A DNA stretch of 64,000 nucleotides from NCBI GenBank assembly GCA_964247055.1, contig OZ176050.1, positions 3,286,001 through 3,350,000 on the forward strand. The letters are read 5' to 3'. The stretch is from Paragordius varius. Lineage: Eukaryota; Animalia; Nematomorpha. The notes beneath the pieces were generated by a model. The model saw nothing but the letters and a program-made list of their open reading frames with translations. It ran no database searches and was not told the origin of the DNA. The translations under genes were made by a program, and so were the position numbers. Positions 1-64,000 of this stretch are shown piece by piece. Numbering within the stretch: the stretch's first letter is position 1; the number at the start of each line of letters is the position of its first letter.

Positions 1-391
1 TTGGCTGAAAATTATATTTTTACTTTTAACTGCTATTAACAATAATATTTCTCTGCGTTGCATATGCTATCTCGCATAATTTAATGAAAAATAGATATGC
101 ATTTAGCTCCGCAAATCATAAAATTAATTTTAATATTTAATTAACTCCAAAATACCAAGTAAAGCTTAAAAGTTTTATTTTCATGAGATAGTATGAAAAA
201 TATTAAAATTTTCATTGAACATAATATGTGATATCGCGAATTCAATTGTTTATTTATCAAAAAGTATTCTACAAAAAGTTTTGATGATTGTTTTCTCAAT
301 TTTTTATATTTCTTAATTTATTATTTGAACCTTTTATATCCATTAAAAAAAATAATTTAATTGTTCGATACTGCTGAAACCGAGAGATAGC

Positions 392-1645
392 TGTGCAAAA
401 AAGAGGGTCATTTTCATTAAAAGAATTTTTTTTCAGGAGATAGCTTATGGCCGAATTTATTGCATAAATTATTATTTGTTGACAACCTAGTTTTTAAAAT
501 ATTGAGGGAAAATAAAAATCGGGAAAGTGAAAATTAAGGATAATTAAGGATAATTCAAAAAATAATGATAAAATTTGAAATATATGGTTTATTATCATTT
601 TAGGATATATTAATATTTAAATAACCTAAAATCATATAGTTTGGATTTCTATATAATTTCAGGTCAAAAGATGGCGTTTTTCTTTTATCACACTAAAAAG
701 ACAAATTAAATTTTAATGAAACTATATTAAAATATTTTTTTTAATTATTTACTATCTATCACTATTAAAATCTTAACATTCATATTTTATTCGGTAAATA
801 AACTTCTATATCAAAATAAAACCAAAAATATTGCTTTTTTATTTTTGCTTTTTTTATCATCTGGTTTATGAGGGTATTAAAAATTGAATCTGTTTTATTT
901 TGGATTTTCACATGATTAGGAATTATTAAGTATATATACACAATAGGATCGAAAATTAGTGGAAGATCAACCAACAATCCGTACAAATCCCAATACAAAT
1001 ATTAATTTGTCATAAAAGAGACTTGTTAGAGTAAATTGTAAGGATTTTTTGGTTGATATTACTACTTTAAATCCTATTTTGCATAAACTATATACTTAAT
1101 AATTCCTAATCATGTGAGAAACCAAATTAAACATACAGTTTTATACACTCATAAACTAGATGAGAAAAAAATGCAAAAATAAAAAAAATTGGTTTTATTT
1201 TGATATAGAAGTTTATTTTACTGAATAAAATATAAATGTTAAAATTTTAATAGTGAGTTTAGGTAGTAAATAATTAAAAAAAAATATTTTAATTTAGTTT
1301 CATTAAATTTATTTTGTTTTTTAAGTGTGATAAAAGAAAAACGCCATCTTTTGACCTGAAATTATATAGAAATCCAAACTATATGATTTTAGGTTATTTA
1401 TATATTGAAAATATATCCTAAAATGATAATAAACCATAATATTTCAAATTTTATCATTATTTTTTGAATTATCCTTAATTATCCTTAATTTTCACTTTTT
1501 TACCGATTTTTATTTTCCCTCAATATTTCAAAAACTAGGTTGTCAACAAATAAATTTTTTTGCGGCAAATGAATACTCAGGTCATAAGCTATATAATGAA
1601 ATAAAAATTTTTTCGTTAAATCAAAACTACCCTCTGTTTTGCACA
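392..1645. mobile_element. Foldback (long inverted-repeat) element, ~545-bp arms and ~150-bp spacer
   Basis: 392-~937 is the reverse complement of ~1089-1645 (e.g. gacaacctag / ctaggttgtc; aggtcaaaagatggcgtttttc / gaaaaacgccatcttttgacct; catgattaggaattattaag / cttaataattcctaatcatg). Absent at the equivalent position of copy B (~22075). No clear TSD found. Confidence 0.8.
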
Positions 1646-4380
1646 CAAAATATATAATATATTGAGCAGACAAACAAAATGGATTAAATATGGTTTAAAT
1701 TGGACATAACTGGTTATTAAAAATAGTTTTTGAGTTAGATACCTTGTATGAAAAAATGGCAAACTTTTTTGATGGAATCTGAACGCACAACAAAATATAT
1801 GTTAAATGAATGACACTTGAAACGCAAAACAAATACTAAATTAGAGGTGTGGATCTCCATTAGTCTTTAGTTTTTAGACTCCTCCCATATGGGATACAAC
1901 GATAAACACATGCTAATAAATTTAATTATTAAATTTCAATGAACCGTTTTTTTGCTATTTGTGGGCGTATCGAATGTAAATAAAATCTTGTACGACAAAT
2001 ACTCTTTTTCCGTATAATTTTGACGTTATTTAAATCTAACAAAATGAGCTTTTTACATTTCATTATTTTTAGACGAATAAATGTGTTAATCAGAATTCTA
2101 ACATAACAATGTTTATCATTGAATAACATAGTGCGCTAAATCTGAATGGGTAAAATATAGTAAGGATTATTTCACACTTTTAGTCATTATTGTATTGTTT
2201 TAAGTAATACACTTATTATAAGTATAATCCTTTGAAAAATAAAATAACCATATGATTAAATATATATTTTTCTATTATTTTGCCCACTTATAATTGAAAA
2301 GATTTCTTATTCAGTTCCGGCAATACGCTTGGAATATCAATAAAATTGACCAAAAACAACATAGGTAATAAGTTTTATATCCAATAATATAATTGATTAA
2401 GTATTAAACCCTAATTTGGATTTTATAGTTGTCACTCATTCATTTGTATTTAATGAGATTTGATCAACCCATGAGGTACTTATAACCAATAAATATGATT
2501 TTATTTTTTTGGCACATAAATTTAAGTGATATGCAAAACATGGTAAAAGGCGAAAACAAGAAAATTTGCATCTTCGGCAAAATAACACAGGCAATCAAGC
2601 ATATATTAAAATAGAAAAACGAAACAAACATGGTGCTTATGGTTTTGGTTCTTACGAGCTTTTCTTGAGTTTGCTCCATGCTGAATAAATTTTTAGATAA
2701 AGTCAAATAGTTCATAATATCACTGTTATAATAATTATATTAATAAGGCAATACAATATATTTACAAAATTTTAATATATTTCGAAAGTAGTGAAACGAA
2801 CATATATTAAACTTAAAATTTATAAAGTTTACTGGTAAAATGTAACCTTAAAGCATAGTTATCTATTCATTTTCTAACCATAATAAAATTTTTCCTGATG
2901 CATTAGCGATTTAAATTATCTATAAAAAAAATGGAGGCAAAAAAGTTTGAGATGAATTTTACAATTTACATTTTGTTAAAACATTTTTTGTATAATACGC
3001 CTAAGAGGATACGGAAAATATATTTTTTTAGCTTAATAGTCTTAATACTTTTTAATATATTGTGTTTAGGAAGGCACAAAGCTGTAAATAAGGCTTTTAT
3101 ATAATGCATGAGACAATGTTTGCTATTAAATTTTAACAAATGACTTTCAAAACGCTAGTTTCCGAATATAAAGCTTCCCAATATGTCAACTAGGACAAAA
3201 AGCGGAAAAGGTCATGAAGTGTAATTTTTAGCAGAATTTTCTCAAAGCGCAATTTGTAGTAAGACAAGAAAAACGTATTTAGATTCAATCTCCTTTAATC
3301 GACTCTGAGTTGATGGAAATGTTCGGGACTATATATATATATATATATATATATATGCAAACTGTTTTTATTATTTTAAAAAGGTATTTATCCACGGTTT
3401 TAAACATAATCCAAATACCATAAAATACGCATTAAAAAGTTTTTTTATACAAATTATAAACATATGCTTTATACAAAAAACATTTTCATACATATATTAT
3501 ATATTTACATCATGCAATCAGCTTTTTTCGCTTTTATTTGGTATTTCGGGCCCATTTTAAAACGGGCCAAAACGTTGAGACTCTGAAAGCCTATCAAAAA
3601 TTAAATTAAAATAATTACGCTTTGCTTTTTTAAATATAGATGATGTATTAACGTGTTTGAATTGATAAATTTATATAATTTTTTTAGATAAAATGTTAAA
3701 AAACCCAAATTTTTGTATGGAGCAATTATCACAAAGATGTGAATATTATTTTTATGATTAGTAAACGACAAAATACAATTAATTGTAAAAATTTACAGTA
3801 CATAGACCTGAGGTACTCACCAACTATTTAAGGGGCCAAAAAATATTTTTTTTTATCAAGTATGTTTTTCAAATTATGATAAATACTTCATAGCCGTTGA
3901 AACATTTGCATATATTTATATTAAGAAATATATATAAAAACTTAACAAATAATTCAGGGTTAAACATTTAGGGGTACATGCGCCCACATTCCCCGGTTTG
4001 AGTATCAGTGATAAAGTCAGAGTATTACTTATATAATCCGATTAAATTTCATATTATTTTTTAAAAAATTAGAATTTTATTTTTTTACCACTAGAAATAT
4101 GCAAATAATATTTCTAAAAACGAGTGTATTCTATTGTAAAGAAAAGTTATGTGTATCCTTCAATTTAAAATATACATCACTCATTTCCCAAACTCACAGT
4201 TAAAAAATAAAAGATTTTTATTAACATCAATTTGTTATATTTTAGCATGATTAATGAATACATACGTTCAATGAAGTAAATAATTGTTTTTAACCATAAA
4301 TGAAGATTTGGCTATAATTGGAAATCAAGTGTAAATTATACAGAAATATATTATTATATTTATTTATGTTTTTTCTTCCA

Positions 4381-7300
4381 TTAACTATAATTATCCTTCC
4401 TTTCCTTGGGTAAATTGGTACTCGACGGCTGACTGCATTGAAACTTAGCTTTATTGATTTCGATATCTGATGGCATGTAAAATAATATATGAATTGAACG
4501 TTCTTTTATTAATTTATGGTTGATTCAAAATTACAAAATATTAATTAATATTTTAAACATTTTTTTGACAAAAATATAGTTTATGGTAAAATAACTAAGA
4601 AATATTCAATATTCGCATTTTTTAAAATATTTTTATTGAGTTGATAATGATATTTAAAATATAGGAGGTCATTTTTAAATATATAATTTAGGAAAAATAT
4701 AGTATTAATTTTTTGTTTTTACTCATTTATCAAATGATAGTCTAAATAATGCGATATATTTCTTCCGAAATTTATTATGTCATAAAATTTGTCAGTGTCA
4801 GGCAAAACAATTCACGAATTAATTTGATAAAAATCATACCATGGTGACCAATGGAAATAGATTCTGTTGATGATAATATTACTGAATCATGAATGTTAAA
4901 TTTAATTAACTTTTCTTCATCTTGGTTTTTCTTGAAAAAGGGAAATAGACAACTTAATCTCATTTTATAATTACTGACTTTTTTTCCTTCATTCTGGTTT
5001 GTATAATGGAAGGGAGCGCTCTGGGGTTGGCGGCCCCCGTCTCCATTAGATGATTTGTCATTTGAAAATGACATTTCGCATAGTTCCATATCTTTCATTT
5101 GAGTTCCATTTGTTTTTAACTCTGAGTTTTCTTTTTTGGATCCAAAATATATGGTGAACATATTCTTTTTATTGGCATTTACATTGTGAGTCTTATTTTC
5201 TCCACATTCTCCAGAAGAACTCTGGGGGTGGCGGCCCCCAGAGTCTGCATTAGATGATTTGTCTTTCGAAAATGATGATTCGCATAGTTCCATATCTTTC
5301 ATTTGTTTTTTGGATCCAAAATATATGGTGAACATATTCTTTTTATTGGCATTTACATTGTGAGTCTTATTTTCGTTTCCACATTCTCCAGAAGAACTCT
5401 GGGGGTGGCGGCCCCCAGAGTCTCCATTAGATGATTTGCCTTTCGAAAATGATATTTTGCATAGTTCCATATCTTTCAGTTGATTTGCATTTGTTTTCAA
5501 CTCTAAATTTTCTTTTTTGGATCGAAAACATATGAACATATTCTTATTGCTATTTACCTTTTGATATATCTGATTTTCGTTTCTACATTCTCCAGAAGCG
5601 CTCTGGGGGTGGCGGCCCCCAGAGTCTTCATTAGATGAATTGTCTTTAGAAAACGATATTTTGCATAATTCCTTATCTTTCAATTGGCTTGCATTTGTTT
5701 TTAACTCTGAGTTTTCTTTTTTGGATCCAAAACATACGGTCAACACATTCTTTTTATTGCTATTTACCTTTTGAGATATCTTATTTTCGTTTCCACATTC
5801 TCCAGAAGCGCCCTGGGGGTGGCGGCCCCCAGAGTCGCCATTAGATGAATTGTCTTTCGAAAACGATATTTTGCATAGTTCCTTATCTTTCAGTTGGCTT
5901 GCATTTGTTTTTAACTCTGAGTTTTCTTTTTTGGATCCAAAACATATGGTGAATATATTCTTTTTATTGCTATTTACCTTTTGAAATATCTTATTTTCGT
6001 TTCCACATTCTCCAGAAGCACTCTGGGGGTGGCGGCCCCCAAAGGCCCTGTTAAATGCTCGTTTCCAAGGTGAAGTGTTTTTAGTTTTCATTTTTGAGTC
6101 TGAATGTAATTTAAATATAATAAATATTATTTAATTAATTATTATATTATAATTTCCATTCACCAGTTTTAAAAACTTTAACCAACTGTGTTATATGCCT
6201 TTTTTGTTAATACATTTAATTTCATAGATTTTTTACCATGTGATGATAAGACCTCAGCCTCCATTTGATTATGTAAAATTTCAGTGAGGAAAGGGAATTC
6301 CTTTGTTTTGGCAAAGTTTATTTCTTCGAAATTCGGTTTTTCATTGTTTACATGTTGGCGGTTTACGGATGCAATACATAGAATGGGATTGAGATCTGCA
6401 ATCATAATATAACGTCTGTTTGGTTTCATGACACATAAAACCTTATTATTTTCGAATAAATACGTAATTAATTTGAATTAAATTAAGTAAAACATTATAT
6501 TCCAACAAATTTTATTACAAATGTATGAGATATAGGAATCGAATAAAAAAAATTTTATCGACAGATATTCAAAAAGATGTCGGGCCAATTAAATCAAAGT
6601 GTTGAATAACCATTTACAGCTTTGTAGGTAAAAGTGTAGGGCGGTAAATATCAAAAATATACCATTACACTTTAAATAGACCCTAGAACAATTCATATTC
6701 ACCCTTAACGGCACTAATATAGCTCATCATTCATATGAATTGGCATAGTTTATAATGTTTCTGTATTACGTTAATATTGAACGAAATTTTATTATTTAAA
6801 ATATAAAAAATATAGATATTAACACGTAATAGGGTGAATTTGGATTGTTCAAGGGTTAATAAGGGTGGATCTGTAATTTGGTATAATCACTTTTTATTGA
6901 ATCGACAAATTTTTAGCAAAAATATGGAGATATATTGTAAACAAAAAAATTTGATAATAAAATAAAATATAACCTAATAAACTGGGTTCCCTATAGTTAT
7001 CAGCAAATGGATTAGTAGAGTAGGTTTTATTCATTTCAATTGAATCTAGATAATTGTAAATTTAATATATTTTATAATATATATTATAAATTTTGTTGAT
7101 TACCTCTTTAAAATTCATCCATATATACCAATTACACTAAATAAAATAACTTATATAACTCCTTAACCCCAAAAAATTAAATACATCATGAATGATTCAT
7201 TTCTCTACAAAAATACATATTTTTCATAAACCCCTTAATTTCGTGCACTGTATATATATAGATATATTCAACAAATTTTCCAATTATTAAAATGTGTCCC

Positions 7301-7757
7301 GATATAATTAAATAATTTTTTCTAATTCACAGTGATTAAGTATTAAGCCAAAAACCTAATTCCGGATCATTGTAGTTGTCGCTAAAGGGATTCCTAGAAT
7401 ACTGGCATTCCGCTGTATTTGATTCTAACAAATTACCATTATAAAACATTTTGTATTAAAATAAAACTATATAATATATATTACCAACCAATTTTATAAA
7501 GAATGACTTTTAATTTATTGTTACGCATAATAAAATTGGACTTCTCTCTTCACTCAAAGCTATTTGCCATTTACAAAATAGATAACAGTATTAAATATCT
7601 CAGGGTCATATGCATTAACATTTTTAATCAAATTCTGGAGTTAAGTTGAAGGCAAATGGAATTTACCGAAATCCTCATCCTGTACATTCCAATCTTCATC
7701 AAAGGGATTTTTCGATGATGGCAAGATGTTTTTGTCAATTGAATCACACATAAGCAT
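4381..7757 (-). CDS. Unknown protein with N-terminal NPF motifs and GGRHPQS tandem repeats, copy A (~578 aa, 6 exons)
   Basis: Hand-spliced exons 7757-7667, 7424-7356, 7045-6974, 6395-6237, 6099-4840, 4466-4381. All introns are GT-AG and phase 1, total 1737 nt, open to TAA. Translation begins MLMCDSIDKNILPSSKNPFDEDW...RNPFSDNY...TNPFADNY, then six GGR(H/Q)PQ motifs. Includes ORF-track ORFs 4775-6091 and 6178-6429. Confidence 0.8.
5015..6050 (-). repeat. In-frame coding tandem repeat (six GGRHPQS-type motifs; unit lengths about 210, 210, 204, 177, 198 bp)
   Basis: Motif ctctgggggtggcggcccccagag (or a variant) recurs at about 5020, 5220, 5397, 5601, 5811, 6021. Unit lengths are multiples of 3 by the translated ORF. 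Confidence 0.9.
6660..6883. mobile_element. Small TA-flanked MITE-like element (family also at ~26905-27110 and 62056-62382)
   Basis: Ends ta|ccattaca... and ...tgtaatttgg|ta. Internal inverted motifs gaacaattcatattcaccct / agggtgaatttggattgttc. Best-preserved relative is at 62056-62382. Confidence 0.5.
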
Positions 7758-9545
7758 ATTGATAGGAGATTTTAAACTTTGAGATTAGATTGGGTTTTTT
7801 ATAATAGAGTGGGATTCCGGTCGAGACCAAGTATATATGATTCTTTGGAGGTTTTTTATAAAAGTTAGGTATGTGATACTCAATTAGAGTAGATATTCGA
7901 AAGCATTACTGTTTTTTATATAAATATTTTTGTGAGTGTTTAAATATTATATTTAAGATTTTATAAAAATAAAATGATTGTTATAATAAAATGTAAATAA
8001 ACTATCAACAATCAATTATGTTTTAACGAGAAAATAAACCCAATCATTTTCATTAAATATAATTAAATTAATATACCTAGCGCAAATTTAAAAATTATAA
8101 TCAAATTTTGAGGAGGTAATTGAATTTTAAAATAAGTTTTTTTAAAAAAATATAAAAAAATAGAGGGTGGTTTTTCATAAAATACAGAAGTAATATCCAC
8201 AAAATCCTAAGTTTTTAAAAGAAATTTATAGGTTTATATTTTTTAGATAATTTTTAAGTTTAGTTTTAGCTTATTAGTTAAATAATATTTTGACGTTTAC
8301 TGCGATTTTAAAAATATAAAATATTGGCTGGCAGAATTTTCCGTAAAAGTATTAGCCTTTAATTATTAACTGGAAAATTATCATTTATAAATCCTTCGAT
8401 CATAGTCGATTAATTAAAACCTCAGTTAGGCCTTCCATTCAAATTCTATAATAAAGTATCGAAAATGCCGATCATAGTCAAATAATTTTAATTTTTCCAA
8501 AATAATTTCCCTAAAAATATCATGCCTTTGTCATCCAATTACGGGAAATTCAATATTAGTGTAAGATATTTCTAGCATAAAGGCAAAAATTTAAGCCGAG
8601 ACCATTTTTTACATTAACCTTTAGATAGGGTTTATTTTCAGTAAAAAGCGCCACCATATAATAAATAACCTCTCTCCGAAGCAATATTCGAAAACACAAG
8701 ATTATCTCGGTAGCCTAGAAATAGTCTTACCTGTTTATTAACATAAATTTTAACCCTTAGGTAGGGCTCTTTTTATAAAATGAGCCACTATAAAATAATA
8801 ATGTGGCTTTAAGCTAACCAACACAAAATTATGAAATAAAATGTAATCAATAATGGTTAAGACATTTCCTGTATAAAGGGTAGTTAATCGCATTTTTATA
8901 TGCTGGCCAGATATCCATTTTCTTTAAATAAGCCACCATTTAAAATAAAAGCTTTGAGGCCAATTTTTAGAAATCTCATAAAACCATAATTTAACATCGA
9001 ATAACAGTATCCATATAAAGACAAATTGTAGCCAAGTGCCTTTTTCTGGATTCCTTTCGCAAAACACGTTATTATAAAAAGGTGGATTAAAGCTCATTTT
9101 ATAAAACCTAGAGTTTATATATATTCGAATAGCTATTTTCAGCCGCGTGTTGGACAACCCTGGTTTAAGCGATCTCAAATCCCACTTATTCCTGTTTGTG
9201 TGCCGAATATATCGGAATCATAACTATTTATCATGTGTTTTGCACCAATTTTCAAGATAAACGAAAAGATGAGCTGTTTTTTTCTTTTTATTTCTTTGGT
9301 TGACACGATATCATTAGTTATAAAAGATTTAAAATAAATGCGTCCATCTTCAAAAACAATTTATAATTAATCTTACTTTACAATAATTCCATACCAAGTT
9401 TAGTTAAAATGATTTTTTAATATAGTTTCTCACCTTGAAATAATATTTTAAATTTTTTTATGATCGTCAACTATTTCTATTTAAAAAATTAGAACATTTA
9501 CATTGGAGTTTTCGAATGATCATATTATTGAAAGGCTATTATTAC

Positions 9546-10201
9546 TAGGGTTGTGCATTTGACTGCTTTTTCAAAAAAGTTTGGTCATACTTAGTCAGAC
9601 TATGGTCATGACCGTGGTCATGATCACTTTTTACTTAAGTATCATGCGATATTGGATTGTCAAAATAATGTTCGAATTACACTTCATTTCACTAATAATG
9701 TCATGATTTTTAAAAGTTTATATTAAACATTTTTTGATATTAAAAATATTTCAATCATATTAAATGAATTTTACATGTTTGTGGCCTTCTGATTCATCAA
9801 ATACATTGTTTTAAATGGATAGAATTTTACCTAATTGTTTTACACTTTCTTTCATCATTCATACATCCAATTATAGGATATTTTTCCATTTATTAGTTCA
9901 CATATATAGAATAATTGCATATTTTATAAAACGCTTGATTGTTTTTTTCGAAATAGCTAAATATGCTTAAATGCTTATGATATAATGAGTCATGTTTAAA
10001 AAAATTTGATATATTGTGTTAAATAAGCATATTTAAATATTTAATTTTTAATTTATAAATATATTAAAAAACAATAAAATCTTACTATCTCTCTTCCCAA
10101 CTACTAGCATTTTTTCAAAAAAACAGCTGTTTTTTTAATGACCATGGTCAAAATATAAATAGTCACTGACCTGGTTACATGACTTGGTCAACACAACCCT
10201 A
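9546..10201. mobile_element. hAT-like MITE (~655 bp), copy A
   Basis: TIR tagggttgtg ... cacaacccta, subterminal tggtca/tgacca repeats, 8-bp TSD attattac / attattat (7 of 8 match). Confidence 0.8.
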
Positions 10202-10781
10202 ATTATTATCCATACGCCACAATTAAATTTAGAAATAAAATAATTTCAATAGAATTCAATTTTTATACTTTATTAGTTTTAGGTGTTATAATTAAAATAT
10301 GATTTAAATATTTTTATGATATTCTATAAACCAAATAGTGTGTAGTCTGTAATTTCCATATTCAAAACTAAAGTTATAATAAATGTCCAAGTTGTTAAAT
10401 TTTCATGGTATTCTATTACTTTTTATATTGTTAATATTAGAATAATACTAATCTGTTCTAATTTATTAAAGATATAAAAATTTGGACCATAATAATATGT
10501 CATTTTATGATAACTTATGAAAAAAACAACAAAATTGTAGCTATCAACTACAAACTTGGCTGCGGATATTGTTAAACATAACCAAATGTATTACCATCTC
10601 ACATCTTTTTGGTTGTAATTAAATCAAAAAAGCATCAAAAATTATATGTAGCAGGTAAGAAAATTTTTGCTCTACCGCTTTTTGGCAATTAAAATCGTCT
10701 CGTGACTTCATAAACTAAAATATGTTCTTTGATCTAGAGTGATTTTCAATTTTTACAAATTTCTCTCATAACATTTTGAAA

Positions 10782-11566
10782 ATGAAGAACCAGCTATGGT
10801 TTATGTTAATTTTGGTAATGATATCGAGCATTATGATTTCCACAGAAGGTTAGTATTTTATTAATCCTTATATTTGCTGAAAATTATATGACAGTCTCAT
10901 GGCGGTTTATACGACAAAGAGTCATTCCCGACCAAAGAAATAATTTTTTTTATTCCAGGAAAATGAAAGGGATAGCCTCAACAGTTGGCGGCCGTCAATT
11001 ATGTGTTTTAATGTTAATTAAAATAATCTAATATACGACATGTGCGAATAGCAAAACCCTCATAATTCAAATATTTTATTACATTTCATAAAATTTATAT
11101 CAGAATAAGCCTTTTTTGACCAAAAATTTGACCAATAACAATAGACTTTTAAATAAATAATATATTTTTTAACAGTATTAAATATTATAAACTATTTGAT
11201 GAATTTCGATCCTTTAAATGATGAAAAATATTTATTCTAGTGTCAACAGGATAAACTTTCGACTGCAAAATTCGAAAATTTTTATATATTTATATTCTGA
11301 ATTTAGCAAAAATCCACAACTCAAGATCGCTTAAAGTACTGAATGGTGATTTTTCGAGAAAATTAGCACGGCGGGGGGGGCCGTGATGACTATTACAACG
11401 ATGATTATTACTATGATGACAATTATTATGATGATAGCATTATTCGTTCTACCCGTGTAAATTCACGTTGAGTTACAACACTAAGAAGAAGGACTCAAAG
11501 AGTTACGAATTCACCTAGAGGCAGAACTGTAAGAAATAGAGTCGCAGAACTCCAAGAGCCGGTTAA
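10782..11566 (+). pseudogene. Pseudogene of the secreted Asp/Tyr + Arg block protein (copy A)
   Basis: Exon 1 10782-10848 (signal peptide MKNQLWFMLILVMISSIMISTE) is intact. Exon 2 from 11367 has a 5-nt deletion in the G-run (11373-11380) giving an immediate TGA, a second CGA>TGA stop in the original frame (~11469), and further indels near 11540-11555 relative to copy B. Confidence 0.8.
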
Positions 11567-12752
11567 CAGATGGGCTTAGGCGCCATACTTATTTTTTATA
11601 TATTACTTTTATTCCTGGATCAAAATATTGTGTAACATAAAAATTTATAATTTTTTATCTTCATTGTAAGGGTTTTTTGTCAATAAAAATATATGTGTTT
11701 CCATTATATAGCACGATTTGTTTTTCAAATTTTGGGATTATTAAAGTTTGTAAAATTTTAAATGTTAATACGAAACTTAAATGGATGTCCTATCAAATTC
11801 AAATATGTAATTATTACTAATCAGCTAAAGTATGTAATAAATTATCAATCTTAACTGAAGAGTATTCAAACCATGTAAAATGTAAAAAAATAATGAAGGT
11901 ATCATGTGTATCAAGAAAAGAAGTTAAGGATTAATAAACTTATACTGCTTGAATATATGATTACAGTGTAGTTGATTAATCTTTTTGCTGGACTTCATGA
12001 TCAAGTTTTTTCTAGGCTGATCTGATGATTTGAATTATTTAAAATTATATTTTATATTTTTAATTTAAACTTGGAAACTTTTATAATGAGGATTTTTTAA
12101 TCTAATATAATCTGAAAAGCTCTTGATACATTAAGATATAATAATTTATATATGCTTCAAATACCATTAAATATTCTTTTAAATTGAATATTAATTTTAG
12201 AGCAAAGATTTTATTCTATCTTGATGTTATGATATACCATTATTAATATTTTGTATTGGGCAATCTTAACTTTTTGATGAATCTAACTTTAAAAATTTTC
12301 GACATCATATGTATATATGTCCGAATAACGCTCTTCTAAAATGGGCTAGTCCTCTTACGCAAAATACCGGAATCGAAGAACTTTAATGTTGAATTAATGT
12401 AAAAACACCTAATTTATATTTAATTTGAATACGAAGAGATACAAATAAAATTCTAGGGTGATAGTGTTCAACATCATCGAATTATATATAAAAAGTTTTT
12501 TTAGTATCTTAAAGCGTTTTTTAACCTTTTCCATTATGACTTAATATGTACGCTTCAACAAAATTGTGTTAAAAATTAAATTTTTGAAAAAAACTAGCTT
12601 TTTTTAAATACATTTTTAGTTGATATCACCATCTATTTTATTTGCAATCCCGGAACGCATTTTAGAAGAGCACTGGATTTTCGGCGTCCACTTCTAATTA
12701 AAATTTTTCACAAATATTGTTTTGCATTTTATATGTAGTTTATGATATATTG

Positions 12753-14825
12753 CAGGGCTTGGAACCGGTTTAAAAAAAGTGGAACGGGAACCGGGTCGGT
12801 TCCTGAACAAGTGGAACCGGAGCCTCGTTGGTTCTTAAGAATTTAGAAATAGAATTGGGCGGTTCCTGAACGGAACCGGAACCGCGTTGGTTCCTTAAAA
12901 ATTTAGCGGTTCTGTAACCGGTTTTTTATATTAAAACCGGTTCCATTTTCGGTTCTGACTTTTGATTAAATGATTTTCTTACAAAATATTTATTATAATA
13001 ATAATACAACCAAAATATTAACAATTATAAATCAGACAGGTTATTATAATTTACATATATAACACTAGTCGACAAATTTGGACATTTTTGAGCACCACCA
13101 CTCAATCTTTTAAATTATGACTAATTTCAGTGTTTTAAAACCGAATGTGAAAAAATCTTTGATCCCGCCAATCAGAATTTTGAAATATTATAGGTTTTTC
13201 AATTTTTCAAAAACAAGAGAAAATCGAGAGAAAATCAAATATAACTTTATAATAAAAAGTTATTATATTATAAACTTAATATCATTTAATAAAGCGTTTT
13301 AAACTCTATCTTTTGAATATAAATATGTCATTTAAATATCAGAGAGAAAAAAATAGTACGGACTTAAACGTCAAAATTTAGTCTTTTTCTTTCAAGTGAA
13401 TTTTTAATACGTATAAAAAAAATTTAAAAAAATACTAAAAAAGGCATTCTATGGTTTAAACCTTCGGCTTTCAGAGAGACTATATTTTTTTGTTAGTTTT
13501 CGTTCTTTCCAGTATTTATTAGCCTTTTTTTCTTGAGTTGGTTCTTACAAAAAATCCTTTATTTATACCTAGTGGATATACTTTATTTTTTAAAATTATT
13601 GGTTGTTTTGTATTTTTAATTTCAGATGGATGTTGTGTAGCCACTTTTAGTAGAATATACTATTATTGGATTGGACCATTTGTATTTACCTAATCTTTTT
13701 TTTCAATTTAATTGTAGAATTTATCTAACTTTATTCTGTGAATTGGTTAATTTGACATTTCAATTTGCCTGGATTTTGCTTGCAAGTATCTCTTATCGGG
13801 CTTTACGATTACTTATTGTTATCTTTGCCATATCTGGCATAATTGGATCGCTTGGGTATGCAGAGCTTGTGCAGCCGCCCGGATCTATCAAACTATACAT
13901 AAGCCCCTTTTAGATTTTTAATACTTTGGCTCTTAGCTTGTTTATTATCTTATTTAATGCCTAGAATTTTGTTATTCATGCATGGAATATTACTTGTAGC
14001 GACTTGTTCGTTTGAATATTTAAACATATGTACACGAGGAATGATTGTTATTTTTAAATTAAATACAAATTTAAAAATTAAATTTCGGAAAAATCCTACT
14101 GGTGGCCTCAATTTTCTTTTTTGTTTTGGCCTTTCCAAGCCATTAGGTATCAGAAAATGCAAAAATAATGGGGTGGTGCAAAACCTTGTTGAGCAGTGAA
14201 TGGAAGAAATATAGTGTAGCATAATAAATGAAACAAATCATAAAAATATAATAGGAAAATGTTTAAGTACAAGGTATATAAAGAGTGTTAAATTAAGTAT
14301 GGCATCTAAAAAATCCTTAGTTCAAAAAATTATTTCACCAAGCAATTTGCTGGTCAACTGCTTCTCATCTAAAAATATAAAATTAAGGGTGAAGAAACCC
14401 TTTTAACGGAAACTTATATAACCAACATATGTATTATAAATTAACATGAGTTATACCTATTAGTTTTCTTAAAACAGCCAAATCGCCCAAAATTCAGAGA
14501 GTATTGCTAATATAAAATTAGCTGCCTAGTTTTAGGTTTGAAGTATGTAATATTTAGTGGTAAAATCAAATTTAAATAATAATTAACATTTTCATAATAA
14601 AAATCATATAGGCGCCGTAATTAAGGGTGTGAAACCGGAACCGGGTTGGTTATTAAAAATTCATAGATAGAACCGGGGTGGTTCCTGAAATTTTGGAATA
14701 TTTACCGGGGTGGCTCCCGGGAAAATGAAACCGAAACCGCGTTGGTTCCATCCCAATGTAACCGGTTCTTGTTAAAATCCCAGGAACCGGGTTTCGGTTC
14801 CATGCGGTTCCGGTTCCAAGCCCTG
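12753..14825. mobile_element. Non-autonomous hAT-like element (~2.07 kb), present only in copy A
   Basis: 16-bp perfect TIR cagggcttggaaccgg ... ccggttccaagccctg, dense subterminal ggaaccgg/ggttcc repeats, 8-bp TSD atatattg / atatatta. Empty site in copy B at ~32900-32930. Confidence 0.9.
13063..14198 (+). mobile_element. ~1.13-kb element with CACT...AGTG termini (CACTA/CMC-like, non-autonomous) nested inside the hAT element
   Basis: Reverse-complement homolog of 56267-57396 with the same boundaries. Termini cactagtcgacaaa ... ccttgttgagcagtg, flanked by aa/aa. Superfamily assignment rests on termini only. Confidence 0.7.
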
Positions 14826-15341
14826 ATATATTATCATATTTTTGAAATAAAGCCTCTAGCTCTCACCCAAAAGAGTTATTTAAAAAATGTGCTCAAATTT
14901 TGTCATTTTCTGATATAGACCACTTACAACAATAGTAATAACTTTATTAACACATAAACTTTCTATTTTTCGTCCAATCTTTACATATTGGGGTAGTTAT
15001 TTATCCAGAGTTCGGTTTTGTAAATAAACCACAGTTTTAAAAATTAGTTTAGATTAAATTTAATATTAAACACTGTTCTCATGTATTGGATAAAAAGCTG
15101 ATATTTTTTACAGTTTTATGACTTCTAGAGTATACAATTGGTGCAGCTCTAAAACACGCTAGAAGTAACAGCTTATATTAAAATCAAATAAAGATTTTTG
15201 TTGGCAAAATGTAGCTTGAAAGCCTCTTAAATTATTTATATTTTTTAACCATAATATAAATTTGTCTGCCTGCTGCATTAGCGAGTTAAAAAAATTTATA
15301 GAAAAAAATGGCGGCAAAAAAGTTTGGAATGAGGATTTTAA

Positions 15342-15843
15342 CACTTGGATACAACACATTCATTTCAGACTTTAAATTCAAATTGGGGTAGTTGGATTCC
15401 CCCGGCCTGTTTAAAATAAAATTTTTAAAAATTATACAACCAATACAAAATTTTGCACTGATATTCAAAAGACTTGATATTACGTATTTTAAGCTAAAAC
15501 CCAAAGATTTAGACAACGTGGCACGTCTGCATGGTAAAATTGAATATAATTCAAAATAAACCGCTTTTTCTATTTCTATCAAAGTTAGATGTAATTATAA
15601 AAAATTCGCTTTATTTTACCCTCTAAATTAGATGAAAACGATATTTCACAAATGGGGTCGATCTAGTTTGACATGGAACTTTTTTTACATAACAAAATGT
15701 TTAAATATTTTGGCATATTTATATAATTTTTACTAAGATCGAAGCATAAATTTAAATTGGAACCATTTAATTCGATAGTTTTTTGTAAAATCCCAACTTT
15801 TTCTTTGTCTGGTGATTTAGATACCCCAATTTAAATCGAAGTG
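15342..15843. mobile_element. TTAA-flanked (piggyBac-like) MITE, copy A only
   Basis: ttaa|cactt ... aagtg|ttaa, internal inverted motif ttcaaattggggta / taccccaatttaaatcgaa. Absent from copy B (~33345-33360). Confidence 0.7.
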
Positions 15844-16096
15844 TTAAAATTTACATTTTTAATGAAAAAATTGTTATAATGCTGCTAAAAGGCTAAAGAG
15901 AGCATATATTAAATTCGGCTTAATCCAAAAATATTTCCTAAAATATTGAAATTTTAAACCGCTTAACGATATAAAACTACCCTAAAAGGTATTGGATAGT
16001 TATATCACACGTAAGGGCCATAACCGAGGAACATAATAATCCTGATACATTTTTCTATTTTGTTTTTGTGACACTGTCTTAAATCAAATATTATCT

Positions 16097-16138
<42 letters not shown>

Positions 16139-16470
16139 TCAGGCTCTTGCTTCTGTCACAGTGTATATATATTTTATATAATATTTTTATAGTTTAGTCC
16201 ATTGATTTTCTTTTAAACGCCCTAAAAAGGATTTAATAGCATTTATATCCTTTTATATATTTATTAATTTTTTCTGTTCAATATTTGTTATAATTTTATG
16301 ATACTAAAAGAGTGGAACAGAAAAATTTGGCCACTTAAATTTTTTGGGATACCTAATGGTATAACCTATAGTTTTTGGCGAATTAGAGAATGGCATTTCA
16401 AAAAAATATATTATTTGTATTGGTACAGATTAAAGTCAAATACTTAAAGCATTGCGGTACTTAACTTTAA

Positions 16471-17030
16471 CGATTCAAATTGGGGTATCTAAATACCCCA
16501 GACTAAATTTGAGTTATGATTAAAAAACTACTGAGGGAAACGGTCCAAATAATTTATGCTTCTATCCTAATAAAAATTATATAAATACAAAATGTCTAAA
16601 TAAAATTTTGCTTTGAAAAATAAAGCTCCATGTCTACTTGGCCGCCATTTTTATTTTACAAAAATTTTGCAAAATATTGTCTTTATTTGAATTGAAGGGT
16701 AAAATCAAAGCTAATTTTTGATTTAATTGCATCTAACATTGATAGAATTAGTAAAAGCTGTTTATTTTGTATTGTTTTTCAATTTTTACCATTGCAAAGT
16801 CACACTGACTAAATTTTTACCTTTCGGTTTTAACTTAAAATAAATAATATCAAGTATTTTTGAATAATTTTTTTATATATTTGGGCTTATTAATGTTATA
16901 TAAGTGCAAGATTTTGCAATGGTTTTGATTCTTTCCATATTTTTTAATAATTTAATTATAAACAGGCCTGGGGTATTTAACTACCCCAATTTGAATCGAA
17001 ACACTAAAATGAATGTGTTGTATCCAAGTG
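16471..17030. mobile_element. Second copy of the TTAA-flanked MITE, inverted relative to the first, copy A only
   Basis: TTAA at 16467-16470 and 17031-17034. Reverse-complement similar to 15342-15843 (acacttggatacaacacattcattt / aaatgaatgtgttgtatccaagtgt). Copy B reads ttaactttaaattaag with no insertion (~34095-34110). Confidence 0.7.
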
Positions 17031-17093
17031 TTAAATAAGTAAATGTTTTTTGGATCATACCAGTTAGTGATAGCATTATAATTTTGACACCGC

Positions 17094-19528
17094 ATGTTTT
17101 CAAATCAGCATATTCTATATTTTTCAAGCCTCGTAAAATTATACTTTAGCGAAACATGTTCAGAATTTTTTAAGATCATCTATATCAATGGACCTTTAAC
17201 GCTGTTATCCTTTCATCGGTTAATCAAAGAGCAATGTAAAATTGCTAAAATATCCGAAGTTTATACCTTAATTAATTATTAGACTAAATATTTTTTGTCA
17301 TTTCTTTTGTATAATCAAATTATAAAATACAATGGGGAAACCTACACCATTAATGATACATATGTATTGTTTTTATCAAGGATAAATATGTTTAATTTTC
17401 GTAATTAACAGGTTTTTGTATCATTCTGCAAAAAATTTCAATAAGATGGAATGCGAAATATTAAATTTCTTAGCAAAACATGGACAATCAACTATAGAAC
17501 ATCTAAAAGATAATTTTAAAGAACTAAGTTTTTTATTTTATAATAATATAGATTTAAATGAGTTAAAAACCGCATTTTTAAATCTAGCAAGAAATAATTA
17601 TATTGGAACGAGACTTAATTTCAACCGTGAAAATTCCAATCTAACGAATTTTACAAATTTGGCATTTAATGTTTCCCAAGATGATATGAATAGTATATAT
17701 TAAATTTTTCTTATAAAAATGAATTCTAGACTCAACACTAATAATTTTCTTACCGAATTATATATTTGTTCAAAATTGACAATATTTAAATTATTTCACA
17801 AACACATATTATTCTAGCTTTAGTTGAACCCTCAATCGACACATCAAGTGAATTGGTATCAACCAACAAAAAACTTCGTAGTGCAACCTGCCGAACTCGG
17901 AGTTTATGGTGTCTTAATCCGAATAAATTAACAAGCATCGTATTGGCTGATATATTAAGTTCCGCTTTTTACTATAAATACATTGTGTTCTATAACCAAC
18001 TAATAAATTCGTCCTTCACAAAAGTTGGCACACAAAAGAATGTTGAAACTTTTACACAAATTTTACGCGACATATTAGAAAATAATGATTTTACAGCAAT
18101 TTGCAATGGCCAAAATCCTTCCACATACCTTGAAATAGATCCCCTAAACATTGAACGAGCCTATGGATTAGACATTAAAAAGGAATTTATACACTTTTTA
18201 GATTTTTGTGCGCAACATGAAACACTTATGAGACATCAACAAAGCGCCCAAACGAAAGTTGCAGACCCCCTTAAAATGGCCACTTCTCATAGGGAAAAAG
18301 CGTGGATAAGTCATGCTCGTGATGATATGTATTACAAATTTCATGTAAAAGTAGCCCTACTTGATGTGTTTGATCAATTTGTCCATCAATTTATACAACA
18401 GCAATATGGTGTGAAATCTGCACGTATATATGGGTTTACACACATATAAATATGTAAATTGTTTTTTGGATGTTTTTTATCATAGCATCATGTTGATTTC
18501 TAAGCATGTTATATTAAATAAGCGTTACCTTTTACTGAAATTCTTAAGTATATTGATTCAAAAAATCGTTTTCGATATATTTTTAAATAAATGCAAATGA
18601 CATATTAGATAAATCATTTTTTTAGATTAATACAAAGTTTGGGTTTATGTGAACAAAAAACAATCGAAGATTGTGCCATGATGCCGGCTAAAGAAGTCAA
18701 AGAACACCTGTATTCCTTGCTGGATTCAAAATTTTTAAACATTCTTGAGATTTCGAAGGCCAATGATTTTGCACCTTCACGCACTTTTTATCTGTTTCAA
18801 CCGTCTACAATGTATCACACGGCTCTAGCTATACAAACTTATTTATACAAAGTACATTGACAATTTCATTTATAATGCTGTAGTTTTTTATTGGTAGGAT
18901 ATGAGGTAAATAGACACATTAACAATTTTCGATAGTTTTAATGTGTTTTATCGATAAATATTTTGTTGAAACTCTATTATGGAATAGCATCGAGTTATTG
19001 CTTAATTTTTGGACGTTGGAATCTACTGAATTCATATAATAACTTGTATCATTTTTTTAATTTTTTTATTAATAAACTAACAATTTAGCGCTTATTAAGT
19101 TGTAGATCGATTAAGATTTCTTTCGCTTGGGTGTATCTAGCATTTTACATTATTTTACAAGGAAAAATTTATTAATTTGTAAAACAAAAGATATGCCAAA
19201 ACTTACTTGAACGGAGTGAACATGAGCATCGCCGATCTAAGCATTTGCTTGAGAAACGAGAGAAAATTGAAGCAATTATTTCTAACCTTCCAGGCCCTGA
19301 AATCAATGAGAATTATGAGGAACAGGTCGCTGATATAAGATCATCCCTTTTACCTTCCGAACATGCTATCTTACAGGAAGTCCAACTAGCTCAAGAAAAG
19401 TTTGTATTTATATTATAATTTTTTATGGACACAAATATACTTTAATGTTCAGAATTGACCAATTTTGACTTTTGTTTTAAACCATTTTTTTCACTCCTAA
19501 CTTAATTAGGGTATCCAAGCGAGAATAA
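17094..19528 (+). CDS. POLR3C: RNA polymerase III subunit C3 (RPC62/RPC82 family), copy A
   Basis: Recognisable motifs QQQYGVKSARIY-GLI...EQKTIEDCAMMPAKEVKEHLYSLL...EISKANDFAPSRTFYLF and ICQNLLER. Exons 17094-17258, 17283-17389, 17412-17527, 17552-17692, 17818-18433, 18626-18851, 19191-19399, 19510-19528. The last exon is uncertain (see findings). Confidence 0.88.
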
Positions 19529-19902
19529 TACTATCATTTTGATTTTAGAAATAAACGTCTGAATCTAGTGTCGTAAAAAATGTAAGACGATATTTTTATA
19601 TTTATATTTTTCATGCTAGAATCGAATGTGCAAAATATTACATAAATCAAATGCTCATTTTGACAGAAACAGTCGCAGTCCTAACCATTAAAATCCATTA
19701 GAAAATAGTATAAATGTAATTTATATATACATATGTAATTTATTTTATATTTAGATTAAATAATTTTATGTTACATAAGCTCTGTAAATAAATTAATAAA
19801 TCGATGATTGATTGATGAATTACAAAATAAATAAAATTGCGTAATCATAATGTATGATTTGGATGTTCCCATTTATTTTGCCAATATAATTTTGATCATT
19901 TT

Positions 19903-21040
19903 CTAATTTTTAAATTTTTTGTTGACTATTTTTTCTTCCTTCAAATTTTTGTTTTGCATTTCAAGATGGTTGACACTGTCAACTTCTGAATTTTCTACTT
20001 TTTTTTCAACATTTTCATTTGTTTCCGTGTCTTTTGTGGGCACATCAGAATTATTAGGTGTTTCAATGTTATCATCTGGTTTAGCTACTCCTTCGTTTCG
20101 AACTGACCCAGGCTAATCAAATATAAAAGCGTTTTTTGAACAAAGAATTATTTTAGAAAATAAAAGTAATAAGATGAAAACTTACGAGGTATACGCCTAA
20201 AAATTTGGGAATATTTTTATATAATATAAATTATAGAAATTGAATATTTATGATATAATATATGGGAATAAGGATTTACATTGGCAGTTGACTAAGAAAG
20301 AATTTGTAGGGCAAAATGTTGAGCAAACCACGGTTCCATTCACAACTTCACCTATAATTAAAATAAACGACGTGGATAAAGTTGAATTTTAAATTAAATA
20401 TTTTTAAAAATTAATTTGAGTTAAAAGTTTATAAATATTATATAAATTAGGATTCATTGAATCTTTCTGTATTTACTAAAAGAAAAAATCCAAATAATTT
20501 GTTTCATTTTATTTTTTTATAAAATTGTTATCTTATCCAAAACGTAAAATTTATAGTATTGCCATTTTAAAATATTTTGAAATAATCCTTAATTATAAAA
20601 ATATACAAAAAGAATTTTAATGCCCCTGTAATCCAAATCCAAGAATATAAAAATTAATATAATTTAATTATCTTATGTAATCAAATTATTGTTTTACCTG
20701 TTCCAGTAGAAGTTGAACCTCCTTTGCCACGGCTAATACCTAAAATTATTAATAAATTTGAAATTAATAAAAAAAAGTCAAAATAATGTATTACCCCATC
20801 CTTTGCCTTTTCCTAATTAAAGATAAATAATATTATTATTTAAAAATGAAAAATTGATAGTTATATTGTTAAAATAATAAATTAAATTACCATAACTGAC
20901 TTGTGGCACATAGTAACCTTTAGTATAAAAATACATAAGTTATGGTTAAATTCAAATATGGTAAAGAATTTAATGTCAAACCAATCTTTATTCTTAAATC
21001 CGTTTTAATTTTTTTAATATTTCTCCTTTGCCCCAATAAT
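19903..21040 (-). pseudogene. 5'-truncated copy of the micro-exon gene (copy A)
   Basis: Exons 20917-20891, 20812-20795, 20739-20698, 20351-20280, 20196-20186, 20112-19903 keep AG/GT sites and an open frame. The 21-nt exon equivalent (~21020-21040) has lost both splice sites, and the signal-peptide exon and three further exons lie beyond the duplication breakpoint. Confidence 0.8.
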
Positions 21041-21214
21041 TTGCCAATGAATAAATATTGTTTATATTTTTATAAAACAGTAAAAATTGCTATTACGGAC
21101 AAAACATAAAAATATAAAGACAAATATTTTTGTTTAAAAGACATTCACAATCTTTAAATTTATCTGTCATATATTTACACATAATTAAATTATATGTACT
21201 AATCTGCAGGTTAG

Positions 21215-21940
21215 ATATGACTTTGATGTCCGCAACAAACTTTAAAAATTTTCGCGATACCAGAATATAATCGATTTGTGACTTCTTATTTCCACTTTCG
21301 TAGGTAATTAAATGGCTATTCCTTTTAGTAAAAAAGGTATTTGTTATAGCTAAGTTAAAAGATTGAGCAAATCTTAATAAACTAGCCCCTTCTTTTATAA
21401 CCCCAAAGCCTTTTCCCCTTGCCAAAGCTCAAAAACTCTCCTATTTTGTCCCATATGCCCATTGAAATCATAACAAAGTATGGTTTCTCTGTCTTTCGTT
21501 AATGAAGTCATTTCTGCGTCTAACAAATAAAATTTATCTTTCTCCGGTTTAGTTAACCCTATCTGAGGAGAGCATAAACGGTTGGTAAAAACCTTTTATA
21601 TAACAAAAGGTCGACACTTATAATTCCACTGTCAACACGTCTAACCTTAATTACTTGATTGGCAAATCTTGGACACACTATTATGGTGACCCAACTGTAA
21701 CCATCCGTAGAACCTGAATAAAACATTTTACAGTTACCCTCTAACTTCTTAGTGCCGTTTCCACGGTATCTGGTCTCCTGAATGCACAAAAAATTTACCT
21801 TTTATACCCTCATAGTTTCAACCAAATCATATAACTTATTTCTTAACGACCCAACATTTTCTGGCAAAACACACTCTACAACATTCCTTATAGCTATTGG
21901 CCCCTAGCTCCGTGCAGCGACTGGGCAGGTCTGGCCTGCA
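21215..21940 (-). mobile_element. RTE-clade non-LTR retrotransposon fragment (AP-endonuclease region only, disrupted)
   Basis: NVGSLRNKLYDLVETMRV*KVNFLCIQETRY, FYSG, GASLLRFAQSFNLAITNTFFTKRNSHLITYESGNKKSQIDYILV are typical of the RTE/CFDP2-like APE domain. Stops and frame breaks present. No reverse-transcriptase sequence. Confidence 0.85.
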
Positions 21941-22097
21941 ATCGTTTTCTCTAGTTCTTATATTTTTTTAATTTATTATCAAAACCATTTATATCCATGT
22001 TAAAAAACATTGTATTCTTGCAAAAAAATCTTTTTACCGATACCATTTTGTTCGTTACTGCTGAAACCGGGAGAATATATATATATATATATATATA

Positions 22098-22164
22098 TTT
22101 CCATACAAGGCATCTAACTCAAAAATTAGTTTTAATAATTTGAGTTAGATGCCTTGTATGGAAA
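22098..22164. repeat. Perfect 26-bp inverted repeat with 15-nt loop next to a (TA)n tract
   Basis: tttccatacaaggcatctaactcaaa (22098-22123) / tttgagttagatgccttgtatggaaa (22139-22164). Copy A has only the right arm (~1729-1754). Confidence 0.9.
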
Positions 22165-23769
22165 AATGGCAAAATTTTTGGAATTAAATGTGAACGCCTT
22201 GTTCGAAAAAAACATTATCTAAATATATATATTAGATGAATGACATTTGAATCGCAAAAGAAATATTAAATTATAGATATGGATATCCATAAGTGTTGAA
22301 TTTTTGGACCCCTCTCATATGAAATGCAACGATACCAATTTAACACATGCTAAATATTTATTAAAATTTTGATAAACCGTATATTGACGGTAAAAAATCT
22401 TATACAACAAATACCCTATTTCTGTATTCGATGACGATACTATCACCTTATCCAAATTTAAAAAAATAAGCTTTTTGCATTTCATTTATATTTTTAGACG
22501 AACAAATGTGTTAATCGAAATTCTAAAATCATAACAATGTTCAGCTGAATTACATAGTGCACTAAATCGGAATGGGTAAAATACACTAAGGAGTATTTCA
22601 CACTTTAAGTCATTGTTTTATGTTATTCACTTATTATGATTAGAACACTTAAAAAATAATATATCGTGGGATAAAACCGTGTGATTAAATATTTATTTCT
22701 CTATTATTTTGCACACTTATAATCCAAAATCAGTTTTTTTGCCAGTTCCTGCAATAGTTGGAATAGCAATTAATCGAAACTGACGAAAAACTATATGTAT
22801 TAAGTTTTATATCCATTAATATGATTCATAAATTCGAAACCCTAATTTGGATTTTATAGTTGTCTCTCATTCATTTTATTTAATGTGATTTAATCAACCA
22901 ATGAGATACTTTTAAACGATAACTATGATTTCAATTTTTTTGGCACATAAATCTATGTGATATGCAAAATATATGGTAAAAGTTAAAAATAAGAAAATTT
23001 GCATCTTCGGCAAAATAACACAGGCAATCATGCATAATTATAATAAAAAAAACTAAACAAACATGGTGTTTATGGTTTTGGTTCTTACGAGCTTTTTTTG
23101 AGATTGCTCCATGCTAAATAAATTTTTAGATAAAGTCAAATAGTTCATAATATCACTGTTATAATAACTATATTAATAAGGCAATACAATATTTTTGCAA
23201 AATTTTAATAGGTTTCGAAAGTAGTGAAACGAACATATATTAAACTTAAAATTTATTGAGTTTTTACTGGTAAAATGTAACCTTAAAGCTTAGTTATCTA
23301 TTTATTTTCAACCATAATAAAATTTTTCCTGATGCATTAGCGATTTAAATTATCTGTAGAAAAAAATGGAGGCAAAAAAGTTTGAGATGAGTTTTACAAT
23401 TTACATTTTGTTAAAACATTTTTTGTATAATACGCCTAAGAGGATACGGAAAATATATTTTTTTAGCTTAATAGTCTTAATACTTTTTAATATATTGTGT
23501 TTAGGTAGGCATATATCACAAAGCTGTAAAAAAATAAAAGCTTTTATATAATGCATGAGATCAATGTTTGTTTAAATTTTAACAAAAATGACTTTCAAAA
23601 CACTAGTTTTCGAATATAAAGCTTCCCAATATGTCAACTAGGACAAAAAAGCGAAATAGGTCATGAAGTGTGATTTTTATAATTTTCTTGAAATTTGTAG
23701 TATGAAGACAAAAAAACGTATTTAGATTCAATCTCCTTTAATCGACTCTGAGTTGATGGAAATGTTCGG

Positions 23770-23808
<39 letters not shown>

Positions 23809-24839
23809 CAAACTGTTTTTATTATTTTAAAAAGGTATTCATCCACGGTTTTAAACATAATCCAAATACTATAAAATACGCATTAAAATTTTTTTTATAC
23901 AAATTATAAACATATGCTTTATACAAAAAACATTTTTATACATATATTATTTATTTACATCATGCAATCAGCTTTTTTCGCTTTTATATTCGGTATTTCA
24001 GGCCCATTTTAAAACGGGCCAAAACGTTGAAACTCTGAAAGCCTACATCAAAAATTAAATTAAAATAATTACGCTTTGCTTTTTTCAATATAGATGATGT
24101 ATTAACGTGTTTGAATTGATTAATTTATACAAAATTTTTTAGATAAAGTGTTAAAAAACCCAAATTTTTGTATGGAGCTATTATCACAAAGGTGTGAATA
24201 TTATTTTTATGATTAGTAAACGACAAAATACAATTAATTGTAAAAATTTACACTACATAAACCTGAGGTACTCACCAACTAATTAAGGGGTCAAAAAAAT
24301 ATTTTCTTTTATCAAGTATGTTTTTCAAATTTTGATAAATACTTCATAGCCGTTGAAACATTTGCATATATTTATATTAGGAAGTATATATAAAAATTTA
24401 ACAAATAATTCAGGGTTAAACATTTCGGGCTACATGCGTCCACATTCCCCGGTTTGAGTATCAGTGATAAAGTCAGATATTACTTTAAAAATCTGATAAA
24501 ATTTCATGCTATTTTTTAAAAAAAATTTAGAATTTTATTTTTTACCACTTTGAGAAATATGCAAATAATATTTCTAAAAACGAGGGTATTCAATTGTAAA
24601 GGAAAGTGTGTATCCTTCAATTTAAAATATACATCACTTTCCCAAACTCACAGTTAAAAAATAAAAGATTTTAAATACATCCATTTGTTATATTTCGTTT
24701 AGCATGATCAATGAATACATATACGTACAATGAAGTGAATAATTGTTTTTAACCATAAATGAAGAATTGGCTTTAACTGGAAATCAAGTGTAAACTAACA
24801 GAAATATATAATTTCATATTTATTACATTTTTTCTTCCA

Positions 24840-27800
24840 TTAACTATAATTATTCTTCCTTTCCTTGGGTAAATTGGTAGTCGACGGCTGACTGCATTGA
24901 AACTTAGCTTTATTGATTTCGATATCTGATGGCATGTAAAATAATAAATGAATTAAACGTTCTTTTATTAATTTATGGTTGATTCCACATAACAAAATAT
25001 TAATTAATATTTCATTTTTTTGACAAAAATGTAGTTTATGGTAAAATAACTAAAAAATTCTCAATGTTCGCATTTTTTAAAGTTATTGAGTTAACAATGA
25101 TATTTATAATATAGGAGGTCATTTTTAAATATAATAATTTAGGAAAAATATAGTATTAATTTTCTGTTTTTACTCATTTATCAAATGATAGTTTAAATAA
25201 TGCGATATATTTCTTCCGAAATTTATAATGTCATAAAATTTGTCAGTGTCAGGCAAAACAATTCACGAATTAATTTGATAAAAATCATACCATGGTGACC
25301 AATGGAAATAGATTCTATTGAAGATAAAATTACTGAATCATGAATGTTAAATTTAATTAACTTTTCTTCATCTTGGTTTTTCTTGAAAAAGGGAAATAGA
25401 CAACTTAATCTCATTTTATAATTACTGACTTTTTTTCCTTCATTCTGGTTTGTATGATGGAAGGGAGCGCTCTGGGGTTGGCGGCCCCCGTCTCCATTAG
25501 ATGATTTGTCATTTGAAAGTGATATTTCGCATAGTTCCATATCTTTCATTTGAGTTCCATTTGTTTTTAACTCTGAGTTTTCTTTTTTGGATCCAAAATA
25601 TATGGTGAACATATTCTTTTTATTGGCATTTACATTGTGAGTCTTTTTTTCTCCACATTCTCCAGAAGAACTCTGGGGGTGGCGGCCCCCAGAGTCTCCA
25701 TTAGATGATTTGTCTTTCGAAAATGATGATTCGCATAGTTCCATATCTTTCATTTGTTTTTTGGATCCAAAATATATGGTGAACATATTCTTTTTATTGG
25801 CATTTACATTGTGAGTCTTATTTTCGTTTCCACATTCTCCAGAAGAACTCTGGGGGTGGCGGCCCCCAGAGTCTCCATTAGATGATTTGCCTTTCGAAAA
25901 TGATATTTTGCATAGTTCCATATCTTTCAGTTGACTTGCATTTGTTTTCAACTCTGAATTTTCTTTTTTGGATCGAAAACATATGAACATATTCTTATTG
26001 CTATTTACCTTTTGAGATATCTTATTTTCGTTTCTACATTCTCCAGAAGCGCTCTGGGGGTGGCGGCCCCCAGAGTCTTCATTAGATGAATTGTCTTTCG
26101 AAAACGATATTTTGCATAGTTCCTTATCTTTCAATTGGCTTGCATTTGTTTTTAACTCTGAGTTTTCTTTTTTGGATCCAAAACATACGGTGAACACATT
26201 CTTTTTATTGCTATTTACCTTTTGAGATATCTTATCGTTTCCACATTCTCCAGAAGCACTCTGGGGGTGGCGGCCCCCAAAGGCCCTGTTAAATGCTCGT
26301 TTCAAAGGTGAAGTGTTTTTAGTTTTCCTTTTTGAGTCTGAATGTAATTTAAACATAATAAATATTATTTAATTAATTATTATATTATATTATATTTTCC
26401 ATTCACCAGTTTTAAATATTTTAACCAACTGTGTTATAAGCCTTTTTTGTTAATTGTATCATTTAATTTTATAGATATTTTACCATGTGATGATAAGACC
26501 CCAGCCTCCATTTGATTATGTAAAATTTCAGTGAGGAAAGGGAATTCCTTTGTTTTGGCACAGTTTATTTCTTCAAAATTCGGTTTTTCATTGTTTACAT
26601 GTTGGCGGTTTACGGATGCAATACATAGAAAGGGATTGGGATCTGCAATCATAATATAACGTCATGTTTGGTTTCATGACACATAAAACCTTATTATTTT
26701 CGAATAAATACGTAATTAATTTGAATTAAATTAAGTAAAACATTATTCCAACAAATTTTATTACAAATGTATGAGATATAGGAATCGAATAAAAAAATAT
26801 TTATCGACAGATCTTCAAAAAGATGTCGGGCCAAACTTAAATCAAAGTGTTGAATAACTATTTACAGCTTTGTAGGTAAAAGTGTAGTGTGGTAAATATA
26901 AATATACCATTACACTTAAAATTGACCCTAGAACAATTCATATTCACGCTTAAGCATTAATATAGCTCATCATTCATACAAATTGGCATAGTATTTTTTC
27001 TCACGTTGATGTTAAACGAAATTTAATTTTTTAAAATATAAAAAATATAGATATTAACACGTAATAGGATGAATTTGAATTGTTCAATAAGGGTTGATCT
27101 GTAATTGGTATAATCACTTTTTATTGAATCGACAAATTTTTACCGAAAATATGGAGATATATTGTAAACAAAAAAATTTGATAATAAAATAAAATATAAC
27201 CTAATAAACTGGGTTCCCTATAGTTATCAGCAAATGGATTAGTAGAGTAGGTTTTATTTATTTCAATTGAATCTAGATAATTGTAAATTTAATATATTTT
27301 ATAATATATATTATAAATTTTGTTAATTACCTCTTTAAAATTCATCCATATATACCAATTACACTAAATAAAATAACTTATATAACTCCTTAACCCCAAA
27401 AAATTAAATACATCATGAATGATTCATTTCTCTACAAAATTACATATTTTTCATAAACCCCTTAATTTCGTGCACTGTATATATATAGATATATTCAACA
27501 AATTTTCCAATTATTAAAATGTGTCCCGATATAATTAAATAATTTTTTCTAATTCACAGTGATTAAGTATTAAGCCAAAAACCTAATTCCGGATCATTGT
27601 AGTTGTCGCTAAAGGGATTCCTAGAATACTGGCATTCCGCTGTATTTGATTCTAACAAATTACCATTATAAAACATTTTATATTAAAATAAAACTATATA
27701 ATATATATTACCAACCAATTTTATAAAGAATGTCTATTAATTTATTGTTACGCATAATAAATTGGACTTCTCTCTCTCAAAGCTATTTGCCATTTACAAA

Positions 27801-27980
27801 ATATATAATAGTATTAAATATCTCAGGGTCATATACATTAACATTTTTAATCAAATTCTAGAGTTAAGTTGAAGGCAAATGGAATTTACCGAAATCCTCA
27901 TCCTGTACATTCCAATCTTCATCAAAGGGATTTTTCGATGATGGCAAGATGTTTTTGTTAATTGAATCACACATAAGCAT
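24840..27980 (-). CDS. Unknown NPF-motif / GGRHPQS-repeat protein, copy B (~507 aa, 6 exons)
   Basis: Exons 27980-27890, 27651-27583, 27272-27201, 26642-26484, 26337-25291, 24925-24840, total 1524 nt, open. Five repeat motifs and four NPF motifs (exon 4 reads DPNPFLC versus DLNPILC in A). Confidence 0.8.
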
Positions 27981-29671
27981 ATTGATAGGAGATTTTAAAC
28001 TTTGAGATTATATTGGGTTTTTTATAATAGAGTTGGATTCCGGTCGAGACCAAGTATATATGATTCTTTGGAGGTTTTTATAAAAGTTAGGTATGTGATA
28101 CTCAATTAGAGTAGATATTCGAAAGCATTACTGTTTTTTATATAAATATTTTTGTGAGTGTTTAAATATTATATTTAAGATTTTATAAAAATAAAATGAT
28201 TGTTATAATAAAATGTAAATAAACTATCAACAATCAATTATGTTTTAACGAGAAAATAAACCCAATCATTTTCATTAAATATAATTAAATTAATATACCT
28301 AGCGCAAATTTAAAAATTATAATCAAATTTTGAGGAGGTAATTGAATTTTAAAATAAGTTTTTTTAAAAAAATATAAAAAAATAGAGGGTGGTTTTTCAT
28401 AAAATACAGAAGTAATATCCACAAAATCCTAAGTTTTTAAAAGAAATTTATAGGTTTATATTTTTTAGATAATTTTTAAGTTTAGTTTTAGCTTATTAGT
28501 TAAATAATATTTTGACGTTTACTGCGATTTTAAAAATATAAAATATTGGCTGGGAGAATTTTTCATAAAATGTGTATGCCTTTTATTATAAACTGGGAAA
28601 TTATCAATAGTCGATAATATAGACCCTCAGTTTGGCCTTCCATTCAAATTTTATAATAAAGTTTTAACGAAAACACCGATCATAGTCAAATAATTTCAAT
28701 TTTTCCAAAAAAATTTCCCTAAAAATATTATGCCTTTGTCATCCAATTACGGGAAATATCAATATTGGTGTAAGATATTTCAAGCATAAAGGCAAAAATT
28801 TAAGCCGAGACCATTTTTTACATTAACCTTTAGATAGGGTTTATTTTCAGTAAAAAGCGCCACCATATAATAAATAATCTCTCTCCCAAGCAATTTTCGA
28901 AAACACAAGATTATCTCGGAAAGCCTAGAAATAGCCTGTTTAGTAACATAAATTTTAACCCTTACGTAGGACTCTTTTTATAAAATGAGCCACTATAAAA
29001 TAATAATGTGGCTTTAAGCTAACCAACACAAAATTATAAAATAAAATTTAATCAATAATGGTTAAGAGGTTTCCTGTATCAAGGGTAGTTAATCGCATTT
29101 TTATATGCTGGCCAGATATCCATTTTCTTTAAATAAGCCACCATTTAAAATAAAATGGCTTTGAGGCCAATTTTTAGAAATCTCATAAAACCATAATTTA
29201 ACATAGAATAACAGTATCCATATAAAGACAAATTATAGCCAAGTGCCTTTTTTATATTAACGCCTGAATTCCTTTCGTAAAACACGTTATTATACAAAAG
29301 GTGGATTAACTCATTTTATAAAACCTATAGTTTATATATATTCGTATAACTATTCTGGTTTAAGCGATCTCAAATCCCACTTATTCCAGTTTGGGTGCCG
29401 AATATATCGGAATCATAACTATTTATCATACCAATTTTCAGGATAAACGAAAAGATGAGCTGTTTTTTTCTTTTTATTTCTTGGTTGATTCGATATCATT
29501 AGTTATAAAAGATTTAAAATAAATGCGTCCATCTTCAAAAACAATTTATTATTATTACTTTACAATAATTCCATATTACCAAGTTTAGTTTAAATGCTTT
29601 TTAATATAGTCCGTCACCTTCATTTATATTGGAGTTTTCGAATGATCATATTATTGAAAGGCTATTATTAT

Positions 29672-30315
29672 TAGGGTTGTGCATTTGACTGCTTTTTCAA
29701 AAAAGTTTGGTCAGACTCAGACTATGGTAATGACCGTGGTCCTGATCACTTTTTACTTAAGTATCTTGGATTGTCAAAATAATGTTCAAATTACACTTCA
29801 ACTAATAATGTCATGATTTTTAAAAGTTTGTATCATACATTTTTTGATATTAAAAATATTTCAATCATGAAACTATTATATAATGAATTTTACATGTTTG
29901 TGGCCTTCTGACTCATCAAATACATTGTTTTAAATGGATAGAATTTTTAATTGTTTTACACTTTCTTTCATCATTCATACATTCAATTATAGGATATTTT
30001 TCCATTTATAGTTCACATATATATAGAATAATTGCATATTTTATAAAAAGCTTGATTGTTTTTTTCGAAATAACTAAATATGCTTAAATGCTTATGTTAT
30101 AATGAGTCATGTTTAAAAAAATTGATATATTGTGTTAAATAAAATATTTAAATATTTAATTTTTAATTTCATAAATATATTAACAAACAATAAAATCTTA
30201 CTATCTCTCTTCCCAAATACCAGCATTTTTTCAAAAAACAGCTGTTTTTTTCAATGACCATGGTCAAAAAATAAATAGTCACTGACCTGGTCATGACTTG
30301 GTCATCACAACCCTA
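29672..30315. mobile_element. hAT-like MITE, copy B (inserted before the duplication)
   Basis: tagggttgtg ... cacaacccta with a perfect 8-bp TSD attattat on both sides. Same site as 9546-10201. Confidence 0.85.
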
Positions 30316-30902
30316 ATTATTATCCATACGCCACAATTAAATTTAGAAATAAAATAATTTTAATAGAATTCAATTTTTATACTTTATTAGTTTTAGGTGT
30401 TATAATTAAAATATGATTTTAATATTTTTATAATATACTATAAACCAAATAGTGTGTGGTCTGTAATTTTATATTCAAAACTAATGTTATAATAAATGTC
30501 CAAGTTGTTAAATTTTCATGGTATTCTCTTACTTTTTATATTGTTAATGCTAGAATAATAATGATCAGTATTAATTTATGTAAGATAAAAAATTTGGACC
30601 ATAATAATGTGTAATTTTATAATAATTTATGAAAAAACAACTACATTGTAACCTATTAACTAATAACTTGGCTTATATATTGTTAAACAATATATAAAAG
30701 TATTACCAACTCACATCTTTTTGGTTGTAATTAAATCAAAAAAGCATTAAAATTATATATAGCAGGTGAGAAAATTTATACTCTACCGCTTTTTGGCAAA
30801 TAAAATCGTCTCGTGACTTTATAAACTGAAATTATGAATGTTAGTTAATCTAGAAAGTGATATTCGTTTATTTTTACAAATTTCTCTTATAACATTTTGA
30901 AA

Positions 30903-31700
30903 ATGAAGAACCAGCTATGGTTTATGTTGATTTTGGTAATGATAGCTAGCATTATGATTTTCACAGAAGGTTAGTATTTTATTAATCATTATATTTGCTG
31001 AAAATTATATGACAGCCTTATGGTGCTCTATAGGCTCACAAAAAGTCATTTCCGACCAAAGAAATAATTTGCTCTTTTTTATTCCAGGAAAATAAAAGGT
31101 ATAGCCTCAACAGTTGGCGGCCCTCATAATGTTAATTAAAATAATCTAATATACAACATATGCGAATAGCAAAACCCTCATAATTGAAATATTTTATCAC
31201 ATCTTTATTCTATCTCATAATAAAGGCTATAAAATCTTTTTTAACAAAAAATTTGACCAAAAACAATAGAATTTTAAATATCTTTTTAACAGTATTAAAT
31301 ATATCAATTATTTAAAGAATTTCGATCCTTATATTATAAAATGATGAAAATTTATTCTTCTGTCTTTCATACAGAATTAACTTTCGACTGCAAAATTCGA
31401 AAATTGTTATATATTTATATTCTGAATTTAGAAAAAAACTACAACTCAAGGTCGCTTAAAATACTGAATGGTGATTTTTCGAGAAAATTAGCACGGCGGG
31501 GTCGTGGGGGCCGTGATGACTATTACGAAGACGATTATTACTATGATGACAATTATTATGATGATAGTATTTTTCGTTCTACTCGTGTAAATTCACGTCG
31601 AGTTACAACACCAAGAAGGCGGACTCAAAGAGTTACGAATTCAGCTAGAGGCAGAACTGTAAGAAATAGAGTTAGTCGTAGAACTCAAAGAGCCGGTTAA
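30903..31700 (+). CDS. Small secreted protein (91 aa): signal peptide, Asp/Tyr-rich block, Arg-rich block
   Basis: Exon 1 30903-30969 (GAAG|gttagt) spliced to exon 2 31492-31700 (attag|CACGG), phase 1. MKNQLWFMLILVMIASIMIFTEA-RRGRGGRDDYYEDDYYYDDNYYDDSIFRSTRVNSRRVTTPRRRTQRVTNSARGRTVRNRVSRRTQRAG*. Exon 1 is conserved in copy A. Confidence 0.8.
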
Positions 31701-34156
31701 CAAATGGGCTTAGGCGCCACACTTTTTTTATATATTACTTTTATTCCTGGATCAAATTTTGAAAAACATAAAAATTAATATTTTTTTTATTGTAAGGGTT
31801 TTTTGTCAATAAAAATATATCTGTTTCCATTATACACGTGTTTTCCAAACTTTGTAATATTGTAGTATGTAGAATTTCAGTTGTTAATGTGCAAAATTTA
31901 AATGGACTACATTGAAATTCAAATATGTGATTATTACTAATCGGCTTAATTTATATGTAATAAATTATCATTAAATGAATATACAAACCATGTAAAAGTA
32001 AATAAATAATGATGGTATGATATGTATCAAGAAAAGGGTCCAGTATTAAAAAACTAATGCTTGAATGTATGATTACAGAATAGTTGATCTTTTATCTTTT
32101 GGCTGGACTTCATGATCAAGTTTGTTGTAGGCTGACCTAAGGATAGGTTGATTAGATTTGATAGTAAAATTGGTGTTGTCTTGTATTGTTTTTGTGATTT
32201 TTTCTGAGTCAGCCTCTTTTCCTACATTATAATCATTTTATATATCTAATTACTTGGATTTTTTATAGGGATTGTCTATTCTATGAATAGCTATTGGTAC
32301 ATTAAGAAACAATAACTTTCACATTATTTCTATGCTTCAAATACTATAATAATCTTTAATTAAATTAAATTAGTTTAGAGCAAAGCATTTCGTATTGAGG
32401 ACATAGCCTTATTTGACGAATCTAACATGTTTTAAAATTTTGGACATCATATCCATATGTGTCCAAATAAAGGTCCCAAACGGGCTAATTTTCTTAAAAA
32501 CCAAAATGACCAAATCGAAGGTTCTTTTATTTAGTTGAATTAATGTAAAAACCCTTATTTTTATTTAACATAAAATTGAAGATGAACAGATATTTGGTGA
32601 TGGTGTTAAACACCAACGAATTATAAAAATGTTTTTTAAATCTTAAAACATTTTTCATCTTTATGCACCATGACTCAAATTAGTATGTACGCTTTAACAA
32701 AATTGTGTTGAAAATTAAATCTTTGCAAAAAGTATGCATTTTTTAAAACATTTGTTGATATCAAAATTTAGCATAAATTTAGAATTTTGCGCCATCCCGG
32801 CATTTTTGTGTTTATTTTAAAAGGACTAGCCCATTTTAGAAGTAAATTCGGCGTTCACTATAAATTAAAATTATTCAAAAATATTTTTGTTTTTTATGTG
32901 TAGTTTATAGTATTTAGTGATATTTTTGAAATGAAGCCCGTTTTTACCGAAAAAAATCATCATTGTCATTTTCAGATATACACTTACAATAAAAGTCATT
33001 AACTTTTCATTCTTCCAATTTTTACATATTGGGATAATTAGATATCCCAAATTTCGATTTAGTAAATAAACAATTAATATCAAAAACTGGTCTCATATAT
33101 TAAATAAAAAAGCCCATATTTTTTACATTTTTATGACATAGAGTTTAAAATCGGCATAGATCCAAAACACGATGAAAATAACAGCTGATATTAAAATATA
33201 AATTATTTCAAGTTTTTGTTGGTAAAAGGTAGTTGAAAGCTTCGGCTTATTTAGTTACATTTTTAACCAATATATACATTTATTAGACTACTGCATTATC
33301 GATAAAAAAATTATAAAAAAATGGCGGCAAAGTTTGAGATGTGAATTAATTTACAATTTTACATTTAATAAAAATTTTTAGGATAATGCTTCTAAAAGGT
33401 TAAAGAAAGCATATATTAAATTGAACCTAAAATTATAAAATACTAATATACAACCCTAAAAAATAATGAAGTGTTAAACTAAATCTAAGGGCCATAACCA
33501 AATGCACCATGATAATCCAGATACATTTTCCTCTCATATTAAAATATTATAAATCGGTTTATATATATGTATATAAAAATTATCAGGTTTTTACTTCTGT
33601 CACAGTTTATATATATTTCATATAATATTATTATATACCTCCCTCTCCCCATTTTTGCGCATTCATATTCTTACATAACTTAGATAAAAAAAAATTTAAA
33701 TTTAACTTATGAGTCAAAATACCATAAATTGTCTCGATGAATAAACATAGAAAATGTAAAGTGCTTAAGATGGTTGCAGGATTTCTTATAATTATTTGAA
33801 ATTATACAATAAAATTTTAGTGTAGTCCATTAATTTTTTGACCGAGGCCCTAAAAATGAATTTAATAAGCTTTATATCTTATATAGATTAAAGGGCAATT
33901 TTTTTTTATTCAATATTTGTTATAATTTTATGGTACTATCCGTGGAAATGAAAAAATTTGGCCCCTTAAATTTTTTGGGGATACCTAATGGTATAATCTA
34001 TAGTTTTTGGCGAAAGATTAGAGAATGAGATTTAAAAAAATATATTATTTGTATTGGTTCGGATCAAGGTTAAATAATATAAACATTGCGGTACTTAACT
34101 TTAAATTAAGTAAATGTTCATACCAGTTAGTGACAGTATTATAATTTTGACACCGC

Positions 34157-36660
34157 ATGTTTTCAAATCAGCATATTTTATATTTTTCAAGCCTCGTAAA
34201 ATTATACTTTAGCGAAACATGCTCAGAATTTTTTAAGATTATCTATATCAATGGACCTTTAACGCTGTTATCCTTCCATCGGTTAATCAAAGAGCAATGT
34301 AAAATTGCTAAAATATCCGAAGTTTATACCTTATTTAATTATTAGACTAAATATTTTTTGTCATTTCTCTTGTATAATCAAATTATAAAATACAATGGGG
34401 AAACCTACATCATTAATGATTCATATGTATTGTTTTTATCAAGGATAAATATGTATAATTTTCGTAATTAACAGGTTTTTGTATCATTCTGCAAAAAATT
34501 TAAATAAAATGGAATGCGAAATATTAAATTTCTTATCAAAACATGGACAATCAACTATAGAACATCTAAAAGATAATTTTAAAGAACTAAGTTTTGATTT
34601 TATAATAAAATAGATTTTAATGAGTTAAAAATGGCATTTTTAAATCTATCAAGAAATAATTATATTGGAACGAGAGCTATTTTTAACCGTGAAAATTCTA
34701 ATCTAACAAATTTTACAAATTTGGCATTCAATGTTTCCCAAGATGATATGAATAGTATATATTATATTTTTCTTATAAAAATGAATTCTGGATTCAACAC
34801 TAATTATTTTCTTACCGAATTATATATATATATTATATATATATATATATATAAATATAAATATAAATATTGTTTGTTCAAAATTGACAATTTATAAATT
34901 ATTTCACAAACACATATTATTCTAGCTTTAGTTGAACGCTCAATCGACACATCAGGTGAATTGATATCTGCCAACAAAAAACTTCGTAGTTCAACCTGCC
35001 GAACTCGGAGTTTATGGTGTCTTAATCCAAATAAGTTGACAAGCATCGTATTGGCTGATATTTTAAGTTCCGCTTTTTATTATAAATACATTGTGTTCTA
35101 TAACCAACTGATCAATTCGTCCTTCACAAAAGTTACCAAACAAAAGAATGTTGAAACATTTACACAAATTTTACGCTACATATTAGAAAATGTTGATTTT
35201 ACAGCAATTTGCAATGGTCAAAATCCTTCCACATACCTTGAAATAGATCCCTTAAACATTGAACGAGCCTATGGGCCAGACATTAAAAAGGAATTTATAC
35301 ACTGTTTAGATTTTTGTGCGCAACATGAAACACTTATGAGACATCAACAAAGCGCCCAAACCAAAGTTGCAGACCCCCTTAAAATGGCCACTTCATATAG
35401 GGAAAAAGCGTGGATAAGTCATGCTCGTGATGATATGTATTACAAATTTCATGTAAAAGTAGCCCTACTTGATGTGTTTGAACAATTTGTCCATCAATTT
35501 ATACAACAGCAATATGGTGTAAAATCCGCACGTATATATGGGTTTACATACATATAAATATGTAATTTATTGTTTTTTGGATGTTTTTTACTTTTTATCA
35601 TAGCATATTGTTGATTTCTAAGCAAGTTATATTAAATAAGCGTTTTAATGCTTGAAATTTTTATGTATTTTCGATTTATATTAAAATGTAAATGACATGC
35701 TAGTATAAATCATTTTATAGCTTAATACGAAGTTTGGGTTTATGTGAACAAAAAACAATCGAAGATTGTGCCATGATGCCGGCTAAAGAAGTCAAAGAAC
35801 ACCTGTATTCCTTGCTAGATTCAAAATTTTTAAACATTCTTGAGATTTCGAAGGCCAATGATTTTGCACCTTCACGCACTTTTTATTTGTTTCAACCGTC
35901 TACAATGTATCACACGGCTCTAGCTATACAAACTTATTTATACAAAGTATGACAATTTCATTTGTAATTATGTAGTTTTAATTGGTAGGATAGAGGTAAA
36001 TAGACACATAACAAATTTTCGATGGTTTAAATATGGTTTTTGGATAATTTTTATGTTAATTTATTACGAAATAGCATCGAGTTATTGCTTAATTTTTGTA
36101 CGTTGAAATCTACTGAATTCATATAATAACTTGTATCATTTTTTTAAAGATATTTTTATTAATAAACTATCAATTTAGCGCTTATTAAGTTGTAGATCGA
36201 TTAAGATTTCTTTCGCTTGGGTGTATCTAGCATTTTACATTATTTTACAAGGAAAAATTTATTAATTTGTAAAACAAAAGATATGCCAAAACTTACTTGA
36301 ACGGAGTGAACATGAGCATCGCCGATCTAAGCATTTACTTGAGAAACGAGAGAAAATTGAAGCAATTATTTCTAACCTTCCAGGCCCTGAAATCAATGAG
36401 AATTATGAGGAACAGGTCGCTGATATAAGATCATCCCTTTTACCTTCCGAACATGCTATCTTACAGGAAGTTCAACTTGCTCAAGAAAAGTTTGTATTAA
36501 AATTATATTTTTTAATGGGTACAAAAAAGTATACTTTTATATTTTAAATTGGTCAATCTTTACTTAATTTTTGTTTTATACCATTTTTTGACTGTGAACC
36601 TAATTAAGGTATCCAAGCGAGAATAATACTATCCTTTTGATTTTAGAAATAAACGTCTGA
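34157..36660 (+). CDS. POLR3C: RNA polymerase III subunit C3, copy B
   Basis: Exons 34157-34321, 34346-34452, 34475-34590, 34614-34754, 34926-35541, 35721-35946, 36281-36489, 36609-36660. Open when spliced this way. Same motifs as copy A. Confidence 0.88.
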
Positions 36661-37007
36661 ATCTAGTTTCGTAAAAAATGTAAGGTACGAGATTTTTTAT
36701 ATTTATATTTTTTTCCATGTTAGAATCGAATGTGCAAAATATTACATAAATCAAATGCTCATTTTGACAGAAACAGTTGCAGTCTTAACCATTAAAATCC
36801 ATTAGAAAATAGTATAGGATGTCATTTATATATATACATATGTAATTTATTTTATATTTAGATTAAATAATTTTATGTTACACAAGCGCTGTAAATAAAT
36901 TAATAAATCGATGATTGATTGATGAATTACAAAATAAATAAAATTGCGAATCATAATGTATGATTTGGATGTTCCCATTTATTTTGCCCAAATAATTTTG
37001 ATTTCTT

Positions 37008-38416
37008 CTAATTTTTAAATTTTTTGTTGACTATTTTTTCTTCCTTCAAATTTTTGTTTTGCGTTTCAAGATGATTAACACTGTCAACTTCTGAATTTTC
37101 TATTTCCTTTTCAATATTTTCATTTGTTTCCGTGTCTTTTGTGGGCACATCAGAGTTATTAGGAGTTTCAATGTTATCATCTGGTTTAGCTACTCCTTCG
37201 TTTCGAACAGACCCAGGCTAATCAAATATAAAAGCGTTTTTTGGACAAAGAATTATATTAGAAAATAAAACTAATAAGATGAAAACTTACGAGGTATACG
37301 CCTAAATATTTAGGAATATTTTTATATAATATATTTTATATAAATTGAATATTGATATAAAAGTTATATGGGAATAAAGATTTACATTGGCAGTTGACTA
37401 AGAAAGAATTTGTAGGGCAGAATGTTGAGCACACCACGGTTCCATTGACAACTTCACCTATGATTAAGTTGAATTTATATATTTTTAAGATTAATCTGAG
37501 TTGAAGGTTTTATAAATTAAATAAATTAGGGTTCATTGAAGCTAACTGTATTCACTGGGTTAAATAATCCAAAAAATTTGTTTGATTTAAAATTTTTATA
37601 AATTTGTTAGCTCATCCAAAACGCCAAATTAATAGCTAAAGATTGCTTATTTTTATTAGATTATTTTGAAATAATTTAAAGAAAATCACTAAGTGAAATT
37701 TATGAGTCCCCTTTAATCCAAATCCAAGAATGTAAAAAATAATAGTAATCAATTATCTTATGTAATTAAATAATTGTTTTACCTGTTCCAGTAGAAGTTG
37801 AACCTCCTTTGCCACGGCTAAGACCTAAAATTAATTATTTTAATAATTTTAAAATTAATAAAAAAAGTCAAATTAATGTATTACCCCATCCTTTGCCTTT
37901 CCCTAATCATAAATTAATTATTATTATTTAAATATCATAAGGTGATAGATAAATTGTTTAAATAATAAATTTAAATTGCATACCATAACTGACTTGTGGC
38001 ACATAGTAACCTTTATTATAAAAGTACATAAGTTAGGGTATAATTTAAATAAAAAATAGGGTAGAGAATTTCATGTTAGTTCCAAAATCAAACCAATCTT
38101 TATTATCGAATCCGTTTTTTATTAATTTTAACAATACCTTTTCCTTTGCCCCAATAATCTGCAAACAATGAATAAATATTGATAAAATTTTAATAATACA
38201 GTAAAAATAACTATAATACGGACAAAACATAAAAATATTAAGAAAATATTTTTGTCTAAAAGACTGTTGCAAAGTATAAAATAGAGATGTAAATTAGTAA
38301 AACAATAACTATTAATTTTAAATTGCAGTTTAGATAACTTATGTAGGAAAATTAAGGTTTAAAAAAGTATGGCTGTCTATTAAAAAAATATTTGTCTTGT
38401 CCGTATAATTTTTGCG

Positions 38417-38454
<38 letters not shown>

Positions 38455-39325
38455 GTATAAAAATATTACTTTGTTGAGGTTGATAGTATTGTTGTCCTTT
38501 ACCCTCTATTTTTTTATTAAATAGATTAATGAAATATAAAAAAATTTTAAAAGTAAATCTATTTTAATATTTACGAGTTTGGTATCCTTTTCCCTCTATA
38601 AAAGAATATAAAATCGATATTATAATAATTGGTAAATGGTATTATTTTGATTTTAATAATTGTTAGATCCGTCGTTTATTTAGTTTAAACCATATTAAGG
38701 CGATAAAAATTAAATGTAGGATCGGCGAAGTAGATAAGAAAGTAGACGGCATTTATCAAATTATATGAAATTAAGAACCTTAAACTACTAATCGCTTAAC
38801 ACTCCTACCTAAATTTTTTTCATAATGAATTAAATTAATATGATAATAATGATGATATACCTCGTATTAAATACCCAAGTGAATATAAAATTATACATTT
38901 TTCTTTTAAAAACGAATTATCGGTATATTTAATTGGCGGCCTTATTTGAAATATATGACAGCCCTTGTATAACAATTATATAAAATGCGACTGCTTTAAA
39001 AAGTATTACTCTTAAAAATATATTTAAAAAAGCAATCTATTGTTAATTCGTTTCCTCAATTGGTGCCAATGATGGATAATAAAAGTTTTTAAGACAAATT
39101 ATAAAAAAAATAAAATCTAGTGAATATAAATTACTTTGTTGGTCTAAATTGCAAATAAATTAAAAAATAAATTATATTTTAGAAAACGAAGTTTATGTTT
39201 AAAATTTAGATAAATATAAATAAAAATTTACATGATGGTTGTTGGTAATAATATCCCTTGCCTTTCCCATAAGCTTCAGTGTATACAACTAATAGAAGTA
39301 GGCCAAGAATAGCGATTTTGAACAT
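37008..39325 (-). CDS. Micro-exon gene encoding a secreted Gly/Lys/Tyr/Gln-rich protein (186 aa, 11 exons)
   Basis: Exons 39325-39232 (94), 39143-39135 (9), 38595-38575 (21), 38505-38470 (36), 38158-38138 (21), 38010-37984 (27), 37902-37885 (18), 37824-37783 (42), 37457-37386 (72), 37301-37291 (11), 37217-37008 (210). All GT-AG, sum 561 nt, no internal stop. Exons 6-11 are conserved with splice sites in copy A while the introns diverge. Confidence 0.82.
38219..38403. mobile_element. TA-flanked MITE-like element (~185 bp) in intron 4 of the micro-exon gene
   Basis: ta|cggacaa ... ttgtccg|ta. The left part recurs at ~21095-21142, and a right-half relative occurs at ~55300-55373. Confidence 0.55.
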
Positions 39326-40740
39326 TGCAATAAATTGAATATGATGGAATTTATATAAATTCAAATCAAATTAATAGTTGATCTTATAGTAAATTAAGCG
39401 CCTTAAATACCTTTTTTCAAGGACCTTATGATATAACAATTATGTCCTTCACCTTAAACTATCTAGTTTTTATTATGGGAAATTTGAGATCTTTATATTT
39501 TGTACCCGTATGTTTGAACCTATTTGTTAAGATATAAAGTAGGTAAGGTCATACAAATAAACTTATCAAATTTCCAAAAACATGTAATATCCAATTACGG
39601 TTTAATTTTCTAGTTTACAAAGGTATCTAAAAATAAAAAAAGGAATAAATGAGGTAATAGGGTACTTTGTAAAAAATATTTTAAAATTTTATTTCATTTA
39701 TTTATTATTATAAAATCATTTTTCCAATATCCTTTATAAGATTTATAACCAAAGAATATAAAATAAACTGCTCATGTAAAATAAAAATTTACGACGGTGC
39801 CATTTTAATTATACATTTGTGTGAGAAATTTATATTTGATAATGTAAAGATTTTTTTATTTTTAAAGAAATTTACGAAAAACTTAATAATTTTTGATTGG
39901 TTATCTTTTCGATTATTTAATATTAACCCTTTAACGGACAATTTTGTTAAAGAATTTTATGAAAGTATACTTTATGTAGATAGATATTTTTTTTATTTGC
40001 CTGTTACCTATTAGAGGTAAGAAAGAAATGGCAAAAGTTGTAATTTCCAGGAATTTTTCAAACTATTCTCTATAGAAATTAGTATTTGTTTTGTTAAGAA
40101 TATCCGAATGCAGCTTTGTACAGCGCCCCGCTCAGAGATCGGCCCACAATTTTGATACAGGAATACCATCAAAAATATGCACGAAACATTTCAAATATCA
40201 TATATTATAAACCAGGGGTGTCCAAATAAATAGCAGGCCGCATTCAAAAATATGACGTTATATTTGAATAAATTTCAGACATAACTATGTATGCCAACAC
40301 AAAACATTTTTTTCGTTACCAATTGGAGAGACTTATTCAGAAAATATGTTAAAGAAATATCAATTTCACCAAGATTTAGGTCATTTTTTGCTTTATGGAA
40401 GGTCGATTAACTGATGCTAATTAAAAAGTATCAAAATAATCCATAAATTTAAATGAGCCCATATGTTTTCTGGTTATCGTCTCAGACGATATTCGAGGAT
40501 TTGTATTTTTTTCGAAAATTTATTTTCCGAGTTGGGGATTAACTGATATTCAAGAAAGTTACACGACTATGTTGTCACATTCACACAATAATACAATTCT
40601 TCTGAATTTGAAAGGGCCTCGTTATAAATATGTCTTAAAGCCAACCTTCAACATTCCATAGTATATATATTATATAGTGATATCATAAAATACACATTAA
40701 TTTATCAATATAAAATAATTAATTTATTAAAATAAAAGAA

Positions 40741-42342
40741 TCAATTTATCACAATATTCCAGGAGCTATCACGTACATTAGGCGCAAAAATTTCTGCAAA
40801 CCTATAATTGTATGAAGCATCTTCTCGTGGCAAGAGGAATGTCAGAAAAATTGGTAAAATGTGACTAGATGCATTATTGTTGAAAGATTCTGGTAAAAGT
40901 TTAAGGTTTCTTTCATAAATTAAAAGGTTTGATTGCATATCCTTGCCATAAGGTTGCAACTGCCGTCGTGTATTCCAAGATCCTTTTGGTAATAATTTCC
41001 ATATATATTTTTCCCAATTTAAAATAGTTACAGTAGCTTTTTGTTCTCCAATAACCTTATCCAATAGTATCCCAGTGACATATACATCATCTATCCAAAA
41101 CGTGGAATTGACTAGCGATGATTGATATAATTTAACTGCTAAATCCAGGGAATATATAATAAAAGTGCCCAGACAATAAGGTGGATACGTTGCATTTGCG
41201 TATTCTTCCGGAGTGACATACCATTTTTGATGGACATTTCTAACGGTATTTGAAGGGCCAAATCTGTGGCAAATCAAAATATTTTTGTTGACTGGATTTG
41301 ATAGATTATTATTCTTGTGTTGTTTAAAACCTAAACTTTTTTGTGAGAGTGTAGATTCTAAGTTTGACAGATTTGTTTCCAATTTTGTCGAATTCGTAGG
41401 CAAACGATGACTTACATATAATGTTTGTAATAATATTTGAGTGTTTTGAGGATCAATATATACATCATCGTCAACCTTTATGACATAATCAACTTCTTTG
41501 CCATTACAAAACACACTTGACCAGTGAAGGGCCATCAAATGTTTGTAAGTTAAATTGCGATAAGAATCCATAAAATCTCCCAATATTATGTCACCATGCC
41601 TTGTTATTTCATCACAAAAATCAGAATTAAGAATCAAATCAACATTTTTATCTTTAACATATTGAACAAATTTCGAAACAAAAGATCGTAAGAATGAGTT
41701 TGTTGCAATAAATGTACTTTTGAGCAACCATTGTGAAATATTAGTTATTAGAGAATTGAATATTGAGATATCCTTTACTGGTCTTACACCAAGTGCAAAA
41801 TAAAATTTTGAACCAATAACTTTATTAAAATCTTTAGATGCCCATGTGTTTCGAATCGCATTTCTCCATTCTACATTATCAGGATCGGATATAATAATAT
41901 ATACAATATTTAAATGCAACTCCGATTTATTTGGTCTCTTTTTAAAGGTACATTTTTTAGATGGAATTACTAAATATCTGAAAGATTTCAGATTTCCTAG
42001 CGGAAATTTCGTATTGGAGAGATTTGTACTTAATATTGCCTTATTTTTAGGGCATAATACTGTTTTATCATAATCACCATCCATAGTTGCGGGTACATCA
42101 TTATTTTTAATGATAAAACTATTATTATTATTAATTTGGTAACTGTTAAGTAATAATATATGAATGAGAACGAAAAGAAATATACAGATAAGCAGGCATT
42201 TTACCGATGGTAATGGAAACCATAGAAGTATGCGTAGACCACAATATGAGCGCTTTTGAAAAATCTTTGCAGTATTTGCATCTTTATGTTCATACAAATT
42301 AAACTGATCTCTTCTGGATAATAAATTTGTGTTGGCCCGCAT
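40741..42342 (-). CDS. GT31-family beta-1,3-glycosyltransferase (B3GALT-like), 533 aa, single coding exon
   Basis: N-terminal transmembrane anchor (CLLICIFLFVLIHILLL) and Galactosyl_T motifs RNAIRNTW, HGDIILGDFMDSYRNLTYK, YVIKVDDDVY, YPPYCLG, WIDDVYVTG. Donor and acceptor specificity cannot be assigned from motifs. Confidence 0.9.
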   Translation of the reverse strand: MRANTNLLSRRDQFNLYEHKDANTAKIFQKRSYCGLRILLWFPLPSVKCLLICIFLFVLIHILLLNSYQINNNNSFIIKNNDVPATMDGDYDKTVLCPKNKAILSTNLSNTKFPLGNLKSFRYLVIPSKKCTFKKRPNKSELHLNIVYIIISDPDNVEWRNAIRNTWASKDFNKVIGSKFYFALGVRPVKDISIFNSLITNISQWLLKSTFIATNSFLRSFVSKFVQYVKDKNVDLILNSDFCDEITRHGDIILGDFMDSYRNLTYKHLMALHWSSVFCNGKEVDYVIKVDDDVYIDPQNTQILLQTLYVSHRLPTNSTKLETNLSNLESTLSQKSLGFKQHKNNNLSNPVNKNILICHRFGPSNTVRNVHQKWYVTPEEYANATYPPYCLGTFIIYSLDLAVKLYQSSLVNSTFWIDDVYVTGILLDKVIGEQKATVTILNWEKYIWKLLPKGSWNTRRQLQPYGKDMQSNLLIYERNLKLLPESFNNNASSHILPIFLTFLLPREDASYNYRFAEIFAPNVRDSSWNIVIN

Positions 42343-44018
42343 TTCTCCCGTGAATTGTTAGTCGATTCCATATGAGAACATTTAAATAATATACAAAACT
42401 ATCAGTTTATGGATAAATGTTTTGGTATAAACTGCTAATATATATATATATGTATCCTGAAACAGAAATCAATAAATCGATATTTAATTAAGCGTACAAA
42501 ATTTCTAAATTTATTTTCATCTATATCTAATTAACGTAGTATAACTCTAAATTATTATTACCATAATATATTTTAATTTACTATACATGAAAACGCTAAA
42601 ATTTTAATATAAAACAGATGGAAAATTATTAACTAATTTAAGTTCACACTAGCAGCAATGCAAAATGATATATCCTCTTAAAAATACTATTGACTTAGGA
42701 TGATTTAAGTTTGGGCCTATCATACTTTATTTTATGCCCTAATTTTATTATATTTATAAATGTGCCTTTTTTATTTGCAAACGCCGCGCCTTCTGTAAAG
42801 ATAATTGTTTGAAAAAAAATACACCTAATAAGAATTATAATCCTAGGCGTTCTATTAATAAATGTTTTGATCATGCCCGATAAGAATTCACCCACTTAAA
42901 ATACACCGTTGAAAATTGTTAAAGTTCCAGAGATTATTGTAGGGACATTTATTGCGCGTGTCTGGGGTAATACACCACAGGGTCATATATGGAAATAATT
43001 ATAACTAATTGAAATAACCAAGGCATTCAATTTCAAATGCTCAGATAAACGATTCCCCTAAGTCAGACCCACTCTTGTAAAAAGTATGCGCTACAACTAT
43101 TTGATTGATTTCTACTCTCGATAAAATTAGCATTACTAAACACGTCCCAAAAAATGGTTCAAGTATTATTCAGAAAACGTTTAAAACTATTAGGATCCAA
43201 CTACATATATACTTGGATTAAGTTATGGACCACGAATTTAATGAATCCGTTTTACAATAGGCATGGTTCAGTCTAAACTTAGGCAAATTTACGCCTCCGA
43301 GGCACAGTTAAACTTTATCATGGCCCTAGGTCCATGATCGTTTTTAAAATCCCTATCTATCCAGGACGGAAAAAACTGAAAGGGCGGTTATGTTTTATGT
43401 AAATATTGGCATACATATGCATTTTGTATTGGGATATATTTATAGTCCACGAATCTGTCATTAATTATGTAACTTAAGTCTTAAAATAAATTTCAACTTT
43501 TACGGCCGATCCTTATTGCATAGGGCGTTTAAAAAATTATTTACCATTTATTCTTGTAAGAAAATCCATATCAAAATTTTATTTAGTCAAACAAGCCGTC
43601 AAATTCAAATATATTTAACTTACTTATTTCCAAATTATGTGTTCATAAATCAAATGTGGGACAGATCATACAATTAAATAATGAAAAACAGAAAACATAG
43701 ATATTATCAAGAGCCAAAATATTAAAAATCCTGCTATAACCGTTTTTCAACTAACGGAAAAATTAATAAAATTGGGATTGATGCGGTGTAGTTTAATTTA
43801 TTTTAAAAATGTAAATAAGACAATATCAAGATTAAATGCGCAAGTAAAAATATATCACAACTACTCTAAGTATAAATTTGGCTAAAAATATGGATAAATG
43901 CTGTATAAATTCTACAAAAAACAGATTAAATAAGCCTTGTGAGATTAAGTTTGTGAATAATGCTACAAATAAATAAAAATTTCATTAAAATTAAATAAGA
44001 AACGATTTATAAATAAAA

Positions 44019-47000
44019 TTATGGTTGAAACAATTTTTTGGTGAATTCAATATAATCAAGAGCTCCTCGTATTTCACGATTCGGTTTGCCTTCATTGTAA
44101 GGTACCATATTTTTCAAACAATATTCCGCTTCGTCTGGTCGTAAATTCTAAAAAATTATTGATAATTTTCTATATATTTAAACGTCACAATCATAAATCT
44201 AAACGCGGCATACAGATTAATCCATATTTCTCAAACTTTATTAAATATAAATAGGTATTACAGACATACAGTGAAATTTATAGTTTCATGAAATGTAAAT
44301 CTCTGTTAAAGGTAAAATCAAGATTTAAAAACATGTTTTTGCTATGAAAATTGTCCTCTTTTTATGTTTATTATTTTATTTTAGACATTACTGTAGCTGA
44401 AAATATTTTTTTTTAAATATAAAAGAATTTTAAACAAATAATTTTAATATACCGCAGTCAGTTCTTCAACCAAAATGTATGGTTTATTTTCGGCAAGGGC
44501 TTTAAAAGCTTCGACGACCTCATCGTTGGAGGAAACATTTTCAGATTCTTTCGCAATCATAAATGCCATATATTCTTGCAATGGGACATAACCATCTCTG
44601 ATAAGTGAATATTAAATTAGCATATAAATATATACTTATTCGAGAAAATAATATGATAAAATGGGTCTTCCTAAATTGCTTAATTAAAAATAAATAGTGT
44701 TATCAAGAATCATCATTAAATAAATCATTCCTTAGTAAAAATCAAAATGAACAAATAATTATTAAAAAATTATTTTGATACAAAATATTATTCATTAATT
44801 AGTAAAAAAATAATTTTGTAAAAAAATTAGCATGGAAAAAAACCTATTAGGATCTACTGCATTTAGTATGGTTTCGAATTCAGCGTCATATTCCCCTTCC
44901 TCCACCATGGGTAAATCATAACCCAAAGCTCGGAGACAAGATTTAAACTCTTTGTGATCAAGACGGCCAGTTTTGTCTTTATCGAAATGCCTAAGTAAGA
45001 AAATAAAGATATAAAATAAAAATTAAATGTAACAAAAATTGAAAAAGTAATATTTTCTTTATAATATATGATTTTTTGATTTTACAATATAACATATATG
45101 ATAGTTAAATTAAGACGTTTCCAAATTGCATCTAGTCATTTTTTTCGCAACCCAAAACAATAGATTAAAATGGTTTTTCTTTTAAACATTGGTTTCTTCT
45201 TTTCGTTTTGTCTTATAATTAATATAAATCTAAAAGCAATTGTTAATACCTTTTTTTATTATATAGATAAAGTTGGCATAAAATACAGTATTTACTTTAT
45301 TTAACAAAATAAACTTGTAAAAAATAGCAGATTATTACCAAATATTTTCACTTTAAACAATTAGCTTATATAAAATTCATACCCACTAATACATTAACCT
45401 GTTTAAAATTGAAAAAAGATAAAAAGCGATTGCCTAACCTAAACATCATTCCAAATTCACGGAGGGTTTCTTCACTAACACCGCACGTATTCCGTGCCTG
45501 TATCTGATGTTCCAAATTATGCTGTAATCGCATCCCTAAATGATCTAATTGATCCCATTCTTGACCCAAACTTAGGGTGCTATGTTCCGTATACCTAAAA
45601 TTTACAAAAATAAATCAACGTTTTTACATTCGATTTATTTAATAAGTTTTACTTGTTGTCAAAAATTAGATTCTGCTCTAGGAGTGCTCCCAACTCTTCA
45701 ATCTGTTTTAGATGAGATTTATATTCCTTCACTAATTGGGCATTTTGCTAAAGCAGTAAAAATAAAATTTTCATTATATAAAATACTCAATAGCAAAATT
45801 GTGATTATAAGATTACAATTTTTATAATGATTATATGATTAATATTATTAAATATCAAATTAAACGACACATTGCGTTAAAAATTAACAATATATGAAGA
45901 TAGCCAAACATGCTTTTAAACTACCTAGTTAGAAATGATTGAGAAAATTACTTTTGCAATTTTTTTCTATACCAACTCCTGTTTAAAGGTTGAATATACT
46001 TTACAACTGAAAACAATCCTAAAAAAATGTTTTTTTGGATAAAATTTTTTAAAAAAAACCTTAATGACATCTAATTGGTGTTCGAGGGATCCCGTGCTCT
46101 CCATAGCGACAGCCCTTCGTTCAGAAAGCCAAGCATGGAATGCATTAGCATGATGCGCATATTGAAGTCGCAATTTATCATTTTCTAATTGACGGTTTTC
46201 CTCTTTATCCAAGGCTACTTGTCTTTCCTAAATTATAAAATATTAATAATATCATAAAATTATCGTAAATATTCAAAAGATAAACTTTAAAAAAAGTCCC
46301 ATACGCTATTGTTGACAATAATCTATCTATATATTTTATGATGATTAATTTATTATTGATTATATCTGTAAGTGGTAACGAAAGAGAGAGCAATAACTTT
46401 TTTAAAAATAAATTAATGAATCCCAATGTTAAAAATGTTTTTTTGATCCATACATAAACATTTAACATAAATAATCATATTTAAACCAGTGTATGTATGC
46501 GTAAGAACTAAAAAAAATATTTTTCACATCATCAAAATATATTTAAGGATTTTATAATAAAAGCGATTAAAACCATTTCTAAACCTCTAATATAGCAAGC
46601 AAATTATTCCATGTATCCGTTAAAGCTTCAATAGTAAACCAAGTGTAAGGATTAGGTCCTACTTGATAAGATTTAATGAGGTTATCGAGTTCAACTAATT
46701 CATCAAACTCCTCTTTGGCCACGTTCAAATGGTTTTTGAAAGCTGTGTGGGCTTCTTTGGACAACTTTAAATCAGGAATATTAATGTATAAATTTAATAA
46801 ATTTATTTCGATATATGGTTAGATTCAAATAAATCAACCCTAGTTTGCATATACAGATTATCAAAACTATGCATAATTTTATTTTAAACAACGGTATTAA
46901 ATGTAAAAAAATGGTAACTTGTGTTAAATAAACCTTATTAAATGTCCATATATTCTTGAGAATTGGGTTAAAAAAATCATAAAAGACAATGCCTACAAAA

Positions 47001-50000
47001 TATAATTTAATTAAAATAAGTAGCAATATTATGAATCATATTGGAAAAAACAAAAATTAAAAATATATCAAAGTCCCAACATTGTAGATAATTTTTTACC
47101 TTAATTTCCTCGACTGAATTGCAACGTACTGGATCGGTTAAATCTTCCTCAGCGTTTTCATACCACGAATTGAAGGCTGAAGCCTTTTTAGCAAAAGCCA
47201 AGTAAAGTTCATCAATCTATTTTATATCAATAAGATTTAATATTCACAATTTTACAAAAATAAAACACTTAAACTAAACCATTTTGATAAAAAATGGTTG
47301 TAATTATAAATGTATTACAATTAGTTTTATGTTTTAAAACCCCAAATGGTAAAAATTTTGATGAAAAAAATATAAGCATTAATTAAAGTTATGTAAATTC
47401 AATAATTGTATGTATGTAAAAATAAATTTTGGATTAATATTATTGTAATTTGGTGAAAACAAAATATATTTTGCAGTATTGTAATTTAAAATATTAAAAT
47501 TTAAGATTATATAAATTATCTACAACTATTTTATATTTAACATCGCAATTCGTTTTAAAAATACAGTTATACATTTTAATGATTACTTATTGCACAATAT
47601 AGTATGGCAATTTGTAACACAGTAGTGTATGTTTGGAAAAATCAACAAAATGTTGAATAAACAATTATTTCCTTTCTTTTTACATGCACTTCTGTGTTGC
47701 GAATAATAGCAACCACTAAAATGCATACTGTAATTTTTAACATTTATTATCATCAAAATATTATCATAAAAAAGGCCTAATGAGTCCTACTATACCCTAC
47801 CTTTTTATAGCGATCTTTCATTTCTTGGAGTTGATCGCCACGCTGTTTAGCGCTTTGTGTTAATTTTTGCCATAAATTCATTATTAAAGCGTATCGATTA
47901 GCTATTATCCGTTTTTCTTCACTGCTTAATTCAGAAGGGCTCAACGATTCTGGACTTTTTTTGTTTGCATTTGATTGTTCATCAATCAATGATGTTTTCA
48001 ACTCTTTAAGGGTACGTAAGGCGCCCTCTTCTTCAAAACAGTTTAAACTGCGCATAAAATGTTCATGTTTACCCAATAAATTAACGACGGAAGCTAGATC
48101 GTGACCTGCGTTTACCATAAATATGAGATAAAATATAGTTTTATGTGACTAATCAGATGTTATACAATGAATAGTTGATGTAAATTTTTTTTTCATAAAA
48201 GTTAAGACAATAACAAAACGTTAAGATAATAAAGTAAAACCTCTACATCTATATTCAAATTAAAACTGCAGTAAAATTGGATAATATTCCCTAAAACTAT
48301 AAATTTAATTTTCCATAAAATTTTACAAAAAAATACCAAAATCGTCAGATTTCGCGGCGTTTTCTTTGTCCAGAATCCAATTTTCAGCCAAATCCGCTTT
48401 CCACATAAATTGGGCAAAAGTCGAATTTTCCTCCAGTTTTATCCGTCGATCCCGCGCTTCATCACAGAGCTTCTCCATTTTCGTACGCAATTCTTGACAC
48501 TTTTCTTTAATCAATTGCTCATGTATGTTTCCCTTAAAAATTAGTAAATAGGCAGAATATGTATTTTGGAATTATGTATGTTCAGAGAGTATGATCGGCC
48601 AGAAATAATAACCGGTATGAACTTAACCACAAACATTAAATATATGAAAACAAAATATTATGTATGTTTTAGTAAATAATAATATAAAAACAAAACATTT
48701 CTTTAATTTAAAGTAATATATATTTATATTTGACTCATTTAAATAAGTAACGGTCGCGGTCATGATTGCAGAATAACCAATTAAACTCACCTTCATTCAA
48801 CAAATACAAGTTTAGGCATGAACTCTACTTAAAAAATAAAGGCATATGATATATTTGTCAAACTTATTGTTAGGAAACCATTTATTGTCCATTTTTTTAT
48901 AAATAAACCTCTTCGCATAATTCTTTGCCGAGATTTTCGATGGCTACACAGCGATTCAAATGCGTTTCCAAGATGTCCGAAAAAATGTCGTGTTTCTTGA
49001 GTAAACTCTGCATATAAAAAGATTAACAAAGTCGATTAATAATAAATCGATTATAAAACAAGAAATTTTTCAATAATTTTATTTTTTATATACTTGTACT
49101 GCTGCCATATTTTCGCCATATCCATCCAAATTTAACACACGATGACTTTCCTATATAACAAATAATTTTATAATAAATTATACAAGCAAAAAATGAATTT
49201 CCCCACCATAAAAATTGTGATTATATGCTTTTGAACAATAAAAAATTTAAAATAAAACGCCTTTAAAAGGAAATGTAGTCAACAAAATTGCATAAATTAT
49301 TTGTAATATCATGCAATTCGGTTTGACAAAGTTTAACAGAACTAAAATAACTGCCTAATAATTAAAAAGATTTTTATTGATGCTTTGGTCCCTCCAAAAA
49401 ATAACTACCGTAATATACCTTGACCCAAGCCAATTCTTCAGCAACGTCAGCGTTAAATTGTTGAAACGTTAGACTATCATCCAATTTTCGGCTACGTAAT
49501 TCAAACCGTTGTCTCAATTCATCCCAATCGTTTTGGAGTTGTGAAAGTTTTTCATCAATCTCTCCAGCTCCCTGGGATCCAGCACTCATTAATTCACCCT
49601 TAATTTGTTCAGCTAAGTCAATCGAATTCTATTAAACAAGGAAATGATAATTGATTGATTTATATATTGATCAAATTTATCATACAAGCATTTTTAGCGA
49701 TGATTAAGTATCGTATAATTAACTTATTTTCCTATAAAAATATTTATGTATAAAGAGACAAAACAAGATAAAGTAAAAAAAAAACAATTCATAAAAACTG
49801 TAATTTATGACTTTGATTTGCTTTAATATATCGTAAGGTATTATTTTGGAATTGAACATAAGGGTCAAACATGTAAATTAGTAGCATGAAACATTATTAT
49901 TAAGAATCAAAAAATATGAATGTTATTCAATTGATGATTGTATAAAAAATTTTTAACTCTTTTATTGTCTTAAAAATCTATCTATATTTTATTCTATAAA

Positions 50001-53000
50001 TTCATATTTTTCTCATATAAAGGATTACATAACTTTCGAAATGAGCTGAATAAAAAACCTGAATGCTTGATTCATGTGCGGCCAATTCTCCCTCAAACCT
50101 TTTGTGCTTTTTCCGCAAGTTTTGTACGCTCATCAAATCTTTACCGTATTCATCGGAATCAAGCAGGAGTAATTTTTCCCTATAGATAAAGTAAAACTTA
50201 TAGTTAGTGAATATAATGTCCTCAAAATTAAAATGTTTTATTGTAAATTAACGTTTATGTTAAAACGTAATTTAAAATATCATAATTTAAAACAAAAAAC
50301 ACATCTCACTTTGTGTTTAATACTTTACTTTATATAAAAAAGATATTATGTAGTTGATTTTTTAGGTTTAAAGGTTCTAAAAATTTTTTTTATCAAGAGT
50401 ATTCATTAAAAAATTAAATTATTGCTGCATGTATACATTAATTCTAATTATCCAAGTTTAATTTATCCTTTGTTTTACAAAATCAAATCCTTTCAAATTC
50501 AATCCAATACCTTATCCATGTCCTTTCATCATCCAAGTCACGCAAAAAGTTATGTATGGCTGAAGCCTCTTCCAACCTAGCCCTACGATCTGTACTGACC
50601 CGTTTTATGTTATCGAAGGCATTTATAAATCGTTCCGATTCACGACGGACATATGCAACGTCTAAAGAAGGTGGTGATTGTTGATCTGATTCGCCCATTT
50701 CCACGCCCTCTTGTGGTTCAGTATTAATTCCACCATCAGCAGTAGCAGCAGAACTACTCTCAATTATATCGTTGGCCATTTGACCCAAGTTATTGACAGT
50801 GTCCTACATACACAACACATATAAAATTAATAAGGACAAAACATAAAAAATGATAATAAGTTTAATAAGGAAAACCCTATTGTTTAACACCACATTATAA
50901 ATCCTATATGTTGACCATAATTGGAAATAAAAATTAAAATTATAGAGATACAGACAAAAAAACAAAAAAATGATGGGTTAAAGCGAACCCTATTCTCTAA
51001 CGCCTGAATTATTATACGTATTCTATATATCTGTATAATATGAGAACCAAAAATTGAAATTATAGAGAAACGGATAAAAAACATAAAAATCCTAATAGAT
51101 AAATAATGAAAACCCTATTTATATCTATTTATTCTATATAATCTATATATGTAGACAAAAAGAGAGATAAAAAATTGAATGTAACCGAAATCGTGGTTAT
51201 ATTAGTAAAAAAAACAAGGGCTTAAAATATGGTTCTTTCATATATAAAATATATTTGTTTATCATATGTTTGGTCCCTATAATTAAAACTATTATTTACT
51301 ACAAATGGAAAATTGTTATCAAATAATTTCAAATTTTTTTTTAAATATTTTATGTAACGAATAATATAATTTGACCTCATGTGCAGCAATATCGGCCTCT
51401 AATAGAGCTTGAGCCTTCAAAGCGTTAGCCGGACTATCAGTAAAAGAACTAATTTTAAGGGCCGGACTCTCAAGTTTAGTTTTTGTTTCCTCTAACCAAA
51501 ACTCCAAATCTTTTAGGGCGGCATTGAATGACCTTGCAAAATATTTAGGTTTTTTAAAAATCAAAATGAAGGTAATGAAATATATAATTTGTTAATTTTC
51601 GTTTTCTAATTCGTAAACTTAGAAAACAACAGCTTAAAATATCATTAGTATTTTAACATAATAAAATACAAAATTATTATATTCATTACTACTTATACGC
51701 TCGCTAATCTTTTTATAATTTTTTTCAAAAATCAGTTATTATGAAACCTACAAAGTTAAAAAAAACTGCAAAAGATAGAATGCAAAAACCAAGACAATAT
51801 TTTTTTAGAAAAATCATACTTTTATACCCTTAATATTGTTTTTGGTTGTAGAATTTTAAATTAGTAACACCGTTATCATTTGGTGAAAAAATCAAGGATA
51901 CATAAAAAAGGATGGCTCTCATTTGTAGATAAAAAATATGATTGTCTTATATTTTTACGGTTAACACTATGAGTAAAAAGAATATATATAATATTATACC
52001 TCTTTTTATGTGCCTCCTTGAGTTTCAAACTTTTCATTTTGCTTCGTTTCATGAGTAAATCCCATTGTTGACCAAGCGAGCGTAAACGTTCTTCAACAGC
52101 GTGTTCAGAGCCCCCACACTTTCCACGTTCTATAAGGTTAGCTCCAGTAGAAACTAAGGCTTGAATGCGATCGGCATTGACGGCTAATTCGGCTTCGTAA
52201 GCTTGGTGTTTTTGATGTTTGCGCTAGGAATAAAAAATGGAAAAAGTATTATATAAAACATATTTTATACACGCGCATTTATATTTATAATAAAAATTAT
52301 TATTATTGTCTTCACTTCCACTTGAAAAATGATGATTGACCGTTTATGGAATCGAAAACAAATATCATATGAGATTTCATTTTTAATTTAATATGTATCA
52401 ATATATAAATTTTTGTTATGTATAAAAATTGTGTAAAATGTTATTTATACTAGGGTTGGGTCTGACCGGTTATAAATGTATTAATAAAACTGGCTTATTT
52501 AAAAATCAAAAAAAGTTTATAATTTTAATTATATGTAAATAATGGTGAGTAACTTTTAAAAGAAATATTGGAAACATAATATACCTTCTTTTAATTTTTT
52601 ATCTAATCACTTGATTAGTTGAGTTTCCATAACTAAACCCTATACATACAGTTGACAAAATTTAAATTAAAAATATACAGTTTAGGTTATTTTTTCCATT
52701 TTAAAAAATTTTATGCATAAAAACAAAGTGTTAAAGGAAGGTTTTTAGTTTTAATGGTTAAACTTGTCAGCGTGATGATTAAAAAAAGTCCAGAATTCCG
52801 AGATTTTTTGAACTACCATAATAATATTATTTATCTCATGAAAAAATATACGTGAATTCACCCATCGTAAAATCAACTCACACTTTAGTATTTTCTTATC
52901 TCATTTTTTAAACTTTCATAAATTATTTGAATATCATAAAACTGAGTTTACATTTTATTTCGATTTTAAACATTCTCTGCTAAGACTGACATTAATGACG

Positions 53001-53777
53001 ATTTTTTTGCAATTGGATTTGATTTTCCTTCGCATTGTCACACCATATTCATAATGTAGAACAGAGGTGTACAGTACGCATCTTTTCATAAAATTTTTGC
53101 GCCCGCAAAAGATTTGAACCAAAAAAATACGAAATATGATTTGCAAAAATATGCCTAAAATTTTAATAAAATTAGTATTTTTAATCAAATTATATGAATA
53201 AATAAATAAGTCATTCTAAACTGATATTGTTTTGTATTATAGACTCATTTTTTAAATTTACAAAATCTGTAATGCCCATGCGGCCCGCAAAGCCATTTAT
53301 GTTGGACACCCCTGGTTGACAAAAGTATTACATTTCAAAACTCAAGCAAAAAATGTGTCACCTCGATTGAAGTTGGATCAACTAGCGTAAAATCAGTGTA
53401 CCCAGGTTTAGCGGAGATTGGTATGACAGGCGTGGTTTCACTCATGAGTTCTCCCGAGCGGGTAGCTAAAACCGGTAATGCGTGGGCCATATTGTTATTA
53501 TCAGTCACATCCGTGGCGGTGACTCCATCGACTTGGGCCGCCTTTTCGGCCAACCAGGTCTCAATCTCATCCGCATCTCGACTAAATTGTTGCAGGGTTC
53601 GACATTCATTCAACTCTGCCCGTTTTTGTATAAGGGCTCGTTTAAGCGAACCCCAACGATTAAGTACCTGGATAGTATATATACATAAAATATGATTGCT
53701 TTTATTTTAATATGGTATTTAGTATGAAAGCTCGGCTGAGAGAACCCCTAGGGATTAAATACGTATGTTAATTTGGA

Positions 53778-53828
<51 letters not shown>

Positions 53829-56800
53829 TAATACCCATTTAGGCGAGCCCCAACAATATGAATGTTGGTGTTAGAATATTATAAAAATATTTTATGTTAT
53901 GTTTTCAAAAGCTTTTAAATGCAATATAAACATATACAGTTTGAGTATAAACACATATGTATTAATCAATCTATTTTTTAATTTGTCTAACTATCAATAA
54001 AGTATGTTCACAGAAAAATTAGACGCACCGATAGTGCTGGATACATATAATTACTATTAAAAAGTTTTAGGTTTAACAAAATAGTTGAACATACCTCACG
54101 CCGTTTTTTATCAATAGCAGTTGCGTCATAATGTCCAGAAGAAATGAGATGATCTGCAAAATTTTCCAGATTAGCAATTTTCTCCTCCTATATATTATAG
54201 AAAAAAAAAATACATAAATCATGGTACAAATATCTATAAAAAATCACTTTGCAGAGTTAATATAACAAGACTTTAAGCCATAATAACTTAACAAAAATAG
54301 TTATTTTCTCTGTAATATTGCAAAGTTTTTTTTCGTTAATTTATAGGGCACCTGGACATTAAGGGCTTTATCAAAATCTTCATGTTTTTTGATGAGAGCT
54401 TCAACCCCATAATCCGTGGTGGTGGTATTTTCGACAGGACTGGTGGTAGTGCCTTCCTCGGCGGCCCGCAAAAAAGCTTCCCTCGTTTGCATCCAATGTT
54501 CAGCCAATTCACAATCCCGATAAAACAATTGACTCTCCAAACATTGATCCAGGAGTTGACGCTTTTTCAACCATTCTCTGTGGCAACGATGGGTTATAAA
54601 ATACGAAAAAAACTGTTAATATTCGATGAATTTGGATATAAATGCATGCATTTGATTGTATATAATAGTTAAACAAGAAAAATGGCTAGTTTTTCATTAA
54701 ATATTGCCAGATAGTATTCACAAAAGAGTATTTGATTAAGGGCTAGATCGAGTGAATACCTTTTTGCTTATGCACTAACTTAAAATGATACTATTTCGTA
54801 AATTAAAGTAAAACCAAAAATATTTTATTACAAAAACAGAAGAATAAGTGGGAAACTGTGTTTACTGGGTATAACGTGTAGTTTTTATTATAACATTTCC
54901 GATATACTCATAATTACATTTTTTTAATTGATAAACGGGATCGAAAATAGTTATAAAAATATGGGCTAATCCTTTTTATAAAATGTGCATATAAATATAT
55001 AGATCTATACTGTTCCAATGTTTTTCTTGCGTCTTCCAAATTCATAAGAGCCTTTTCTATGGCGGGCGTTTCATAATGACCGCGATGAAGTAAACGATTC
55101 CCAAACGAATTAAATGCATCAAAAGCGGGTTGTCTCGATTCAATTTGATTTCGATAATCCTATGTATAATATAACAGTAAACATAAAAATATACATACAT
55201 AATTTATATAATCTAAACGATTACAATAGAAAGCATAATTTACTATCCTCATATATCTCTATTCCCAATTTGGCAACCCAAGAGAATAGCCTATCATAAA
55301 AAATTAAGGTTAAAGTGGAAAAAAGTATGGCTATTAAAAATTATTTGTCTTTAAATTTATATGTTTTGTCTTTGTATTTATTTTTATTGGTTAATCGGAA
55401 CAAAAGTTTAATAAAGTATGTAGAATGTATGATGAAAATTTCCTCAAATATAATTTTAGTAAATATTTAATAATTTAAAATATATAGTCAAATATCATAC
55501 TTATAAAAACAAACTTACCATATGTTTTTCCAAGAGCATTTCAGCAGCAGTAACATCATGTACAGGCTCAAAATTTGCAAACTGATTCGTCATATGATTG
55601 ATCCATGTATTCAAATCGCTAAATTTCAAAAAAAAATCCATATTTATAAACCAAAAAACGCATATTAAAACTTCAATAAACTCAATAACAAAAAGCACTT
55701 TTTTAAAAAATAGATGAATTAAATATATTTAGTAGACCCCCACTTCCGCTCATTTTAAAAATTAAGGAGCTCATTGTGATTATAATTCACTTTTCTTATT
55801 AAAATTCTAGTGGTATAATTGTTTATGCCTTCTTACAAACTTATATGGGTATTTTGAAGTCCTGATCATGATTTACGTAAAACAACAATGGATTTAATAT
55901 TAGATTTACTTTTAAAAAAATTCAATCATTTTCAAAAAAATATAGGATGCCGTGAGTCATCTATATATTTGGAGCTATTGGGGCAGATCAACACTGTAAA
56001 TTTAAATTTTTAGAGTAAAGCAATTTTACTTATATTCGTCCAAAAATTTGTGATATTCAAAACTATCTTGTAGTTTGGCATCATATTCACTCGTTTTTCG
56101 TGTCAAGGCTTGCCAAGCATCATTGATAACTTGCATCCGTTCACTTATATCGTCAGCCGAATCGGGGTGACTCTTTATTAATCTAATCGATGTATCTTCC
56201 AAATGATTAATCTAAAATATAAATAAAATTCATGATGATTTTCACCAAATTATTAAGAAACTATAACACTTCTCAACAAGGTTTTGCACCACTCCATTTT
56301 TTGCATTTTCTGATACCTAATGGAAGGCCAAAACAAAAAAGAAAATTGAGGCCGTCAATAGAATTTTTCCAAAATTTAATTTTTAAATTTGTATTTAATT
56401 CAAAAATAACAATCATTCCTCGTGTACATATGTTTAAATATTCAAACGAGCAAGTCGATACAAGTTATATTCCATGCATGGATAACAAATAGGCATTAAA
56501 TAAGATACTAAACAAGCTAAGAGCCAAAGTATTAAAAATCTAAAAGGGGCTTATGTATAGTGTGATAGATCCGGGCGGCTGCACAAGCTCTGCATATCCC
56601 CCAAGTGATCCTATAATTTTGCCAAATATGGCAAAGATAACAATAATTAATCGTAAAGTCCGACAAGAGAGACTTGCAAGCAAAATTCAGGCAAATTGAC
56701 ATGTCAAATTAACCAATTTACAGAATAAAGTTAGATAAATTCTACAATTAAATTGAATATAAATTAGGTAAATACAAATGGTCCTATCCCATAACAGTAA

Positions 56801-59800
56801 ATTCTACTAAAAGTGGCTACACAACATCCATCTGAAATTCAAAAAACAAAACAACCACGAATTAAAAAAAAATAAGGTATATCCACTAGGTATAAATAAA
56901 GGATTTTTTATAAGAACCAACTCAAGAAAAAAAGCCTAATAAGTACTCGAAAGAACGAAAACTAACAAAAAAAATATCTATCTGAAAGCGGAAGGTTTAA
57001 ACCATAGAATGCCTTTTTTAGTATTTTTTATAAAAAAAATTTTATATGTGTTTAAAATTCATTTGAAAAAAAAGGCTAAATTTTGACGTTTAAGTCCGTA
57101 CTATTTTTTTTCTCTCTGATATTTAAATGACATATTTATATTCAAAAGATAGAGTTTAAAACGCTTTATTATATAATATTAAGTTTATAATATAATAACA
57201 TTTTATTATAAAGTTATATTTAATTTTTTCTAGATTTTCTCTTGTTTTTGAAAAATTGAAAAACCTAAAAAATTTCAAAATTCTGATTGGCGGGATCAAA
57301 AAATTTTTCAAATTCGGTTTTAAAACACTGAAATTAGTCATAATTTAAAAAGTTTAAGTGATGGTGCTTAAAAATGTCTAAATTTGTCGACTAGTGTAAT
57401 TAAAACTATATGAGGTATAAAAGAGATAATATATACTTTAACTCTCTACCAATTATAAAGGCCTCACAAACATTTTTTCAACTAATATAAATAATTTAAA
57501 TAAACTCGTATTCATTTTCTATTGAATTGTTTAGGGAAATAAAATTGGCAAATAAAATATTTGCAATATATTACCCTTTCACCCAAAGCGTTTAGATCAC
57601 GACTAAAACCTTCTTGTTTCTTTTGCAATGATTTGACGGATGCTAAATCCTTACCATAGTCTTCGTTATCAAGCATACCCATTTTTTCATCAATCCACTC
57701 CAGAGTATCGGTAGTATCCCTAAAAAAATTTTATCATAAAAATACATATTATTTTAAGCCGCATATGTTTCAAAAACATATTTATGGTACAAAATTAATA
57801 AAATTCACAAAAATTAAAAATGATGGCCGGCTTAATAAATCTGTAATTTAATAAAATCTAAATAATTTCATATTGTTTTATGGTAATATATATAAGTCTA
57901 TTTGCACGAATCATGTTTAAATTTGCAACTTTTAATATATAAAATAGTTTAATGGAAGTAAATAATTTTTAATCTCTCATAAATAATTTCTCATTATTTC
58001 ATTGTTAAAAATACTAACCTATGGAAGCGTTGAACCTCATGTGCCGTTCGGAGTATTTCTGATCTTTCATTCGTGGCTTGTTTGATTTGTTCCCATTTGG
58101 CATTTAAGTCCTGATAATAAATAATTAGTAATTTATATATTAAGAAATAATCAGCAGACAAATCTTATAACAAAAAATTTATATATTATATAACGTTTAG
58201 GTTAAATAATTATTTTATTAAATGTGATTACATAATTTTGATATATAATTACTGATATATTTTTCGCTAATAATTTATATATTAAATTTATTAATTACCA
58301 ATATATATAATAAAATTTCCCAAAGACATTTATTTGTAAATAATTTATTGAAAGAAAAACCAATAATTATTACCTGGACTTGAGTTTTAATATTAGCGGC
58401 GGCTTCAGTGTGACCCATATCTTCAAGCTTGGAAGCCACTTCGTTCATTTCAATCAAACGGATTTCATTTGCTTTCATATCCTATTAAATGCATAAAAAA
58501 CAATTAAAATATGGTACTTTTCATATTAATAAATTGAAAAGATATTGATAATATATTGTACAAGAATAATTAATTAATAATATAAAATATTGATTTGAAC
58601 TAATAAATTCCAATAAAATTCTGATGTAATAGTTCATATTGATTTTATATGCGCAATGATAAAGAATATTTTAAATTTTCTGAGAACTAATTTAAAGGTA
58701 TATAACCGCTCTTACATATTAAATCATGGGTAATCAAAAAATATGGTTACTTAGGCACTACACATATCTAATCTTAAAATAATTATATTCTATATTCAAT
58801 AAACATATTTCCATTTAAATTATGGATTTCCAAAACGAAAATCTTCGCAGGCTGCTTTTTTAATCAAAGAGCCTACGGGCCGGATTCGCAAAATATATAG
58901 GTATTAACAAATAATTTATTAGATTTTGAACCTAAAACTGTAAAAACACTATTAATTTCAACCATTTTTCCTAGTTCATTGGCGAAATTCGGAAAAACTT
59001 AATCGGAAAATTTGTTCAACAAAATCAATTTTACGTAAAATTTTGTATAAGAAATTCGTAAAGGGCTGCACAAATATTTGGGAGGGGCGCGTATTGGACA
59101 CCCTTGATTCAATTGTATATTTAGTCCTTACTTTTTGGAAATCGTCAAAACGTTTTTGTAAAACTTCAACTTGTTCGAGGTCTTCGGTGGAACCCATACC
59201 GACATCCTTTGTGGAAGCAACCACTTCCTTTTGTTTAATCCAATCACTAAGCATAGCGGCTTCACGAACCAGTCTAAAGGCTTCCAGCGTCCGTTCAAGC
59301 TTATTTTTGCGTTCAAGGGCATCCTTCATTAATTTGTCATATCTATTATTATAGGTGATGTAGAGCTAAAAAACATAAATTTAAATGGTCAAATCTGGTG
59401 ATTGAATGACAAAAACTTATGAGTTGAACATACATACTCATGCATAACATATTTTGCTAAAATCATTTATTAAATAATCTTTGTTTAAAGGGGTTATTTT
59501 TATTCATTTTGGATCGAAATATATTTTATTTCATATTTTTTTGCAAACTATCTATAGTTTAGTAGAATCTATACTTATTTCTTAAATTAAAATATGGATT
59601 AATTATCTGAACCGTTTGGTTTAAAAACGGTTTCAAAAGAAGTTATTAGGTTCCTAAATTTATTAAATGCTACTTTTACCCAAATATATTTAAGGTTTGG
59701 AAGACATATCCGAAAAAATAGGTTAAGATGAATTAAAATGGTTTGCAAAACGATTCCAAAGAAGAAATTGATTGGTTCATAAAAATAAATTAATCAAATT

Positions 59801-62380
59801 TTAGATTACAGTTACTGAAAATGTCTTTTAGTTAGATAATAAAAAATTATAAACTGTTGTTCAATTTGATTTTCTCGAACTGTGATGATATTAACAGCCG
59901 TGGTTCCTTGTCCTCCGGGGGAAGTGACACCGCCCGTTTCCATAATGTTATTTGATCCAAAAGTCGCTTCCGTTCCTAAGAGTATGGGTACTGTATCGAT
60001 TCGCTTAACATAACCCGCAGGGACATAACCTTGTCGATCAGAGATTTCAACCTTCCACCAATCCTTCAAAAGTATATAAAAATGTGAATATAAAGGTTTA
60101 ATGTTTAACAATACATAAAAACTAAGTTGTAAAAAAAATTTTACATTAATACCTATTTTTGATGAAAAAAAAGTTTATTTAGTCTGATTTTAAAAGTAAA
60201 CACCATTAATGAATCTGCATTTTTCATAAAAACGATAATATTATAACTTACATAAAAACATATAACTCAAAACCAATCCGTCTTAAACCCCAAAAAAAGT
60301 TTTGACAGTAAATAACGCTTCAAAAACTTACCTTATGCGTGTTATTAAGGAGAGTTAGGATATCCCCCTTTTTCATGGAGACCTCTCTCGGACTCCGTTC
60401 AGTGTAATCAAACAGTGCTTGAACAGTTTCTTTGCCTGAAACATCAAGGCTAGGTGGTTGTTTTGTTTTACATTCTTGCGCCGCATCGCGTAAATGTGCA
60501 ATGGTGCTTTGGAAAGCTTCAATGTCCGAAATAAGTAAGTTATGACGCTTAAGCAATACCTTAAATTAGAATGTAATGAAAAATAGAGTTATTTAAAATG
60601 TAATTTTATATGGGTGAATGAGTAAAAAAGAAGGAATCCATTTGAATATCAATGTTTTATGCACAGCCATCCATTATGTTCACTAGTTTTGAATAAGCAT
60701 CAATCGCAATTATAAAATTTAAATTATTCGGGAATTATTTCCCATGAGATACAACAAAACATTAAAAAAAACATATAAGAGCCAATAACCTGTCCAGAAC
60801 AAATAGAAGGCTGAAACATTCAAAAACTCCAACTACATACTCAAAACTTATCAGAAAATAAATCCAAATTTCAAAGTAATCGCATAAAAAGACCTCTGTC
60901 ATATCCTCATCTTTTCCATAATCTCGACTCTGAACGAGTGGTTCTTTTTCCTTCATCCAGCTTTCAGCTTCAGTCACATCCGTCAAATAAAGATGGATTT
61001 GAAGTGCATCTTGAAGGTCGGATTCCCGAGCCACGGTTCTATCCTTGAGTCGATTCCATTTCTCGGCTAAACGATTCAGTCGTGCTTTGATTTCGGGTGT
61101 AGCAAAATGTCCTTATTAATAATATAGATATTGAAATTATTTCGATAAGAAGTGTAAGAATAAAATATATATAAAGTATTTTTTGTTGATTTTCGATGCT
61201 TTATACGCTTTGACCAAAAAATATATATAGGAATCTTTAAATGATAACATGTTTTAGAATATTATTTATGACCGGTAAAAATACTTATAACGGGTCTTTT
61301 TGCTCATAAATGTTAAATAATACACATATAATTAATTTCCCACAAACGAATTTCATAACAAAGATGAAGCCCATAAAATACAAAAAATATTGATCAAAAA
61401 CTACTAAAAGTCACTGTGAAATCAACATACACCAACAATATTTATTAATATAGGATATGTATTAATTAATGTTTTTCCATGTATTTAATACTTAAATCAT
61501 AGTAAAACAACTACCTTCTTTAATCATTTTATTGCCTTGTTCAATCAATGAAACGACGTTTGCTTCACGAGCTTCAAGTTCAGCCATCAGCGTACCATGT
61601 TTTCGTATTAAATTTTGGCATCCTATCGAATCTTTTCCTGTATTATGGGGGCAAAAAATATAAAAAAATATTTCAAAGATAATTACTATTAGTCTTTTAT
61701 ATTTTATAAATATTTTAAAAATATATTATAAATTATATTAGAAGTGCGTCTACAAAACAATATTGTGTTGTCTGACACAACTAGCAAAAAATACTAAACA
61801 TCGTCTCTTGTAAAAATTGAGCATTTACCCATTAAAAAGTTGGTATATATATATATATATATATATATGTAAAACTTTATTAAATCTAAAATCAGGGATA
61901 TAAATTGAAATTACAAGTTCAAACAAAACGTGAAAACAAATGACAGTATCTTAGAAAAGGCAAAATTTTTTACACCATAATTTTGTTTGTACTGGGTTCA
62001 TCATAAAAAACAAAGATGTAAATTGCCAGCCATATTTTGACATAAATGTTAGCTACCATTTAAAGTTAAAATTCACCCTCTAAAACTCAAATTCGCCCTT
62101 GAACAATTCAAATTCAATCTAAAATAAACTAGGTTTTTTAAGATTAAAAAATACCTATATTTTTTTGTTTTTTAAAAAAAATTTCGTTTAAAATTAATAT
62201 AGTCTGAAATAATAATAAACTATGCCATAAGAATATATTTCTTATTAATGATGAGTTATATTAGCACGAAAACACATAATTATTTTAAATTTGAATCAAG
62301 GGTGTATTTGAATTCGAGGGTGAATTTAGATTGTTCGAGGGTGAATATAAATTGTTTAAGGGCCAATTTAAAATGTAAAT

Positions 62381-62421
<41 letters not shown>

Positions 62422-63876
62422 AAATCATCAAGATTAAAGAAATGAGACTATCCACATACTCTGTAAAAAAATTTTCTTTTACAGTTTAAGTTTTGTCCTT
62501 ATTTAATTTTGACTGTATTACACCCAAACTACAGATGCAACGTCACAAAAAGCCCATAAAATAAACCCCAATTTATTTATTTATTTTAAACATTTGTTAA
62601 AAACCAAAACTAACCAAAATTAATATACCTCGATTAGTGCTATTAACTAATGGTTCCTTTTCCCGTATCCAGGCTTCCTCGTCCTCAATATCCTTGAATA
62701 GGGTTAAACAACGTTCAGCTTGTTGAAGTTTACTGCGTTTGACTTCAATCGGTTCCATCAACCGTTTATATCGATCAACTATACCGGAAAGTTTGGCTTT
62801 AATCGTACTCTCTATTGGGCTAAATTTCGTTGTTTCGGTTTCGATTTCGGGTGAGTAATCTGTCGTGTCTTCTGAAGTGCCTACAAAAAATGCAGGAAAA
62901 AATTAAATCAAATTATAAGTATGGTGCGTAAAATCTGTATGCAATAGCGTCAGAGTTTTAATATTAAAGTATAAAATGTAAAAAAAACTGTAAATTTTTA
63001 CAATTATTAATTTATTTCCTTAACTCCTAGATTATATGATATTAGGTTCTGTAATACAGAGAGGAGGAAATCCTCTTAATCCCATATTAAACAACACAAA
63101 TCATAAGAGTAAAATCTTTTATAAACATTGGCAAATTTTATCCTTATCCTCGAAATATTTTACGCATATTTTTTAAAATTTTATCCTTAACAAGATAAAA
63201 AAACCTTCAACTAAATTATTACTTGTAGTAGGCCGTTCAGTTCCAACCTCATGTGCACGTGACCGCGAAATCAAGGGTAGGGATTGAAGTTCTGATATTT
63301 TGTCCGCATGTGTAGCAATTTCATCCTCTAATCGTTTCAACTTTTTCTTCATGTGATCCAAACTTTTTAAATCCTGAAATAAAATAATTAATAAACAAAT
63401 ATTTAGATATCTAAAAATTTGTATTTTTGGGATCCCATAAACTTATGAAAGCTTTTAGTGTTAACGAATTCTTTATAATAAAATAATGATAATTTATCAA
63501 TAATATTTATTGCATCCAAAGTTTTTTAGAGTAGGTTGCATAAATTGACATAATTTATTTACGCTATATGTCTCATATAGCACAATTTTCATATATGAGT
63601 TATAAAAGTTATAACCCTAAAAAATTGTTGAAAAGAATATTGAGAACAATCTCATAATTGTACTTAAACCTGGCAATAGAAAGCTAAAAAAAGTAATGTA
63701 CTTTTCCATAATCATCGGCAGCTATTTCACCCTCGATATCATTCATCCATACATCTAAATCATCCATGTCCCGAACATACCCAAGTTGTTCAAAAGTTCG
63801 CTTCAAATTACTGGCCTTTATTTCACTTTCGTGCAACAATCGATCCCACAAATCACGAATTTCATCCAAATGTGTA
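44019..63876 (-). CDS. SPTAN1: Alpha-spectrin (non-erythroid type), 3' part: spectrin repeats, SH3, EF-hands; 5' end lies beyond the window
   Basis: 34 exons traced: 63876-63702, 63373-63205, 62880-62629, 61637-61515, 61111-60894, 60559-60332, 60063-59855, 59342-59132, 58481-58374, 58110-58019, 57719-57575, 56211-56030, 55618-55519, 55159-55011, 54577-54352, 54187-54095, 53667-53362, 52223-52000, 51532-51376, 50803-50511, 50179-50059, 49628-49419, 49150-49094, 49007-48909, 48532-48337, 48105-47801, 47216-47100, 46764-46585, 46227-46060, 45747-45653, 45594-45439, 44990-44844, 44597-44453, 44147-44019. Diagnostic peptides: [30 protein letters not shown] (SH3), [60 protein letters not shown]. 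Confidence 0.97.
53783..53822. repeat. (TA)n microsatellite (one of several: ~3330, 16102, 22075, 23774, 38424, 61847, 62383)
   Basis: Directly visible dinucleotide runs. Confidence 0.95.
56267..57396 (-). mobile_element. Second copy of the CACT...AGTG element, in a spectrin intron
   Basis: Reverse complement of 13063-14198. Flanked by taa on both sides (3-bp TSD). Lies between spectrin exons 57719-57575 and 56211-56030. Confidence 0.75.
62056..62382. mobile_element. TA-flanked MITE with agggtgaat subterminal repeats, in a spectrin intron
   Basis: ta|ccattta ... taaatgg|ta followed by (TA)n. Repeated aattcaccct/aattcgccct on the left and agggtgaat on the right. Confidence 0.6.
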
Positions 63877-64000
63877 CTTTAAACAGAAAACTTTATATAT
63901 ATATTAAAGTTTTACAAGTGTTTTATTGTGATAAAAAAAGATTCTAATTCGCAACAAAATTATTTTAATCGATAGTGTAAAGTCTAATAGACCCTCTTTT

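Follow-up and report, generated by a model that had tools for sequence, protein, structure and literature searches.

An intact 11-exon gene with serial phase-1 micro-exons in Paragordius varius, predicted to encode a secreted Gly/Tyr/Gln/Lys-rich repeat protein

Do the short open segments that lie between AG and GT dinucleotides in a very AT-rich part of Paragordius varius contig OZ176050.1 form a single gene, and what might its product do? We analysed these segments within the 64-kb stretch of the contig that surrounds them, referred to here as the window, in which all positions are numbered. An earlier note on this DNA had proposed that a signal-peptide exon and eight symmetric phase-1 exons encode a GKGKG/Tyr/Gln-rich block, which is followed by a four-Cys module and an acidic tail. 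We found every one of these elements. The exon strings, lengths, boundaries and phases given for positions 37008-39325 are all present in the sequence, and the spliced exons yield a 186-aa translation that is identical letter for letter to the product reported. The note had also remarked that the ORF track misses the gene. The ORF listing of the locus indeed contains only fragments of 33-52 aa, so that a reading based on ORFs does not reveal the gene.

The gene is read on the minus strand and has 11 exons (Table 1), separated by introns of 88, 539, 69, 311, 127, 81, 60, 325, 84, and 73 nt in 5′ to 3′ order. All ten introns have GT-AG ends and an A/T-rich tract before the AG; each of them starts with GTA, and eight start with GTAA. 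The predicted coding sequence is 561 nt long and specifies 186 amino acids. Exons 2-9 each lie between phase-1 introns and have lengths that are multiples of 3. Together they contribute 246 of the 561 coding nt (44%), while exons of 36 nt or shorter make up 132 nt (24%) and the first and last exons 54%. In each of the nine internal exons (exons 2-10), the first nucleotide is at codon position 2. The gene is intact and retains its ATG, 20 of 20 splice dinucleotides, an uninterrupted frame, the stop codon, and AATAAA.

Table 1. Coordinates of the gene with its predicted exons, the partial duplicate and neighbouring features (positions are those of the window)
Feature	Position	Strand	Remarks
Gene, 11 exons	39325 to 37008	-	
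Exon 1, 94 nt	39232-39325	-	ATG at 39325; signal-peptide-like residues 1-18, then GKGKG-YYYQQPS; phase-1 end
Exon 2, 9 nt, Y-Q-Q	39135-39143	-	only candidate of matching composition between exons 1 and 3
Exon 3, 21 nt, K-G-K-G-Y-Q-T	38575-38595	-	composition, splice sites, frame
Exon 4, 36 nt, Q-G-K-G then Q/Y/P run	38470-38505	-	composition, splice sites, frame
Exon 5, 21 nt, N-Y-W-G-K-G-K	38138-38158	-	counterpart in duplicate lacks both splice sites
Exon 6, 27 nt	37984-38010	-	100% identity with duplicate
Exon 7, 18 nt, G-K-G-K-G-W	37885-37902	-	1 synonymous difference from duplicate
Exon 8, 42 nt, G-L-S-R-G-K-G-G then S/T/G run	37783-37824	-	1 L/I difference from duplicate
Exon 9, 72 nt	37386-37457	-	N-G-T sequon and first 3 Cys of module; 3 differences from duplicate, all 3 synonymous
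Exon 10, 11 nt	37291-37301	-	completes fourth Cys; phase 1 to phase 0
Exon 11, 210 nt including TAG	37008-37217	-	acidic tail; 6 synonymous and 4 non-synonymous differences from duplicate
AATAAA, candidate poly(A) signal	36978-36983	-	24 nt past stop codon; same distance in duplicate
Partial duplicate (copy A), exons 6-11	19903-20917	-	intact AG/GT sites, open frame
Copy A exon 6	20891-20917	-	
Copy A exon 7	20795-20812	-	
Copy A exon 8	20698-20739	-	
Copy A exon 9	20280-20351	-	
Copy A exon 10	20186-20196	-	
Copy A exon 11	19903-20112	-	
Tandem segmental duplication, one unit	1729-21142		
Tandem segmental duplication, other unit	22139-38264		
Galactosyltransferase ORF, single exon	40741-42342	-	

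Several exons are tied into the model by the frame. A scan for signal-like starts followed by a GT donor in phase 1 returned exon 1 alone. Exon 2 is individually the weakest exon of the model; it is needed because joining exon 1 straight to exon 3 or exon 4 gives a TAG. These two joints also run against the claim that any subset of the exons can be skipped in frame. At the other end of the gene, exon 10 is needed because the validated frame of exon 11 can be reached only through it. Exons 3 and 4 are near-identical over their first 20 nt, which suggests that one arose from the other by exon duplication, and because of this likeness the micro-exon layout would most simply be explained by growth of the repeat through duplication of exons.

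We then asked whether such a chain of segments could be expected by chance. GC content is 0.38 in the exons versus 0.19 in the introns. Translating all 64 kb of the window in six frames gave 21 GKG tripeptides, of which 9 fall within the 2.3-kb gene, in the predicted frames, and a further 4 within the partial duplicate described below. As a null set, we collected all stop-free AG..GT segments of 9-45 nt that are compatible with symmetric phase 1 from both strands of the rest of the window (n = 1,572). Only 0.95% of these candidates contained at least 70% G/K/Y/Q and 0.3% contained GKG or KGK, whereas predicted exons 2-5 and 7 are 80-100% G/K/Y/Q. The preferred codons CAA, AAA, and GAA are also those of the neighbouring galactosyltransferase gene. 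Four independent lines of evidence (composition, motif clustering, the null set, and the paralogue) thus show that the chain is more than chance. For predicted exons 1-5, the part of the gene without a paralogue, the support comes from composition, GKG clustering, the null set, splice sites, frame continuity, and codon usage. On this evidence, which is that of the DNA sequence, the gene is very probably real.

The paralogue is the product of a tandem segmental duplication in the window, the two units of which are 88-89% identical. The right-hand boundary of the duplication falls in intron 4, so that exons 5-11 occur a second time, at 19.9-21.05 kb. This partial duplicate, copy A, lies 17 kb from the gene; it lacks exons 1-4, and its exon 5 is dead. 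We did not detect a replacement signal-like first exon within 3.5 kb upstream of copy A. The 1 kb at the duplication junction gave a weak retrotransposon-endonuclease-like match (E 0.034) that is below the Pfam cut-off.

Comparison of the two copies revealed that the exons are 96.0% identical and the introns 83.4% (Fisher p 2e-11). Every AG and GT of exons 6-11 is kept in copy A, and there is no difference between gene and duplicate in exon 10 or its AG/GTAAGT flanks. Over the 126 codons of exons 6-11, we counted 15 differences, 10 of which are synonymous and 5 non-synonymous, corresponding to a pS of 0.122, a pN of 0.017, and a dN/dS of 0.13 (p 2e-4 against neutrality). This pattern indicates purifying selection on exons 6-11, the part of the predicted gene that has a paralogue, and the comparison validates these exons as predicted, including those of 11 nt and 18 nt, together with their reading frame. 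Intron 10 and the 300 nt past the stop codon match at ~96% between the copies, the same degree of conservation as in exon 11; for this reason, the conservation of exons at the 3′ end may be partly non-coding. Free drift of one copy from the time of the duplication onwards would be expected to leave a weaker synonymous bias than the one observed (p 0.014). That such a bias exists even though copy A is truncated might be explained by a truncation that is recent, by gene conversion or by the duplicate still being in use.

The predicted protein can be divided into four parts. Residues 1-18 consist of an M-F-K n-region and an 11-residue hydrophobic core (mean Kyte-Doolittle value 3.4), the end of which reads T-E-A, with T at position -3 and A at position -1. 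By rule, the N-terminus encoded by exon 1 is signal-peptide-like and follows the classical pattern, and predicted cleavage would leave a mature chain of 168 residues. Residues 19-90 (72 aa) form a block with 26.4% G, 16.7% Y, 17% Q, and 13.9% K that is devoid of Asp and Glu and carries a net charge of +11. Each micro-exon starts at or beside a (K/Q)-G-K-G unit. Residues 91-118 contain the four-Cys module, C-x3-C-x10-C-x-C, the last pair of which is C-Q-C, and an N-G-T sequon. The remainder, residues 119-186, is an acidic N/E/K-rich tail (68-69 aa) with 16 acidic and 10 basic residues and a net charge of -6.

Is the protein related to any that has been described? According to the earlier note, a strong hit to a described family would remove the novelty of the gene. 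We recovered none: the tail exon (69 aa) returned no relative in a HMMER search of 1.84 billion representative proteins, and Pfam gave no match to the tail, to the Cys module (36 aa) or to exon 1. The homology search was run with single exons rather than with the spliced 186-aa product, so that it would miss any relative whose likeness is confined to the GKG/Tyr block or to the Cys module. The single match to the tail (E 8e-5) was to an unrelated repetitive ORF, which we rejected. As the tail is absent from the 1.84 billion representatives, the gene is without support from any public gene model or assembled transcript. The genomic ORF of exon 1 gave no match in a homology search, and a lookup in the ESM Atlas gave no lead. 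In the literature that we searched, there was no report linking micro-exon genes with Nematomorpha and nothing relevant on the GKGKG motif.

The exon layout nevertheless recalls two known groups of genes. Schistosoma micro-exon genes (MEGs) have most of their coding sequence in very small symmetric exons (PMC4350168), the exons being 3-81 nt long (bioRxiv 10.1101/2023.06.21.545858; PMC4350168). The earlier note had called the present gene MEG-like, and as far as layout is concerned this holds. A signal-peptide exon is followed by very small symmetric exons placed between longer first and last exons, and exons 2-9 (9-72 nt) are inside the MEG size range. The N-terminal signal peptide that is expected on every MEG product is predicted here by rule, and the product would likewise be a small secreted protein without known domains that automatic annotation overlooks. 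The resemblance does not extend further. Only 44% of the coding sequence is in symmetric micro-exons, compared with most of it in MEGs, and MEG families, which are defined by sequence and apparently restricted to platyhelminths, do not include this nematomorph gene. Its tail has no sequence relation to them, and its introns are short (60-539 nt). Accelerated evolution has been reported for MEGs (PMC4350168), in contrast to the purifying selection indicated here for exons 6-11.

The second group is the bicycle genes of aphids, which encode a signal sequence and contain numerous unusually small internal exons, nearly all beginning at codon position 2, with ~17 exons on average and a minimum of 5 (bioRxiv 10.1101/2021.09.24.461719). 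The present gene shares with them the signal-like N-terminus and small internal exons that all start from codon position 2, that is, phase-1 introns, and in both cases the length of the protein follows the number of exons (bioRxiv 10.1101/2021.09.24.461719). However, bicycle genes are defined by CYC motifs, whereas here there is none, only a single C-Q-C, and no relatives were found. The number of exons is 11, the host is a nematomorph while bicycle genes are hemipteran, and the product is repetitive and of low complexity. The gene thus resembles both MEGs and bicycle genes in architecture and belongs to neither.

The composition of the block invites comparison with extracellular materials. 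Lys, Tyr, and Gly together are the chemistry of mussel foot proteins and of the cement proteins of sandcastle worms, and Gly/Tyr/basic compositions of a similar kind occur in defence peptides too. With eggshell and adhesive proteins the product would share secretion, which is predicted here, and a disordered block in which Gly and Tyr predominate, with Lys in addition, and its segments of opposite charge could drive condensation; the 17% Gln is unusual for such proteins. The trematode eggshell precursors, which are cross-linked by tyrosinase, contain 11% Y and 44% G in the case of p14 and 26% Y and 15% G in the case of p48 (PMC3499410). With Gly at 26% and Tyr at 17%, the block falls inside the p14-p48 range, a likeness of composition alone.

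Our preferred reading, to which we assign an about even chance, is that the locus is an intact secreted-protein gene whose product is a cohesive or adhesive component of an extracellular matrix. We infer the secretion, the matrix or adhesive function, and each step of the mechanism that follows, the function from composition alone. The protein would act outside the cell, for example in the cuticle, in egg-string glue or in the wall of larval cysts. Its Tyr/Lys/Gln/Gly repeats might behave as multivalent "stickers" that engage in cation-pi, pi-pi, and hydrogen-bond contacts, and could also be substrates for dityrosine/DOPA or Gln-Lys (transglutaminase) cross-linking. The Cys module may give rise to disulphide-linked multimers, and the acidic tail could neutralise the cationic block, keeping the protein soluble until it is deposited. 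Each phase-1 micro-exon would supply one short GKG-Tyr/Gln repeat, and in-frame skipping would be a by-product of exon duplication that may or may not be used.

Skipping would have a more central role if the gene were, like MEGs, a device for variation, in which micro-exons are combinatorially skipped to produce secreted isoforms at the parasite-host interface, for immune evasion or host manipulation. Nematomorphs are arthropod parasites, and the eight consecutive symmetric phase-1 exons that follow the signal-peptide exon would suit such a device, as would the fact that all skipping joints but two stay open and that several in-frame alternative AG/GT sites lie inside exons. We nevertheless consider it unlikely. 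Less than half of the coding sequence (44%) is in symmetric micro-exons, the loss of one repeat from a low-complexity block would add little antigenic diversity, and the dN/dS of 0.13 on exons 6-11 speaks for purifying selection and not for accelerated evolution of the MEG type (PMC4350168). The order of charges along the chain, a signal peptide followed by a cationic block (+11) and then an anionic tail (-6), could also mark the chain as the precursor of a cationic Gly/Tyr-rich peptide that is secreted for defence or signalling; the acidic tail would then be a neutralising pro-region, cut off when the peptide is activated. The logic of an anionic pro-region is common among host-defence peptides, and the NLP/CNC peptides of nematodes are Gly/Tyr-rich and of comparable composition, Nematoda being close kin of Nematomorpha. 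On the other hand, there is no dibasic processing site between block and tail, the Lys residues being in G-K-G rather than in KR or RR, and the block, with its many Gln and Tyr residues, is not amphipathic, all of which makes a peptide precursor quite improbable.

Finally, the locus might not be a working gene at all but a silent, intact-looking relic or a chance chain of open segments bounded by AG and GT. Taken singly, the exons of 9 nt and 11 nt are weak, no protein record matches the tail or the exon-1 ORF, none of the seven matching sequencing runs (from four studies) is recorded as RNA, and copy A demonstrates that pieces of the gene can persist without a 5′ end. Chance, however, is ruled out by the composition null, the GC contrast, and the synonymous bias relative to the paralogue, and the start codon, splice dinucleotides, frame, stop codon, and AATAAA are intact without exception, so that we regard a non-working locus as very unlikely.

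If it is transcribed as predicted, the gene provides a well-controlled case of a low-complexity secreted protein in which each phase-1 micro-exon carries one repeat. The partial duplicate offers rare internal evidence that micro-exons of only 11-27 nt are genuine coding sequence under selection. Because genes of this kind escape annotation by ORFs and by many automatic tools, secretome catalogues for these parasites are probably incomplete. With its natural Tyr/Lys/Gly/Gln sticker block and acidic tail, the product is also a compact candidate that could be expressed and examined as an underwater glue or a matrix component. More speculatively, and with little probability in our estimation, flatworms and aphids could be joined by Nematomorpha as a third animal lineage with secreted proteins built from serial phase-1 micro-exons; in the present gene, skipping would tune the number of Tyr/Lys/Gln stickers in an extracellular glue that perhaps forms a two-component condensate with the product of a neighbouring gene.

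The genes adjacent to the locus were also inspected. The single-exon ORF next to it encodes a member of the beta-1,3-galactosyltransferase family (Pfam PF01762). Its best match is to a protein of near-equal length from Gordionus sp. (Nematomorpha; E 9e-61, 35% identity, 81% coverage), whereas matches to all other animals had E values of 1e-28 or worse. The match points to a nematomorph genome and, its identity being low, to one other than that of Gordionus. Another neighbour, 5 kb away at 30.9-31.7 kb, encodes a secreted protein with the opposite pattern, Asp/Tyr followed by Arg, and was duplicated together with the gene.

The micro-exon gene that encodes the GKGKG-containing secreted protein lies across the edge of a tandem segmental duplication of ~16-19 kb, in which window positions 1729-21142 match positions 22139-38264 at 88-89% identity. 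The right-hand junction of this duplication (21142 / 38264) falls within intron 4 of the gene. The second copy of the gene is truncated at its 5' end: exons 6-11 are intact, exon 5 is present without either splice site, and ~1 kb of other sequence stands in place of exons 1-4. This replacement sequence gave a weak endonuclease/reverse-transcriptase-like match (E 0.034). The substitution pattern of the truncated copy is still synonymous-biased. Intron 4 also contains a (TA)n microsatellite (~38417-38452) that is common to several other sites in the window, and intron 7 (37825-37884) is largely self-complementary, with a 75% match to its own reverse complement over ~70 nt.

Features of the window discussed here
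Feature	Window positions	Strand	Remarks
5'-truncated copy of the GKGKG gene	19903-21045	minus	
Second hidden secreted-protein gene	30903-31700	plus	duplicate near 10.7-11.6 kb
1.1-kb repeat, inverted pair	13059-14198 and 56267-57400		91% identity
Duplicated long repeat ORFs, 377 and 438 aa	25223-26356 and 4775-6091	both minus	
Beta-1,3-galactosyltransferase-like ORF	40741-42342	minus	single-exon; PF01762
Spectrin-repeat exons	47777-48118 and 58976-59329	minus	part of one large gene

Five kilobases from the GKGKG gene we found a second secreted-protein gene. Its first exon is signal-peptide-like, and its 3' exon encodes an acidic Asp/Tyr-rich block followed by an Arg-rich block. The order of charges is the reverse of that in the GKGKG gene product, where a cationic block precedes an acidic tail. 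The two products might act as partner polyelectrolytes.

The galactosyltransferase-like ORF directly adjoins the micro-exon gene upstream on the same strand, and its top match is from Gordionus sp. (35% identity). The duplicated 377- and 438-aa ORFs are built from internal tandem repeats of ~200 nt each, whose units contain the motifs G-G-R-H-P-Q-S and S-G-E-C-G; neither ORF had a Pfam match. The inverted pair of 1.1-kb repeats is probably a mobile element.

Words of the window were also found in three sequencing runs labelled as three other organisms (X5-X7), which contain 7-23% of its 31-letter words. Such sharing could reflect close relatives, mislabelled samples, or worm DNA within host samples.
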